From: Spirochaetia bacterium
Lineage (GTDB): Bacteria > Spirochaetota > Spirochaetia > UBA9216
NCBI GenBank assembly: GCA_963677925.2
Contig: CAXXYH010000004.1
Location: forward strand, 2,432,001-2,496,000
Direction of reading: 5' to 3'
Length of the DNA stretch: 64,000 nt
The position numbers and the translations under genes were made by a program. Shown here one piece after another: positions 1 through 64,000 of this stretch. Within the stretch, counting starts at the first letter, position 1. Each line of letters starts with the position of its first letter. A model generated the notes under the pieces. It saw only the letters and a list, made by a program, of their open reading frames with translations, was not told the DNA's origin and made no database searches.

Positions 1-22
1 AGCTGTCACTGGAGGAACTTCA

Positions 23-1924
23 ATGAGTGAAAATAAAAAAACACATATGAATAACAGCCCGCGCGGGCCAATGATGGGACGAGGGCCCGGAGGCGGCCGC
101 GGTCCAATGGGCGGCGGACCACCTCATCTTAGCGGTATACCGGGAGACAAGGCTTCAAACTTCAAGGGTACTATGAAGACTCTTCTGCAGTATCTTGGAA
201 AGTATAAGGTCGCAGTTTTCTTTACTCTGATTGTATCTGCTGTATCAACAGTGTTTATGATACTCGGCCCCAAGATACTCGGCAGAGCAACAACCGGAAT
301 CTTTGAAGGTGTCATGGCTCAAATAAGCGGAACCGGCGGCATAGACTTCGGCTTTGTTGCAAGGATTCTGATAACAGTTCTGATTCTATATCTGATTTCA
401 ACTGCTGCCAATTATATCCAGGGCTGGATAATGGCCGGAATTTCTGCAAAGGTTACCTTTAGGCTGAGAAGGGATATTGAGGAGAAGATTAACCGGATGC
501 CGCTCGGTTACTTTGACACTACAAGTCACGGTGAGGTCCTTTCAAGAATAACCAACGATGTTGAAACTGTAAGCCGGACTCTCAGCCAGAGCCTCACCCA
601 GGTTGTAACCTCGGTTGCAACTGTTGCAGGTGTTCTTGTCATGATGTTCTCAATCAGCTGGATGATGACCCTGGTAGCCCTTGTCATCATTCCTGTGTCT
701 ATGATCTTTGTAAGTGTGATAATAAAAAAATCACAGAAGTACTTCAAGCAGCAGCAGGATTACCTTGGACATGTCAACGGACATGTCGAGGAGATGTTCA
801 GCGGGCATGTAGTAATGAAAGCATTCAACGGTGAGAAGAAGAGTATCGAAAAATTCAGTGAACTCAATGATACTCTCTATACATCAGCATGGAAATCACA
901 GTTTCTTACAGGACTTATGCATCCTATAATGATGTTTGTCGGAAATCTGGGTTATGTAGGTGTCAGCATCCTCGGAGGCTACCTTGCAGTGCAGAGGGCA
1001 ATTACTGTCGGAGATATTCAGGCTTTTATTCAGTATGTTAGATCATTCATGCAGCCGCTCACACAGCTTGCAAATATTTCCAACATTCTTCAGCAGACTG
1101 CAGCTGCAGCTGAAAGAGTATTTGAATTTCTTGATGAGCCTGAGCAGATTCCGGAGACTGATGATCCGCTGAAGGTACAGAACTTCAACGGAAAGGTTGA
1201 GTTTGCTAATGTCAATTTCGGCTATACTGAAGAAAAAATAATCATCAACGATTTTTCAGCTGTCGCAGAACCGGGACAGAAAGTCGCTATTGTAGGTCCT
1301 ACAGGCGCCGGTAAAACGACTATGGTAAAGCTTCTGATGCGTTTCTATGATATCAATAAGGGCAAAATCCTGATTGACGGAAATGATATTACCGACTACA
1401 GCAGACGTGATCTAAGGCGGATGTTTGGAATGGTTCTTCAGGATACCTGGCTGTTCAACGGAACTGTAATGGAAAATATCCGTTACGGCCGTCCGGATGC
1501 AACCGATGAAGAAGTCTATGCTGCCGCAAAAACAGCGCATGCAGATCACTTTATAAAAACACTTCCCGGCGGTTACTCAATGGTAATCAATGAGGAGGCA
1601 AGCAATATTTCGCAGGGACAGATGCAGCTTCTGACAATTGCGAGGGCGATTCTGGCTGATCCCAAAATGCTGATTCTTGATGAGGCCACAAGCTCTGTCG
1701 ATACCAGGACAGAGATACTGATTCAGAAAGCGATGGATAATCTCATGGCTGAGCGCACTTCATTTATTATAGCGCACAGACTGTCAACAATTAAAAATGC
1801 CGACCTCATTCTGTTTATGAAGGACGGAGATATAGTGGAACAGGGCAATCACGAGCAGCTGATGGCCGCAGGCGGATTCTATTCAGAGCTGTACAACAGC
1901 CAGTTTGAAAAGAAGGCCGGCTGA
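23..1924 (+). CDS. ABC exporter, fused permease/ATP-binding subunit (TM288/MdlB-like half of a heterodimeric exporter)
   Basis: TMD then NBD: Walker A GPTGAGKT, signature ISQGQ, Walker B LILDEATSS, AHR switch; RBS GGAGG upstream. Confidence 0.92.
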   Translation: MSENKKTHMNNSPRGPMMGRGPGGGRGPMGGGPPHLSGIPGDKASNFKGTMKTLLQYLGKYKVAVFFTLIVSAVSTVFMILGPKILGRATTGIFEGVMAQISGTGGIDFGFVARILITVLILYLISTAANYIQGWIMAGISAKVTFRLRRDIEEKINRMPLGYFDTTSHGEVLSRITNDVETVSRTLSQSLTQVVTSVATVAGVLVMMFSISWMMTLVALVIIPVSMIFVSVIIKKSQKYFKQQQDYLGHVNGHVEEMFSGHVVMKAFNGEKKSIEKFSELNDTLYTSAWKSQFLTGLMHPIMMFVGNLGYVGVSILGGYLAVQRAITVGDIQAFIQYVRSFMQPLTQLANISNILQQTAAAAERVFEFLDEPEQIPETDDPLKVQNFNGKVEFANVNFGYTEEKIIINDFSAVAEPGQKVAIVGPTGAGKTTMVKLLMRFYDINKGKILIDGNDITDYSRRDLRRMFGMVLQDTWLFNGTVMENIRYGRPDATDEEVYAAAKTAHADHFIKTLPGGYSMVINEEASNISQGQMQLLTIARAILADPKMLILDEATSSVDTRTEILIQKAMDNLMAERTSFIIAHRLSTIKNADLILFMKDGDIVEQGNHEQLMAAGGFYSELYNSQFEKKAG

Positions 1925-1925
1925 A

Positions 1926-3461
1926 ATGGGATTCAGGGAGATAGAGTTCAGTCTGCCGACTGCTTACACGGAAAATGAACTGAAGGCTCAGATCAGGAAA
2001 AAAACCGGTCTGAGCAGTTTCAGCTATGAAATACGCCGTAAAAGTCTTGATGCCAGACGAAAGGGAAATATTCTCTGGCGGCTTGGGGTAATGGTGATAT
2101 CCGATGCTTTACCCGGAGAATCTTTCGAGGAAAAGAAGCTTGAAATCCCGTTTTCTAAAAGAAATAAAAATATACTGATCGCCGGAAGCGGGCCCGCAGG
2201 TATTTTTGCCGCTTATACACTTCAGACGGCCGGTTTCAGTACAAGGGTTATTGAACGCGGCTCAGATGTAGAGAAGCGTGCTGCGGCAATAGAGAGGTTT
2301 GAAGCGGCAGGTGAGTTTTCGGCTGTTTCCAACTATGCCTTCGGTGAAGGCGGGGCCGGGACTTTCAGCGACGGCAAGCTGACAAGCCGTACAAAGAGTA
2401 TTAAGCTTGAACGCAACTTTATTTTTGATACATATATTGAGGCCGGTGCGCCGGCTGAAATAAAGTATATGACTCATCCCCACCTGGGAACTGATAATCT
2501 TAAAAAGATAGTCAAAACGCTGAGGCTGATGTACGAGGAACTCGGCGGAAAAATTATGTTTGAAACAGAACTTACAGACATTATTTTCGATTTATCCGGC
2601 AGCAGGATAACTGAGGCAGTAACCTCCGCGGGGAGTATGCCATGTGATGAACTGCTGATCGCACCAGGACACTCGGCCTTTGACACCTACCGTATGCTTA
2701 TGAGAAGAAATGTTCCGTTTCGGAATAAGAACTTTGCAATCGGAAGCCGGGTGGAACATCCTCAGAATCTTATTAACAGGGCGCAGTGGGGAATCGAAGA
2801 GCTTCCCGGAGTGAAGGCGGCCGAGTACCGGCTAACCTCCAATGCTGACGACAGACATCCTGTTTATACCTTCTGTATGTGTCCCGGCGGTAAAATTGTA
2901 CAGGCGGCTGCATTTGAGAACCAGAGCATTGTAAACGGAATGAGTGAATATCAGAGAGCAGGTCAGTTTGCCAACGCCGCCTGTGTAGCCGGAATATCAA
3001 TTGACCGGATTACAGGAAGGGAAAGCAGTCCGTTGGAGGCTTTGGACTGGCTTGAAAGCCTTGAAGAACGGTTTTTTAAAGCAACCGGCGGATACTCAGT
3101 TCCCTGCTGCAGTATTGCTGACTTTACCGCAGAAAAAAACTCAGGCTCACTGCCGGCAACCAGTTACAGCCTCGGTCTCTCCGAATACCCGTTATGGAAG
3201 CTCTTTCCGGAATCTGTTTATACATCCATGAAAACCGGCCTCCGGGATTTCTCATCAAGAATTCGGGGATTTGAAACCGGTATAATTATGGGGCTTGAGA
3301 GTAAGACGAGTTCACCTGTACAGGCTGTCCGGAACTCTGCGGGGCTGGCGGAAGGCTTTGAAAACCTCTATATAATCGGAGAGGGCAGCGGTTATGCCGG
3401 AGGCATCATTTCGAGTGCTGCCGACGGTGTTAAGACGGCTATGTGTATCATTAATCAATAA
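1926..3461 (+). CDS. FAD-dependent oxidoreductase (uncharacterized COG2509-type flavoprotein)
   Basis: GSGPAG Rossmann motif, FGEGGAGTFSDGKL, FCMCPGG, GEGSGYAGGI; ATG at 1926 just after the upstream TGA preferred over the ORF-track start 1905. Confidence 0.85.
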   Translation: MGFREIEFSLPTAYTENELKAQIRKKTGLSSFSYEIRRKSLDARRKGNILWRLGVMVISDALPGESFEEKKLEIPFSKRNKNILIAGSGPAGIFAAYTLQTAGFSTRVIERGSDVEKRAAAIERFEAAGEFSAVSNYAFGEGGAGTFSDGKLTSRTKSIKLERNFIFDTYIEAGAPAEIKYMTHPHLGTDNLKKIVKTLRLMYEELGGKIMFETELTDIIFDLSGSRITEAVTSAGSMPCDELLIAPGHSAFDTYRMLMRRNVPFRNKNFAIGSRVEHPQNLINRAQWGIEELPGVKAAEYRLTSNADDRHPVYTFCMCPGGKIVQAAAFENQSIVNGMSEYQRAGQFANAACVAGISIDRITGRESSPLEALDWLESLEERFFKATGGYSVPCCSIADFTAEKNSGSLPATSYSLGLSEYPLWKLFPESVYTSMKTGLRDFSSRIRGFETGIIMGLESKTSSPVQAVRNSAGLAEGFENLYIIGEGSGYAGGIISSAADGVKTAMCIINQ

Positions 3462-3534
3462 AAACTTTATTTCTGAGTCTTTCTTCAATATAATTTTAGT
3501 TAATAACATCATTCACAGCGGAGAAAGATTTTTT

Positions 3535-6144
3535 ATGAATGAATCCGGATTAGAAAACATGGAGAATAACTACATCTCCAGACTGGATTATCTTAACAGA
3601 ATCCTTTTTACCGCTGTCGGCAGTTTTCTGCCCGGAGTCATTCTCGTTTTTACCCTGCTGGGAATATATCACCTGTTATTTTTTAACGGAAGAGATTCTT
3701 TAATCATGTCAGTTACGGCATTTTTTTCTGCTGTGCTCTTTATGATTTTTAAAATCCTGCATAAAAAAAAGAAACTATATATTCCCAGAGCGCATTTATA
3801 TGCTTTCTTAATATTCATCACTGTACTTGTGAACTCGCTGCTTTATATGATCATTACCTCTGACATCCTTCAGTCAACATATATCATAATCCTGCTGCTT
3901 GTATTGCCGATAATTCAGCCCGCTAGAAAATGGTATATAAGTTCAGTTGTTATCACCATTACTGTCTGGTCACTCCTGATTTCCGTAGTACCCGGTTATG
4001 ATTATAAATCTGCATCTCTGATCCATTTTATTCTAAGCGTCTCTTTTTCGATTCTGCTTTCTGTAATAATTCATTTTGTTCTAACCAGGTTTATAGACAG
4101 TCAATATTCCTCTGAACTTGAACAGGATAAAAATAATGATGCACTTACCAGGGCGCTTCAAAAGGCGGATTATAACGAGAAGATCCTCAAGCGGCTCACA
4201 GAACTTGCAGTTGAAGGTATCGGCTTTCATGACGGTGAAAAAATTGTAAACTGCAATGAACAGTTCAGCAGAATGTTCGGATATCCGTCGAAGACAGAAA
4301 TATCAGGGCAGGATATCCTGTCGCTTATCGCTCCAGAGTCACAGGAAACCGTAATCAAAAAAATTGTAAATTCAATAGCGGGCAGTTATGAAGTGCAAGG
4401 CATCCGGAGAGACGGCAGGAAATTCCCGATGGAACTGAATGCCAAAACCATAATCAAAGAAGATAATGATATGCTCCGTGCTGTAATTGTCCATGATTTA
4501 ACCGAGCAGAAACTTATTCAGGAAAAACTCCGTGAAAGTGAAGAGATGTTCCGCACAATGAGTGAATATTCTCCAGTAGGGATATTCCTTTCTGATATTA
4601 ATGGAGACTGTGTCTTTGTAAATGACAAATATCTTGAAATTACCGGTCTAAACTCTCAACAGGCGCTTGGAAACACCTGGAAATCAATAATCTATCCTAC
4701 TGATAAGGCTCGAGTATATAAACAATGGGATGATTTTGTCAGGAGCAATGAGAATTTTCATACTATGTACAGAATTAAAAGCGGTATTGGAAATATCAGA
4801 TGGATAGATGTCAGAATTTCAGTATACAAAGCAGATGATAAGATTCTGGGTTATGTCGGAACTGTTGAAGATTTTACCGAGTACAGAAAGCAGGAGGAAG
4901 AGCTGATAGAGTACTCACGGAACCTTGGCGAAATGGTTGAACTGCGAACCCGTGAACTGGAATCGCTGCAGGATGAACTTATAACGCAGCAGCTCTTTCA
5001 GAAAGAACTTGAGATAGCTTCTGAAATACAGATGAGCCTGCTTCCGACGAAAGCCCCGGTGATTGATGGGTTTCAGATTGCTTCGATTGCGATACCGGCT
5101 CAGTATGTAAGCGGAGATTTCTATAACTGCTACAATATTACTGATGAAATTCTTGAAATAGGAATAGCAGATATAGCGGGCAAGGGTGTTGCGGCTGCGC
5201 TGCTGGCCGCGGGTACAAGGGCATTTCTGCGTGCTTCTGTAAGTGAAGAAAATCTGCCTGATAAATCGCTCGCCTTCCTTAACAGTTCAATGTATGACGA
5301 TCTTAATAACGCGGAAAAATTTATCACGATGCAGATGACTCGTATAGACGGAGGAAGCGGCCGGATAAGCTACACAAGTGCGGGGCATACCGAATCACTT
5401 CTGTATCTTTCAAGAAAAAACAAAGTAGCAAGACTTCTGCCTACCACTATTCCGATCGGAATAGTGGAAGATCTTGTTACCGATATTAAAGAATTTTATA
5501 TGCTGCCCGGAGATCTTCTTTTCCTTTACAGTGACGGTGTAACTGAAGCTGAGGATGCAAATCAGGAACTGTTCGGAATTGAGCGTTTGAAAGCTTCTAT
5601 CCAGTCCTGCTGTGAACAGAATATGGATGCACCGACAGTGATTGCTACCTTGTACAGTGAGTTAAACGATTTTATGAAGGCAGAGAATCCAAATGATGAT
5701 ATCACAATGGTAGCCATCAGGGCGGAAGAGCAGGAATTCTCGATAGAGAAACCCGGAGACTTTGAGCATCTTGATTCACTGGTCACCTGGGTGGGTGATA
5801 AATGCAGAAGATACGGAGAAGAACTCAGGAACGGTATCGAACTTGCAGCATCGGAACTGATAACAAATATGATTAAACATTCATATGGAAAGGGTTCAGA
5901 CGGAAAAAATGACGGTTTGATTTCTATTAAGATTGAATTGAATTATAATTATATTGAACTTAATCTGTATGATTTCGGTTCACCCTTTGAGATTTCATCG
6001 GTTGCTGTGCCTGATTTTGCGTCGCCGAATGAAAGCGGGTACGGTATATGGATGATCAACCAGATAATGGATTATGTTGAATACCGTGCAGGCGGAGAAG
6101 ACAAACCGGAAAATCACTGGATTCTAAGGAAAAATATTTCATAA
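3535..6144 (+). CDS. Membrane sensor: TM helices-PAS-PAS-SpoIIE/PP2C phosphatase fused to a C-terminal RsbW-type Ser kinase (HATPase)
   Basis: ~6 hydrophobic segments, two PAS/PAC-like regions, PP2C motifs SGDFY, ADIAGKG, YSDGVTEA, DDITMV; kinase boxes ELITNMIKHS, DFG, SGYGIWMI; start 3535 (or 3559) avoids overlap with the upstream gene. Confidence 0.85.
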   Translation: MNESGLENMENNYISRLDYLNRILFTAVGSFLPGVILVFTLLGIYHLLFFNGRDSLIMSVTAFFSAVLFMIFKILHKKKKLYIPRAHLYAFLIFITVLVNSLLYMIITSDILQSTYIIILLLVLPIIQPARKWYISSVVITITVWSLLISVVPGYDYKSASLIHFILSVSFSILLSVIIHFVLTRFIDSQYSSELEQDKNNDALTRALQKADYNEKILKRLTELAVEGIGFHDGEKIVNCNEQFSRMFGYPSKTEISGQDILSLIAPESQETVIKKIVNSIAGSYEVQGIRRDGRKFPMELNAKTIIKEDNDMLRAVIVHDLTEQKLIQEKLRESEEMFRTMSEYSPVGIFLSDINGDCVFVNDKYLEITGLNSQQALGNTWKSIIYPTDKARVYKQWDDFVRSNENFHTMYRIKSGIGNIRWIDVRISVYKADDKILGYVGTVEDFTEYRKQEEELIEYSRNLGEMVELRTRELESLQDELITQQLFQKELEIASEIQMSLLPTKAPVIDGFQIASIAIPAQYVSGDFYNCYNITDEILEIGIADIAGKGVAAALLAAGTRAFLRASVSEENLPDKSLAFLNSSMYDDLNNAEKFITMQMTRIDGGSGRISYTSAGHTESLLYLSRKNKVARLLPTTIPIGIVEDLVTDIKEFYMLPGDLLFLYSDGVTEAEDANQELFGIERLKASIQSCCEQNMDAPTVIATLYSELNDFMKAENPNDDITMVAIRAEEQEFSIEKPGDFEHLDSLVTWVGDKCRRYGEELRNGIELAASELITNMIKHSYGKGSDGKNDGLISIKIELNYNYIELNLYDFGSPFEISSVAVPDFASPNESGYGIWMINQIMDYVEYRAGGEDKPENHWILRKNIS

Positions 6145-6156
6145 GGAAATAAACAG

Positions 6157-8178
6157 ATGGGTTTGAACCTTAAAAATAAATTTATTGAAAACTTCGGGCC
6201 TAATGATGATCCGGTTAAACAGAAAAAGCGGATTGCATTGTTCAGATTCCTGGCCGTAATTACATCTGCGGCAGCCCTTAATTATATAATCTGGCGCTAT
6301 GTTAAAAGTTTGAATATGAATGCTCTATGGTTTGCTGTCCCGATGGTCATTGCCGAAACTTATGGAATTATAGAAAGCTTTCTTTTCATTTATATGGTAT
6401 GGAAGCCGATCAAACGGCAGCCTCCGGAACCCCCAGAAAAAGCGGATGTTGATGTCTTTATTGTCACTTTTAATGAACCTGTAGAACTTGTACGCAAGAC
6501 AGTTGAAGCCGCCTCAGGGATAACCTGGGAGGGCAAAAAGGTATATCTTCTTGATGACGGCAGCAGATTGGAAATGAAGGCTCTGGCAGAAGAATTCCAT
6601 TGCGGCTATATAACACGCGGGATTGAATGGGCCCATAAACCGAGACACGCAAAAGCCGGTAATATAAATAACGCAATGCTTCAGACTTCAGGAGAGTATA
6701 TTCTGGTGCTTGATGCAGATCAGATTCCGGAGTCATCCATCATCAAAAAAATTATAGGATACTTTGAAGATCCTGAAGTCGCCTTCATTCAGACTCCGCA
6801 GCATTTTTATAATATCCCTCCGGGAGACCCTTTCGGAAACGACGCCCCGCTGTTTTACGGTCCGATACAGGAGGGGAAGGACGGGCATAATGCCGCCTAC
6901 TTCTGCGGCTCCAATGGAATGCTCAGACGTGAAGCGTTGGTTCAGCTGGGAATTACAAGTTTTGTTGAAGAGATGGAGGAACAGGTAAGGCACGGTATAA
7001 AGGCTCTTAAAAAGCAGGCAAAAACTATTCAGACCCCTGATCGGGTTATAACCCGGCAGGCCAGGGACATTCTGAGCGACGGGCTGAAAACGGCTGAACG
7101 CCTGATGAAACAGAATGAACCACTTGAAATAGTAAGTGATGAAATCAGAAAGACCATACATCAGATTGAACATCTTGTTGCTATAGACAGCTTCGATGAA
7201 ATTGCGGATATGCTTAAAAATCTCGCTGTTGACGGTGATATGAACGCTGCCGAGGCATACAATCATATTATTCAGGATGAGGATTCAATTGCCGAACAGA
7301 CTGATTCTGCGAAAACGGGAACTTCAATAGGGATAGATTCTGAAGTTTTTGAAAATATAAACCTCACACGTTCGGATGAGGCAATCCCGGTACAGTCAAT
7401 GTCAACCATAAGTATTACTGAGGATATGGCTACATCCATGCGTCTTCATGCCGCAGGCTGGAAAAGCGTATATCATTCGGAAATCCTTGCATACGGACTG
7501 GCGCCCGAAGACCTGTCAAGTGCACTGAAGCAGCGGCTGCGATGGGCTCAGGGGACTGTGCAGGTGTTTTTAAGATCAAACCCGTTCAAACTGAAAGGCC
7601 TAACACTTTCACAGCGCTTGATGTACTTTGCCACTATAAACTCATATTTCAACGGCTTTTTTAATCTGCTTTTGATAATTTCACCCATTTTTTATCTGTT
7701 TACGGCAATTGCCCCCGTCTCTGTGTGGTCCTGGGGATTTCTGTTCCGGCTTCTTCCTTTTTTTATACTCAATAAGGTTACATTCAGGTATCTTTCGTGG
7801 GGTATCTCGGTATGGCGGGGAGAACAGTATGATCTGGCGTTGTTTCCACTTTTCATTAAGGCAACTCTTACCGCACTGTTTAAAAAAGAAATACCCTTTG
7901 TTGTTACATCCAAAGACAGGAAAAAGAGAGATAAATCGAAACTAAAACTGATCTGGCCTCAGCTTTCGATAATTATCTTAACCACGGCAGCAATAATTTA
8001 CGGATTTATCAGCTATTTTATACTCGGATCCGGATTAACTTTTTTCGGATTATTTATTAATACGTTCTGGGGCATTTATAATGCTATAATGCTTTTAGTA
8101 GTCATAAGAGCGGCGTTTTACAAATTACCGGAAGGCTGGTCACCCCGTCCGCCGGAAACAGTATTTCATTACGGATAA
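6157..8178 (+). CDS. Cellulose synthase-like processive GT2 glycosyltransferase (BcsA/CesA-like), no PilZ domain
   Basis: DDG, HAKAGN, DAD, QTPQ, FCGS, TED, QRLRW (QxxRW) and FVVTSK gating-loop motifs; N- and C-terminal TM helices. Confidence 0.88.
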   Translation: MGLNLKNKFIENFGPNDDPVKQKKRIALFRFLAVITSAAALNYIIWRYVKSLNMNALWFAVPMVIAETYGIIESFLFIYMVWKPIKRQPPEPPEKADVDVFIVTFNEPVELVRKTVEAASGITWEGKKVYLLDDGSRLEMKALAEEFHCGYITRGIEWAHKPRHAKAGNINNAMLQTSGEYILVLDADQIPESSIIKKIIGYFEDPEVAFIQTPQHFYNIPPGDPFGNDAPLFYGPIQEGKDGHNAAYFCGSNGMLRREALVQLGITSFVEEMEEQVRHGIKALKKQAKTIQTPDRVITRQARDILSDGLKTAERLMKQNEPLEIVSDEIRKTIHQIEHLVAIDSFDEIADMLKNLAVDGDMNAAEAYNHIIQDEDSIAEQTDSAKTGTSIGIDSEVFENINLTRSDEAIPVQSMSTISITEDMATSMRLHAAGWKSVYHSEILAYGLAPEDLSSALKQRLRWAQGTVQVFLRSNPFKLKGLTLSQRLMYFATINSYFNGFFNLLLIISPIFYLFTAIAPVSVWSWGFLFRLLPFFILNKVTFRYLSWGISVWRGEQYDLALFPLFIKATLTALFKKEIPFVVTSKDRKKRDKSKLKLIWPQLSIIILTTAAIIYGFISYFILGSGLTFFGLFINTFWGIYNAIMLLVVIRAAFYKLPEGWSPRPPETVFHYG

Positions 8179-8200
8179 ACTGATACAGGAGTGAATACAG

Positions 8201-8539
8201 ATGGATTTTAAAATTGAAGTACATGAGTTTGACAGTGAAAATATCAAGATTACCTTAACCGGAAGACTTAATGCACTAAGTGCTCCTGAACTGAAGCGTA
8301 CTACTGCTGATCTTATTGGAAAAGGCCATAAGAAAATCATTGTTGATCTATCATCTCTGTTGTTCATGGACAGTTCAGGAATGGCAGCTTTGGTTTCCGG
8401 CTTAAAGGCTACAAGGGAAGTTGACGGTTTTTTCAGACTTTTCGGAGGACAGAAGCAGGTCATATCCGTGCTCAGACTCACAAAACTTGATCGTGTTTTT
8501 GAAATATACCCGGATGAGGAATCAGCACGTAAGATCTAG
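8201..8539 (+). CDS. STAS-domain anti-sigma factor antagonist (RsbV/SpoIIAA-like)
   Basis: 112 aa; GRLNALSAP, DLSSLLFMDSSGM with the phosphorylatable Ser; RBS AGGAG. Confidence 0.92.
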   Translation: MDFKIEVHEFDSENIKITLTGRLNALSAPELKRTTADLIGKGHKKIIVDLSSLLFMDSSGMAALVSGLKATREVDGFFRLFGGQKQVISVLRLTKLDRVFEIYPDEESARKI

Positions 8540-8973
8540 TAAGGTAAAATCCTCTGCTTACAGCAGTCATCTCCATTAAGGATAGTTTTCTCCAGAACCA
8601 CCTGTACTCGTTTCCCCAGCAGATATTCAAACACCGCCTTTGTCTTTCCAATTGTACAGTTACAAAAGTCCGGATCCGTTATTGTACCGTTATTTACCAG
8701 AGGGCAGACGCAGGAAGGGGATTCAAGGACCAGTGTTTTTCCTTCTTTAGATAATCTCTGATTATCTCTTATATGGGGCTGTATCATATCTAGCAGGTGG
8801 TCAAAATCCGCAAAATTAGGGAGATCTCCGGTTAAAGCCCTGGCTAATTCCTTTGAATACTGTGATTTTGCACAGGACCTGCCGCATGTTTCCAGGAGTC
8901 TTTTGTGATCGTCTCCATGCATCAGGTTCTTTACCCGGTGTATACTATGAATCTTGTCGTATAAAGTATTCAT
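8536..8973 (-). CDS. Cys-rich small protein, DUF6144/V4R-like
   Basis: CGRSCA, CVCPLV, FCNCT, GDDCC pattern; RBS AAGGAG; converges on the STAS gene with a 4-bp overlap. Confidence 0.7.
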   Translation of the reverse strand: MNTLYDKIHSIHRVKNLMHGDDHKRLLETCGRSCAKSQYSKELARALTGDLPNFADFDHLLDMIQPHIRDNQRLSKEGKTLVLESPSCVCPLVNNGTITDPDFCNCTIGKTKAVFEYLLGKRVQVVLEKTILNGDDCCKQRILPY

Positions 8974-9326
8974 TACAACTCCTTTCCATACTCACCTTTA
9001 ATCAGCTGCATAAATAGGTCTCAATGATGAAGTCTGAGATAGTCAAATTGGTAACTCTTTAGAATGGCTCGCTTTTTAAATAGATTTAGTAAATCAATTG
9101 AATATAAACCTGATGAGAGGTAAGTACAAGGAAAATTACACAAAATTGGATAAAATCGTATAAAATTATTAGAACTTCAAGTAATAAAGTCATACTTTTG
9201 TATATAAAATTTTGTTTCAGTATTATCGAAATAATACACGGATAAACATAGATTAGTGTAAAAGAATTACTGATTTCTTATTTAAGTGATGTCTGTGAGT
9301 ATAGGAAAGAAAAAATTGAAAAATCA

Positions 9327-9398
9327 AGCCAACGGTGGAATTCGAACCCACGACCTACGCTTTACGAGAGCGTTGCTCTACCCCTGAGCTACGTTGGC
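9327..9398 (-). tRNA. tRNA-Thr(CGT)
   Basis: Minus strand GCCAACGTAGCTCAGGGGTAGAGCAACGCTCTCGTAAAGCGTAGGTCGTGGGTTCGAATTCCACCGTTGGCT; acceptor stem GCCAACG/CGTTGGC, anticodon loop CT-CGT-AA, GGTTCGAAT T-loop; CCA not encoded. Confidence 0.96.
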
Positions 9399-9416
9399 AG
9401 GATTTACTGAAAACAA

Positions 9417-9445
9417 ATAGTACTTAAAAAATCCCCTTCTTGCAA
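9417..9445 (-). promoter_or_regulatory. sigma70-type promoter of tRNA-Thr
   Basis: Minus strand TTGCAA-N17-TACTAT, 18 nt upstream of the tRNA 5' end. Confidence 0.55.
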
Positions 9446-9561
9446 GCAGAATCTTCGTCCTTATATAGCTTCAGTGTATTGACTGCGGTTGATTAAAATT
9501 TGACTTTTTGAAATAACCATGATAAAAATTTAACAAATAATGGTAAAATATTACTAAATAC

Positions 9562-10833
9562 ATGGAGGCCAGGATGACATCACGTGAAAGGGTACTTGCT
9601 TCAATCGAACATAAAACACCGGATCAGGTTCCTGTTGATCTCGGAGCAACACCAAGTTCAGGTATTTCTGTTAAAGCTTACCAGAACTTCACCTCCTATA
9701 TGGGATATGACAGCAGTCCCAAGGTTTATGATGTGGTTCAGCAGCTTGTGCTTCCGGAAGCCCCGGTAATAGATTTTGCCGGTGTTGACGTCCTAGATAT
9801 AGCCCAGGCGTATGTAAACACAGAAGATTCTACCGACTCTGACTGGACGCCTGTACCAGGCAATGAAACAGCTTTTTACCCATCCTGGTTTAAACCTGTG
9901 CGGAATTCTTCCGGCGGCTGGGATGCCTTTCATGAAGACGGTACAAAAATCGCTTCCATGCCGGCAGGAGCCTCCTTTTATGATCAGACCTGCTTTCCCT
10001 GGGAATCAGGTTACCCCGATTCCCGGACGGCAATGAGTGATGCACTGGATGAAGCGATGGATAAAGTTTTATGGCAGAAACTCGTCCATTCACCATGGGA
10101 CAGGGCTTCGGCTACTGATTTCTGGGATGAGCTGAGACATAAAAGTATAAAACTTCAGCAGGCGAGCGGGAAGGCTCTGATGATAGTTTGCGGATGCAAT
10201 CTTTTTGAATGGGGTACATTCCTCCGGCGGATGGACAATTTCCTAATGGATATCTACCTTGAAAAAGATAACGTGATGCTCCTTATGGAACTGTTGATGG
10301 AAAAACATATGGCTACTCTTGAGAGAGTATGCGCATCGGTAGGAGATACAATAGATATTCTCCGCTTCGGTGATGATCTAGGAATGGATACCGGACCCTT
10401 TATGAGAATTGATGCCTACCGGGAACTTTTTCATGATCACCGTAAACGCCTCTGTTCCTATGTTCATGAAAACAGCAGCATGCATACATTTCTGCATTCC
10501 TGCGGCTCCATCTACCAGTATCTGCCTGATCTTATCGATTCCGGAATTGAAATTATCAATCCTGTACAGACAAACTGCCGTGACATGGATCCTGTACAGT
10601 TAAAATCAGAGTTTGGCGACGATATAGTCTTCTGGGGCGCCGGAGCTGATACACGTGAAATCCTGAACAGCGGGACCCCGCAGCAGGTCAGAACTGATGT
10701 ACTTAACCGCATGGAGATATTTTCTAAAAATGGAGGTTTCGTTTTTAACACAATCCATAATATACTGGGAGATGTACCGCCGCAGAATATCGAAGCAATG
10801 TTCAATGCGGTTAAAGAATTTAATTTGAAGTGA
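9562..10833 (+). CDS. Uroporphyrinogen decarboxylase/MtaA-CmuA methyltransferase superfamily protein
   Basis: MTSRERVLAS start, GDDLG, FLHSCGS, INPVQT, FWGAG, GGFVFNTIHNI motifs. Confidence 0.85.
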   Translation: MEARMTSRERVLASIEHKTPDQVPVDLGATPSSGISVKAYQNFTSYMGYDSSPKVYDVVQQLVLPEAPVIDFAGVDVLDIAQAYVNTEDSTDSDWTPVPGNETAFYPSWFKPVRNSSGGWDAFHEDGTKIASMPAGASFYDQTCFPWESGYPDSRTAMSDALDEAMDKVLWQKLVHSPWDRASATDFWDELRHKSIKLQQASGKALMIVCGCNLFEWGTFLRRMDNFLMDIYLEKDNVMLLMELLMEKHMATLERVCASVGDTIDILRFGDDLGMDTGPFMRIDAYRELFHDHRKRLCSYVHENSSMHTFLHSCGSIYQYLPDLIDSGIEIINPVQTNCRDMDPVQLKSEFGDDIVFWGAGADTREILNSGTPQQVRTDVLNRMEIFSKNGGFVFNTIHNILGDVPPQNIEAMFNAVKEFNLK

Positions 10834-10841
10834 GGTCTTCC

Positions 10842-11267
10842 ATGATCAAAAAAATCCTTATAGCTGTTAATGACAACGAGACCAGCACTGAGATTCTTGA
10901 TACCGGGTTTGCCCTTGCTGAACAGCTCGGAGCAGAAGTTGGTATTGTCGATGTAGCCAGGCTTTCATTCGGGTATATAGACGCGGGAATCTATGCAAGG
11001 CAGATAGAAGAGGTAAACCTCAATATAGCAAAACACACGGTTAAATCAATTAAAGAGAAATACCCGGGTAAGATTGCAGCAGATTTTGAACCTGTAGGTG
11101 ATCCGGTCAGTGAGATAAGAAAAATTTTGGATGAATGGGGTGCCGACTTGATAATTATCGGACATCATCAGCGTTCTGTCTTTCGAAAGATTGCTGATAC
11201 AAGTCAGGAAAGAAGGCTGATTAACCAGATTGATGTTCCGGTAATGGTAGTTCCATGCTGTAATTAG
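10842..11267 (+). CDS. Universal stress protein (USP), paralog 1
   Basis: MIKKILIAVND, GDPVSEI, ADLIIIGHH, VPVMVVP. Confidence 0.88.
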   Translation: MIKKILIAVNDNETSTEILDTGFALAEQLGAEVGIVDVARLSFGYIDAGIYARQIEEVNLNIAKHTVKSIKEKYPGKIAADFEPVGDPVSEIRKILDEWGADLIIIGHHQRSVFRKIADTSQERRLINQIDVPVMVVPCCN

Positions 11268-12057
11268 TCCGGTATTCCCTCGGCGGAATGCCTTTAGACT
11301 GTTTAAAACTTTTACTGAAGTGAAATTCGCTGTAAAAGCAGAGTCTTTCTGAAATTTCATAAATCGGCATGCCGGTGCTAATCAGCATTGAAGATGCAGC
11401 TTCTATTTTCAGATGATTCAAATATTTCATCGGTGTTGTATTCATCTTCCTGCTGAAAAGCCTTATCAGGTATGATTTATTGAGTTTGAGCCTGTCGGCC
11501 AGCTCATCCAGACTGAGCCTGCTGAAGACATTGTTCTGCATAATTTTGAGTGCCTTTTCAATGTGGGCGTTCGCACTATCGCTGTAATGAAAAGAACCGG
11601 GCCCCTCAGTCATCATATATAGAAAGGATATAAACTGATGAATACCCGAGTTCATTCTTGAACGGTTATTCGATAGAAATTTGTCCTTCAGCTCCTCAAA
11701 GAAAAACCTGTAATTTGTACCGATATTATAGTATTTTTTTCTACCCATGAGTTCAGTCATCAGGTTTGTAATTTCTTCATCACTCGTGTCTGTTCTAAAT
11801 AAAATTGCATAGTAGGTGACAGGATTGGTTTTTGACGCCGGAATGATGGTATGAGTATCTCCCGGTGATGAGAAAAACAGCGAGCCCTGATTTAAGGTCC
11901 AGGTGACCCCTGCATTCTTGAAGCTGCCTGCTCCCTGAATAAAATAATGAAGTTCATATTCAGTATCGCTGTGTCTGTGTGTCCTGCTGTGCCAGCGCAG
12001 CTGATCTTCATCCTGCAGTAGATACACAAATACAGCATCTGAAATTGATATCTGCAT
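11221..12057 (-). CDS. AraC family transcriptional regulator, probable xylose regulator
   Basis: N-terminal cupin (HRHSDTEYELHY), C-terminal double HTH (LDELADRLKLNKSYLIRLF...HFSKSFKQSKGIPPREYR); divergent from xylB; start uncertain (12057 or 12078). Confidence 0.85.
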   Translation of the reverse strand: MQISISDAVFVYLLQDEDQLRWHSRTHRHSDTEYELHYFIQGAGSFKNAGVTWTLNQGSLFFSSPGDTHTIIPASKTNPVTYYAILFRTDTSDEEITNLMTELMGRKKYYNIGTNYRFFFEELKDKFLSNNRSRMNSGIHQFISFLYMMTEGPGSFHYSDSANAHIEKALKIMQNNVFSRLSLDELADRLKLNKSYLIRLFSRKMNTTPMKYLNHLKIEAASSMLISTGMPIYEISERLCFYSEFHFSKSFKQSKGIPPREYRTNYSMELPLPEHQSG

Positions 12058-12178
12058 ATACAGAAAATAACATTTCAAAAAGTTAATGTCAATTTTATAT
12101 ATGAAACCTCAATCCTTTCCATATTAAAAGACAGCAACCGAATATAAACTTTTATATAGATCAAATACAGGAGGTCTT

Positions 12179-13669
12179 ATGGAAACAGTACTGGGTATTG
12201 ATATGGGAACACAGAGCATTAAATTCCTCGTATATGACTATAAGCAGAAGAAGACAGTTGCGCTTACGCAGCAGAAACTTGATATTATTTCAGAATCGGA
12301 CGGTACAAGTGAGCAGAAAGCGGAATGGTGGATAGACGCTGCTGTGAAATGCGCACAGGATATATCTCCGGATATCCTGAAATCGGTGAAGGCTGTCGGT
12401 GTCTCGGGTCAGCAGCACGGTTTTGTCCCGCTTGATAATGAAGGAAAGACAGTTTACAACGTAAAACTCTGGAATGATGTATCAACGGCTGCAGAGTGTG
12501 ATGAAATAACTGCAGCTTTCGGGGGAGAGGAAAAACTTATTTCCGAGGCGGGCAATAAGATACTTCCCGGATACACCGCACCAAAGGTTCTCTGGCTTAA
12601 AAAGAACCGGCCGGAGGCGTATAGTAAGCTCTCGCATATCCTTCTTCCCCACGATTACATGAATTTCTTTCTGACCGGAGAGTATTCAGCCGAATATGGT
12701 GATGCTTCGGGAACCGCTTTTCTGGATGTCAGAAAACGACGATGGTCTGAAGATGTGCTTAAGGCGCTTGACCCGGACAGAGCACTGCTGGAATGTCTGC
12801 CTGAGCTCAGAGAAGCCTCAGCTTCTGCAGGAACAGTAACAGCCGGGGCCGCTGCAGCCTTCGGAATCCCCGCAGGTATTCCTGTATCTTCGGGCGGCGG
12901 AGATAATATGATGGGTGCCGTTGGTACCGGAACCGTCCGCGAAGGTGTTATGACAATGAGTCTGGGCACATCCGGAACAATTTATGTCCATGGTGATTCC
13001 CCGCTTATTGATCCTGAAGGTAATCTTGCAGCTTTCTGCTCATCAACAGGCGGATGGCTGCCTCTGCTGTGCACAATGAACTGTACAGTGGCTACTGAAA
13101 AGATCAGAACGCTTTTTGATATGGAGCACGAGACACTCACAAAGCTGGCAGCTGAAACTGTGCCGGGTTCAAACGGGGTTATAGTCCTGCCGTATTTCAG
13201 CGGGGAACGTACACCGAGCCTTCCTAACGGGCGCGGCGTAATAGCCGGTCTGAATATGAATAATGTAAATCAGTCAAACATTACACGTGCAGCTATGGAA
13301 TCTGCAGTATTCGGGCTGAAATTAGGCTATGAGTCGCTTCAGGCTCTGGGTGTTAAAACAGAGGAAGTCAGGCTTATAGGCGGAGGTTCAAAAAACCCGG
13401 TGTGGCGTCAGATAGCCGCTGATGTGCTTAATGCAGAGGTTGTCACTCCGGTAAATGAGGAAGCCGCCGCATTCGGTGCAGCCCTTCAGGCGCTTTGGAT
13501 GCTGGAAACCGGAGGAACCGGCCGGGGTATCGAAGAAATTACAGATGTACATATACGGCTTGATGAGCAAAATACCGTAATACCGGAAGCCTCTTCCGTA
13601 AATGAATATGAATCAGTTTACAGAGAATACAAAAGCTATCTGGAACTGTTAAAACCAAAATTTGAATAA
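12179..13669 (+). CDS. xylB: Xylulokinase
   Basis: FGGY kinase: [36 protein letters not shown]; adjacent to xylA. Confidence 0.93.
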
Positions 13670-13688
13670 TTGCCAGGAGGAAAAGATT

Positions 13689-15026
13689 ATGTCGAATTTT
13701 TACAAGGGAAACAAAGAATACTTTGAGGGAATAGGGAAAATTAATTACGAAGGACCTGCCTCTGATAATCCGCTTGCATTTAAATTCTACGATGAGAATA
13801 AAGTCATCGGGGGGAAGACCATGAAAGAGCAGTTGAGGTTTGCAATAGCCTACTGGCATTCTTTCTGCGGTGACGGAGGTGATCCCTTTGGAGGAAGGAC
13901 TCACTTCTTTCCCTGGGATATGAAGTCTGATCCCGTGGATGCTGCAATGGATAAACTTGACGCAGCTTTTGAATTTTTTACAAAGATCGGTGCTCCCTTC
14001 TACTGCTTTCATGACAGGGACCTTGCTCCTGAAGGAGCTTCGGTTACAGAGTCTGAAAAGAATCTGCAGACATTGATAGAAGCGGCAAAAGAAAGGCAGG
14101 ATGCTACAGGTGTCAAACTGCTCTGGGGAACTGCAAATCTCTTCGGACATCCGCGTTACATGAACGGTGCTTTCACAAACCCTGATTTTAATGTTGTTGC
14201 TCATGCTGCGGCACAGGTTAAGGCTGCCATAGATGCTACAATTTACCTCGGCGGCGACGGCTACGTTTTCTGGGGCGGCCGTGAGGGCTATATGAGCCTG
14301 CTTAATACCGATATGAAGCGTGAAAAAGACCATCTTCTCAAGGCGCTTACCGCAGCACGTGATTACGGCCGGAAAGCCGGGTTCAAGGGCATGTTCATGA
14401 TAGAACCTAAACCCATGGAACCTTCAAAACATCAGTATGACTATGATACAGAGACTGTTGTAAGCTTCCTAAAGCAGAACGGTCTTGACAGTGATTTCCG
14501 TCTGAATATTGAAAATAACCATGCAACCCTCGCCGGACATACCTTCTGGCATGATCTGCAGGTTGCTGTAGATGCCGGAATGCTCGGCAGTATTGATGCA
14601 AATCAGGGAGATTATCAGAACGGCTGGGATACAGATCAGTTTCCCACAAGTGTCTATGAAACAACAAGAGCAATGATGGTTGTCCTTGAAAACGGAGGTC
14701 TTGGAAAAGGCGGACTCAATTTTGATGCAAAAATCAGAAGAAACTCCACAGATCCTGCAGATCTTTTTATAGCTCACATCGGAGGTATGGATGCTTTTGC
14801 TCTCGGACTGGAAGCAGCATACAAGGTGAGAAATGAAAGCAGCATTCCTTCAATGCTTAAAGACCGCTACAGCTCATTTGACAGTGGAAATGGTGCTGAC
14901 TTTGAGGCAGGAAAACTCGGCCTTGAAGCGCTCAGGGACCTTGCTGCAGCCTCCGGGGAACCTGAAATGCTCAGCGGCAGACAGGAACTTTACGAAAATA
15001 TCCTCAACAGCATACTGTTCAGATAA
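13689..15026 (+). CDS. xylA: Xylose isomerase (class II)
   Basis: [53 protein letters not shown]; RBS AGGAGG before ATG 13689. Confidence 0.97.
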
Positions 15027-15135
15027 AATTCCTCATTTTTGCCTTTGCCGGCGGTATTTATTATATTTAATATATACCGCTGGTAAACTTGAAACCTGTA
15101 GGTACGGTAAATTCATTAATTGGTGAGGTGGAATT

Positions 15136-15564
15136 ATGATCACTAAAATTCTAATCGCTGTGAATGATGAAGAAGCTGGGACAGGATACATTCAGGATGC
15201 ATTTGAAATCGCCGATAAATTCGGCGGTGAAATAGCCCTTATTGATGTTGCTCAGCTTGTCATCGAATATTCAGAAGCCGGAAGAATGGTCGCTCCGGTA
15301 GAGAATGTTAATATTGAGATTGCAGAGAACACAGTAAACGCGGTTAAAAAGCGTTTTCCAGGACGTGTTTCAGCTGACTTTGAGCCTGAAGGGGATCCGG
15401 TTACTGAAATACGGCGTATCATCGGGGAATGGAAGGCTGATATGCTTATTGTCGGTCATCATAAGAAGTCTTTCTTCCAGAAAATGTCTGATACGAGCAG
15501 GGAAAAACGGCTTATCAACAACATCGACATACCGGTTCTGGTTCTTCCCTGTGTAGAGCAGTAA
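15136..15564 (+). CDS. Universal stress protein (USP), paralog 2
   Basis: MITKILIAVND, GDPVTEI, ADMLIVGHH, IPVLVLP; colinear with 10842..11267. Confidence 0.88.
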   Translation: MITKILIAVNDEEAGTGYIQDAFEIADKFGGEIALIDVAQLVIEYSEAGRMVAPVENVNIEIAENTVNAVKKRFPGRVSADFEPEGDPVTEIRRIIGEWKADMLIVGHHKKSFFQKMSDTSREKRLINNIDIPVLVLPCVEQ

Positions 15565-15634
15565 GCAAAAAGGTCAGCTAAGCTTAGCTTCTCTTTTGCT
15601 TTGTAAAAGATATAAAAATAAAATCAGATTCATC

Positions 15635-15661
15635 TTAAGACATTTTTTCGTATTCCGATAT
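15635..15661 (+). promoter_or_regulatory. Possible sigma28 (FliA) promoter of flgF-flgG-flgJ
   Basis: TTAA-N15-TCCGATAT versus consensus TAAA-N15-GCCGATAA, upstream of a flagellar operon. Confidence 0.4.
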
Positions 15662-15690
15662 TTACTATAGAAGTATTTGCGGAGGAAAAA

Positions 15691-16536
15691 ATGCTTAGAG
15701 GCTTATATACAGGCGCAAGCGGAATGCAGGCTCAGATTCATAAAATGGATGCCCTTGCCAATAATCTTGCTAATGTTGACACAACAGGATACAAAAAAGA
15801 CACATCAGTACAGAAGGCCTTTCCGCAGATGCTCATCCGCAGAATGAACGATGAAGTATATAAGTTTCCTTTCGGTTCTGTGGATACTACTCCTGAAGTT
15901 GGAAAGCTTGGAACCGGCGTGGAATTAAATGAAATATATACTCAGTTTTCACAGGGGTCCTTAAAGGAAACCTCAAACCCCTTTGATATAGCTCTGGACG
16001 GCGCCGGTTTTTTTACTATAGAAACCCCCATGGGTGAAAGGTACACGAGAAACGGAACCTTCCTTATCGATGATAACGGTATGCTTGTAACAAAAGAGGG
16101 GCTGCCTGTAGAAGGTGAAAACGGTCATATCTACCTCAAAAAGAACAATTTTGTTATAGATAAGCAGGGAAGGGTCTTTCAGAATAAAGACCTGGCCGAT
16201 GATCCTCAGCGTCTTGTTTCGATGGAAGAAAACGACTGGGCCAATCTTGAACAAGTGGATACCCTGAAAATAGTTGATTTCCGTCGTCCCAGATATCTCG
16301 ACAAGCAGGGGCAGTCACTTTGGTCAGCCAACGATGAATCCGGAGCTCCCAGGGCTGTTGAACTCGGCGGTACAACGAAAACTATTCAGGGCTTCCTGGA
16401 AACTGCAAATGTAAATCCTGTTACCGAAATGGTAAGTATGATAAGCGTCAACAGAGCATATGAAGCAAACCAGAAAGTAATACAGGCACACGATGCCATG
16501 ACCGATAAACTTATAAATCAGGCAGCAAGGGTATAG
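15691..16536 (+). CDS. flgF: Flagellar basal-body rod protein FlgF/FlhO
   Basis: ANNLANVDTTGYK, YTRNG, LETANVNPVTEMV...RAYEAN rod-protein termini; precedes flgG. Confidence 0.82.
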   Translation: MLRGLYTGASGMQAQIHKMDALANNLANVDTTGYKKDTSVQKAFPQMLIRRMNDEVYKFPFGSVDTTPEVGKLGTGVELNEIYTQFSQGSLKETSNPFDIALDGAGFFTIETPMGERYTRNGTFLIDDNGMLVTKEGLPVEGENGHIYLKKNNFVIDKQGRVFQNKDLADDPQRLVSMEENDWANLEQVDTLKIVDFRRPRYLDKQGQSLWSANDESGAPRAVELGGTTKTIQGFLETANVNPVTEMVSMISVNRAYEANQKVIQAHDAMTDKLINQAARV

Positions 16537-16549
16537 GGGGTAAAAAGTC

Positions 16550-17344
16550 ATGATGAGATCACTTTACACAGCAGCATCAGGAATGACAGGACAGCAGTAC
16601 AATATTGATACTATTTCAAATAACCTGTCCAACGTTAATACGACAGGATTCAAGCAGAACCGTGTTGATTTTGAAGACCTCCTCTACCAGACAACCAGAG
16701 TTGCCGGAACCCCGGCTACAGAGCTCACAGTGGTGCCTACAGGTGTTCAGGTGGGTCATGGTGTAAGAGTAGCTGCTACCCAGAAAATGTATACTCAGGG
16801 CGCTCTTCAGAATACCGGCAATGTATCGGATGTAGCCATTACCGGCGAAGGTTTTATGAGAGTACTCCTTATGGACGGCTCCTACGGCTATACAAGAGAC
16901 GGTGCTCTTAAAATTGACTCTAACGGTCAGATTGTAACTTCCAACGGATATAAACTGATGCCTGAGGTTGTCCTTCCTGAAGGATTTGAAAGAGACTCTC
17001 TTACTATTACCCAGGATGGACGAATTACTGTAAAGGTTCCAGGAAGCGACGATCCAATCCTTGTCGGCCAGATGCAGCTTTACCGTTTTGTAAACCCTGC
17101 AGGTCTTTCCGCCATTGGTGAAAACCTTTTAAAGGTAACAAACGCTTCAGGTGACCCGATAGGCGGTCGACCCGGGTTTGACGGAATGGGAAAGATACAG
17201 CATAAGTTCCTTGAAATGTCGAATGTTTCAGTTGTTCAGGAAATGGTAAATATGATTGTTGCCCAGCGTGCCTATGAACTTAACTCAAAGGCCATCCAGA
17301 CATCAGACTCAATGCTCCAGATTGCAAATAACTTAAAGAGATAA
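16550..17344 (+). CDS. flgG: Flagellar basal-body distal rod protein FlgG
   Basis: SNNLSNVNTTGFK, FEDLLYQ, GVQVGHG, YTRDG, LEMSNVSVVQEMVNMIVAQRAYELNSKAI. Confidence 0.95.
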   Translation: MMRSLYTAASGMTGQQYNIDTISNNLSNVNTTGFKQNRVDFEDLLYQTTRVAGTPATELTVVPTGVQVGHGVRVAATQKMYTQGALQNTGNVSDVAITGEGFMRVLLMDGSYGYTRDGALKIDSNGQIVTSNGYKLMPEVVLPEGFERDSLTITQDGRITVKVPGSDDPILVGQMQLYRFVNPAGLSAIGENLLKVTNASGDPIGGRPGFDGMGKIQHKFLEMSNVSVVQEMVNMIVAQRAYELNSKAIQTSDSMLQIANNLKR

Positions 17345-17347
17345 TAG

Positions 17348-17671
17348 ATGGAAATAGCAGATATCGCTGATCTTCAGTATAGAAACCTTAAAACCTCTGA
17401 TGCGGGAAATATCCTTAATAAGAAAATGCAGAATGAAGCAGAAGCCAAAAAGCTTAAAGATGCCTGCAGAGATTTCGAGTCTCTTTTTATCAAGCAGATG
17501 CTTGATTCGATGAAAAAGACTGTTAACAAGTCCGGGCTTCTTGACGGCGGAATGGCTGAGGATATATTTGAAGACATGCTCTATGATGAATACGCAACCA
17601 AAATGGCTGATACTGCTAATCTAGGTATAGCAAAAATGATGTATAAGCAGCTTTCTGCCGGGCTCCAATAA
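17348..17671 (+). CDS. flgJ: FlgJ rod-binding protein (no muramidase domain)
   Basis: LKDACRDFESLFIKQMLDSMKKT, EDIFEDMLYDEYA, GIAKMMYKQL. Confidence 0.85.
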   Translation: MEIADIADLQYRNLKTSDAGNILNKKMQNEAEAKKLKDACRDFESLFIKQMLDSMKKTVNKSGLLDGGMAEDIFEDMLYDEYATKMADTANLGIAKMMYKQLSAGLQ

Positions 17672-17890
17672 CAGGACCCGGATATTTAAATTAATTGTAA
17701 AAGTTCAAAAAACTTCATGAAAACTTGCTTCCGGGTGTTATATTCAAAGTAGTAAAATTGTTTATTTTATAACGACTCCTGTACAAAAAAGTATACATTC
17801 TTTTCTGTTTCTATTCATAGTAATTTTTGTTGAAATTATAAATCCTTGTAATATAAGTAAATATTAGCTTCTTCTTGTTGAGGTATAAGT

Positions 17891-17906
17891 TGGCACGTTT
17901 CCTGCA
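17891..17906 (+). promoter_or_regulatory. sigma54 (-24/-12) promoter of the rpoS-like gene
   Basis: TGGCACGTTTCCTGCA matches TGGCACG-N4-TTGC with correct GG/GC spacing, 24 nt before ATG. Confidence 0.8.
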
Positions 17907-17930
17907 GTATAATATGCGAGGTGATGCCAG

Positions 17931-18770
17931 ATGAATAAGAATGATAACATTCAGGACAATACTTTAAAATCTTATTTTAAACAGATTCAGAAATACCCGC
18001 TCCTTGATTTCGATCAGGAAATTGAACTTTCAAAGCGTATTCAGGCCGGTGATAGAAAAGCTGTTGAAACGCTTATTGAATCAAATCTGCGGCTGGTTGT
18101 AAAAATAGCCAAACCATATGTAAGCAGAGAAATGAGTTTTCTTGATGTGATTCAGGAAGGTAATCTCGGACTGATGAAGGCAGCTGAAAAATATGATTTC
18201 AGAAAGAATGTAAGATTTTCCACTTATGCAGCATGGTGGATCAGACAGGCCATTGTCAGAGCTATTTCAAATAAAAAGAGACCTATAAGACTTCCGCATA
18301 GAAAAGAAGAAACACTTAGAAAGATAAAACAGGCTTACTATACATTAAGTCAGTCATTCATGAGAGAGCCTAATTATAAAGAAATTGGAATTGAACTCGG
18401 AATGAGTGCAGATGAAGTCGAAACTATCCTTCAGATAAGCGGAGATGTTATATCACTTGATGCTGAAATGAATGAAGATTCAGGAACTCTGATTACAATG
18501 TTTGAAGATATGTCATACGAACCTGCTCAGACGGTAATTAAGCAGATTATGCGTGATGATACTCTCAGGACTCTTGATATTCTGCCAGAAAAAGAGAAAA
18601 AGGTTCTAATGTACCGTTATTCATTTTATGACGGTAAGAGATATACACTCAAAAAAATAGGCGACAAGTTCGGAATATCTCCTGAAACTGTAAGACAGAT
18701 AGAAATGAGAGCTCTTAAAAAGCTTGAAAAGGAAGCAGATAAGCTTAAAGAATATGTATATACCGTATAG
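17931..18770 (+). CDS. rpoS: Alternative sigma70-family factor, spirochete RpoS ortholog
   Basis: Regions 1.2-4 without region 1.1: [48 protein letters not shown]; Borrelia-like position and sigma54 promoter. Confidence 0.8.
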
Positions 18771-18818
18771 TTTCAGTATTACTTGACGAAACGGTAATTT
18801 AATAATAACTTTTAGCCG

Positions 18819-19757
18819 GTGGTTAATAAACGCGTAAAAAAAAAGGGTTTGGGTCTCAAGGGGCTTAAACCCTATTATATTATTTCAGCTTTTATCATTA
18901 TACTGCTTGTGTTATTAATTTTTTTGATGAACAGACAGGCTCAAATTAAAAATCCGGAAAATAGTCCTTCAGTAGTTGAGTCAGGAAATAATCGGGTACC
19001 GGAAAACGTACCGGAGAAAACAATAGCAGAAACACCTGTTATGCCGGAACATCCTGAGTATCCTGAAAAAAAGGATATGGGTGATCTTGTTTTTGTAATA
19101 GATGATGTTGGAAACAGTACCGAACTGCTGAAAGCTTTTCTTGATATTCCATACCCTGTTACGTTTGCAATTATGCCTGACAGGCAATATACTGAGGAAT
19201 GTGCTGCTATGATTACAGCAGCAGGTAAAGAATATATCCTTCATCAGCCGATGGAGGCAATAGGCGATTCAGATCCTGGAGCTTCGGCTATTTATACCGG
19301 CATGAGCCGTACTGAAATTAGAGAGATTCTTGCCCATAATTTCAGTCAGCTTCCGGATGCAAAGGGCATGAATAATCATATGGGATCAAAAGCGACATCG
19401 GATCCCGAAGTAATGAGTATTGTGATGGAATATCTGTCAGAAAACGGGCTTTTTTTTCTTGATAGTTACACAATAGCCGAATCTAACTCAGCTGAAAAAG
19501 CTGCGGAAAAGTCGGTATCTTACCTTAAGAGGAATACAATGTTTTTGGACAATGAAAAGGATCAGGATTCCATTATAGAAGCAATAAACGAAGGAAAAAA
19601 AGCAGCCGGGAAAAAGGGGCATGCAGTTATGATTGGCCATGTAGTAAGCGATGAGCTTGCAAAGGCAATGCTGGAGCTGTATCCTACTTTTATTGAAGAC
19701 GGTTTTACTCTCAAGGAGATATCTGAAATCTTTCTTGAAATGAATCAGCCGGAATAG
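18819..19757 (+). CDS. Divergent polysaccharide deacetylase family protein (YibQ-like), membrane anchored
   Basis: N-terminal TM; VIDDVG, LHQPME, GMNNHMGS, FFLDSYT, FLDNE, IGH. Confidence 0.88.
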   Translation: MVNKRVKKKGLGLKGLKPYYIISAFIIILLVLLIFLMNRQAQIKNPENSPSVVESGNNRVPENVPEKTIAETPVMPEHPEYPEKKDMGDLVFVIDDVGNSTELLKAFLDIPYPVTFAIMPDRQYTEECAAMITAAGKEYILHQPMEAIGDSDPGASAIYTGMSRTEIREILAHNFSQLPDAKGMNNHMGSKATSDPEVMSIVMEYLSENGLFFLDSYTIAESNSAEKAAEKSVSYLKRNTMFLDNEKDQDSIIEAINEGKKAAGKKGHAVMIGHVVSDELAKAMLELYPTFIEDGFTLKEISEIFLEMNQPE

Positions 19758-19767
19758 ACTTACAGTT

Positions 19768-20781
19768 ATGCTAGTTCTCGGTATTGAAAGTTCATGCGAT
19801 GAATGCGCTGCCTCGGTTGTAGAGGACGGGCGTAGCATCCTCAGCAATGAAATTGCCACACAGATAGACATCCATGTTCCGTATAACGGAGTTGTTCCGG
19901 AAATTGCTTCGAGGACTCATACAGAATGGGTCTCAGGCGTGGTCAACCGGGCACTTGAGACTTCAGGTAAAACGCTGTCTGAAATTGACGGTATTGCAGT
20001 TACCAACCGTCCCGGACTTATAGGTTCACTGCTTGTCGGACTTTCTTTTGCAAAGGGCTTATCACTCGCAAGCGGTATTCCTTTTATCGGTGTAGATCAT
20101 ATTCTCGCTCATTTATATGCTGCAAAGCTTGAATTTGAAATTGAATATCCCTATATGGGGCTGCTCGTTTCCGGAGGACATACAATTATCTCAATAGTAA
20201 AAGCCTTTGATGATATTGAAGTTCTTGGAACTACTATCGATGATGCCTGCGGCGAAGCTTATGATAAGGTTGCAAAGCATTATGGCTTCGGATATCCGGG
20301 CGGGGCTGTCATTGATAAAATGGCTCAGAACGGAGATGCAGCAGCTTTCAGTTTTCCTGATCCTTCACTTCATAAGGGTGATCACAGATATGATGTCTCC
20401 TATTCGGGCCTAAAAACCGCTGTAATAAACCAGCTTGAGCAGTTCAGGAATGAAGGTTTTGAAGCGACAAACGAGAATATATCCGCGGGTTTTCAAAAAG
20501 CGGCTATTGATATGCTGACTAAAAGACTGTTTAAGGCTGCTCAGGATAATAATATTAACAGGATAGTTGCCGGCGGCGGAGTTGCTGCCAATTCTTATCT
20601 GAGAGAATCTTTAAAATCCAGAAATAATTTCAAGGTGTTTTTTCCATCAATGACGCTGTGTACCGACAATGCCGCAATGATAGCAGGAATAGGCTACCAC
20701 CATCTGGCAAGAGGTGAAAAATCTGAACTTTCCTTAAATGCCGGTTCCAGGGTGGATGGCTTTCGAAAAAAATACCCCTGA
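19768..20781 (+). CDS. tsaD: tRNA N6-adenosine threonylcarbamoyltransferase TsaD
   Basis: LGIESSCDE, GVVPEIASR, HILAH, VSGGHT, DDACGEAYDKVAK, SYSGLKT, CTDNAAMIA. Confidence 0.96.
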   Translation: MLVLGIESSCDECAASVVEDGRSILSNEIATQIDIHVPYNGVVPEIASRTHTEWVSGVVNRALETSGKTLSEIDGIAVTNRPGLIGSLLVGLSFAKGLSLASGIPFIGVDHILAHLYAAKLEFEIEYPYMGLLVSGGHTIISIVKAFDDIEVLGTTIDDACGEAYDKVAKHYGFGYPGGAVIDKMAQNGDAAAFSFPDPSLHKGDHRYDVSYSGLKTAVINQLEQFRNEGFEATNENISAGFQKAAIDMLTKRLFKAAQDNNINRIVAGGGVAANSYLRESLKSRNNFKVFFPSMTLCTDNAAMIAGIGYHHLARGEKSELSLNAGSRVDGFRKKYP

Positions 20782-20814
20782 TTTCTCAGGGGATCCAAAT
20801 TATTTAATTAATAA

Positions 20815-21381
20815 TTATTTGACCATTCCAAGCGGCAGAATTGTTTTACCGTAAACCTCATTGAGGATAAGGGCAATTGCTGTGTAGAAAGCTGAAAAAC
20901 CGCAAAAGATTCCCTCTATTCCTGCAATGGTATGAAGTACATGACTTCCGGTAAAATCGGATAAGGCAAGCAGAACAAAAAGAATAGTAAGTGAGCCGAA
21001 AATAGTCTGATGTGCTTTGCTGATTTTAAGAGTTCCGAAATACATGCAGAAAGTAAAGATTCCCCAGAGAAGAAGATAAAAACCGGCATCAAGGCTTGTT
21101 GAAGATGTTACCATTTCTGCAGGAAGCAGTTTAAGGGCAACAAAAGAGAGCCAGAAAAAACCGTACATGGTAAATGCTGTAGCTCCGAAAGTATTGCCGA
21201 TTTTCCATTCCTGTACACCGGCTATTACCTGTGCGAGACCTCCTACAAAAATTCCCATGCCCAGAATCATAGCTGTTAGGGGGAATACCCCGGCATTATG
21301 GATGTTAAGCAGAATGGTAGTCATTCCGAATCCGAGCAGGCCCAGCGGCGCCGGATTTCCAGTACTTGAGTTTGCAGACAC
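20815..21381 (-). CDS. satP: Acetate/succinate uptake transporter (SatP/YaaH, GPR1/FUN34 family)
   Basis: NPAPLGLLGFGMTT, GNTFGATAFTMYGFFW; 6 TM; GTG start with AGGAG RBS. Confidence 0.9.
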   Translation of the reverse strand: MSANSSTGNPAPLGLLGFGMTTILLNIHNAGVFPLTAMILGMGIFVGGLAQVIAGVQEWKIGNTFGATAFTMYGFFWLSFVALKLLPAEMVTSSTSLDAGFYLLLWGIFTFCMYFGTLKISKAHQTIFGSLTILFVLLALSDFTGSHVLHTIAGIEGIFCGFSAFYTAIALILNEVYGKTILPLGMVK

Positions 21382-21403
21382 TAATACACTCCTGATAGAT
21401 AAT

Positions 21404-21433
21404 AAAAAAAAGCCGCTGCGAACGCAGCGGCTT
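21404..21433 (-). terminator. Rho-independent terminator after fba
   Basis: AAGCCGCTGCG/CGCAGCGGCTT inverted repeat followed by a T run on the minus strand. Confidence 0.8.
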
Positions 21434-21469
21434 GTATACTAACTTAAAACACTGTTTTTGGAAAGTCCC

Positions 21470-22468
21470 TCAGGCCTTACCTGCAGATCCTAGAACGTTA
21501 TTATTCTTTGCCGAATACAGTTCTTTCAGTGCATCTCTGGCTGGAGAAAGGTACTGTCTGGGGTCGAAATGTGCAGGGTTTTCAGCCATGTATTTCCTTA
21601 TGGCTGCAGTCATTGCAAGACGACCGTCAGAATCAATGTTTATCTTGCATACTGCAGAAGCTGCCGCTTTTCTCAGCTGTTCTTCAGGAATTCCTACAGC
21701 ATCCTTAAGTGCACCGCCGTTCGCATTAATGGTATTTACCTGATCCTGTGGAACAGAGGATGAGCCGTGAAGTACAATAGGGAATCCCGGAAGTTTTTCT
21801 TCTATTTCTTCAAGAATATCAAATCTTAAAGGTGGAGGAACTAAAACACCGTCAGCATTCCTTGTACACTGCTCTGGCTTGAATTTATTTGCACCGTGAG
21901 AGGTACCGATTGATATTGCAAGTGAATCAACGCCTGTTTTTGATACAAAGTCAATTACTTCCTCAGGTCTTGTATATGTTGATTTTTCAGCAACAACATC
22001 ATCTTCTATTCCTGCAAGTACTCCAAGTTCACCTTCAACAGTAACATAGTTTTCCTGTGAGTGTGCGTAGTCAACTACTTTCTTGGTGAGTGCAACGTTT
22101 TCTTCATATGAATGATGTGAACCGTCAATCATTACTGAAGAAAAACCATTATCAATACATTCTTTGCAGATTTCAAAATCGGCGCCGTGATCAAGATGCA
22201 GTACTACAGGTATGTCATAACCAAGTTCATGTGCATATTCAACTGCACCCTTGGCCATATTCCTCAGCAGCGTACCGTTTGCATATTTTCTTGCACCTGC
22301 TGATACCTGAAGGATAACTGGTGATTTTGTTTCGACACAAGCCTGAATAATAGCCTGCATCTGCTCCATATTGTTGAAGTTATATGCGGGTATAGCATAG
22401 CCGCCTTCAACAGCCTTGGCAAACATTTCCTTGGTGTTAACCAGGCCAAGTTCCTTGTATGAAGTCAT
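21470..22468 (-). CDS. fba: Class II fructose-1,6-bisphosphate aldolase
   Basis: AIPAYNFNN, LHLDHG, SSVMIDGS, VEGELG, GTSHG, VLHGSS, KINIDSD; start MTSYKELG with AAGGAG RBS. Confidence 0.95.
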   Translation of the reverse strand: MTSYKELGLVNTKEMFAKAVEGGYAIPAYNFNNMEQMQAIIQACVETKSPVILQVSAGARKYANGTLLRNMAKGAVEYAHELGYDIPVVLHLDHGADFEICKECIDNGFSSVMIDGSHHSYEENVALTKKVVDYAHSQENYVTVEGELGVLAGIEDDVVAEKSTYTRPEEVIDFVSKTGVDSLAISIGTSHGANKFKPEQCTRNADGVLVPPPLRFDILEEIEEKLPGFPIVLHGSSSVPQDQVNTINANGGALKDAVGIPEEQLRKAAASAVCKINIDSDGRLAMTAAIRKYMAENPAHFDPRQYLSPARDALKELYSAKNNNVLGSAGKA

Positions 22469-22617
22469 ACTTTTAACTCCTTGTATATTCATTCGAGATA
22501 AAGATTAATCACGGATGTGCACACTGTCAAGGCAAACCCGAAACTTTTGAACAAGTTCTTCATTTAATTGATAAATCTCGCTTGATTATTAATTACAGGA
22601 ATATTAGCATAAATTCG

Positions 22618-23532
22618 ATGAAGCTCAGAAATCCGGTATTACTTATGTCGTTTCTTTTACTTTCTGCAATGCCTTTATATTCAGATTCCTATGTTCTTGT
22701 TACAGACAGATACTGGAATGCTATGCTTGAGCAGGAGTATAAACCAGGACTAATTAAGAAGATTAAGATTTTTATTGAAGAGCATACCGGATTGAATTTT
22801 GAGAACAATTTAAGAATTGACGGAAAGAAAATCAGGCTTGATTTGATTGAGGATGACTCGGTACTTGGTTCCGTTGAAAAGCTCAGTAATGAAATCAGGA
22901 CTGCCTCTGAGGATACAGTTCTGCTCAGCCCTTATATATCATCGGCGGCTGAAGAATTGGCTGCAATGTTTCCTGATAAGAAAATTGTAGCCTTAAAAGC
23001 TGATGATAATCAAAATTCAGAAAGTTTCACCGAGACAGTTGAGAATCTGTATCACCTGATTTGGGATTATGAAGCGGCTTTTCTGAGTGCGGGAAAACAT
23101 GCTGCTGAGTTTGATAAAACCCTCATTGGTATTTTTTACACAGGGACACCGGAATTCCTGAACCAATATGAAACCTTTATGAAGGGATTTGATTCGATTA
23201 ATCCTGCTGTGGAGAAGGATATAATAAAATTTACCAATATTGATGATAAAAATGTTGTAAAGAAATTCAATGAAAAAATTGTGAACCATGACATTTTTTC
23301 TGCTGCAGTATTTGCCGGTCCATACAATCCTGATATACTTGCAGGAGAAGAGGGGGCCGGGACTGAGGATATTCTGTCTGCGAACACGCTTATCTGGTCG
23401 AATTCCGGTTTCCAGGTAAAAGGTTCGGTGGAACTGACTCCTTTGACGGTTCTCAGCTATGGAATCCGTGAATTTTCGGCAAAAGACGCTGAAAATTCAA
23501 AAAAAATATATGCGGATTTTATTTTATACTGA
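22618..23532 (+). CDS. Hypothetical exported protein, possibly periplasmic-binding-protein fold
   Basis: Signal peptide MKLRNPVLLMSFLLLSAMPLYS; no motif recognised. Confidence 0.6.
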   Translation: MKLRNPVLLMSFLLLSAMPLYSDSYVLVTDRYWNAMLEQEYKPGLIKKIKIFIEEHTGLNFENNLRIDGKKIRLDLIEDDSVLGSVEKLSNEIRTASEDTVLLSPYISSAAEELAAMFPDKKIVALKADDNQNSESFTETVENLYHLIWDYEAAFLSAGKHAAEFDKTLIGIFYTGTPEFLNQYETFMKGFDSINPAVEKDIIKFTNIDDKNVVKKFNEKIVNHDIFSAAVFAGPYNPDILAGEEGAGTEDILSANTLIWSNSGFQVKGSVELTPLTVLSYGIREFSAKDAENSKKIYADFILY

Positions 23533-23555
23533 AAAGACCCGAAAAAGAAAAAGAT

Positions 23556-23584
23556 TTGACAAACATATTTGTAAGAAATATAAT
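23556..23584 (+). promoter_or_regulatory. Consensus sigma70 promoter of the flaA pair
   Basis: Perfect TTGACA-N17-TATAAT, 50 nt upstream of the start codon. Confidence 0.85.
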
Positions 23585-23634
23585 TCAAATTGTCTTGGAT
23601 TCTGTGACTTTTGTTACTACATTAAGGAGTAAAA

Positions 23635-24369
23635 ATGATGAAACGAGGTAGCTTCCTATTCCTGTGCATTTTACTCGCCATTGCCTTCGTTATTCCTTCG
23701 AATGCGTTCGCAGATGAATCAACCGAGAATCTGGTCTCATGGGTTATCGAAAGCTTCGATCCTGAAGATAGAACCAGCGACTGGGTTGTTACAGCGAGTA
23801 AGTTTGTAACAGAGGGTTATCCCAAGCAGATTTATGCTAAAAACTGGCCTGAAGCTCTGTGGGGATACAATCTGGAAGGAAAGGATTACGAAGTTCTTGG
23901 TATAAATGCCAAATTTGATCGGAAAGGATATAATTATCTTGAGATTGTGCCTATTACCGGCGATCCGGCAGGCGAATGGCAGCATAATCCTATAGCACTC
24001 AAGGGTCGAGTTCAGAAATTCGACTGCTGGGTATGGGGTTCAATGTATGATTATAATATAGAACTGCATCTGATGGATTATAACGGAGTGAACTGGGTTC
24101 TTCCTGTAGGAAACCTTAAGTACAGCGGATGGAAAAACCTTGCGGTAAGTATTCCAGCTTATGTACCGCAGTCTGCCGTTTATATTCCATATTATAAACA
24201 GCTTACATTTGAAAAAATGGTTATCTGGACCATGCCTTATGAAGCTGTTGATGATTTCTATATTTATATCGATCATCTCAAGATTCTTACAGACGTATTC
24301 GAATCAAGGTTTGACGGAGACACTCTGACATGGCCTGACAAGATCGATGAAATGTGGGGTAATGAATGA
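23635..24369 (+). CDS. flaA: Flagellar filament outer layer (sheath) protein FlaA
   Basis: Signal peptide; VLGINAKFDRKGYNY, WVWGSMYDY, GNLKYSGWKNL, FYIYIDHLK. Confidence 0.85.
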   Translation: MMKRGSFLFLCILLAIAFVIPSNAFADESTENLVSWVIESFDPEDRTSDWVVTASKFVTEGYPKQIYAKNWPEALWGYNLEGKDYEVLGINAKFDRKGYNYLEIVPITGDPAGEWQHNPIALKGRVQKFDCWVWGSMYDYNIELHLMDYNGVNWVLPVGNLKYSGWKNLAVSIPAYVPQSAVYIPYYKQLTFEKMVIWTMPYEAVDDFYIYIDHLKILTDVFESRFDGDTLTWPDKIDEMWGNE

Positions 24370-25100
24370 TGATGACTCGAATGAATAAAATACTTGTTTT
24401 TTTTATAGTGCTGACTGTTGCAGCAGCTTCAATGGTTTCTGCTCAGGCAGCAAACAGGGCAGTGGGGGATCCTGATCCCACACAGATTGGTGTTGATACT
24501 GCACAGCAGGAACTGAAGGAAGTCTCAATCTCAAAGTTTGAGGATGCAGGCTTCTGGAGAACTACAATGCCGAGAGATTCCGGTATTTCTGCTATCAGAA
24601 AGATTACCGGCGGACCCATTGATAAGGAACCAATTCCTGAAGAGGAAGAACTTGGAATTAGCACCCCCGATGATTATGTTCTTGGTGCAAGGGTTAATTT
24701 CTACAAAAGATCAGTAACCTCTTTTGCAATAATGCCTGCCAATCCGCTTCCTGTAGAAGGAATCTGTAAAACAGTTTCAGTATGGGTAATCGGAAGAAAT
24801 ACTGATCATGTTCTGAAACTTTTAATTAAAGATCATTTTGGACAGAGAGCTGAAATTACCATGGGTAAACTGAATTTCAGCGGCTGGAAAAAAATGACCG
24901 TTGCAGTACCGACAAATATAACCCAGAAAGATTATCATTATGTTAATAAGATGGGTATTGAGATTCTTGGTTTCAAGGTTGATTGTAATGTAGAAGAGAC
25001 CTACGGTTCATACTACATTTATTTTGATGACCTTAGAGCTACAACAGACCTTTTCAGTGAAAACAACAGAGATGTTGATGATATTTCTGATACTTGGTAG
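24366..25100 (+). CDS. flaA: Second FlaA-family sheath protein
   Basis: Signal peptide; YVLGARVNF, SVWVIGR, GKLNFSGWKKM, YYIYFDDLRA; ATGA overlap with the first flaA. Confidence 0.85.
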   Translation: MMMTRMNKILVFFIVLTVAAASMVSAQAANRAVGDPDPTQIGVDTAQQELKEVSISKFEDAGFWRTTMPRDSGISAIRKITGGPIDKEPIPEEEELGISTPDDYVLGARVNFYKRSVTSFAIMPANPLPVEGICKTVSVWVIGRNTDHVLKLLIKDHFGQRAEITMGKLNFSGWKKMTVAVPTNITQKDYHYVNKMGIEILGFKVDCNVEETYGSYYIYFDDLRATTDLFSENNRDVDDISDTW

Positions 25101-25128
25101 ACCGGAGATTCATTTTATAGAGATATAT

Positions 25129-25161
25129 GGGACTGACTGAGATATGTCAGTCCTTTTTTTT
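25129..25161 (+). terminator. Rho-independent terminator after the flaA pair
   Basis: GGACTGAC...GTCAGTCC stem followed by a T run. Confidence 0.75.
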
Positions 25162-25165
25162 GATT

Positions 25166-26386
25166 ATGAATAAAGTTAAATCTATATCCAAAATATTTCT
25201 TCTCTTTACTTTCGTTATTTCAGTAACCTTACTGCATGCGGAATCGGAGAATTCTGAAGGTTATATATTCAGTTTCAGCAGCGCCAGCCGTCTGAAGATA
25301 ACCGAACGATCAAATATCAGAGTCACCGTTAACGGGCAGTATCAGGGTCTTACTTATAATGAGTCAAGAAGTGTTCTTGATTATATGTGGCACAAAGAAG
25401 GCAAGTCCCAGTACGCCGGCAGTTTTCTGGTTTTTCAGGATTCTATCCAGGATACACGAACTATTTCTAATCTAATCGAGCGGGATGAATATTGTGAAAT
25501 CCAGATTGATTCTGCAGGACATTATACTGTTGAGTACGAGCAGACAGTCCCGGTTCTGAGGAGTTTTCCGGTTTTCAGTGTAAAACCTGTTACCCCAGGT
25601 GACAAGTGGCGGGATTTCGGAGAAAGAATAGTAGATCCATTGAATAACGGCAGGCTTACAGCAGTAAAATTTTATTGTGAATACAGCTATGCTGGTATTC
25701 AGAATACTTCTCTTGGTGAAAAGCATATCATAAATGCACAGTATGCAATGAGATATAAAAAAGGTGATTCCTACATGTCTGATGATAATCTTAAACAGAT
25801 TTCAGGAAGACATATGGTAACGATAATGATTGATACCAGAGACAGTTCCTCAATATTTATCCGTGATATGCTGGATGAACAGTATCAGTATACAGATGGA
25901 ACCAGACTTGAACATTCGGGCTTTATTCTGACCTGGTATAATGATGTTGTCGGTATGGATAGAGAGGATGTTGTTAGAAACGTTTCGGAGCTCATTGAAG
26001 AACGTGATTTGCAGGATGTAGAAGTTACCGAAAAACAGGAAGGAATATCAATAAGTCTTCAGGATATTCATTTTGTCCCCGACTCACCGGAAATCCTGCC
26101 GGAAGAAATAAGCAGAATAGACAGGATAGCAGAAATTCTGCGCGATATCGATCCGTCGAAGATTATGGTTGTCGGTCACACTGCCGATGTGGGTACAAAA
26201 GCAAGCCAGTATGAGCTTTCAGAGAAGAGAGCTGAAACTGTAATTAATATTCTTGTTGGAAACGGTTTTCCTCCTGCATTATTTATATACAAGGGAGCCG
26301 GTGGTGATGAACCTGTTGGCGATAACGGAACTGAAGAAGGCCGGGCAAAAAACAGGAGGGTAGAGTTTATAATTCTTGAAGATTAA
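25166..26386 (+). CDS. OmpA-family peptidoglycan-binding exported protein
   Basis: Signal peptide; C-terminal IHFVPDS, VVGHTADVG, LSEKRAETV, NRRVEFII. Confidence 0.85.
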   Translation: MNKVKSISKIFLLFTFVISVTLLHAESENSEGYIFSFSSASRLKITERSNIRVTVNGQYQGLTYNESRSVLDYMWHKEGKSQYAGSFLVFQDSIQDTRTISNLIERDEYCEIQIDSAGHYTVEYEQTVPVLRSFPVFSVKPVTPGDKWRDFGERIVDPLNNGRLTAVKFYCEYSYAGIQNTSLGEKHIINAQYAMRYKKGDSYMSDDNLKQISGRHMVTIMIDTRDSSSIFIRDMLDEQYQYTDGTRLEHSGFILTWYNDVVGMDREDVVRNVSELIEERDLQDVEVTEKQEGISISLQDIHFVPDSPEILPEEISRIDRIAEILRDIDPSKIMVVGHTADVGTKASQYELSEKRAETVINILVGNGFPPALFIYKGAGGDEPVGDNGTEEGRAKNRRVEFIILED

Positions 26387-27191
26387 ACAGTTTTAAAAAA
26401 TTCATTCTTACTGATAAAACCAGTTCTTCCAGCGGTATCTGGCGAAGTTCAGCAATATAATCGTATGTATAACCGATAAAACCAGGGTGATTGGGCTTTG
26501 CTCTTACCTTCTGAGGTGATAAAAAGGGTGCATCGGTTTCTATTAGAAGACTGTCCAGAGGGACTGACTTTGCAGCATTCTGGATAATTTCAGCATTCTT
26601 ATATGTAACATTACCGGCAAAGGAAATATGGTAACCAAGCTCGCAAAACTTAAGGGCAGTTTCGTCGCTGTAGGAAAAACAGTGAATAATACCCTTTTTT
26701 TTCGGACTGTTTGATGCAATAACAGAAAGGGTATCCTCTTCCGCATCCCTTGAATGAATTACTACAGGAAGTGAAAGCTCATCAGCCAGTTCCAGCTGCT
26801 TTTTAAGAAGAGAAATTTGAAGTTCCCTTGTTCCCTGCATTCTGAAATAATCTAGTCCAATTTCACCCAGCGCAACAGCTTTTTTATCCTGAAGCAGTAT
26901 TTCCTTAAGGTATTCTATATCCGAGTCAATTTCAGGATTTACGCACTCCGAAGGATAATAACCGTGTGCAGTAAACAGATACGGAAGTTTACTTGCTGTT
27001 TCAGCCCGTAATGCAAAGTTTTCGCGGTTAATTCCTATATCAAGAGCATAGTCAAGCCCATTGCTGAAGCAGTAGTCAATGATTCCTGTCTCCTGCATTC
27101 CCCGGTTTTTCATATGGAAAAGATGAAAATGAGAGTCTATACAGCCTTTGGGGATATTATATTTTGAAGTATCAACTGAGTATTGATTCAA
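26367..27191 (-). CDS. tatD: TatD family nuclease/hydrolase
   Basis: DSHFHL, ALGEIGLDY, IHSRDA, IIHCFS, LIETDAPFL. Confidence 0.92.
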   Translation of the reverse strand: MNQYSVDTSKYNIPKGCIDSHFHLFHMKNRGMQETGIIDYCFSNGLDYALDIGINRENFALRAETASKLPYLFTAHGYYPSECVNPEIDSDIEYLKEILLQDKKAVALGEIGLDYFRMQGTRELQISLLKKQLELADELSLPVVIHSRDAEEDTLSVIASNSPKKKGIIHCFSYSDETALKFCELGYHISFAGNVTYKNAEIIQNAAKSVPLDSLLIETDAPFLSPQKVRAKPNHPGFIGYTYDYIAELRQIPLEELVLSVRMNFLKLFNLQEL

Positions 27192-29103
27192 GGTTTTCCT
27201 CTTTCAGGAAGTCAGTAAAGCTCCTGGCAATTTCAGGGTCATATTGTCTTCCGCTGTATTTATGAATTTCTTCAATAGCCTCATCAAAGCTTTTACCTTT
27301 TTTATAAGGCGTATCGTGTGTCATCGAATCGAAGCTGTCAAGAATTGAAAATATTCTCGATTCAATCGGAATATTTTTTTCTTTAAGACCCGACGGATAT
27401 CCGCTTCCGTCCCAGCATTCATGATGGTAGAGTATCAGTTCTGCTATTGATGAAAACTCCGGAATAGCTTTTACAATTCTGTAGCCGATAATACTGTGCT
27501 GTTTAATCGTGTTGTATTCTTCATCATTGAGCATTCCGTCTTTTGTGAGAATTTTTGATGGTATTCTGATTTTTCCAATATCATGCAGCTTTGCGAGATT
27601 ATTTAGTTTTTCAGCTGTGGTTGCGGATAGATTTAATTTTTTAGAGAAAAGCTTATTGATGGTAATTAGGTTAGAAATGTGTCTGTGAGTTTCAAATCCG
27701 CGGGTTTGAGCCGTTTCTATAATATCGGCAAAAAGCTGTTCAAGATGTTTTCCGCGGTTCTGAAGCTTCATTTTGTACATAAGCTCATCGGCCTTATGTA
27801 CAGCATCAATTAGAGATTCTTCCTGTGATACTTTGGTTGCACAGCCTATGGATACACTGGGTCTTGAAAAAATATCGTCATACACACTTTCATTACAGGC
27901 GGTAATTATATTTGAGGCTAGTTTTTCAGCTCTGGAAAGGGTACTCCCGGGAAGAAGAATTGCAAACTCATCACCTCCGGTTCTTGCTATTACATCGCTT
28001 TTCCGGCAGTTCGCTGCAAGTATTTCAGATACCTTTTTAAGAAGCTGATCGCCGAAAGCGTGTCCGAATGCATCATTAGTCAGTTTAAGACTGTTAACAT
28101 CAACAATCAGGACACTGGTGGGAATTGCGTTTCTGTTAAGTTCGAGCCGCTTAAGTTCCTCATCGAAATAAGCCCGGTTATAGAGTCCGGTCAGTACATC
28201 GTGGAAACTTTTAAAATAGTAGTCATTTTCCTTACTTTTTCTTGAGCTTATGTCTCTTATAATACAGGCATTCTCGTGAATACCGGATTTAACAACCTTG
28301 CATTCGAAATATTTATTTTCACCTGTTGATGCATGATTATATTCGAAAGTTCGAACTGAGCCTTCATTATGAAGCGTACCTGTATTTTTAATTATGGTGC
28401 TGGCAAGATGTTCAGGCATTATTTCAGTAAGATGACGGCCTTCAACAGCGCTTTCGCTTTGAAAGAGTTCGAATTCAGTTGATTCATGGTAGTCTATAAA
28501 CAGGCCCTTATCATTGAAAACAACAAGCAGATCAGGAATGGCGTTTAGAAGCGCTTTTGAGCGTTTCTGACTCCTCTCAAGCGCATTTTCCATCTCTTTT
28601 CTCATTGAGATATCCAGCATTACTTCGATAACGCCTTTGATTTTACCGTTTTCATCAAGAACAGGCTGAGAGGACATTAGAAAGGTTTCACCTTTACCAT
28701 TGGAAATCTCTTCTTTCCAGGGCCAGCCTGTTTTAATTGTTCCTGTTACAGGACAACCTTCACAGGGGTTATCGGTATTATGATAAACCTGATAGCAGGG
28801 ATTACCAATAATGTCTTCAATTCTTTTATTGTCAGGAACTGCCTTCAGGCCGGCTTTATTTATCCATTTAATGTTGTAGTCCAGATCAAGATAGCTGACC
28901 CTCTCAACAAGACTGTTTAGAATTTGTTCTTTTTCGCGTTCAGATTCCTTCAATGATTCTTTAATGACATCATCAAGGAAGTTTTTTCGGCTGCTGTCAG
29001 CGATATTTTTAAATTCAAGATTACCGGCTTTTATTTTTTCTTTAAGCTCTGCGATTTCATTTTCAAGCAGTTCAATCTTTTTCTGTTGAGGGTCTTTACT
29101 CAT
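27172..29103 (-). CDS. PAS-PAS-GGDEF-HD-GYP c-di-GMP cyclase/phosphodiesterase
   Basis: DVLTGLYNR, RKSD I-site, intact GGDEF, LHDIGK, HHECWDGSGYP. Confidence 0.92.
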   Translation of the reverse strand: MSKDPQQKKIELLENEIAELKEKIKAGNLEFKNIADSSRKNFLDDVIKESLKESEREKEQILNSLVERVSYLDLDYNIKWINKAGLKAVPDNKRIEDIIGNPCYQVYHNTDNPCEGCPVTGTIKTGWPWKEEISNGKGETFLMSSQPVLDENGKIKGVIEVMLDISMRKEMENALERSQKRSKALLNAIPDLLVVFNDKGLFIDYHESTEFELFQSESAVEGRHLTEIMPEHLASTIIKNTGTLHNEGSVRTFEYNHASTGENKYFECKVVKSGIHENACIIRDISSRKSKENDYYFKSFHDVLTGLYNRAYFDEELKRLELNRNAIPTSVLIVDVNSLKLTNDAFGHAFGDQLLKKVSEILAANCRKSDVIARTGGDEFAILLPGSTLSRAEKLASNIITACNESVYDDIFSRPSVSIGCATKVSQEESLIDAVHKADELMYKMKLQNRGKHLEQLFADIIETAQTRGFETHRHISNLITINKLFSKKLNLSATTAEKLNNLAKLHDIGKIRIPSKILTKDGMLNDEEYNTIKQHSIIGYRIVKAIPEFSSIAELILYHHECWDGSGYPSGLKEKNIPIESRIFSILDSFDSMTHDTPYKKGKSFDEAIEEIHKYSGRQYDPEIARSFTDFLKEENLESILS

Positions 29104-29214
29104 TAAATATAATTTAATATATAACCCAAAAAAATTCTACAAGAAGATACATTCTGTGAAAATTGTTGACAAATGAACTATTGCGTTTCACACTTTTATA
29201 CAGGAGGATGATTT

Positions 29215-30084
29215 ATGGAAAGAATCGTAAAATGCGGACATATTCAGGCCTCAAATGCTCTTGATACAGGCAGTGTAGCCGAAATCAAGGAGGCTATGAT
29301 TGCTAAACACATTCCATTAATTGAACAGGCCGGCAAACAGGGGGTGCAGATTCTTTGTCTGCAGGAAGTTTTCTGGGGACCTTATTTCTGTGCCGAGCAG
29401 GATATCAAGTGGTATGCTACTGCAGAGACTGTTCCCGGACCGACTACCGAAAGACTTTCGGAGTATGCGAAAAAATACAAAATGGTCCTGATTCTGCCTG
29501 TGTATGAAAAGACTCTGGAAGGCGTCTATTATAATACTGCAGCCGTTATTGATGCCGACGGAAAGTTTCTGGGTAAATTCCAGAAAATCCATATTCCGCA
29601 TACATGGCCCGGATTCTGGGAGAAATTCTACTTTAAACCGGGAAATGCAGGTTTTCCTGTTTTTGAAACAGCTTATGCTAAAATTGGAATTTTCATCTGT
29701 TATGACAGGCACTTCCCCGAATGTGCCAGAATTCTTGCACTGAACGGTGCGGAGATACTTTTTAACCCGTCAGCCACTGTCAGCGGAAAATCTCAGTATC
29801 TCTGGGAGCTTGAACAGCCGGCTCAGGCTGTTGCCAACGGTGTTTTTATCGGTGCCAATAACCGTGTGGGTGTCGAGAAACCCTGGGAAATTGGTAAATT
29901 CTACGGTTCAAGCTATTTTGTAGATCCCAGAGGAAAACTTCTTGTTAAAGGAAGCGAGGACAGTGATGAAATTGTTACTGCAGATCTTGATCTGGAGCAA
30001 ATACGTGAGGTACGCGACGGCTGGCAGTTTTTCAGAGACCGCAGACCTGAGACCTACTACGATATTTGTGACTTTCTTCCCTGA
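29215..30084 (+). CDS. Nitrilase-superfamily amidohydrolase, beta-ureidopropionase/N-carbamoyl amidase-like
   Basis: Catalytic triad in CLQEV, KIHIP, ICYDRHFPE; FWEKFYF; WQFFRDRRPETY. Confidence 0.85.
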   Translation: MERIVKCGHIQASNALDTGSVAEIKEAMIAKHIPLIEQAGKQGVQILCLQEVFWGPYFCAEQDIKWYATAETVPGPTTERLSEYAKKYKMVLILPVYEKTLEGVYYNTAAVIDADGKFLGKFQKIHIPHTWPGFWEKFYFKPGNAGFPVFETAYAKIGIFICYDRHFPECARILALNGAEILFNPSATVSGKSQYLWELEQPAQAVANGVFIGANNRVGVEKPWEIGKFYGSSYFVDPRGKLLVKGSEDSDEIVTADLDLEQIREVRDGWQFFRDRRPETYYDICDFLP

Positions 30085-30089
30085 GGTAA

Positions 30090-31346
30090 CTATTCATACC
30101 TCAGGGCTTCATGCGGTATAAGTTTTGCCGCTCTTGCCGCAGGATAAAAACCTGAAAGCAGGCCGGTAATTATTGAAAGCATTACTGCTGTTACAGCAGT
30201 TACCGGATTTATTATTACCGGCCATGCAGCGGCTTTTCCAATTATGACTGAGGCCAGGGCCGCTATGCCAAGTCCGCCCAGGCCTCCGCCGCCGCAAAGA
30301 ATAAGAGTTTCAATCAGAAACTGAAGCCTTATATCTGCCTGCCTTGCGCCCAACGCCTTTCTGATTCCAATTTCTCGGGTTCTTTCTTTTACTGATACCA
30401 GCATTATATTCATGATTCCTATAGCTGCCACCAGCAGAGCTATTCCGGCAAGTACTGCCACACCGGTTGTAATTGCAGATATTACGTTATTTATCATTTC
30501 AAGCTGCTCTTTCATTGACGTAACTGCAAACTTATCAAAACGGCTTTCCCATTTACCATGATTTTTAGCAAGCACCCGCAAAATCTCTTTTCTGGCTGCA
30601 GGTATATCTTCTATTGAAGTGGCTTTTGCCATAACATTCCAGTATTTTCCATCCCCACCGAACACCCTCTTAAACAGCGAGACCGGAACTACAAGAGCAT
30701 TATTAAAGGTCTGATCGGGGTCTGATAGCGACATAGTACCGGTTTTCTCTTTTTTGGCTAAGACTCCTACTATTTTCAGCGGTGTACCCAGAGCATATAT
30801 GTATTCACCGATAGGGTCTCTTCCCTGAAAGAATTCCTCCTTAATAGAGTAGCCAATCATTACAACCTTTGCCTGGTATTTAACCTCATCATCAGTGATG
30901 ACTCGACCTGAATAAAGACTGAAATCAACATACTCGATGTAGGCATCTGTTGTTCCTGTTACAGTTAGCTGCTTTACAATATCATTAACCTTGATTACAG
31001 ATCGCACCTGCTGAAGCGGGGCTATTGCCGTTACATGTTCTGCATACTTTTCCAGATCGTCTATATCCCTTGCAGTCAATGCTTCGGTTTTAAATGATCT
31101 GTTAAAGCTGTATGTCTGCCAGTTTACACCGACAGACAGGGCTGTAGGTGTAAGACCTTCGAACTCGTTCATTACAATGCTTCTTCCTCCCGCTCCCGCA
31201 GCAAGCACGGTTACAACAGAGGCTATTCCTATTATTATTCCAAGCAGGGTAAGGAAAGAACGGGATTTATTTGATACTACAGCTGAGAAGGCTTCATATA
31301 AAATCTCTCTGAAAGCTGCTTTATTATTAACTTTCTTTATTTTCAT
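30090..31346 (-). CDS. MacB/FtsX-like ABC permease
   Basis: [48 protein letters not shown]...EALRYE. Confidence 0.92.
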   Translation of the reverse strand: MKIKKVNNKAAFREILYEAFSAVVSNKSRSFLTLLGIIIGIASVVTVLAAGAGGRSIVMNEFEGLTPTALSVGVNWQTYSFNRSFKTEALTARDIDDLEKYAEHVTAIAPLQQVRSVIKVNDIVKQLTVTGTTDAYIEYVDFSLYSGRVITDDEVKYQAKVVMIGYSIKEEFFQGRDPIGEYIYALGTPLKIVGVLAKKEKTGTMSLSDPDQTFNNALVVPVSLFKRVFGGDGKYWNVMAKATSIEDIPAARKEILRVLAKNHGKWESRFDKFAVTSMKEQLEMINNVISAITTGVAVLAGIALLVAAIGIMNIMLVSVKERTREIGIRKALGARQADIRLQFLIETLILCGGGGLGGLGIAALASVIIGKAAAWPVIINPVTAVTAVMLSIITGLLSGFYPAARAAKLIPHEALRYE

Positions 31347-31347
31347 A

Positions 31348-32562
31348 TCAGTACTCTGACCTCAGGGCCTCAACCGGCATCAGTCTAGAAGCCTTCCATG
31401 CGGGGTAAATTCCGAAGATTATGCCGATAATACTGGATATTCCCAGGGCCCCGGCTACCATGACTGCGGGCAAAGCGAATTTCCATTCAAGAACAGAACA
31501 TGCAATTGCTGAGAGGCTGATACCGAATATTACACCGGTTCCTCCGCCGATAAGACAGAGAACTATAGCCTCAATAATGAACTGAATGATTATATCAGTT
31601 CTTGTAGCCCCGACAGCCATTCTGATACCTATTTCTCTGGTACGTTCAGTAACCGCAACCAGCATTATATTCATAATTCCAAGACCGCCGACTACCAGTG
31701 ATATTGATGCTATGACAAGAATAAGAGTAGAAATGATATTGAGAATGTTATCAGCCATATCCACATAGCTGTCGAGTCTCTCTATTCGAAACCTCGGATT
31801 GCCGCGAAGATCTCCATACTTTTTATTGAGATAGTTTGAAATTCTTTGTTCGGCAATATTTACATCATCAATGGTTTTGAATTTTAACAGGTATACCCAG
31901 TACTTTATGTTGATTCCTCCCCATATTTTAGAGGAGATGAAGTTTTCCGGTACGAAAATAGTGTTGTCATCAGAACCGTCACTTAAAAAATTATTGCTTA
32001 CTCTTTCTGTGATTCCGATAACTGTGTAATTTCTATTTCCGATTCTGACCTGCTTTCCAAGAGGCTGTTCAGAGTTGAACAGTTTTGCGGCTATGTCCGG
32101 ACGAAGAATACAGACCGGACGTCTGAGTTCAAGATCCTGCTGAATAAAAAGTCTTCCGTCAGAGATTTTAATATCAAAGATATCGAAGTATCCCGGTGAT
32201 GAACCGTAGACCATGGTTGTATAGTTTTCTCCCCGGTAAGAGGCCGTAAATCTTTGGTCAAAAATAGAGCCGGAATTCTGTAAACCAGGCAGTGCCTGCA
32301 GAAAATAATTGATATCTTTACGGTCCAGCAGGACTCTTCTTTCACCGTTTGCATATGATCGGGAATCGGGCTGAACCCATAGCATAGTTGAGCCATAGCG
32401 TCCAATCTCGTTTTCTATGGAATTCCGGAATGCAAGACCTACTACCGATATTGCAATCAGACAGCCGACTCCGAAATTAATTCCAAGAATTGTGAGAAAT
32501 GATCGAACCTTATTTCCGCCGATTACTCCGATTGATTCACGAAGCCCTTCGGTAAATTTCAT
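31348..32562 (-). CDS. MacB/FtsX-like ABC permease (second paralog)
   Basis: [41 protein letters not shown]...EALRSE. Confidence 0.92.
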
Positions 32563-33341
32563 GATTCGCGGCTCCGGGAATGACTGTCGATTACGTGGCT
32601 CAGTTCGGAGTTCTCTGTGTCCGGCATGCTGTTCAGACTGGCAAGAGCATTGCTGGGATTCTTTATTGCTTCATCAGCCTGTATACTTCCATCGCTTAAT
32701 CTGATAATTCTATCCCCGTGCATCGCGATATCCATTTCATGGGTAACCATAACAATCGTTGCCCCTTCGGCATGAAGATTCTGAAACAGGGCCATGATGG
32801 ACAGTCCGGTTTTTGAGTCAAGATTTCCGGTGGGTTCATCGGCAAATATTATGTCCGGGCTGTTTACAAGAGCCCGGGCTATTGCGACCCGTTGCCGCTG
32901 TCCGCCTGACAGCTCATTCGGTTTATGTGACGCACGGTCTGACAGCCCGACGCGTTCCAGCGCCTCATCTGCCTTTGCTTTTCGCTCTGCAGCAGAGTAG
33001 CCGGAATATATCAGGGGAAGTTCAACATTTCTTCTTGCAGATATTCTTGGCAGCAGATTAAATGTCTGAAATACAAAACCGATTCTTCGGTTCCTGACCT
33101 CTGCAAGTTCATTGTCACTGAGTTTTGATACATTGCTGCCGTTAAGAAAATAATCGCCGGAATTCGGCCGGTCAAGGCAGCCTATTATATTCATAAGAGT
33201 GGATTTTCCTGAACCGGAGGCTCCCATTATGCATACGAACTCATGCTCGTTAATTATGAGATTTATATCTTTCAGGGCATGAACATTCATCAATCCCATC
33301 GAATAGGTTTTCTCGATACTTTCAAGTCTTATAATTTCCAA
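32559..33341 (-). CDS. MacB/LolD-type ABC ATP-binding protein
   Basis: [37 protein letters not shown]. Confidence 0.95.
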
Positions 33342-33344
33342 TTT

Positions 33345-34622
33345 CTAAACCCCGTCTTTTTTCTCCGGAGCAGCCTGCTTAACTTCCATATCCAGATAAT
33401 TAGCCGCATCTGCTCCGCTGATAATGATATCACCGCTGTTTAGTCCTGAAATTATTTCAACTGTTTCTATATCAAGTATGCCTGTTGTGACTTCTCTTTT
33501 TTCTACCTTATACACATCAGAACCTTCATATTCTGCAACGAGGAGGGCTGCGTAACTCTGTCCTTTATCCATGAAAAAAGCATCAATCGGTATTGAAACA
33601 GCATTATCCTTTTTTTCTACAGTAATAAAAATTGACGCACTTGCACCTATTCTTGCTATATTATCCGGGTTTTCAAGAAGTTCAACTTCAACCTCGCAGA
33701 CTCTGGTGTTGTCAATATTTTTTATAATGGGAGCAATACGGCTTACACGTCCTTTTATTTCACTTCCAATGAAGGAATCGGAGGTGACAGTCACATCCTG
33801 ACCGGTTCTGATGTAAGACAGATCTACTTCATCTACCAGCGCTTTTACTACAAGCAGGTTGAGATCATGAATTACTGCGAACACAGAACCGGGTTCAACA
33901 ACACTGCTGTCTTCAACCGCAAGAGTGGTGATTGTTCCGTCAATTTCAGCTTTTATCCTGTAATATTTAAGGTTTTCGCTGATGTTCTGATAATCAATCG
34001 TGGCTTTTCTGACTTCGGGAGAATCGTTCACTATTGCCTCATCACTTCTGAAAAAGTTTTCCCTCATGTCCGCAAGTGGTCTGCCTTCCCGAAAATTGAC
34101 GCGCTGTCTGGCAGAATCAAGAGCCTGCTCGGCAACAAACAGTTTTTCTTCTGCCATACGGAAGGCTTCATCACTGATTGACCCTATCTTATGCAGCTCA
34201 GAAGAACGCTCATAATCACGTTTTGCCTGATCCCTCCCGGTTAAAGCTGAAGAGTAGGAGGAGCGAAGTGAAAGAAGTTCCCCTCTGACAGACATTCTTG
34301 CGTTTGCAAGAGTATTTTCAGAGATTACAAGATTATTCTCAAGGCTTTCCCTATCAAGACTGAGCAGAATTTCTTCAGCCAGAATATGGTCTCCTTCTTC
34401 AAAATAAACCTGTTCCACAGCGGCAGTAACCGCCGAGAACAGCTGTTTATGATGTTTTGATGAGATTTCTCCGTTAGCGGTTACTTCTCTGAGAAAATCC
34501 GCAGTTTCAACAACCGCGGTTTGTACCTCAGGAAGCCTGGCAGTGTTCTTCTTAATAATGCTCAGGGTTATTATTGCAGCAAGAATAACTGATGCTGCAA
34601 TTATTATGACCTTCTTTTTCAT
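33345..34622 (-). CDS. Efflux periplasmic adaptor (MacA/HlyD-like)
   Basis: N-terminal TM, lipoyl-hairpin-lipoyl pattern, IKAEIDGTI, VDEVDL...GQDV. Confidence 0.88.
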   Translation of the reverse strand: MKKKVIIIAASVILAAIITLSIIKKNTARLPEVQTAVVETADFLREVTANGEISSKHHKQLFSAVTAAVEQVYFEEGDHILAEEILLSLDRESLENNLVISENTLANARMSVRGELLSLRSSYSSALTGRDQAKRDYERSSELHKIGSISDEAFRMAEEKLFVAEQALDSARQRVNFREGRPLADMRENFFRSDEAIVNDSPEVRKATIDYQNISENLKYYRIKAEIDGTITTLAVEDSSVVEPGSVFAVIHDLNLLVVKALVDEVDLSYIRTGQDVTVTSDSFIGSEIKGRVSRIAPIIKNIDNTRVCEVEVELLENPDNIARIGASASIFITVEKKDNAVSIPIDAFFMDKGQSYAALLVAEYEGSDVYKVEKREVTTGILDIETVEIISGLNSGDIIISGADAANYLDMEVKQAAPEKKDGV

Positions 34623-36106
34623 TAGTTTTTCTCCATGTCAGGTTCCAGCATTTCAAGCAGATCGAGGCCTGATATTTTATAAATTTCCAGCATCGTTTTG
34701 ATAATTTCAGCACGATTGCTGAATACCGAGAGCTTCGCGTTCTCAAGGTTTATCTGTGTTTCAAATAATTCTTTTCTTGTCGCTGTGCCCAGACTGAATT
34801 CCGCCTCTGTTTTTTCCAGTTCAAATTCAGCTGTCTCTACCTGCAGAATATAGATTTCATCAAGTCTAACGTTTACCCTGATGCTGTCGGTCAGGGCCTG
34901 GAATTCAGCTATTGTGGATTTAATTTGTTCATCAAGCAGATAGCCGGCCCTTTCGGCCTCTGATTCTGCTGCCTTCTGGCCGGAACTGTTCCATTTTCTT
35001 ATTGGAGGTGCAGACATGGAAAGTGTGAAACTCAGAGTATCAGCTGCGTAGTCATTGTCAATACCGTTATCTACTGAGTATTCTGCTGAAGCATTTAGAT
35101 TGAAATGCCTGTCTTTTTTCTCCAATACAGTATTTGATTCTGCGGATGAATAGGTCAGCTTTGCGACTTTTATATCCGGTGATGATTCATGTAGATTCTT
35201 TTCAAGAAGGGCTATTTCAGAATCGTTTATTTCAAGTAAACTGATTTGATCAAGAACCTTATCTGAGGACTCAATGCCGTAGAGGTTTAAAATCTGCTGT
35301 CGAATAAGATTCCGACTTCTTTCTGCTTTAAGCAGGTCGGTCTCTGACTGGAGCATTGCGGCTTTCGCAGAGTTTAGTTGAGATTTTGTCCAATAGCCGA
35401 GTTCAAACTCCCGTTCTATTTTTCTGTACTCCTCCCTGTATCCTTCCAGTCTGCTTTTTATAAGAGTAACCTGGTATCCGGTAATAGACTGATTCAGGTA
35501 GTCATTTGCAGCCTTGATGACAAGCAGATTCCGGTTATTAAGGTATCCGGCTTCAGATATCTTAAAGCTGTTTGAGACAAGTGTTTCTGATGCCTTATAG
35601 ATATTATCGGTTGTGAGCGGCTGGGTGAAACTCAGTCCCAAATCCAGTGAGTTTATATATTCACCGTCAGATTGAGGATAGGATGGATAGGTTGATTCTT
35701 CTATACCGCTATATGATATCGAATCTGATACAGAGCCGCTGAGTGTTCCTGAGCTGGGCAGGAGCTGAGAGAAGCTGATTTCAGGGCCTGCATAGTAGGT
35801 ATAATTATTTTTGATTTCTATGCCTTCAGCGTAGCGGGTGTTAAAGTTGTCGCTTCCACCGCCTGTCAGATTAAAATTCAGCTCAGGAAATACAGAAGAT
35901 TTTGAGTTTTTATATTCAAAGTCAGATCGGTTTAAATATTCCTGGTTGGCAGCATAGGCTGGATGATTTTTCACCATAGCTTTCAGAAATGCAGATAGTC
36001 CGGGTATATTTTCCAAAATATCAGTCTGAGTCTGGAAATCTCCGGTTTCTGAATATACCGGGAGAGTTAGAATAAATAACGATAAAAGAATTAATATTTT
36101 TTTCAT
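34622..36106 (-). CDS. TolC family outer membrane factor
   Basis: Signal peptide, two OEP-like repeats (PELNF; EFELGYWT and EFSLGTAT), operon context. Confidence 0.75.
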   Translation of the reverse strand: MKKILILLSLFILTLPVYSETGDFQTQTDILENIPGLSAFLKAMVKNHPAYAANQEYLNRSDFEYKNSKSSVFPELNFNLTGGGSDNFNTRYAEGIEIKNNYTYYAGPEISFSQLLPSSGTLSGSVSDSISYSGIEESTYPSYPQSDGEYINSLDLGLSFTQPLTTDNIYKASETLVSNSFKISEAGYLNNRNLLVIKAANDYLNQSITGYQVTLIKSRLEGYREEYRKIEREFELGYWTKSQLNSAKAAMLQSETDLLKAERSRNLIRQQILNLYGIESSDKVLDQISLLEINDSEIALLEKNLHESSPDIKVAKLTYSSAESNTVLEKKDRHFNLNASAEYSVDNGIDNDYAADTLSFTLSMSAPPIRKWNSSGQKAAESEAERAGYLLDEQIKSTIAEFQALTDSIRVNVRLDEIYILQVETAEFELEKTEAEFSLGTATRKELFETQINLENAKLSVFSNRAEIIKTMLEIYKISGLDLLEMLEPDMEKN

Positions 36107-36115
36107 TGTTTACCT

Positions 36116-36877
36116 TTAAAACAGGCTTGTTAAAGCCAGACCTACCGCAATGAGCAGAACCGCCATAATGATGGTAATCGGCAGGGTTTTTCGATGTTCA
36201 ATTCCGCAGGAATATCTTAAGCCTGCATATACAAATCCGTAGTAAAGCCAGTTAAAAATATCCGTCAGTGTATCAACAAGATATATGAGTGCGGTTCCTG
36301 TTTTCCCGGGAGAAAAGAGCACTGCAAGGCTTATCTGTGAGCTCAATGCATATTGAAGATCGGCGGTTGTCATTACTCCGGCAAGAACCCTTTCATAGTC
36401 AGTTACAAGAGTGATGATATTCTTGATCAGCATCTGAGCAATGCTGATCACTGATACAAAGACTATGATTTTAAACAGGTGACCGAATTTAGGTTTTTCT
36501 CTGAAAATAAGTGTAAGAATTTTTAAAAGCACCACTGTTAAAAGTATGGTAAGCAGGTAAGCTATTGAACCTCCAATCGTTGTTGATATCAGGCTGATAG
36601 TTTTAGTTGCGGGAGAGTTGAGGCTTTGGCTTACCTGTTCTTTCTGTGAGTCGCTCATAACACCGCCGCGCTCCTCAAGAACCTTGAGCTGAACTCTTAC
36701 CATAGCATCTGAATAGGCTTTACTGTTTAGTATCGGGATAAGCAGGGTAGATACAATAAGTGCAAAAATAATAATGATGAATACCGGAAGCAGAATTTTA
36801 GTTTTATCATTAACTTTACTGAAACCTGATTCCGGAGATGTGAAAATGCTGAACCAAAGAGAAATAGTGTTTTTCAT
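36116..36877 (-). CDS. Yip1-family membrane protein (YknW-like exporter accessory)
   Basis: SIFTSPESGF start, multiple TMs, DIFNW motif; first gene of a MacAB-type operon. Confidence 0.7.
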   Translation of the reverse strand: MKNTISLWFSIFTSPESGFSKVNDKTKILLPVFIIIIFALIVSTLLIPILNSKAYSDAMVRVQLKVLEERGGVMSDSQKEQVSQSLNSPATKTISLISTTIGGSIAYLLTILLTVVLLKILTLIFREKPKFGHLFKIIVFVSVISIAQMLIKNIITLVTDYERVLAGVMTTADLQYALSSQISLAVLFSPGKTGTALIYLVDTLTDIFNWLYYGFVYAGLRYSCGIEHRKTLPITIIMAVLLIAVGLALTSLF

Positions 36878-36945
36878 TTTTTACCTTCCTGAATATTTAC
36901 TTTCAATTATTAAACACAGTATATCACAAAAAATATTCAAAAAAA

Positions 36946-36975
36946 ATTAGTGTACTAAACATATAGTACACTAAT
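36946..36975. promoter_or_regulatory. Perfect inverted repeat, YtrA/GntR-type operator of the Yip1-TolC-Mac operon
   Basis: ATTAGTGTACTA-N6-TAGTACACTAAT, ~70 nt upstream of the Yip1 start. Confidence 0.7.
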
Positions 36976-37011
36976 AAGGTAAAACGTATTCCTCTTTATG
37001 TCAACCGGAAT

Positions 37012-37359
37012 CTACACGGTTATAATTTCATATCCCTTATTCTGGTAATCCAGGATTGAAGGGTGGCCGTACAGTGAAGATTCCAGAGTATAACCGTGCT
37101 GTTTTGCATATTCCAGAGTTCCCATCTTGTTTGCACATGCCTGACACACTGAAATCAGTTCTGTATTTTCTTTAAGCCTGCTGTAAATTTTAAGAAAAGG
37201 GTTGCTCTCAGAATCCAGGGCCGGGAGCAGAGATGTTGAGCGCCCTTCGATTATAATCTTTACTTCATATCCTTCCGAAAGCATTTGTTCCGCATTGAAA
37301 AGAATATGAGCGAAACACATAAGCTCACCTGTAAATCCGAAAAATGCTATTTTTTTCAA
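37012..37359 (-). CDS. DsrE-like small cytoplasmic protein
   Basis: GELMCFAH, KIIIEG, VCQACA, GHPS, GYEIITV; TTG start with GGAGG RBS. Confidence 0.75.
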   Translation of the reverse strand: MKKIAFFGFTGELMCFAHILFNAEQMLSEGYEVKIIIEGRSTSLLPALDSESNPFLKIYSRLKENTELISVCQACANKMGTLEYAKQHGYTLESSLYGHPSILDYQNKGYEIITV

Positions 37360-37488
37360 ATGAAACCTCCATAAAAGTTAAAAGAATGTAATAAAATTTG
37401 AACTATCCGTTATTATAGCATAATTCTATTGAAATATAGAATTCTGAGTTGTATAATAAAGCACCGTACAGACAAAGGGGATATCATA

Positions 37489-37953
37489 ATGAAGATTGAC
37501 AAACTTGATACCGAGATTATCAAGCTTCTGCAGAAAGACGGCAGAATGAAAAGTAAAACCATGAGTAAGATTCTCGGTGTTTCTGAGACTACTATCCGTA
37601 ACAGGCTTGGAAAACTTCTTGAAGAAGATGTGATTCAGATAGTTGCGGTTGCTGACCCTCATAAGATAGGTTATGAGATAGTAGGTAGTTTCAAACTGCA
37701 GGTTGATCCAATAAAAATTGAAAATGTAATAAGTGAGCTGGGGAAAATTGAAGAAATCTGGTATATCGCAAAAGCGACTGGCAGTGTAGATATTGTCACT
37801 GAATTTAATGTGAAATCAATGAATGCTCTCAACGACCTTATTTATAACAGACTGGTTAAAATTGACGGAATAACAAAAACCGAGACATCAATAATTATGA
37901 ATTATGAAAAACGTGATTATGCATGGGGTACCGGTATTTCAATTCCTGAATAG
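37489..37953 (+). CDS. Lrp/AsnC family transcriptional regulator
   Basis: IDKLDTEIIKLLQKDGR, LGVSETTIRNRL HTH, TGSVD RAM-domain motif. Confidence 0.92.
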   Translation: MKIDKLDTEIIKLLQKDGRMKSKTMSKILGVSETTIRNRLGKLLEEDVIQIVAVADPHKIGYEIVGSFKLQVDPIKIENVISELGKIEEIWYIAKATGSVDIVTEFNVKSMNALNDLIYNRLVKIDGITKTETSIIMNYEKRDYAWGTGISIPE

Positions 37954-37985
37954 TCTGTATTCCAGTAAAAATGAATATCTATTAG

Positions 37986-38015
37986 AAAAATGCGGCCTTG
38001 GAGGTCGCATTTTTT
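37986..38015 (+). terminator. Bidirectional hairpin terminator after the Lrp gene
   Basis: AAAAATGCGGCC-TTGGA-GGTCGCATTTTTT. Confidence 0.7.
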
Positions 38016-38120
38016 GAATTTATACAATTTTACATATTTAACATTTGTTTTACCTACCATTAACCGCATAAAATTAAGCAGGTAATAGATTATATACAGA
38101 CCGATTTACAGGAGTATAAG

Positions 38121-39419
38121 ATGAAAAGAAGTCTTTTAACTGGACTCATTTTATTTTGTGTATTTTTCATTCAAACGGTCTCGGCAGAGGAGAGAACTAT
38201 TTCAATAGAAGAATCACTGACCCTCGCGCTTGAGAACAATGCCGATTTGATTGATGCATCAATATCACTTGAAAGCTCAAAAAGAGCTGAAAGATACAGC
38301 TGGAATAATTACCTGCCTGCGCTTACCGCATCACTCAGACTGGCCGGTAATGCGGCATCAGAGAGTTTATCAACCACCTTAACCCCGGGTTTTTCATTAA
38401 GTTATTCTCTAAACCCGGGAATTGCTCAAACCATTTTGCAGCTGCAGCTTGCAGTCGAAAAAGAAGAGATAAGTTTTGAAAGTGCAAGGATCAGCCTGAT
38501 AATGAGTGTTGAAACAGAATTCTATTATCTATTGACAGCTGAGAGCAATCTTGAAATTGAAAAAAACAACATTGAACTGGCTAAAAAGCAGTTTGAACAG
38601 ACAACTGCAAAATATAACAGCGGGATGGCTTCTGAGCTCCAGGTTCTGCAGGCTCGTGTAAATGTTGAAAACCTTAAGCCCTCATACAGTTCCCTGGTTT
38701 CAAGTTACAATAACCGGTTGAAGGAGTTTTTGCTTGTTCTGGGCCTTGATCCACAGGAAGATGTAAAACTTTCCGGAAGTCTTGAGTTTGAAGATATTGT
38801 TCCCGATTCTGAAGCTCTTATAAGCGAATATCTTATGAACCGGACAGATATAAGGACCAATCAGAAAAACCTTGAAGTTCTGAACAGTAATTTAAAGCTT
38901 GCAAATGCTAACGGATTTTCGCCGACCTTTTCATTATCAGCTTCATGGAGTGATGCCGTTTCTGATCCGTTTTCCGGTGATACATGGAGCAGCCGCAGTT
39001 ACGGCGGAAGCACCTCTGTAAGTCTGGGTGTAAGCCTCGGACTTGATGATTTTATTCCGGGTTCATCAACAAAGGTTAATATAGAAGAGATTAAGGATTC
39101 AATAAGTCAGGCTGAACTTGCTTTGAGCAGTCTTGTTCAGGAGGCTGAGCTTGAAGTTTTAAATCTTATCGATTCAATTAATACTGATAAGGAAAATGTT
39201 GAGTTATCCAAACTGAATCTGGAGCTTGCACAGAAATCATACGATATGACAGCAAGAAGTTTCGAGCGAGGAACCACAGATCGAATTACACTTGATGATT
39301 CCCAGCAGGATCTGCTTACAGCTCAGCAGAACCTTATCGAAAGCAGATATGAATACCTTGCAGATCTTATAAGCCTGAGCGGTGCGCTTGGTCTTGATTC
39401 TATAGAATATCTAAAGTAA
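38121..39419 (+). CDS. TolC family outer membrane factor
   Basis: Signal peptide, LALENN, YNSGMASELQVLQA, FERGTTD. Confidence 0.88.
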   Translation: MKRSLLTGLILFCVFFIQTVSAEERTISIEESLTLALENNADLIDASISLESSKRAERYSWNNYLPALTASLRLAGNAASESLSTTLTPGFSLSYSLNPGIAQTILQLQLAVEKEEISFESARISLIMSVETEFYYLLTAESNLEIEKNNIELAKKQFEQTTAKYNSGMASELQVLQARVNVENLKPSYSSLVSSYNNRLKEFLLVLGLDPQEDVKLSGSLEFEDIVPDSEALISEYLMNRTDIRTNQKNLEVLNSNLKLANANGFSPTFSLSASWSDAVSDPFSGDTWSSRSYGGSTSVSLGVSLGLDDFIPGSSTKVNIEEIKDSISQAELALSSLVQEAELEVLNLIDSINTDKENVELSKLNLELAQKSYDMTARSFERGTTDRITLDDSQQDLLTAQQNLIESRYEYLADLISLSGALGLDSIEYLK

Positions 39420-39445
39420 CCAGTTAGCTGGATAAGGAGAAATTT

Positions 39446-40453
39446 ATGGCTAAGAATGTTGCAGAGAGGATAATACAGATTGTTCTTCTGTTGATAATAG
39501 CCGCCGGATTCGGCGGAATCATTTATACATTAGGCGGCTCAGGAAGCAGTGCCGGCGGACCCCCGGGAGGAATGCCGGGAGCTTCAGGCGGTGCTGCGTC
39601 CGGAATGCCTGCCGCATTTGGAGGCAGTTCTTCAAATGCCGCAGCTGCAACCGTTGCAGTTGAGGCTGAGGTTTCCGAACTTGGAGATGTTAACCAGTTC
39701 ATACGTGTGAACGGAGATGTAGTCAGCGATGTATCGGTTGATATTTATCCTGATGTTTCCGGTAAACTGATTGAGAGGAAAGTTCAGCTTGGAAGTTATG
39801 TCAAGAAGGGTGATATAATAGCGGTTGTTGATCCTTCTACACCGGGAGTTGTTTACAGTAAGAGCAGTGTTGTCTCTACTATAAGCGGTACTGTAACCGC
39901 GGTTAATGCCACTGTCGGTGATACAGTGAGTACAGGCAGTTCAATCGCCGAGGTCGGTGATCTTTCAAATCTTTCGCTTGTGACCTATGTACCTGAAAGA
40001 TATATAAGTTACCTTAAAACAGGTTTGACTGCAGAAGTAACATTTGAAGCCTTCGAAGATCGGGTTTTTCAGGCACGGGTTGTTCAGCTGAATCCTGTTG
40101 TAGATACAAGTTCACGTTCACTTGAAATTAAGCTTGAAATACTCAACCCTGACAGTGGAATACGGGCCGGAATGTTTGCCTCAATGAAGCTGATCACCCG
40201 GGAGAGTACGAACTGTATTTCAGTGCTTAACACCGCCCTTTCTTCCTATTACGAAGATACAGTAGTTTTTGTTCTTAATGATGACGACACCGTTGAACGC
40301 AGAGTCGTAACGACAGGGCTGGTTTCCGATTCCAGAACTGAAATTACCAGCGGTCTTGAAGAAGGTGAAATTGTTATTACCCAGGGAACATCATCGCTTA
40401 CGGACGGAACAGCAGTAAGGGTGGTTAATGAGCTTGAAAGCCGGGAGGGCTAA
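39446..40453 (+). CDS. RND efflux periplasmic adaptor subunit
   Basis: N-terminal TM, G/S/P-rich linker, IYPDVSGK, VKKGD, GMFA, SGLEEGE. Confidence 0.9.
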   Translation: MAKNVAERIIQIVLLLIIAAGFGGIIYTLGGSGSSAGGPPGGMPGASGGAASGMPAAFGGSSSNAAAATVAVEAEVSELGDVNQFIRVNGDVVSDVSVDIYPDVSGKLIERKVQLGSYVKKGDIIAVVDPSTPGVVYSKSSVVSTISGTVTAVNATVGDTVSTGSSIAEVGDLSNLSLVTYVPERYISYLKTGLTAEVTFEAFEDRVFQARVVQLNPVVDTSSRSLEIKLEILNPDSGIRAGMFASMKLITRESTNCISVLNTALSSYYEDTVVFVLNDDDTVERRVVTTGLVSDSRTEITSGLEEGEIVITQGTSSLTDGTAVRVVNELESREG

Positions 40454-43400
40454 ATGAATATTACTGATTTATCGGTAAAAAGGCCTGTTACTATTCTTGT
40501 CGTAACACTTTTACTTGTCGGGCTGGCTGTATTCATGGTGCCGAGCCTTGCAGTTGAAATGTTCCCGGATACGGACATGCCTGTAATTATGATAAGAACC
40601 ACTTATTCGGGAGCCAGCCCTGAGGAGGTCGAGGAAAGTGTAACCTCGCTCCTTGAGCAGCAGCTTTCGAATGTAAGCGGAATTGAAAATATAACTTCTA
40701 CTTCCAGCGAGGGAAGCAGTTCGATCAGTCTTGAGTTTGGATATGATATAGATCTTGATGATGCGACAAACGACATACGTGATTCACTCGAGCGTGTCAC
40801 TTCCGCTCTTCCGGACGGGTCCGGTTCTCCGCAGATTATGAAGTTCAGCGCATCCAATATGCCTATACTCAGGCTGATTGTTACCGGAAATGAAACTGCC
40901 GACACACTGACGGCCCTTGCAGAGGACACAATACAGCCACGGCTTGAACGAATAGTCGGAGTTGCCTCTGCAGAGGTGAGTGGTGGTGAAACAAAGGAAG
41001 TGAAGGTTGATGTCTCACTGAACAGGCTTCAGGCCTACGGAATATCGCTATCATCAGTAAGAACCGCTTTGGCGAACCAGGATGTACTGTTAAGTGCTGG
41101 CGATCTTACTAAAGACGGTATGGAATATACCCTGAGGTTTAATGAAACCTTTGAAACCCTTGATGATATGAGACGTACCGTCATTACTAATATTTCAACC
41201 CAGGATTCAACAGGGTCTGTCAACAGATCGAATGTTGTCCGTCTTGAAGACATTGCTGATGTCTACATGGGTACGGAAGATTCAAGCAGAAGAGTATACA
41301 TAAACGGTACATCATCTGTTTCGATCCGTGTAATGAACGAGACTGATACAAATACTGTTCAGATAGCGGAGGCCGTACGTGCCGAGCTGCCGTCAATAAA
41401 CGCGGATCTGCCGACCGGGGTAAAACTTCAGATTCTGTATGACCAGACCACAATGATTTCAAGCCTGCTTAACCAGGTATACCAGAACGCTATTCAGGGC
41501 GGTATTCTGGCCATGATTATTCTGCTGCTGTTTCTTAGAAATATAAAAACTACCCTGGTAATCGGTGTTTCGATCCCTGTGTCACTGTTTATTACCCTTG
41601 GGGCAATGTATTTCTTTGATCTTACTCTGAACATGATTTCATTGACAGGTCTTATAATGGGACTTGGAATGATAGTTGATAATTCGATTGTTATTCTGGA
41701 AAATATTTACAAGTACCGGGAAAGGGGTGCAAAGCTGAAGCCCTCGGCCATCCTCGGTTCAAGAGAGATGGTTACTGCGATTACTGCATCAACACTTACT
41801 ACAATATGTGTATTTATCCCGATGATAATATGGAAAGATGATCTTGAAATGCTTGGTCAGATGTTCCAGGATATGATTTTTACCATAGTAATATCACTTA
41901 TATCCTCACTGCTTGTAGCGCTTATGCTTGTTCCGGCTTTGAGCAGTCATTACATAAAGATATATTCCAAGAAGCAGAAGCCGCTTAAGAATAAGCTTAT
42001 AATTGCTTTTGACAACACATTCGAGAAGGGATTTCTTGCTGTTGAAAATGCATATACAAAGGCGCTTGATTTCACACTTAGAAACAGAGCTCTTGTTCTG
42101 ACTTTTGTATCGGTTCTGCTGATTGTCTCGGTGGCAAAATTTACAACAATGGGAATAGCCTTTCAGCCTTCATCAAATACTGATGACTCTGTTACTGTAT
42201 CTCTTACAATGCCTATAGGTACTTCAATTGACAGAACAGAGACTGTTCTTATGGATATGAAAGATATCATTGAAGAAGAGATTGAAGGCTACGAAAATAT
42301 TATAGTCACAGCCGGTTCAGGCGGCGGTTTCGGATCATCAAGTTCATATAAGGGTAATATTGAAATTACTCTGCCTGATGTCGATGAACAGATTGATAAT
42401 CCAACATCGATAAAACAGAAGTTGAGACCATATCTCAATGAAGTTCCTGATGCGACTTTCGAGTTTTCTTCAGGAAGACGCTTCGGCGGTTCAAGCGATC
42501 CTATTGATATTGAAATAATATCAAGTGACCTGACTCTTGCCGGAAACACAGCTACTGAAATAAGAGATCTGATACGTGAACTTCCGCAGATTGTAGACCC
42601 GGTGTCTTCTCTTGAAAACGGAGCTCCTGAATACCGGATTGTAGTCGATAAAGATAGAGCTGCAGCAATGGGGCTTACTGTAACATCAGTCGCTTCAGCG
42701 GTTAACTACATGGTGGATGGTTCATCTCCTGTTACCTTCTGGGAGGACGGTGAAGAGCTTGATGTAATGGTTCAGCTGCAGGATTCAGATCGCGACAGCA
42801 TGTCCGATCTGGAATCGCTTACTATAGTGACATCAAGCGGTGAAGAAATACCTCTGTCAAATATTGCCTCTTTTGTACTTACTGTCGGACCGGAGGATAT
42901 CGATCGTGAAAATGAAAAGAGGGTTGTACATGTAACATCGGATATTGCCAGCGGTTTAACAGCGACTGAGGTTCTTGCACAGGTAGAAGACTACATTGAT
43001 TCATCCTATGTTGTTCCAGACGGAGTCTCAATCTCCTTCGGAGGTGAATCTGAAGATATATCAAGAATGGGAGGACCGCTCATTATTGTGTTGATAGTTG
43101 CCGTAATCCTTGTTTTTGGAGTAATGGCAAGTTTATTTGAATCATTTGTCGATCCCTTTATAATATTCTTCTCCATTCCGCTGATGATAATCGGTGTAGT
43201 AGGTATTTATACTTTAATGGGTGAGACATTCAGCATGTTCTCGGCAGTCGGAATGGTTGCTCTGGTCGGAATTGTAGTAAACAACGGTATTGTTCTTGTA
43301 GACTATATGAATCTTCTGCGAAACAAGGGCATTCCTTTGATGGAGGCCTGTCACGAAGCCGCCAGAAGCAGATTGAGGCCTGTTCTAATGACCACACTCA

Positions 43401-43630
43401 CTACTGTCCTTGGAATGGTTCCCCTGGCGTTCTTTGGAGGTGAGGGTACCGAATCTATTCAGGCCATTGCCCAGACCATTGTAGGCGGATTATCAGGCAG
43501 CATGATTTTTACCCTTTTTGTTATTCCTGCACTGTATTCAATCTTTAATAAGAAGAGAACTTTTTTTAAAAAGAAAAAGAAAGAGCAGAATTCCATGGAC
43601 ATGCTTGCAAACGAGGGAGGTTCCTTATGA
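40454..43630 (+). CDS. AcrB/AcrD/AcrF-family RND efflux permease
   Basis: SVKRPVT, GMIVDNSIVILENI, GIVVNNGIVLVD, RLRPVLMTTLTT; 1058 aa. Confidence 0.95.
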   Translation: MNITDLSVKRPVTILVVTLLLVGLAVFMVPSLAVEMFPDTDMPVIMIRTTYSGASPEEVEESVTSLLEQQLSNVSGIENITSTSSEGSSSISLEFGYDIDLDDATNDIRDSLERVTSALPDGSGSPQIMKFSASNMPILRLIVTGNETADTLTALAEDTIQPRLERIVGVASAEVSGGETKEVKVDVSLNRLQAYGISLSSVRTALANQDVLLSAGDLTKDGMEYTLRFNETFETLDDMRRTVITNISTQDSTGSVNRSNVVRLEDIADVYMGTEDSSRRVYINGTSSVSIRVMNETDTNTVQIAEAVRAELPSINADLPTGVKLQILYDQTTMISSLLNQVYQNAIQGGILAMIILLLFLRNIKTTLVIGVSIPVSLFITLGAMYFFDLTLNMISLTGLIMGLGMIVDNSIVILENIYKYRERGAKLKPSAILGSREMVTAITASTLTTICVFIPMIIWKDDLEMLGQMFQDMIFTIVISLISSLLVALMLVPALSSHYIKIYSKKQKPLKNKLIIAFDNTFEKGFLAVENAYTKALDFTLRNRALVLTFVSVLLIVSVAKFTTMGIAFQPSSNTDDSVTVSLTMPIGTSIDRTETVLMDMKDIIEEEIEGYENIIVTAGSGGGFGSSSSYKGNIEITLPDVDEQIDNPTSIKQKLRPYLNEVPDATFEFSSGRRFGGSSDPIDIEIISSDLTLAGNTATEIRDLIRELPQIVDPVSSLENGAPEYRIVVDKDRAAAMGLTVTSVASAVNYMVDGSSPVTFWEDGEELDVMVQLQDSDRDSMSDLESLTIVTSSGEEIPLSNIASFVLTVGPEDIDRENEKRVVHVTSDIASGLTATEVLAQVEDYIDSSYVVPDGVSISFGGESEDISRMGGPLIIVLIVAVILVFGVMASLFESFVDPFIIFFSIPLMIIGVVGIYTLMGETFSMFSAVGMVALVGIVVNNGIVLVDYMNLLRNKGIPLMEACHEAARSRLRPVLMTTLTTVLGMVPLAFFGGEGTESIQAIAQTIVGGLSGSMIFTLFVIPALYSIFNKKRTFFKKKKKEQNSMDMLANEGGSL

Positions 43631-43920
43631 TAAGAATTGAAGTTATTGCAAATCAGGCTATAGAAGAAGATGTTATTGCTGCACTTTCTGCAAGTAAAAT
43701 TGGCGACCGTTTTACATATATTGCTCCTGTCTACGGCAGGGGGCGCAACGGACGCCGTGAAGGTTCTGCTGTATGGCCTGAAGAGAATGTTATTTTTATA
43801 GTCTATACAGATGAAGAGAAAAAAGATGATTTCATGGTTTACCTGAATAAAATAAAGACTGATTTTCCTGATGAGGGTCTGCAGTGTTTTATTATTGATA
43901 ATGCTCAGAGGCTTGTCTAG
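43627..43920 (+). CDS. PII-like transporter-associated protein (PG0541-like)
   Basis: 97 aa; VYGRGRNG...GSAVWPEEN motif; ATGA overlap with the RND permease. Confidence 0.7.
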   Translation: MIRIEVIANQAIEEDVIAALSASKIGDRFTYIAPVYGRGRNGRREGSAVWPEENVIFIVYTDEEKKDDFMVYLNKIKTDFPDEGLQCFIIDNAQRLV

Positions 43921-43949
43921 GCCTGTCCTGACATGTTTTCAAGTATATT

Positions 43950-43983
43950 AACTGTCCGGAATTTTCCGGACAGTTTTTTTTTT
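43950..43983 (+). terminator. Rho-independent terminator after the RND operon
   Basis: AACTGTCCGGA...TCCGGACAGTT stem plus a long T run. Confidence 0.85.
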
Positions 43984-44210
43984 ACGAATGTGTAGGATTG
44001 TTTGTATGAACATTCAAAATTAAGCGGTTCGGACTTAAAGGGGTGTAATTGTTTTCCTGAACATTTTAACAGATGGATAAACTAAAATCCAATTATCAGT
44101 GAATCATATGTTTGTTATGAAAATATCATAATCATAACAGTCTGGACTATGCAATTCAGCACATTTATAATACAGTCATTCATCTTTGATCTATGAAAAA
44201 TACCCATAAA

Positions 44211-44257
44211 ACTACATTTATGTAGTAAAAGCAGGGTGAAAATTACATTTATGTAGG
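44211..44257. promoter_or_regulatory. Tandem palindromic upstream activator sites for a sigma54 enhancer-binding protein
   Basis: TACATTTATGTA occurs twice (44213 and 44244, 31 bp apart), ~75-120 bp upstream of a -24/-12 promoter. Confidence 0.65.
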
Positions 44258-44330
44258 CTTTATCGGCGTTTTTGACCCTATAAACGGTGAATAAAGCAGT
44301 TATCCCATGACTATTTTACTGAATATGACT

Positions 44331-44346
44331 TGGCACATATATTGCT
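44331..44346 (+). promoter_or_regulatory. sigma54 (-24/-12) promoter of the dpp operon
   Basis: TGGCACATATATTGCT equals consensus TGGCAC-N5-TTGC. Confidence 0.85.
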
Positions 44347-44509
44347 TTAATTAGGCAAACAAATATGAGAGGGAATTAACAGAATGAAAACAAATCATTA
44401 CAGAAAACCGTGAGATTCGGCGTGTTTTTACAGCCCATCCAGGAGGATGTGCAATGCCCGGGCAGAATGTGCTTGCCGGGGTAATTCAACTTTAAAGAGG
44501 TAAAACGGT

Positions 44510-45496
44510 TTGAATATGAAGTTTATTCTCCGGAAACTGTTGGCATCTTTGCTAACGCTTCTGGTCATTACATTCGTAAATTTTGTAATTTTCCGAATGG
44601 CGCCTGGAGATCCTGTCAGGCTGATGTTTAAGGACCCCAGAGTTTCAATTGAAGATATCGAGGCTATGAAAGTAAAATTTGGACTCGATAAACCTATTCC
44701 CGGTCAGTATGTTGACTATATGAAAAACCTGCTTAAAGGAGATATGGGAATCTCATTTTGGCAGAAGAAACCGGTATCAGAGGTTATTGCTGCACGAATA
44801 CCGCAGACTCTGATGCTGATTGGGACGGCCTTGTTTCTTGCCGTTGTGATAGGGACTATTTTCGGTGCAATTGCCGGATGGAAAGGAGGTTCGAGGACAG
44901 ACTCGACGATTGTCGGGGTCTCGATGACTCTGTATTCGGTTCCAAGTTTCGCATTCGGTATTCTTCTGATGCTGGGGCTTGCATATCATCTTGCGATTTT
45001 CCCGCTGGGCGGAATTGAAACCCCTGCCTCCGGCTACACTGGAATACGGCGGTGGCTTGATATTGCCTGGCATATGGTTCTTCCATCCTTCTCGATTGTT
45101 TTATGGTATATAGGACAGTATATAATTATCACAAGATCATCCATGAAGGATGTTCTAAGTCAGCCCTTTATTATGACTGCAAGGTCGAAGGGCGTTCGTG
45201 AAAAAGTTATCCTCAGCAAGCATGCCCTGAGAAATGCCTTCCTTCCGCTCATTACAATCACCGGTGTAAATATAGCCTTTATGACCGGCGGTATTATTGA
45301 GGCAGAAACTGTATTTTCATGGCCTGGTCTTGGAAGACTGCTTTATGACGCGGTTATGAAACGAGATTATCCGCTTCTTCAGGGATGTTTTATGGTTTTC
45401 GCTATTGCAGTAGTTGTACTGAACTTTGCAGTCGATTTACTTTACAGCAGAGTTGATCCACGCGTTAGAATCGGAGGTATGAGCGATGAACATTAA
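44510..45496 (+). CDS. dppB: Peptide/nickel ABC transporter permease DppB/OppB
   Basis: APGDP, GLDKPIPGQY, GDMGISF, TARSKG...HALRNA, ETVFSWPGLG, RDYPLLQG. Confidence 0.88.
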   Translation: MNMKFILRKLLASLLTLLVITFVNFVIFRMAPGDPVRLMFKDPRVSIEDIEAMKVKFGLDKPIPGQYVDYMKNLLKGDMGISFWQKKPVSEVIAARIPQTLMLIGTALFLAVVIGTIFGAIAGWKGGSRTDSTIVGVSMTLYSVPSFAFGILLMLGLAYHLAIFPLGGIETPASGYTGIRRWLDIAWHMVLPSFSIVLWYIGQYIIITRSSMKDVLSQPFIMTARSKGVREKVILSKHALRNAFLPLITITGVNIAFMTGGIIEAETVFSWPGLGRLLYDAVMKRDYPLLQGCFMVFAIAVVVLNFAVDLLYSRVDPRVRIGGMSDEH

Positions 45497-46367
45497 AAGT
45501 TATAAACTAGAGAAGACCAGAAACTTTGTTCAAATGTTCTTTTCTCATCGAATGGGACTCTGGGGATTTATAATTTTCAGTCTGTTTATTGTAATGGCGC
45601 TTTTCGCTCCCTTTCTTGGAACTGTTGATCCCCACCAGTCGGGTGATGTTGATAAAATCCTGCTCAGTCCCAATGCTAATGCATGGCTTGGAACGGATGA
45701 TCTTGCACGGGATGTCTGGAGTCAGGTTATTTACGGCAGCCGGATATCACTTACAATCGGTTTTATAACAGCAATTATTACAGTTATAACAGGAACCATA
45801 GTAGGTATGGTTGCAGGCTTCAAAGGCGGTGTTGTAGATGAAATCCTGATGAGGGTTGTAGACTTCTTTATGATGCTTCCCCAGCTCCCGCTGATGATTG
45901 TACTTGCAGCGGTTATGGGTGCCAGTATATGGAATATTGTAATAGTAATCAGTATTGTCAGCTGGCCGTCAACTGCAAGACTTGTACGCTCGCAGGTGCT
46001 TTCTCTTAAGGAACGGCCCTTTGTAGAAGCTGCAAGATGTCTAGGCGCAGGTGATGCGACCATGATGCTTCGTGAAATACTGCCTAATGTTATCCCGGTA
46101 ATGTTTGCGCAGGCCGTTCTGATGGTTACAGAAACAATCTATGCCGAAGCAGTTTTAAGCTTTCTCGGGCTCGGAGATCCGACAAAGATAAGCTGGGGAA
46201 CAATGCTGCATTTCTGTTTTGAGTCAGGAGCCATGGCAAGAGCGGTCTGGTGGGTCCTTCCCCCGATTGCATGTATTGTAGGCTTGATAATCAGTTTCTC
46301 CTTTCTGGGAACTTCAGTTACAGATATTCTGACACCCGGTTATAAAGAGAAAATGGGATATTCGTGA
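45486..46367 (+). CDS. dppC: Peptide/nickel ABC transporter permease DppC/OppC
   Basis: LGTDDLARDV, YGSRISL, FVEAARCLGA, ILPN, LSFLGLG. Confidence 0.9.
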   Translation: MNIKSYKLEKTRNFVQMFFSHRMGLWGFIIFSLFIVMALFAPFLGTVDPHQSGDVDKILLSPNANAWLGTDDLARDVWSQVIYGSRISLTIGFITAIITVITGTIVGMVAGFKGGVVDEILMRVVDFFMMLPQLPLMIVLAAVMGASIWNIVIVISIVSWPSTARLVRSQVLSLKERPFVEAARCLGAGDATMMLREILPNVIPVMFAQAVLMVTETIYAEAVLSFLGLGDPTKISWGTMLHFCFESGAMARAVWWVLPPIACIVGLIISFSFLGTSVTDILTPGYKEKMGYS

Positions 46368-46376
46368 GGTACCTGA

Positions 46377-47336
46377 ATGAACTTACTTGAAGTAAAAGAC
46401 CTTTGTGTTGACTATGAAATGAAGAAAGGCACTGCAAGGGCTGTAAATAATGTTAATTTTGAATTGAAGAAGGGTGAAACCTTCGGATTAATTGGAGAAT
46501 CGGGCTGTGGTAAAACAACAACAGCTATGGCTTTGATGGGCTTTGTTTCTCCTCCCGGAAGGATAAGTCAGGGTTCGGTTGAGTTTAAAGGCGAGGATAT
46601 AAGAACTTATTCAAAGGAAAAGATGCGTCAGCTGCGCGGTAATTCTATTTCGATAGTAAGACAGGAAGCACAGAACGCACTAAATCCTGTTTTAACTATC
46701 GGTGATCAGATTGCAGAGGTTCTGAAGGAGCATGGTGTTACAAACCAGTCTGAGGTTGATGCGAGGGTGAAAAAGCAGCTTGAAATGGTCGGTATCACAC
46801 CGGACCGTAAAAACAGCTATCCCTTCGAGTTCAGCGGCGGTATGAGGCAGAGAGTAATGATCGCTCTTGCAGCTATATGTGAGCCTGATCTGATGATCCT
46901 TGATGAGCCTATCACCGGTTTGGATGTTATTGTTCAGAGACAGCTTTTAACTCTTCTTACAGATCTTCGAAAAAAGATGAATCTGACAGCACTGCTTATA
47001 GCACATGACCTTGCAGTCATTGCTGAGATGTGTGACAGGGTTGCTGTTATGTACGGCGGATATATAGTTGAGAATGCTGAAGTAGCAAAACTGTATGAGG
47101 AGCCGAAGCATCCTTACAGCAAGGCTTTGATTGAGTCCTATCCGAAAATTACCGGTGAGAAGAAGGAGCTTAAGAGTATTCCGGGAGCGCCTCCAAAGCT
47201 GCTTGAGAAACCGGACGGCTGTCTCTTTGCGGACAGATGTCCTCAGGCTATGCCTGTCTGCCGTAAAACTGTACCTGAATTGATTGATGTAGACGGCAGC
47301 CAGGTTAGATGTCATCTGTACGGAGGGAATAAATGA
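46377..47336 (+). CDS. dppD: Peptide/nickel ABC ATP-binding protein DppD/OppD
   Basis: GESGCGKT, FSGGMRQR, HPYS, C-terminal Cys cluster GCLFADRC...C...VRCH. Confidence 0.9.
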   Translation: MNLLEVKDLCVDYEMKKGTARAVNNVNFELKKGETFGLIGESGCGKTTTAMALMGFVSPPGRISQGSVEFKGEDIRTYSKEKMRQLRGNSISIVRQEAQNALNPVLTIGDQIAEVLKEHGVTNQSEVDARVKKQLEMVGITPDRKNSYPFEFSGGMRQRVMIALAAICEPDLMILDEPITGLDVIVQRQLLTLLTDLRKKMNLTALLIAHDLAVIAEMCDRVAVMYGGYIVENAEVAKLYEEPKHPYSKALIESYPKITGEKKELKSIPGAPPKLLEKPDGCLFADRCPQAMPVCRKTVPELIDVDGSQVRCHLYGGNK

Positions 47337-48340
47337 GCGACGCTGTGAATATACTTGAGGTCAGAGACCTGAAAAAATATTTCCCGCTGAAAAAAGAGAA
47401 TATTTTCTCGAAAAAGCCTCGAAAGATACTCAAGGCGGTAGACGGGCTTAACTTTTCGGTAGGAAAGGGTGAAATACTTGGATTTGTTGGAGAGTCCGGC
47501 TGCGGTAAATCAACAATGAGCCGTTCAATTATTCAGCTAATACAGCCGACATCCGGTAATGTAATTCATGATGGAGTTGATCTTACAACACTGTCAAAGC
47601 CTGAAATGAGAGCCCGGAGAAAAAGTATACAGATGATCTTTCAGGATCCTTTCGGCTCCCTTAATCCGAGAAGATCTGTATCTGAAACTCTCCGGATGGT
47701 TTTGAAAATTCATGATGTATGTAAGACTCAGGAAGAAGAGGATCAGCTGATATATAATGTTCTTGAAGAAGTAGGGCTTACTCCGGTTGAAACCTTCTGG
47801 GACAAATTTCCGGCAATGATGAGCGGAGGTCAGCTTCAGCGTGTGAGTATGGCAAGGGTTCTGATGCTCAGACCTGATTTTATAATAGCAGATGAGCCTG
47901 TATCCATGCTTGATGTATCAGTACGTATCGGTGTTCTGGATCTTCTTTTACGGATGAGAGATAAATATAAGATATCTTTCATTTACATTACACATGACCT
48001 TGCTACTGCCAGATATGTCTGCGACAGAATTGCAATAATGTACCTTGGTAGAATTGTTGAGATGGGCCCGACAGAAGAGATTCTGCATAATCCAAAGCAT
48101 CCATATACAAAAGCTTTGATTGCGGCTGTTCCTGAACCGGATCCTACCCGTGAAAAGCTTGAACTTCCTATCAAGGAATGGACCAAGGATTCCTATATTG
48201 AGAATGATAATGCCTGTCTGTTCTTTCCCAGATGTCCGGAAGGCCGTGAAGTCTGCCGTCATAAAAAGCCGGAGATGATTGATATTGTCAAAGGGCATAC
48301 AGCTGCCTGTCATGCAGTGCATAAAGACAGCGAGTACTGA
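47333..48340 (+). CDS. dppF: Peptide/nickel ABC ATP-binding protein DppF/OppF
   Basis: KAVDG, GESGCGKST, IFQDPFGSLNPR, MSGGQLQR, HPYTKAL, C-terminal Cys cluster. Confidence 0.9.
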   Translation: MSDAVNILEVRDLKKYFPLKKENIFSKKPRKILKAVDGLNFSVGKGEILGFVGESGCGKSTMSRSIIQLIQPTSGNVIHDGVDLTTLSKPEMRARRKSIQMIFQDPFGSLNPRRSVSETLRMVLKIHDVCKTQEEEDQLIYNVLEEVGLTPVETFWDKFPAMMSGGQLQRVSMARVLMLRPDFIIADEPVSMLDVSVRIGVLDLLLRMRDKYKISFIYITHDLATARYVCDRIAIMYLGRIVEMGPTEEILHNPKHPYTKALIAAVPEPDPTREKLELPIKEWTKDSYIENDNACLFFPRCPEGREVCRHKKPEMIDIVKGHTAACHAVHKDSEY

Positions 48341-48360
48341 TTCTGATATAATAAACCAAT

Positions 48361-48388
48361 GGCCGGGATCGCCCGGCTTTTTTATTTT
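48361..48388 (+). terminator. Rho-independent terminator after the dpp operon
   Basis: GCCGGG-ATCG-CCCGGC followed by TTTTTTATTTT. Confidence 0.75.
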
Positions 48389-48417
48389 ATGATAAATATC
48401 AGGGATGCAATTTTACT

Positions 48418-49632
48418 ATGAGAAAGCCGTCTTCTTTGTTTGAACGGGACAGAATAGAAGAACTTAAGATAATTACAAATTTTCAACCTCTCTATTCGGT
48501 AACGGAAAAGAAATATATAGGCGTTGAAGCTCTTTCCCGTGCCGATTACAGGGGTGATTTTCTGTCTGCAGGTCAGCTGTTTTCAATTCCATCAACCGAA
48601 AATGAGAAACTGTCCCTGAATATGAAATGCATTTATTCTGCAATAAACACTTTTAAAAAGCAGAAGTACTCTGAGGAGTACACAATGTTTCTTAACTTTG
48701 ATTCATCCATCCTGGACAGCGGTTTGATTGAGGAATCTCATTTTGTTAATGTTGATCGGATTGGTGTTAATCCGAACCAGATTGTTATTGAACTTATAGA
48801 ATCCAATGTTGCTGATTTCGATCTTCTGATTAAATTTGTAAACTTCTACCGTGAAAACGGTTTTTTGATTGCGCTCGATGATGTCGGTGCAGGGTATTCG
48901 GGTCTGGACAGAATCGTGAAGATTAAACCGGATATTATTAAAATTGACCGTTCTCTGGTTAATGGTGTTTCAAAGGAATATCATAAAAGGGAAGTCTGCA
49001 GAGCTCTGGTTGAGCTTACACATAATATCGGAGCGCTTTCTCTTTCTGAAGGAGTGGAAACTCTTGAGGATGCAATAGAATGTCAGCAGCTGGGAACTGA
49101 TCTAATACAGGGATATTTCTTTTCAAAGCCACTTTCTCGGCTTCCTTCCCCATATGAAAGCAGTGAACAGGGTGATCAGCTGGTTACCGCTTGGAGAACT
49201 AAGGTTGAGTTCAAACAGAAAATATTGACACATAATATAAAGAGCATAAAATCCAGAGCTTCTGAGATTACGGAAAGCCTGGAAAGTAAGGATCCGGCAG
49301 AAGCAGGCTGTATTTTACTGGCGTATCTTGATTGTTCATCTGATATTGAATGCATGTATATTCTGAATGAGAAGGGTATTCAGGTATCTGAAACTTTTAT
49401 TAACCCTGAAGTGAGCAGAAAAACACATTCCCTTTTTCAGCCGGCCAGGTTGGGGACGGACCATTCACTGAAGCACTATTTTCAGAAGCGGCTCAGGAAT
49501 CAGAAGCATTATATATCAGACCCTTACATATCCAGAGCAACAGGAAATTTCTGCAGAACTATATCATGCAGCTGGCATGATGGTTCAGCCGCAGAATATT
49601 ATCTGTGCCTCGATATTTCCCATTCTTATTAA
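48418..49632 (+). CDS. EAL-domain protein with C-terminal YkuI-like sensor domain
   Basis: FQPLY, VEALSR, IALDDVGAGYS, IKIDRS, EGVE, QGYFFSKP; C-terminal MYILNEKGIQVS...ISDPYISRATG. Confidence 0.88.
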   Translation: MRKPSSLFERDRIEELKIITNFQPLYSVTEKKYIGVEALSRADYRGDFLSAGQLFSIPSTENEKLSLNMKCIYSAINTFKKQKYSEEYTMFLNFDSSILDSGLIEESHFVNVDRIGVNPNQIVIELIESNVADFDLLIKFVNFYRENGFLIALDDVGAGYSGLDRIVKIKPDIIKIDRSLVNGVSKEYHKREVCRALVELTHNIGALSLSEGVETLEDAIECQQLGTDLIQGYFFSKPLSRLPSPYESSEQGDQLVTAWRTKVEFKQKILTHNIKSIKSRASEITESLESKDPAEAGCILLAYLDCSSDIECMYILNEKGIQVSETFINPEVSRKTHSLFQPARLGTDHSLKHYFQKRLRNQKHYISDPYISRATGNFCRTISCSWHDGSAAEYYLCLDISHSY

Positions 49633-49686
49633 TAATTCAGATATTTTACTCATAACCCGGGTGCGGGAGCTGCACTTTCAGCGGAG

Positions 49687-49833
49687 CTATAAGCTCTGCA
49701 TAAGAAAGAGCAGATCGTTATATTGTTTTTCAAGCATTAGCAAACGTTTGCTCTCCACGTTCTCTGAGAAGAAGATTTTAAGTCTTAAGTTTATTATGGC
49801 CTTTTTTAAGCAGGTTCTCTGTTCTATAGTCAT
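49687..49833 (-). CDS. Putative 48-aa small protein
   Basis: ATG..TAG open frame MTIEQRTCLKKAIINLRLKIFFSENVESKRLLMLEKQYNDLLFLMQSL with AGGA RBS; below the ORF-track cutoff. Confidence 0.45.
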   Translation of the reverse strand: MTIEQRTCLKKAIINLRLKIFFSENVESKRLLMLEKQYNDLLFLMQSL

Positions 49834-50025
49834 ATCATTTCCTGATGACTAATCAAGCCATCCAGAGAATATACATTCTTTTTATCAAAAATCTATAAAA
49901 ACAGTGTAAATTGGATGTAAATTCAGTAAAATCTGCTTTTAAACCTTTAAAAGCCTCCATTTATAACAGTATTTATCCGGGACAATCAGAATTGGATTAT
50001 GGAATATCATTTATTGACATCAGGA

Positions 50026-50054
50026 TTGACAGCAGAAAAAATGACACTTACCAT
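50026..50054 (+). promoter_or_regulatory. sigma70 promoter of abfD
   Basis: TTGACA-N17-TACCAT; predicted TSS ~50061. Confidence 0.7.
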
Positions 50055-50197
50055 CTGTCTATAACAGCACAACCCTTCCGTTTCTATTGAAACAGTGCTG
50101 TTGCCATGGATGAATAAGAGCAATTGGGAGATATGCAGTTGTATATCTCCCATACCTTTCAACCAGAATAAATTACCTTAAATACGGAGGAAATTAG

Positions 50198-51775
50198 ATG
50201 GGTATTGGAACATATGAACAGTACAAAGAACGACTTCTCAAGATGAAGCCAAATGTATATTTACATGGTGAGAAAGTAGACAGATCAGGCGATTGGATTG
50301 ACGGCGGAACATACGTTATGAAGCAGACTTATGACTGTGCTAACGATCCTGATTACGAAGATCTCTGTACTGCGACTTCACACCTTACAGGTGAAAAAAT
50401 CAGCCGATGGACTCACATTCACAGAACCCAGGACGACCTTTTCAAAAAGCAGCTCATGACCAGGGTTATGTGTCACAGAGTAGGCGGATGTACACAGAGA
50501 TGTATGGGGACAGATGCACTCAACGCTCTTGCTGTTGTAACATATGATATGGATCAGGCTTGCGGAACCAAGTACCACGAGAGATTCAACAAGTACCTTG
50601 AGTACTCACAGAAGAACGACCTTGTTGCTAACTGTGCTCAGACTGATGTTAAGGGATCAAGAAATCCAAAGTACAAGAGAGCTCATATGCAGCCGGATCC
50701 GGATCAGTTTGTACATGTTGTTGAGACAAATGTAGACGGTATCGGTCTTGACGGAAAGCCCTGTAAGGGTATGATCGTTCGCGGTGCAAAGATTTGTAAC
50801 TCAAACGCTCCTTACGTTGATGAGATTATTGTAACTCCCACAAAGTTTATGGGATCAGGTGATGAAGCATATGCCTGTGCATTTGCTCTTCCTGCAGACT
50901 GGCCCGGCGTTAAGCTGATGGCTCTTCCAGGAAAGCATCATAAGAGAAAGCATATCGAAGCTCCTTTTGCACTCGTAGGTGATGTTGAATCACTAACAAT
51001 CTTTGATGACACTTTCGTACCTGAAGACAGAATCTTCATGAACGGTCTTGATCAGCCGGATGTTCTTCAGTATGCAGGTTACCTTGCACTGATGTTTGCT
51101 CACTTCCACAGACATTCATACACAGGTTGTAAGACTGCTGTATCGGAAGTTATTGCAGCACAGGCGGCACTTGTAGCTGATGTTAACGATATTGCAAAAG
51201 AGCACCACGTAAGAGAGAAGATTTCTGACATCGTCGGTACTGCTGAGCTCGTTTTTGCAGCGGGTCAGGCTGCAGCCCTCAGAGCTGTTCAGTTTCCTAA
51301 CGGTTCATGGGTTCCGGATGAGGTTCTTACAAACGCAGGTAGAAAGCTTGCTGGTCAGAAGATCTACCACGAGTATGAAACACTTGCAGACCTTACAGGC
51401 GGTATTTCTGCATCACTTCCTACAGAAGAATCTTTCTACGATCCTGAAACTGCAGAACTCTGTAACAAGTACATCATGAGAAATCCTGCCTACACAGCAG
51501 AAGAGACTCACAGGGTTATGAGAATGATGGAAAACAAGCTTTGTGATGCATTCGAAGGCGCACAGGCTGTAGCCGGTGTTCACGGCGGCGGTTCACCACT
51601 TATGGAAACTATCGTTATGATGGCAAGATATGACCTTGAAGCTCTTAAAGATATTGCAAAATACCTTGCAGGTTTCGAAGGCTACGAAAAGTGTCCGAGA
51701 TACGAAAGAGCAACTGCTACACCAAGAGCTATGCTTGACAGATTCAGAAAAACTGAAATGGGAAAAAAGGCTTAA
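50198..51775 (+). CDS. abfD: 4-hydroxybutyryl-CoA dehydratase/vinylacetyl-CoA isomerase (HpaB/AbfD family)
   Basis: [4Fe-4S] ligand motifs GGCTQRCMGTDA and HRHSYTGCK, AQTDVKG, IVRGAK, HGGGSP. Confidence 0.8.
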   Translation: MGIGTYEQYKERLLKMKPNVYLHGEKVDRSGDWIDGGTYVMKQTYDCANDPDYEDLCTATSHLTGEKISRWTHIHRTQDDLFKKQLMTRVMCHRVGGCTQRCMGTDALNALAVVTYDMDQACGTKYHERFNKYLEYSQKNDLVANCAQTDVKGSRNPKYKRAHMQPDPDQFVHVVETNVDGIGLDGKPCKGMIVRGAKICNSNAPYVDEIIVTPTKFMGSGDEAYACAFALPADWPGVKLMALPGKHHKRKHIEAPFALVGDVESLTIFDDTFVPEDRIFMNGLDQPDVLQYAGYLALMFAHFHRHSYTGCKTAVSEVIAAQAALVADVNDIAKEHHVREKISDIVGTAELVFAAGQAAALRAVQFPNGSWVPDEVLTNAGRKLAGQKIYHEYETLADLTGGISASLPTEESFYDPETAELCNKYIMRNPAYTAEETHRVMRMMENKLCDAFEGAQAVAGVHGGGSPLMETIVMMARYDLEALKDIAKYLAGFEGYEKCPRYERATATPRAMLDRFRKTEMGKKA

Positions 51776-51815
51776 TTATAAAGACTTGTTCCTTTTTCAC
51801 AGAGATGTGAATATT

Positions 51816-51851
51816 AAAAAGATCTTCCGAGCAGGAAGATCTTTTTTTTTT
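51816..51851 (+). terminator. Rho-independent terminator after abfD
   Basis: AAAAAGATCTTCC-GAGCA-GGAAGATCTTTTTTTTT. Confidence 0.85.
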
Positions 51852-51896
51852 GAAATTATGAAGCAGAAATGATAAGCTTAAATATTAGAGGTATGT

Positions 51897-52790
51897 ATGA
51901 AAGACAGAGTTTTGATTCTTAAACTTGCTGCCCTTATAACAGCTGTTATTTTGATTGGAAGCTGCGGACTAGCCGTTGGTTCAGTATCACTGTATATAAC
52001 AGATTCGCCTGTTGAGGATGAAGATATTGAAAGTGTATTTATAACAGTGAATTCGATAGAATATCATATAGAAGAACCTGATGAGTGGATAGAAGTTACT
52101 GATTTTGAAGGCCCGGTTACCTATGATCTTTTATCACTTACAAACGGTGTAAGTGAAATGATGGGTGAATTTACATTTCCCTCAGGCCGGATAACTCAGC
52201 TCAGGTTTCATCTTGATGCGCCTGCTACCGGAGACAGTCCTCCTTCCAATCCCGGCTGTTATGTGAAACTTGCAGGAGACAGTGCTGAATATCCGTTGTT
52301 TGTACCAAGCGGAAGTACTTCCGGGTTCAAGGCTACCGGAGCCTTTGATGTTCCGCTGTATTCTTCTGTGACTGTTACCGCAGATTTTGATGTCAGAAAA
52401 TCGGTAAAGAATACCGGTGATACCGAAAACCCTCTATATAAACTGAGCCCCACTATCAGGCTTGTTGTTGATAATGAAGCAGGTAAAATAGAGGGCGACG
52501 TCACCTACGGCGGCAGCAGCAGTCTTGTTGTATTCAGTTATAAAGACGGTGAATATTCTTCTGACGAATTGAGTTCTGATCCGTTATTCAGTTCGGCAGT
52601 GAGCAGTGCTTCAGTATCTCCAGGAGCTGATGGTAGTGACTTTATTCTTGCGTATCTTTCTGCAGGAATATACGATCTTGTTTTTGCTGAATTTGATTCG
52701 GACGGGAATTTTATTGTTTCGAGTGTGAAAATTAAGGAAGATGTTACGGTCACAGAGGGAGAAACCTCTGAAGTTGGTTTTGGTTACTGA
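51897..52790 (+). CDS. DUF4382-like lipoprotein
   Basis: Lipobox LIGSC, LYITDSP, YDLLSL, VPSG, ADFDVRKS. Confidence 0.75.
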   Translation: MKDRVLILKLAALITAVILIGSCGLAVGSVSLYITDSPVEDEDIESVFITVNSIEYHIEEPDEWIEVTDFEGPVTYDLLSLTNGVSEMMGEFTFPSGRITQLRFHLDAPATGDSPPSNPGCYVKLAGDSAEYPLFVPSGSTSGFKATGAFDVPLYSSVTVTADFDVRKSVKNTGDTENPLYKLSPTIRLVVDNEAGKIEGDVTYGGSSSLVVFSYKDGEYSSDELSSDPLFSSAVSSASVSPGADGSDFILAYLSAGIYDLVFAEFDSDGNFIVSSVKIKEDVTVTEGETSEVGFGY

Positions 52791-52806
52791 GTAACTTCAG
52801 AGTATT

Positions 52807-53514
52807 TTATTCATCATATATTGAGACTATACCGTTAATGGTTTTTTTAAGGGATTCCTGAAAAGTGTTAACTGCGCCTTCGGAATCCTTTTCTTTTATA
52901 TTTTTCACCAGCTCAATGGTGTTTTTGTAAAGCTGCTCATTCCCATGCAGCGTAAAGTATTTCTCCCACAGCATTGTAGAGAGCTCCTTAAAGGAATAGA
53001 AAATAACCGGCAGCATTGTGTTGCCCGAAAGAATGCAGAGTTCCTGGTGGAATATGAATATAGTTTCGGCAGAGCTTTCAGGTGTCTTTGATTTTCCAAA
53101 ATTGTCTGCAAGCTTAGTCAATACCTCTATATCTGATTCTGATACAGCAGGCACCAGGAGTTCAAGTGCAAGTGTCTCAAAGACCAGTCTGATTTCAAGA
53201 AGTGACTTCATTTCAGTTTTTTTCAGATTGCCGCCGTTGTACCGCAGAATGGCCATCAGAGTTTCAACAGTTCCCCGCCTGTGGTAGTCAGCTACAAATG
53301 CTCCGATTCTCGGCTTTATTTCAACAAAGCCTATGCCTGCCAGTTCTGTAAGTCCTGAATTTACCACAGCACGGCTCACACCCATTTTTTCCGCCAGTTC
53401 TCTCTCAGGGGGAAGTCTGTCACCAATACTTAGTTTTCCTGAAATTATCATATTCTCAATTTCTCTTACGAAAAGATCCTTTAATGAGGGCGAGGACAGT
53501 CTTGAAAACTCCAT
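52807..53514 (-). CDS. FadR/GntR family transcriptional regulator
   Basis: GDRLPPERELAEKMGVSRAVV wHTH; FCD motifs LLEIRLVFE and FHQELCILSGN; ATG 53514 with AAGGAG RBS. Confidence 0.92.
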   Translation of the reverse strand: MEFSRLSSPSLKDLFVREIENMIISGKLSIGDRLPPERELAEKMGVSRAVVNSGLTELAGIGFVEIKPRIGAFVADYHRRGTVETLMAILRYNGGNLKKTEMKSLLEIRLVFETLALELLVPAVSESDIEVLTKLADNFGKSKTPESSAETIFIFHQELCILSGNTMLPVIFYSFKELSTMLWEKYFTLHGNEQLYKNTIELVKNIKEKDSEGAVNTFQESLKKTINGIVSIYDE

Positions 53515-53531
53515 AAAAAAGCTCCTTGTAC

Positions 53532-53549
53532 TGGTCATACCAAAGACCA
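53532..53549. promoter_or_regulatory. Probable FadR-type operator
   Basis: TGGT-CAT-ACCA palindrome plus an extra ACCA half-site, in the divergent region next to the regulator start. Confidence 0.55.
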
Positions 53550-53624
53550 AAAAATAATTATATTATGAAAGAATCAATAAATCAATATATTTAAACAAAA
53601 TAGAACGCAATAGATAAATATTTA

Positions 53625-53653
53625 TTGACAATACCAGAAAGTGGAATTAGACT
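53625..53653 (+). promoter_or_regulatory. sigma70 promoter of the Ni permease-hypB operon
   Basis: TTGACA-N17-TAGACT; overlapped by an imperfect inverted repeat TTGACA.TACCAG...CTGGA.CTGTCAA. Confidence 0.65.
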
Positions 53654-53679
53654 GGATCTGTCAAATAAGGAGTCGAAAA

Positions 53680-54354
53680 ATGAATATTACCTTCTCAATG
53701 CTGCTGGCTGCAGCATTCACAGCGGGAGTACTGCATACTCTGACAGGTCCCGATCATTACGTTCCGTTTATTGTTTTTTCAAGTTCAGGAAACTGGTCTC
53801 TTAAGAAAACGCTCGGCATGACCCTGATCTGCGGACTGGGGCACATCCTTTCAGCAGTCCTCGTTGCATATGGAGCACTGAAAATCAGTTCAATCATGCT
53901 AAGCCTTGAAACGATTGAAGCAATCCGGGGCGGTTTTGCAGCCTGGGCATTGACTGTCTTCGGGTTTACCTATGCGCTTTGGGGACTTAGAAAGATTATA
54001 TCAGGAAGAAAAGCTGTGAAGGAACATATTGAGAATGTCGGACAGAACAGCAGTCTCAGTAAACGAAAGAATGTAGTTAGCTGGACGCTTTTTCTAATCT
54101 TTGTCTTCGGGCCTTGTGAACCTCTAATTCCCTTCATCCTTTTTCCGGAATCTTCAGTATCAGGCAATCAGATTATTGCAGTAACTTCAGTTTTCGGTGC
54201 AGCAACCCTGCTAACAATGCTTACAGTAGTAACATTTGCAACAGCAGGTTTAAAAAGATTTCCGCTGCATAATTTTTTCAGCCGCTTCGGACATACCCTT
54301 GCCGGCAGTATTGTAGGCTGCTGCGGACTTGCTATGACCTTTCTTGGACTTTAG
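53680..54354 (+). CDS. Nickel/cobalt permease (UreH/SodT/NiCoT-like)
   Basis: HTLTGPDHY (H-x4-DH type Ni motif), CGLGH, GPCEP; ~6 TM; precedes hypB. Confidence 0.75.
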   Translation: MNITFSMLLAAAFTAGVLHTLTGPDHYVPFIVFSSSGNWSLKKTLGMTLICGLGHILSAVLVAYGALKISSIMLSLETIEAIRGGFAAWALTVFGFTYALWGLRKIISGRKAVKEHIENVGQNSSLSKRKNVVSWTLFLIFVFGPCEPLIPFILFPESSVSGNQIIAVTSVFGAATLLTMLTVVTFATAGLKRFPLHNFFSRFGHTLAGSIVGCCGLAMTFLGL

Positions 54355-54375
54355 TAAGGCTTAAGGAGTACGACA

Positions 54376-55047
54376 ATGGATAAATACAAGGTTATAGAAA
54401 TTAAAAAAAATGTTTTTGAAAGCAACGATAATGAGGCTGCAAAATTGAGAGCTGGACTGAGAAAAGACGGGGTTTTCCTTCTTAACCTGATGTCATCTCC
54501 CGGATCCGGAAAGACCACAACCGTAATGCAGACTATCGGCAAACTCAGGGACAGTCTGAACATCCGTGTTCTTGAAGCAGATCTTGATTCTGATGTTGAT
54601 GCTGCAACTGTTCACAATTCAGGGGTCAAGGTTCTTCAGCTTCATTCAGGCGGAATGTGTCATTTGAATGCAGATATGGTCAGACAGGGGCTGACCGAAC
54701 TGGGCACAGAGGATACAGACCTTATTATCCTGGAGAATATTGGAAATCTGATATGTACTGCAGAGTTTGATACAGGAGCCGCAAAAAACGCAATGATACT
54801 CAGTGTGCCGGAAGGTGATGACAAGCCGCTGAAATATCCATCGATGTTCAAAATGACTGATGTTCTTATAGTTAACAAGATTGATGCAATGGAGTTCTTT
54901 GATTTTAATCTTGAGCGGTTGGAAGGATATGTAAGGAAACTGAATCCGGATGTGAAGATATTTCCCGTATCCGCAAAGACGGGTGAAGGCATTGATGCCT
55001 GGACTCAGTGGCTAAAAAATGAAGTCGAACTTTGGAGGAAATCCTGA
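54376..55047 (+). CDS. hypB: Nickel incorporation GTPase HypB
   Basis: NLMSSPGSGKTT, GGMCHL, ENIGNLIC, SVPEGDDKPLKYP, NKID, VSAKTGEG. Confidence 0.95.
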   Translation: MDKYKVIEIKKNVFESNDNEAAKLRAGLRKDGVFLLNLMSSPGSGKTTTVMQTIGKLRDSLNIRVLEADLDSDVDAATVHNSGVKVLQLHSGGMCHLNADMVRQGLTELGTEDTDLIILENIGNLICTAEFDTGAAKNAMILSVPEGDDKPLKYPSMFKMTDVLIVNKIDAMEFFDFNLERLEGYVRKLNPDVKIFPVSAKTGEGIDAWTQWLKNEVELWRKS

Positions 55048-57736
55048 TGGACTACAGAGAAAAGATTCTCGATCTTGCAAATCATATAAACAGGACAAAG
55101 AAGGGCTCTTCAAGGGCAATTAAACCAGGTGATCCTGAATACATGATTCTGGAACCTGTTGTAACCGATGCAATGGCTGAGGCTGCTATGTGCCTTGAAT
55201 TGCGGAAACCTAAAAGTGCAGTCGAGGTTGCCTTGCTCTGCGGCAGGGATTCTGCTGATACTTCAGCACTGCTCTGGGAACTTGCAATGGCCGGCGTCTG
55301 TTTTGTAAATGAAATAGACGGCACCGACAAGTACTGGCTTGAAACCTGGATTCCGGGTGTCATGGAAATGATGACCAACAATAAAGAGAATGTCGCCAGA
55401 TTTCCGCAGATAGCCGAAGCTTTCGAGGCATACGGCCGGGTACGCGGACCTCAGTCTGCAGGAAATTTTCCGGTTGGTGTAGGTCTAATGCGGGTTATTC
55501 CAATTGAACGCTCTATAGAAGGCGAGACCCGCAAGGCCTCCTATGAGGAAGTTTCGAAATACCTGAATGAAAACGACCGCTTTTCTGTTTCCGACTGTGC
55601 CTGCCGTACAGCCCGTGAGGCAATGGGTGAAGGCTGCGGCCATCTGAAAGAAGACATGTGCATACAGATGGGACATGCGCGGAGTACTACATTCGAACCG
55701 GGCGCGGCCGTGAGATAGATCGTAACGAAGCCTTCGAAATCATCAAAAGGGCTGAAGATAATGGACTGATGCACCAGATACCCAATACCGACGGTTCAGG
55801 TAACACGCATGCAATATGCAACTGCTGCGGCTGTTCCTGTCTGTCTTTAAGAACAGCAGAGATGTTTATCAACAACGATATGGTCCGTTCAAATTATGTA
55901 TCTGATGTAGATATTGATAAATGTGTGGCCTGCGGAGAATGCGTTGAGGTTTGTCCGGTAAATGCTCTTCAGCTTGGTCATAAACTCTGTTCGGATACAC
56001 CCCAGAATATCCCGGTACGTGAAACCCCCGAGGTCACAGAATGGGGACCTGAAAAGTGGAATCCTGATTATCGAACAAACAGGCAGGTCGTTCTTGAATC
56101 AGGAACCAGTCCATGCAAGGCTGAATGTCCTGCACATATAGGTATTCAGGGTTATGTAAAACTTGCTTCACAGGGAAAGTATACAGAGGCATTAGAGCTT
56201 ATTAAAACCGAGAATCCCTTTCCCGCGATCTGCGGCCGTATCTGTCCGCGAAAATGCGAATCTGCATGTACCAGGGGCGATATAGATGACCCAATTGCGA
56301 TTGATGACATCAAGAAATTTATTGCCGAGAAAGACCTTCATGCAGAAACCAGATTTATTCCCAGGAAACGTCATGACTACGGTAAAAAAATTGCTGTAAT
56401 AGGCTCAGGCCCGGCAGGGCTTTCCTGTGCTTACTACCTTGCTGTAGACGGTTACAAAGTTACTGTTTTTGAAAAAAACAGCAGCCCCGGCGGAATGCTC
56501 ACAACGGGCATTCCTTCATTCAGGCTTGAAAAGGATGTCGTCAGTGCAGAAATTGACATTATCAAAGAACTCGGCGTAGAAATCCGCTGCGGAGTGGAGG
56601 TTGGAAAAGATGTTTCAATTGACGGACTTCGAAAAGACGGGTTTCAAGCCTTCTATCTTGCAATTGGTGCACAGTCGGGAAGAGCCCTTGGAATTGAAGG
56701 TGAGGATGCAGAAGGGGTCATTACAGGAGTTGATTTTCTGCTGAATGTAAGCTGCGGTGAACTGAATGATTTCACAGGGAGAACAGTAGTTATCGGCGGA
56801 GGCAACGTAGCAATTGATGTAGCCCGGACGGCTGTAAGATCCGGGGCTGATAAAACCGAAATGTTCTGCCTGGAAGGCAGGGAACAGATGCCGGCGCTTG
56901 AAGAAGAAGTTGATGAGGCGCTTTCTGAAGGAATTTATATTAACAACTCCTGGGGACCGAAAAGAATAATCACCGAAAAGGGAAAAGTGAAGGCTGTTGA
57001 GTTTCGAAAGTGCCTATCGGTATTTAATGCAGAGGGAAGGTTTTCACCGGTATACGATGAATCGGATACGCTTACTGTTGAAGCCGACAATGTTCTGATT
57101 TCTGTAGGACAGGCAATTGACTGGGGGAATCTGCTTGATGGTACCGGCGTAAAACTGAACCCCAACAACACCGTGATTGCCGATCCGGAAACATGGCAGA
57201 CCGGTGAGGCTGATATCTTTGCCGGAGGCGATGCTGTAACAGGACCAAAATTTGCCATTGACGCAATTGCTCTGGGCAAGGAGGGTGCTATATCCATCCA
57301 CCGCTACGTACAGCCGGGGCAGAGTCTTGTTTACGGACGAACTAAACGCAACTATAAACCGCTTGATAAGGAAAACCTCATCCTTGCCGGATTCGACAGA
57401 ATGCCGAGGCAGAGCACATCTCATGTGAGCGGAGATGATTCGAAAAAAACCTTCAGCGATCTTCGGGAAACCTTTACCGAAGAACAGGTCATCAAAGAAA
57501 CTGAACGCTGTCTTGGATGCGGAGCAGTGGTTGTTGATAAATTCATGTGCGTCGGCTGTGGAGCCTGTACCCTGAAGTGCCGTTTTGATGCAATAAAACT
57601 TGAAAGAAAATACGACGCTGAAGGCCTGGTACTTACCGATATAAGACCCGCTGTTATGAAGCAGATGGTGAAGCGGAAGCTGAAAATAGCGGTTAACAAA
57701 CCTATCAAGGCTGTCAAGTCAGCTCTGGGCGGGTAA
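55047..57736 (+). pseudogene. ~896-aa Fe-S/FAD pyridine nucleotide-disulfide oxidoreductase (Cys-rich N-domain, ferredoxin, GltD-like core, ferredoxin), split by an apparent 1-nt deletion at ~55678 (real lesion or sequencing error)
   Basis: Frame 1 reads ...CIQMGHA, frame 2 continues AEYYIRTGRGREI; DNA CAT GC GCG GAG lacks one base; CVACGECVEVCP, CGRICPRKCESAC, GSGPAG, GGGNVA, CVGCGACTLKC. Confidence 0.8.
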
Positions 57737-57740
57737 TGCT

Positions 57741-58082
57741 TTGCACGAACTTGGTGTTGTAATTGAAGTGATTAAAACGGTTGAAGAAGTAGCCGCGGAG
57801 AGCGGAGTAACCAGTATTGAGTCGCTTGTTCTTCAGATAGGAGAACTTTCCTCAATAGTTCCCCGTTATGTGCAGGACTGCTATCCTGCAGCCGCCGACG
57901 GAACACTTCTTGAAAATACAAGGCTTGAAATTGAGATCCTGCCCGGAAACGGGCTCTGCCGCGGCTGCGGTAAGGTATTCAACCTTGCAGCGGAGAAAAG
58001 TATTTGTCCATCCTGTTCGGCTTCGGATTTTGAAATCCTGGGCGGACGGGAATTTATGATCAAAGAAATTGTCGCCTGTTAG
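57741..58082 (+). CDS. hypA: Nickel metallochaperone HypA
   Basis: MHE N-terminus (TTG start), IGELS, CRGC and CPSC zinc site, GREF. Confidence 0.93.
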   Translation: MHELGVVIEVIKTVEEVAAESGVTSIESLVLQIGELSSIVPRYVQDCYPAAADGTLLENTRLEIEILPGNGLCRGCGKVFNLAAEKSICPSCSASDFEILGGREFMIKEIVAC

Positions 58083-58116
58083 GCCGGCATGAAAATCTAT
58101 TTATATGGAGTAATAG

Positions 58117-59118
58117 ATGTTTACTTTTAATACTGCCGCCGGCGCCAATATTGCGTCGGCCTGGGGAATGTGGATAGTTGTGTTCGCGGCCCTGTTTATT
58201 CTTAATGAACTTGCACGCAGGTGGAAGGCTGCTGGATTCACAGCCTTTGTAGTTCTGCCTGCAGTACTTACTGTTCTGTGGTTTACAGTAATGAGTGATA
58301 CCACTTATACCGACTGGTTTCACCTGGCAAAGGTGTATTCATCAACTGCCGGCTGTATTGGTTTCTGGCTTATACGTCACCTTAAAGGAACAAACAAACT
58401 TACCGGTAAGCAGTGGAGACTTTCGGACAAGAAACTCGCTCTGATATTTCCTCCGCTGATCCTTGCTATCAATATTCTTGAAGCATGTGTTAGGGATTTT
58501 CAGATTGGTCTTCAGTACACAGGCGGCGGAATAACTGCCGATGAGGGAGTTTTTGTTCTTGGCGGTATATGGAACTATATGAACGGAATTGCAGGACTTC
58601 TTAATATTATAGCTATCACCGGATGGTTTGGTATTGTAATCAGGCGGCAGACAGAATGTGATAAGAGCCGCGACATGCTCTGGCCTGATATGCTCTGGTT
58701 CTGGATCATTGCCTATGATATCTGGAACTTCACATACACATACAACTGTCTGCCTCATCATGCATGGTACTGCGGTTTTGCCCTGCTGCTGGCGCCTACA
58801 CTATGTGCTTTCACAGTAGGCAAGGGGGCATGGCTTCAGCACCGTGCTCAGACTCTGGCACTCTGGTGCATGTTTGCACAGACCTTTCCGGCATTCCAGG
58901 ATGAGGGGATGTTTGCTGTTACCTCTACCTACAAGCCGGGACTGTATATGTTCTGGGGAGTACTTTCACTTGCAGTTAATATTGCAGTAATCGTGTATAT
59001 GCTTATCCGGGTTAAGAAAACCGGACGCAATCCGTATAAAGGAGAACTTTACACTGATAACCCGAAGTATCTTGAAGTTAAGGCTCTTGCAGAGGAACCT
59101 GCCGGAGCGGCTGTCTAA
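58117..59118 (+). CDS. Polytopic membrane protein, DUF5692-like
   Basis: ~9 TM; WFHLAKVYS, NILEA, WPDMLWFWIIAYDIWNFTYTYNC, WLQHRAQTL. Confidence 0.7.
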   Translation: MFTFNTAAGANIASAWGMWIVVFAALFILNELARRWKAAGFTAFVVLPAVLTVLWFTVMSDTTYTDWFHLAKVYSSTAGCIGFWLIRHLKGTNKLTGKQWRLSDKKLALIFPPLILAINILEACVRDFQIGLQYTGGGITADEGVFVLGGIWNYMNGIAGLLNIIAITGWFGIVIRRQTECDKSRDMLWPDMLWFWIIAYDIWNFTYTYNCLPHHAWYCGFALLLAPTLCAFTVGKGAWLQHRAQTLALWCMFAQTFPAFQDEGMFAVTSTYKPGLYMFWGVLSLAVNIAVIVYMLIRVKKTGRNPYKGELYTDNPKYLEVKALAEEPAGAAV

Positions 59119-59150
59119 CTTTAGGGTAAACTAAACGTGTTCGGCTAATC

Positions 59151-59183
59151 ACCGCGTCTTCGGGCGCGGTTTTTTTATTTTTT
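59151..59183 (+). terminator. Rho-independent terminator closing the hyp operon
   Basis: ACCGCGTC-TTCG-GGCGCGGT followed by T runs. Confidence 0.8.
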
Positions 59184-59305
59184 ATAAGTAATTAGTAAAT
59201 AAATTGCTTATATATAGAAATAATGTTATATTGAATACAGAAAGTTGAAGCAAACCAAAGTTCCGCATCTCTGAACCAATTTTCGAAGCTAAATCGGAGG
59301 TGTTT

Positions 59306-60166
59306 ATGAAATTAAATGGAAAAGTAATTGTTATCACCGGAGCAGGCGGAGGAATAGGACGTCAGCTTGTTGTTCAGGCTCTTGATGAAGGAGCATCAGT
59401 AGCGGCAGTGGATATAAATCCTGATGCCCTTGAGGCAACACAGCTTGCAGCCGGAAAACATGCCGACAGGCTGTCTCTTCACACTGCCAATATTACAGAC
59501 AGACACGCTGTCTGCGGTCTTCCTGAGGCTGTAAAAGCAGCCCATGGTAAAATTGATGCCATTATAAACAATGCAGGTATTATTCAGCCTTTTATTCCCT
59601 TTGCTGAACTTGACTATGAAACTATTCAAAGGGTTATGAATATAAATATCTACGGCATGATGTATATGACCCGTGCTTTTCTTCCGTATATCGGTGAATC
59701 CGCTGAGGGGTATATTGCAAACGTTTCAAGTATGGGCGGATTTCTGCCTGTTCCCGGTCAGGCTCTCTACGGGGCTTCAAAGGCTGCAGTAAAGCTGCTT
59801 ACAGAAGCCCTCAGATCAGAGCTGATAAATACAAATATACATGTTTCTGTAATTATGCCGGGCGGTGTTGCCACTGATATTACAAAGAATTCAGGTGTAG
59901 AAGCAAGTTCAAATGCTACCGAAGAAAACAGCTCAAACTACAAGATGACTACGCCCGAGGAAGCTGCGGCAATAATATTATCAGGAATAAAAAAGAATAA
60001 ACCGCGAATCCTTGTCGGTAAAGACGCAAAATTTATGGATTTTCTCAGCCGTCTGGCTCCTGTAAAGGCCAGCCAGTACATAACCAAAATGATGGCATCA
60101 CTTGTGGAACAACGGGGCGGAAATGAGGGACTGAAGACTGCAGGCTGTCTTGGGAAAGATAAGTAA
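59306..60166 (+). CDS. Short-chain dehydrogenase/reductase (SDR)
   Basis: TGAGGGIG, NNAGI, NVSS, YGASK, PGGVAT. Confidence 0.92.
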   Translation: MKLNGKVIVITGAGGGIGRQLVVQALDEGASVAAVDINPDALEATQLAAGKHADRLSLHTANITDRHAVCGLPEAVKAAHGKIDAIINNAGIIQPFIPFAELDYETIQRVMNINIYGMMYMTRAFLPYIGESAEGYIANVSSMGGFLPVPGQALYGASKAAVKLLTEALRSELINTNIHVSVIMPGGVATDITKNSGVEASSNATEENSSNYKMTTPEEAAAIILSGIKKNKPRILVGKDAKFMDFLSRLAPVKASQYITKMMASLVEQRGGNEGLKTAGCLGKDK

Positions 60167-60269
60167 TGGCGTAATTGCAATTTAATCAAAATCTAACAAT
60201 CTTAATCCTATAATAGCATTAACTTAATATATGAACTGCTTAAAGCAGGCTGATTATAGGAGTGAATAT

Positions 60270-60980
60270 TTGGATGAGGATAAGATTAAAAGCAATACAC
60301 TGACTGCCGAGGCTCTGGGAACATTTTTTCTTGTACTGATTGGCTGCGGCTCAATCGTTGTAAATAATGCAGCGGACGGGGTAATTGGCCATGCGGGTAT
60401 TTCTGCGGTTTTTGGAATGGTTGTTATGGCCATGATCTACTCAGTGGGCAATATTTCAGGAGCTCATCTGAATCCTGCTGTGACTATAGGCTTTCTTTTT
60501 GCTAAAAGAATCGGGATAAAGCAGGCTGTGTTCTACATAATATTTCAGATTATCGGGGCTGTTGCAGCTTCTCTGCTTTTGAAGTTTCTTTTTCCCCAGA
60601 GTCAGGGGCTTGGTGAGACCATTCCGGCGATAAATGTGATTAGGGCATTAACAATAGAAGTTGTGCTTACCTTCCTGCTTATGTTTGTAATTCTTAACGT
60701 CTCTACCGGTCATATGGAGAAAGGGATCATGGCCGGTGTAGCGATAGGTGCAACCGTCTGTATTGCTGCAATAGTCGGTGGCCCTCTCACCGGCGCTTCA
60801 ATGAATCCCGCACGCTCGCTTGGTCCCGGACTTATAAGCGGAAACCTTGCTCATATCTGGATCTACATAGCCGGTCCTATCATCGGTGCTGTTCTTGCCT
60901 CTCCGCTCTGCCGAATACTTCAGGGGCCCGAATGCTGTTATGTGGATTGTGATGTAAATAAATCGGTCGATGACCGATAA
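60270..60980 (+). CDS. MIP-family aquaporin (NIP-like)
   Basis: ISGAHLNPAVT and GASMNPARSLGP; TTG start after AGGAG (alternative ATG 60231). Confidence 0.92.
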   Translation: MDEDKIKSNTLTAEALGTFFLVLIGCGSIVVNNAADGVIGHAGISAVFGMVVMAMIYSVGNISGAHLNPAVTIGFLFAKRIGIKQAVFYIIFQIIGAVAASLLLKFLFPQSQGLGETIPAINVIRALTIEVVLTFLLMFVILNVSTGHMEKGIMAGVAIGATVCIAAIVGGPLTGASMNPARSLGPGLISGNLAHIWIYIAGPIIGAVLASPLCRILQGPECCYVDCDVNKSVDDR

Positions 60981-60995
60981 ATAGCCTGATCTCAT

Positions 60996-61025
60996 TTGAC
61001 AGCCTCTAATAAAAGAGGATACAAT
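60996..61025 (+). promoter_or_regulatory. sigma70 promoter of PFOR
   Basis: TTGACA-N18-TACAAT. Confidence 0.6.
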
Positions 61026-61054
61026 CGATCTATCCCACACACAAGGATCGAAAT

Positions 61055-64000
61055 ATGGCTAAGAAAGTATTGACGATTGACGGTAACGAAGCGGCGGCTC
61101 ATGTATCCTACGCATTCACCGAGATTGCCACTATATATCCAATTACACCCTCATCCCCGATGGCCGAGAAAGTAGACGAATGGTCCGCAGTTGGCAGAAA
61201 AAACATCTTCGGACAGCCGGTAAGGCTTGTTGAGATGCAGTCGGAAGCCGGAGCTGCCGGTGCTATGCATGGAACCCTTGAAGCGGGTGCACTTGCTACG
61301 ACTTATACGGCCTCACAGGGCCTTCTTTTAATGATTCCGCCCATGTACAGGATGGCAGGACAGCTTCATCCGGCGGTTATGCATGTGAGCTCCAGAACAC
61401 TCGGCACACATGCCTTTTCTATATTCGGAGATCATTCAGACGTAATGAGCTGTCGGCAGACCGGTTTTGCCATGCTTGCAAGCTCAAGTGTACAGGAAAT
61501 TGCCGACCTGGCCGCAGTAGCCCATATGTCGGCAATTAAGGCCCGTGTTCCATTTCTTCATTTCTTTGACGGTTTCAGGACTTCGCATGAAATTCAGAAG
61601 GCTGAATTTCTCGAATATGAAGACTATGCAAAACTGGTTGATATGGACGCGGTAAACGCTTTTCGCAGAAGAGCTCTCAACCCGGAACACCCGGTAATGA
61701 AGAGTACTGTTCAGAATCCCGATATGTTCTTTCAGGCCAGAGAGGCGATTAACCCTTACTACAACCAGGTTACTCCGATTGTTGAAGAGTACATGGAAAA
61801 AATGAACAGTATCACCGGCAGGAAGCTGGGACTGTTCAATTACTACGGAGATCCGCAGGCTGAAAATATAATAATAGCCATGGGTTCAGTAAGCGGTACA
61901 ATTGAAGAAACCGTTGATTACCTTCGCGGAAAAGGTGAAAAGGTCGGTTTCATTCAGGTTCACCTGTACAGACCTTTCTCTGTTAAGCATCTGCTTGATC
62001 TTATTCCGGCAAGTGCAAAGAACATTAGCGTGCTTGACCGGACAAAGGAGCCCGGAGCCATCGGTGAACCGCTGTACGTTGATGTTACATCAGCTGTTTA
62101 TTCTGCAGGACGGCAGATTCGAATCACCGGCGGCCGTTATGGACTTTCCTCAAAGGATACTACACCTGCCCAGATAGCCGGAGTCTTTGCGAACATGAGA
62201 TCTGCCGAACCTAAAAACGGCTTTACAATCGGTATTGAAGATGATGTGACCCATCTTTCACTAAAAGACGAACCGGTTTATATAGAAACTAAAAACATCA
62301 GCTGCAAGTTCTGGGGGCTCGGTTCGGACGGAACAGTCGGTGCAAACAAAAACACTATTAAAATTATCGGCGACTATACAGATCAGAATGTTCAGGCTTA
62401 TTTTGAATACGATACCAAGAAATCATACGGAATTACCAAATCAAACCTCCGCTTCGGAAATGAAAAGATACGCTCCAGTTATCTGGTAAAATCAGCAGAT
62501 TTTGTAGCCTGCCACAATGCATCATTCATTGACAAGTACGACATGCTGACGGATCTAAAACCCGGAGGAACCTTCCTTCTTAACTGCGGCTGGAATGCTG
62601 ATGAGCTTGAAGCCAACCTGCCTTCATCGGTTAAGAAAGGCCTGGCGGATAAGAATGTGAATTTCTTTACCATTGATGCAACTGCAATTGCTGAAGAGCT
62701 TGGCCTTGGAAACAGGACAAATACGGTACTTCAGGCCTCTTTCTTTAAACTTGCAAATATTATTCCTGTTGATGATGCTGTTAAGTACATGAAGGAAGGC
62801 ATCAAAAAGACCTACTTCAAAAAGGGTGAGGCTGTTATCAAGCTTAACTATGATGCCGTGGATAAGGGTATTGACGGAGCAGTCAGGGTGAATGTCCCTG
62901 AAGCCTGGAAATCAGCACCTGCCGATCCCGTTCATCCGGTAAATCCAGAATGGCCGTCATTCGTAAAGAATATACTGATTCCCGCAAATGCGCAGCGGGG
63001 CGATGAACTTCCGGTTAGTGCATTCAACGATATTGTTGACGGTGCTGTAAAGCTTGGAACCTCCCAGTATGAAAAACGCGGCATAGCCGTGAGTATTCCC
63101 GTATGGCAGCCGGAGAAATGTATTCAGTGCAATCAGTGTGCATATGTCTGTCCCCATGCTGTAATCCGCCCCTTCCTGCTGACAGACGAAGAGGCTTCCA
63201 ATGCTCCCGAGGGATTCAAGCTTGCAGAAACAAAGGGCAAGATGCCTGAGGGGCTTAAGTACAGTATTCAGGTCAGTACAATGGACTGTACCGGCTGCGG
63301 TATATGCGAAAACACATGTCCGGCAAAGGAAAAGGCTCTTGTAATGACGCCTTTTACTCCGAGCGCCGAATATGACGCATGCTGGGAGTACGCTTTTAAA
63401 CTGCCTGAGAAGGAAAATCCTGTTAGAAAGACTACGGTCAAGGGCAGTCAGTTTGAACAGCCTCTGCTTGAGTTCTCCGGTGCATGCGCCGGCTGCGGCG
63501 AAACACCCTATATCAAGGTTGTTACCCAGCTTTACGGCGACAAGATGTATTTTGCCAACGCTACCGGCTGTACCCAGGCATGGGGCGCCGCGATGCCTTC
63601 AATACCTTATACCGTAAATAAGAAAGGGAAAGGGCCGGCATGGTCGAATTCCCTGTTTGAAAATAATGCAGAGTTCAGCCTCGGAATGGCGCTTGCCGTA
63701 ACCCAGCAGAGAAACCGCCTTAAGGATCTGGCCTCCGGGCTTCTTGAAAGCACCCCTGACAGTGAACTAAAAGAGTCTATTACAAAATGGCTTGATACCT
63801 TCAGCAGTGATGCCGAATCTGAAGCCGCCTCAGTAGAACTTATATCGAAGCTTAAAGCATACAGCCCCTCAGCAGAGGAAAAGGATGCGGTTTCGGTTAT
63901 CCTTGAAAACGATGATCAGCTTGCAAAGAAGATGATGTGGATGATAGGCGGGGACGGCTGGGCCTATGATATCGGCTACGGCGGTCTTGATCATGTTCTT
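61055..64000 (+). CDS. nifJ: Pyruvate:ferredoxin/flavodoxin oxidoreductase (single-chain PFOR), 3' end beyond the window; absent from the ORF track
   Basis: MAKKVLTIDGNEAAA, IYPITPSS, EMQSEAGAAG, GLGSDGTVGANK, CIQCNQCAYVCP, CTGCGICENTCP, CAGCGE, GGDGWAYDIG; end motifs are in frame with the start. Confidence 0.93.
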   Translation, partial: MAKKVLTIDGNEAAAHVSYAFTEIATIYPITPSSPMAEKVDEWSAVGRKNIFGQPVRLVEMQSEAGAAGAMHGTLEAGALATTYTASQGLLLMIPPMYRMAGQLHPAVMHVSSRTLGTHAFSIFGDHSDVMSCRQTGFAMLASSSVQEIADLAAVAHMSAIKARVPFLHFFDGFRTSHEIQKAEFLEYEDYAKLVDMDAVNAFRRRALNPEHPVMKSTVQNPDMFFQAREAINPYYNQVTPIVEEYMEKMNSITGRKLGLFNYYGDPQAENIIIAMGSVSGTIEETVDYLRGKGEKVGFIQVHLYRPFSVKHLLDLIPASAKNISVLDRTKEPGAIGEPLYVDVTSAVYSAGRQIRITGGRYGLSSKDTTPAQIAGVFANMRSAEPKNGFTIGIEDDVTHLSLKDEPVYIETKNISCKFWGLGSDGTVGANKNTIKIIGDYTDQNVQAYFEYDTKKSYGITKSNLRFGNEKIRSSYLVKSADFVACHNASFIDKYDMLTDLKPGGTFLLNCGWNADELEANLPSSVKKGLADKNVNFFTIDATAIAEELGLGNRTNTVLQASFFKLANIIPVDDAVKYMKEGIKKTYFKKGEAVIKLNYDAVDKGIDGAVRVNVPEAWKSAPADPVHPVNPEWPSFVKNILIPANAQRGDELPVSAFNDIVDGAVKLGTSQYEKRGIAVSIPVWQPEKCIQCNQCAYVCPHAVIRPFLLTDEEASNAPEGFKLAETKGKMPEGLKYSIQVSTMDCTGCGICENTCPAKEKALVMTPFTPSAEYDACWEYAFKLPEKENPVRKTTVKGSQFEQPLLEFSGACAGCGETPYIKVVTQLYGDKMYFANATGCTQAWGAAMPSIPYTVNKKGKGPAWSNSLFENNAEFSLGMALAVTQQRNRLKDLASGLLESTPDSELKESITKWLDTFSSDAESEAASVELISKLKAYSPSAEEKDAVSVILENDDQLAKKMMWMIGGDGWAYDIGYGGLDHVL

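Follow-up and report, generated by a model that had tools for sequence, protein, structure and literature searches.

Why would a spirochaete without hydrogenase or urease keep the nickel chaperones HypA and HypB in one operon with a large Fe-S flavoenzyme, and which protein do they serve? The question is raised by a 64,000-nt window of a Spirochaetia bacterium genome (GenBank assembly GCA_963677925.2, contig CAXXYH010000004.1, positions 2,432,001 to 2,496,000), in which a tightly packed operon (53680-59118, + strand) encodes a UreH-like permease, HypB, the flavoenzyme, HypA and a DUF5692 protein. The flavoenzyme resembles IsrA of Acetobacterium wieringae ISORED-2, a putative isoprene reductase (Kronen et al. 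2023, mSystems, PMC10134865), and we consider it reasonably probable that the operon combines an Fe-S flavoenzyme of the IsrA family (clade 9) with its own nickel-delivery machinery.

Open reading frames and family profile matches placed every gene where the first-pass annotation of this DNA had put it. A gene for a GntR/FCD regulator (52807-53550, - strand) is divergent from that of a small, polytopic, permease-like membrane protein (53680-54354, + strand), whose reading frame is open from 53641 and whose translation probably begins with the ATG at 53680, 7 nt behind AAGGAG. On the same strand follow hypB, encoding the G3E nickel GTPase (54376-55047), the gene for the IsrA-like flavoenzyme of ~897 aa (55047-57736, split by one missing base in the assembly), hypA, encoding the nickel metallochaperone (57741-58082), and the gene for the polytopic DUF5692 membrane protein (58117-59118; PF18948, 392.7 bits against a cut-off of 27). 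A short-chain dehydrogenase/reductase (SDR) gene (59300-60166) lies downstream of the operon. The chaperone genes do bracket the flavoenzyme gene as had been described: the hypB stop overlaps the flavoenzyme ATG in TGATG, and hypA begins with TTG after a 4-nt gap, giving the N-terminus MHEL.

Both elements on which a single transcription unit had been proposed, a promoter at 53625 and a terminator at 59151, were found. The intergenic control region (53557-53653) holds back-to-back promoter-like sites on the + strand (53625-53653) and the - strand (53585-53557), each matching 10 of 12 consensus positions. Promoter-like sites are not enriched across the region (14, against a mean of 13.3 in shuffles), so the 53625-53653 site is supported by its intergenic position alone. 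The unit ends in a terminator-like hairpin of the intrinsic type (59151-59180, + strand), in which the hairpin proper (59151-59170) has an 8-bp stem with six G-C pairs and a 4-nt loop, followed by a T-run with the tail TTTTTTATTT.

HypA and HypB of the window are canonical chaperones. HypB scores 239.2 bits against the TIGR00073 equivalog (cut-off 121.2), and its translation contains GSGKTT, NKID and SAK motifs as well as the cysteines of GGMCH...NLIC (CH...C metal ligands). HypA matches PF01155 with 106.6 bits (cut-off 28.9), while its TIGR00100 score of 74.3 bits in NCBIfam is below the cut-off of 88.1 for the hydrogenase-HypA equivalog. In 36 sequences of the enzyme-linked subfamily, neither M1-H2-E3 nor any of the four CxxC...CxxC cysteines varies.

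The flavoenzyme has a winged-helix and Cys-rich domain at its N-terminus and a ferredoxin motif at its C-terminus; between them lie a further ferredoxin motif and a GltD/NfnB-like 2x[4Fe-4S]-FAD-NAD(P)H module. Its C-terminal reading frame matches Fer4_20, Pyr_redox_2 and Fer4 in Pfam, and its N-terminal reading frame has no family match in Pfam or NCBIfam. Across 28 sequences, nine cysteines of the N-terminal domain are invariant (C184, C186, C197, C205, C258, C260, C261, C263 and C265), with the site motifs SDCAC, GCGH, MCIQ and ICNCCGCSC. The gene is single-copy in its own genome, and homologs of 890-905 aa are 70-81% identical. Across phyla the subgroup is 69-81% identical, suggesting that it has a single conserved function specific to it. 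Judged by architecture, Cys motifs and gene neighbourhood, the protein fits the IsrA clade 9 family.

The architecture and length of the ~900-aa Fe-S FAD/NAD(P) oxidoreductase reported earlier stand, but as deposited the gene is split into two reading frames (55032-55718 and 55658-57736; 228 and 692 aa), which jointly align end to end with the homologs. This 1-nt deletion would be expected of a decaying relic, in which the flavoenzyme is a true pseudogene and the chaperones are being lost. Compared with its near-identical relative L010, the window lacks a base between GGACATGC and GCGGAG, near 55677/55678. A Logan contig of run X1 (49,256 nt, depth ~7.8), from a run that may be the source sample and whose data are possibly the same as those of the assembly, carries a C inserted behind 55677 and shows 0 further differences over the flavoenzyme gene. 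The inserted C restores the reading GHAAEYY, which is present in all 16 aligned full-length homologs. Because the X1 contig carries the missing base, the frameshift is probably an assembly error, and the flavoenzyme is therefore probably intact in the organism. Given also that both halves are 95-99% identical to the intact L010 gene and that every flanking gene is intact, we consider a relic extremely improbable.

The own genome (5.04 Mb, 99.63% complete) was searched for other nickel clients. Profile searches gave no match to PF00374 ([NiFe]-hydrogenase large subunit), HypC, HypD, urease alpha or LarC and only sub-threshold matches to HypF, and a search for CODH returned only a Prismane protein that is a hydroxylamine reductase (867 bits). 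Only one HypA scores above cut-off, and of the usual HypA partners, HypCDEF and [NiFe]-hydrogenase, this genome lacks the large subunit, HypC, HypD and an above-cut-off HypF. The reported absence of hydrogenase, hypCDEF, ure, coo and lar genes thus holds for the window and, genome-wide, for the large subunit, HypC, HypD, HypF, urease alpha, CODH and LarC, but three to five LarA-like genes lie elsewhere (three strong and two weak Lar_N proteins). Their presence without LarC would imply some nickel demand outside the operon. HypA, HypB and the permease might accordingly feed other clients, such as these LarA-like proteins or a Ni-glyoxalase, with adjacency to the flavoenzyme reflecting co-regulation only.

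The conservation of the gene arrangement bears directly on this alternative. We compared 80 related loci from Clostridia, Tissierellia, Sporomusa, Halanaerobiales, Spirochaetota, delta-type proteobacteria and Chloroflexota. hypB is beside the enzyme gene in 73 of these (in 70, at most 300 nt upstream on the same strand) and hypA in 71 (downstream within 300 nt in 64 and within 1200 nt in 70). Both genes flank the enzyme in 69/80 loci, so that the bracket is kept across phyla, with hypB-enzyme-hypA gaps of tens of bases. Neither is present at five loci and three Treponema loci have no adjacent hypA, which indicates that physical linkage is not obligatory; the unlinked Treponema hypA genes are what service to other clients would predict. 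Four of the five chaperone-free loci are in genomes with a NiFe large subunit: L013 and L032, whose genomes also encode HypD, and L068 and L076, whose genomes also encode several HypA copies; L080 was scored for the large subunit alone.

Among 49 scored genomes (loci L010-L059), the same 28 encode the NiFe large subunit and HypD, and 21 encode neither, showing that the cluster occurs without hydrogenase; urease alpha is found in one of these 21. hypA and hypB are both at the enzyme gene in 19 of the 21 hydrogenase-free genomes, and the other two (Treponema) have hypB at the enzyme and a single hypA elsewhere. In a sample of ~300 Clostridia genomes, 17 encode the full-length enzyme, in every case with a HypA no more than ~3 kb away on that contig. 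The NiFe large subunit is absent from 11 of these carriers. Among all genomes of the sample without the large subunit, the 11 HypA matches (E <= 1e-22) all sit by the enzyme and none of canonical score lies away from it (0/11). A second HypA is found in five of the six carriers with the large subunit; hydrogenase genomes thus usually gain a second, different HypA rather than share one. Taken against this pattern, delivery to other clients with mere co-regulation of the flavoenzyme is distinctly improbable. As the chaperones bracket the flavoenzyme in a genome without hydrogenase or urease, the flavoenzyme is the probable nickel enzyme.

HypA phylogeny agrees with this assignment. A branch of the tree with support 92/82, recovered in 90% of bootstrap trees, sets 26 enzyme-linked rows apart from a clade of 19 hydrogenase-linked rows, and the window HypA falls with the enzyme-linked proteins. 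The N-termini also differ, with MHE[LIMV]G in enzyme-linked and mostly MHEY[AP][IV]T in hydrogenase-linked HypAs. By these sequence comparisons, the HypAs linked to the enzyme form a distinct lineage. The proposal that HypA and HypB serve the bracketed flavoenzyme rather than a hydrogenase or urease is supported by every comparative check that the first-pass annotation had suggested: by conservation, by carriers free of hydrogenase and urease, and by the HypA tree.

The remaining genes of the locus are less uniformly conserved. The permease scores 24.2 bits for DsbD_2, just below the cut-off of 24.9, and has no NicO or HupE_UreJ match in Pfam; in the Atlas its nearest clusters resemble DsbD_2, one of them bearing the name 'putative Nickel transporter UreH' (score 0.94). 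Its translation contains an HTLTGPDH motif, which we take to resemble the HupE/UreJ signature, and DsbD_2 presumably belongs to the same Pfam clan as NicO and HupE_UreJ. We regard it as a probable UreH/HupE-like Ni2+ permease. A Ni-permease-like gene had been counted as part of the system, and it does lead the operon here, but it is lineage-specific, with a homolog at only one of the 80 related loci (L010). DUF5692 has homologs at 52/80 loci; its structure model (pLDDT 85.3) matches generic helical bundles only, and the protein possibly acts in substrate uptake or as a membrane anchor.

The divergent FadR-type regulator was confirmed by its GntR winged helix (PF00392, 62.1 bits) and FCD domain (PF07729, 32.8 bits), both above cut-off; FadR_C is below cut-off at 19.6 bits. 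A homolog is divergent beside the cluster in 24/80 loci, none of 23 clustered ORFs is on the enzyme's strand, and the protein is likely a repressor or sensor of the operon. The downstream SDR, once suggested as a member of the pathway, was rejected: no match above 38% identity was found at any of the related loci except L010, the closest relative, where the gene is displaced ~5 kb farther from the cluster.

Nickel in the flavoenzyme is proposed here from gene linkage. Our literature search, which covered few subscription journals, found no metal analysis of any family member in print. The HypA score below the hydrogenase-HypA equivalog cut-off, and the permease with its sub-threshold family match and its homolog at one related locus, also weigh against this reading. 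A different reading is that HypA and HypB deliver a metal other than nickel, or assemble an all-iron (double-cubane or P-cluster-like) N-terminal cluster, leaving the enzyme without nickel. HypB is a GTPase of the G3E family with weak side matches to UreG and to the zinc chaperone ZigA; the Cys6 site of the family has been likened to the ACS A-cluster and equally to P-type or double-cubane clusters (PMC10134865); and no Ni-site fold was recovered when a model of the Cys-rich part (pLDDT 46-60 over residues 140-170 and <50 from residue 277) was compared with solved Ni sites. We nevertheless regard an enzyme without nickel as rather unlikely, given that 36/36 enzyme-linked HypAs keep the N-terminal Met-His-Glu, His2 and Glu3 being Ni ligands of HypA (PMC10134865), that HypB scores about twice its equivalog cut-off with the CH...C cysteines kept, and that a UreH-like permease gene heads the operon in its own lineage.

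If the flavoenzyme is a nickel enzyme, Ni2+ would enter via the UreH-like permease, HypB would hand it to HypA in a GTP-driven step, and HypA would place it in the N-terminal Cys-rich site. NAD(P)H would then reduce the FAD, and the electrons would travel over the two [4Fe-4S] clusters of GltD type and those of ferredoxin type to the Ni/Fe-S site, which, by analogy with the conversion of isoprene to methylbutene, may reduce an unsaturated organic substrate. DUF5692 would probably handle this putative substrate, and the GntR/FCD regulator would probably detect it. We give about even chances to a broader proposal: that the enzyme and its 69-81%-identical orthologs in Clostridia, Tissierellia, Negativicutes, Spirochaetota, Chloroflexota and delta-type proteobacteria are a new nickel enzyme class of NAD(P)H-driven reductases, with a Ni-Fe-S centre that HypA/HypB install in the N-terminal Cys-rich domain. 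On this proposal the centre would hydrogenate an unactivated C=C bond, not of isoprene but of some metabolite common in anaerobes; an unsaturated lipid or an isoprenoid acid, to which the FadR-like regulator responds, may be the compound. A second lineage of HypA/HypB, independent of hydrogenase, would be dedicated to this enzyme.

To our knowledge, few kinds of nickel enzyme have been described, and we know of no HypA/HypB client outside hydrogenase other than Helicobacter urease. If the proposal is true, this widespread and strongly conserved flavoenzyme, served by a HypA/HypB lineage of its own, would be a further class of nickel enzyme and bring in a new chemistry, the reduction of unactivated alkenes. 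As a natural example the locus is clear-cut, since its nearly complete genome has hypA and hypB but none of the other client machinery that is known; its subgroup is the most conserved one, and the operon itself encodes a putative nickel permease.

Several known systems share parts of this arrangement. CODH with CooC and acetyl-CoA synthase with AcsF are analogous in concept, combining a Cys-ligated Ni/Fe-S site with an operon-encoded NTPase chaperone, but no sequence or fold relation was found, the chaperones here are HypA and HypB rather than CooC or AcsF, and the genome lacks CODH. The NfnB/GltD/YgfK group is related through its electron-input module: flavoenzyme residues ~350-760 match Fer4_20 and Pyr_redox_2, and in NCBIfam PRK12771 (473 bits), gltA, YgfK and AegA all match below their curated cut-offs. 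In the flavoenzyme, by contrast, this module is fused to ~340 N-terminal residues beyond the GltD-type models and to a C-terminal ferredoxin motif.

With the hydrogenase and Helicobacter pylori systems, the window shares the MHE N-terminus and CxxC...CxxC zinc site of HypA, and the G3E GTPase motifs and CH...C cysteines of HypB, which has no N-terminal CxxCGC site. H. pylori provides a precedent for a non-hydrogenase client, urease (reference list of PMC10134865), and the same paper assigns the HypB it describes to 'type 1', as in H. pylori. The differences are that the present genome lacks hydrogenase, hypCDF and urease and that its HypA comes from a lineage apart, marked by a different N-terminal signature, and scores below the equivalog cut-off.

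The closest likeness is to IsrA itself, also ~900 aa. In its family-free N-terminal domain of ~270 aa, two CxC motifs (SDCAC and ICNCC in our enzyme) are part of a multi-Cys site called 'cluster V'; behind this domain come ferredoxin motifs, the 2x[4Fe-4S] region of DPD domain II, the FAD/NAD(P)H module and, at the C-terminus, one more ferredoxin motif. In both cases hypA and hypB adjoin the enzyme gene, DUF5692 is often close by, the carriers are strict anaerobes of the same phyla, and the host has no [NiFe]-hydrogenase. Isoprene strongly induces IsrA, HypA and HypB in Acetobacterium without [NiFe]-hydrogenase (PMC10134865), and in a Pelotomaculum enrichment with isoprene hypA rose ~373-fold and hypB ~585-fold (bioRxiv 10.64898/2026.02.25.708027). 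Of the listed runs that contain the present stretch of DNA, none is recorded as RNA. A neighbourhood network of 988 homologs gave 0.73 for HypA, 0.56 for HypB and 0.40 for DUF5692, and the same paper described the link of the clade 9 family to HypA, HypB and DUF5692 and proposed its nickel dependence (PMC10134865). The system is thus not the new candidate that the first-pass annotation had made of it, since the family, its neighbourhood and the nickel-client idea were printed in 2023; the locus is supporting evidence rather than a discovery, and our phylogenetic profile and HypA tree turn the neighbourhood statistics already in print into a sharper claim that can be tested. The isr operon has the order isrA-hypA-hypB-ferredoxin-hypA (PMC10134865), whereas our locus reads hypB-enzyme-hypA-DUF5692, includes genes for a GntR/FCD regulator and a permease, and has neither a second HypA nor the 350-aa ferredoxin paralog. 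This different operon make-up suggests that the enzyme acts on a substrate other than isoprene.

ORF prediction and Pfam/NCBIfam searches of the window identified six genes between 52807 and 59183. A GntR regulator with an FCD domain is encoded on the minus strand (52807-53550; PF00392, 62.1 bits), and the five plus-strand genes encode a small polytopic membrane protein, a putative permease (ORF 53641-54354; DsbD_2, 24.2 bits against a cut-off of 24.9), HypB (54376-55047; TIGR00073, 239 bits, cut-off 121), the Fe-S flavoenzyme (55047-57736; Fer4_20, Pyr_redox_2 and Fer4), HypA (57741-58082; PF01155, 106.6 bits) and a DUF5692 protein (58117-59118; 392.7 bits). For the membrane protein, the likely start is an ATG at 53680, behind AAGGAG. 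The ATG of the enzyme overlaps the hypB stop codon (TGATG), while hypA starts with TTG four bases past the enzyme TAA and has the N-terminus MHEL. Promoter-like sites were not enriched over shuffled sequences (14 versus a mean of 13.3), so a site at 53625-53653 in the divergent intergenic region (10/12 matches) draws its support from its position, and a strong hairpin followed by a T-run lies 3' of the DUF5692 gene at 59151-59180. The first-pass annotation had listed these genes, both junctions, the promoter-like site and the hairpin, and this description proved accurate.

A non-ATG start is also apparent for many other enzyme-linked hypA genes from related loci (L017, L022-L024, L026, L036, L038, L042 and others), whose longest ORFs read M..LHELG, with a Leu or Val codon preceding the conserved HE.

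In the window, the enzyme gene is split into two ORFs (55032-55718 and 55658-57736), although CIQMGHAAEYYIRTG spans the junction in 16 of the 16 full-length homologs aligned. Compared with the closest relative, L010, whose enzyme halves are 95-99% identical to those of the window, one base is missing between GGACATGC and GCGGAG, a site that is not a homopolymer. The Logan contig from run X1, which may be the sample behind the window assembly, is 49,256 nt long at a depth of ~7.8; it carries an extra C behind 55677 that restores the frame and has no other differences over the enzyme gene. Runs X2 and X3 yielded relatives or fragments only, and in the X2 relative the frame is restored by an extra A behind 55678. 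No RNA run was present among the listed runs holding the stretch. Judged from these contigs and homologs, the break is probably a consensus error of the assembly and not the mark of a pseudogene.

The enzyme has thousands of homologs. Most of the top 120 have a length of 890-905 aa, and identities among these 120 are 65-81% with the window's own ORF excepted. To assess gene neighbourhoods, 80 loci (69-81% identical to the query) from reference genomes of Clostridia, Tissierellia, Sporomusa, Halanaerobiales, Spirochaetota, delta-type proteobacteria and Chloroflexota were searched by tblastn with the window proteins. HypB was found in 73 loci, 70 times on the same strand and within 300 nt upstream of the enzyme, and HypA in 71, within 300 nt downstream in 64 and within 1200 nt in 70; five of the loci with hypA ~1 kb downstream encode DUF5692 between the enzyme and hypA. 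Both chaperones are encoded at the enzyme in 69 of the 80 loci, HypB without HypA in four, HypA without HypB in two (one at a contig edge) and neither in five. Independent ORF clustering concurred, placing HypB in 71 loci and HypA in 66, at median gaps of 26 and 39 nt, respectively. These data show that the chaperones are linked to the enzyme across phyla. DUF5692 is present in 52 loci and a GntR regulator in 24, divergent in every case, whereas the permease was found in L010 only (1/80).

Other arrangements were seen among these loci. In 16 of the 80, an HTH_28 regulator and an Amino_oxidase-type (CrtI-like) FAD protein are encoded upstream, on the same strand and directly upstream of hypB (e.g. 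L028:6647-7735 and L028:7719-8981), an arrangement that could hint at a lipid- or isoprenoid-like substrate. An oleate hydratase, reported next to Acetobacterium homologs, likewise suggests lipid-like compounds as first candidates. Two loci carry two same-strand enzyme copies with hypA between them (L054, 10001-12700 and 13617-16313; L073, 10001-12691 and 13362-16070). The short-chain dehydrogenase (SDR) gene downstream of the operon, which the first-pass annotation had offered as a possible pathway member, has no match above 38% identity outside L010 among the 80 loci. Even there it is displaced by ~5 kb of extra DNA between DUF5692 and SDR genes that are adjacent in the window (L010:14062-18996), and the neighbourhood data rule out its membership.

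Independence from hydrogenase was assessed in the genomes behind loci L010-L059, of which 49 of 50 were scored. The [NiFe]-hydrogenase large subunit and HypD occur together in the same 28 of 49 genomes, and neither occurs in the other 21; both chaperone genes are at the enzyme in 19 of these 21. The remaining two are Treponema genomes with hypB at the enzyme and one hypA elsewhere, and a third Treponema genome has the same arrangement, likewise without the large subunit. Urease alpha matches were found in five of the 49 genomes (three strong), including one of the 21 hydrogenase-free genomes. Carriers of the enzyme without a hydrogenase include the Clostridium tertium and Clostridium senegalense lineages. 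Four of the loci with no nearby chaperone gene (L013, L032, L068 and L076) come from genomes that have the large subunit and, in addition, HypD or several HypA copies; the fifth, L080, was checked for the large subunit alone.

The genome of the window itself (5.04 Mb in 4 contigs, 99.63% complete) has no matches to the [NiFe]-hydrogenase large subunit, HypD, HypC, urease alpha or LarC, and only sub-threshold domain matches to HypF. Its single Prismane protein was considered as a carbon monoxide dehydrogenase (CODH), but is a hydroxylamine reductase, and the genome therefore lacks CODH. The window HypA is the only one over the cut-off and the enzyme is single-copy. Elsewhere, this genome encodes three strong (L005-L007; G000:C4:739370-739969, C3:464818-465414 and C4:865822-866418) and two weak LarA-like (Lar_N) proteins, which coexist with no LarC (PF01969) homolog in an assembly that is 99.6% complete.

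A wider profile was obtained from ~300 genomes sampled evenly over the class Clostridia, in which HypA matched in 50/300 genomes and the NiFe large subunit in 37/301. A profile of the enzyme N-terminal domain matched 19 genomes at E <= 1e-20, with an open frame of at least 878 aa in 17. Each of these 17 full-length enzymes has a hypA gene no further than ~3 kb away on its contig. This adjacency is kept in three divergence tiers (E ~1e-200, ~1e-160 and ~1e-80). The NiFe large subunit is absent from 11 of the 17 genomes, and five of the six that have it carry a second HypA, beside a hydrogenase gene in four cases but not in the fifth (G147). In genomes without the large subunit, all HypA matches at E <= 1e-22 (11/11) lie by the enzyme. 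A further 11 genomes have weak HypA-like matches only (E 5e-7 to 1e-18, starting at profile position 4-8). These genomes lack both the NiFe large subunit and the flavoenzyme, and this divergent HypA-like family forms a long separate branch of the HypA tree. None of the three members fetched (L126-L128; G234:C100:26386-26697, G261:C23:131386-131700 and G118:C4:71111-71422) begins with MHE. Nine genomes have a NiFe large-subunit match with no HypA match at E <= 1e-6 (G070, G078, G096, G126, G129, G142, G185, G244 and G318).

A HypA tree was constructed from 51 sequences. The 26 enzyme-linked ones comprise the window HypA, 10 drawn from the 80 loci and 15 of the 17 found in the Clostridia sample. 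Another 22 are not enzyme-linked, 21 of them encoded at most ~1.7 kb from a match to the NiFe large subunit, and the remaining three belong to the 11 weak HypA-like matches; two sample sequences, approximately six hydrogenase-type and eight weak ones were omitted. The 26 enzyme-linked sequences make up one side of a branch with support of 92/82 (not starred), recovered in 90% of bootstrap trees, and are thereby separate from the hydrogenase-linked sequences, 19 of which form a starred clade. The two types also differ at the N-terminus, which is MHE[LIMV]G in enzyme-linked HypAs versus mostly MHEY[AP][IV]T. Across 36 enzyme-linked HypAs, M1, H2, E3 and the four cysteines of the zinc site do not vary.

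The C-terminal two thirds of the enzyme form a GltD/NfnB-type module (Fer4_20, Pyr_redox_2) with ferredoxin motifs on either side, and no Pfam or NCBIfam model matches the N-terminal ~290 residues. This part contains nine invariant cysteines, in the motifs SDCAC, GCGH, MCIQ and ICNCCGCSC, and its profile matched 3186 cluster representatives at E <= 0.001, of which 291 pass E <= 1e-30; these include fused proteins of ~900 aa and many stand-alone forms (355-370 aa). An AlphaFold model of the N-terminal part (pLDDT 70.9) is confident for residues 1-135, a winged helix, and less certain for the Cys-rich part. Foldseek returned no PDB match at E <= 0.001, and a wide VIA-align search aligned no more than residues 4-141, to winged-helix regulators (best Z 7.1, 3r0a_B, rmsd 6.6, 109 aligned); the Cys-rich part gave no fold match and was barely probed by these searches. 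A complex predicted for HypA and the first 345 residues of the enzyme scored 0.00 in a run without controls, and this value was taken neither for nor against an interaction. The DUF5692 model (pLDDT 85.3) likewise had no Foldseek match at E <= 0.001. Its best VIA-align match was the Ste2 GPCR (Z 8.9, rmsd 4.9, 192 aligned), followed by other seven-helix bundles at Z 6-7, and because such values are below the informative level for helical bundles, no function was assigned.

Upstream of the operon, two permeases and two ATPases of an Opp/Nik-type ABC transporter are encoded at 44510-48340, with no binding-protein gene seen alongside. Its best match is 'nickel ABC transporter permease Opp2B' at 278 bits, under the cut-off of 350, and the region 44510-52790 also encodes an EAL phosphodiesterase, an HpaB-like protein and a DUF4382 protein. 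Considered as a member of the system, the transporter was left unassigned, given the sub-cut-off match and the position of these three genes between it and the operon. A MIP-family channel (60231-60980) is encoded 3' of the SDR gene, followed by a pyruvate:ferredoxin oxidoreductase (1493 bits) from 61055 that runs off the window.

The most likely mechanism is that HypB would pass nickel to HypA, which would deliver it to the Cys-rich site in the N-terminal part of a reductase driven by NAD(P)H; we infer the presence of nickel, its site and the substrate. A literature search covering mainly open-access journals turned up neither a metal analysis nor a purification for any member of the family. 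The first-pass annotation was right in substance to regard the flavoenzyme as the nickel client, but its novelty does not stand, as Kronen et al. 2023 (PMC10134865) already propose IsrA as the client and cluster V as the nickel site. IsrA is a putative isoprene reductase, a 901-aa oxidoreductase of Acetobacterium wieringae, and shares the domain order of the window enzyme; two CxC motifs are part of its Cys6 'cluster V'. In the same paper, the host genome lacks a [NiFe]-hydrogenase, and isoprene induces IsrA along with two HypAs, one HypB and a ferredoxin of 350 aa; a network of gene neighbourhoods for 988 homologs of 'clade 9' scores HypA at 0.73, HypB at 0.56, DUF5692 at 0.40 and TetR at 0.21. 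The stand-alone Cys-rich-domain proteins (P0184-P0270, 355-370 aa) resemble this ferredoxin, for which Kronen et al. report no HypA or HypB association. A 2026 preprint (10.64898/2026.02.25.708027) also describes hypA and hypB as ~373-fold and ~585-fold up with isoprene in a Pelotomaculum enrichment. The locus in the window fits the IsrA-like family as one more member, within its most conserved subgroup, the one with DUF5692 and an FCD regulator. Its operon also carries a putative UreH-like permease, and the genome has hypA and hypB but lacks hydrogenase, urease, CODH and LarC.
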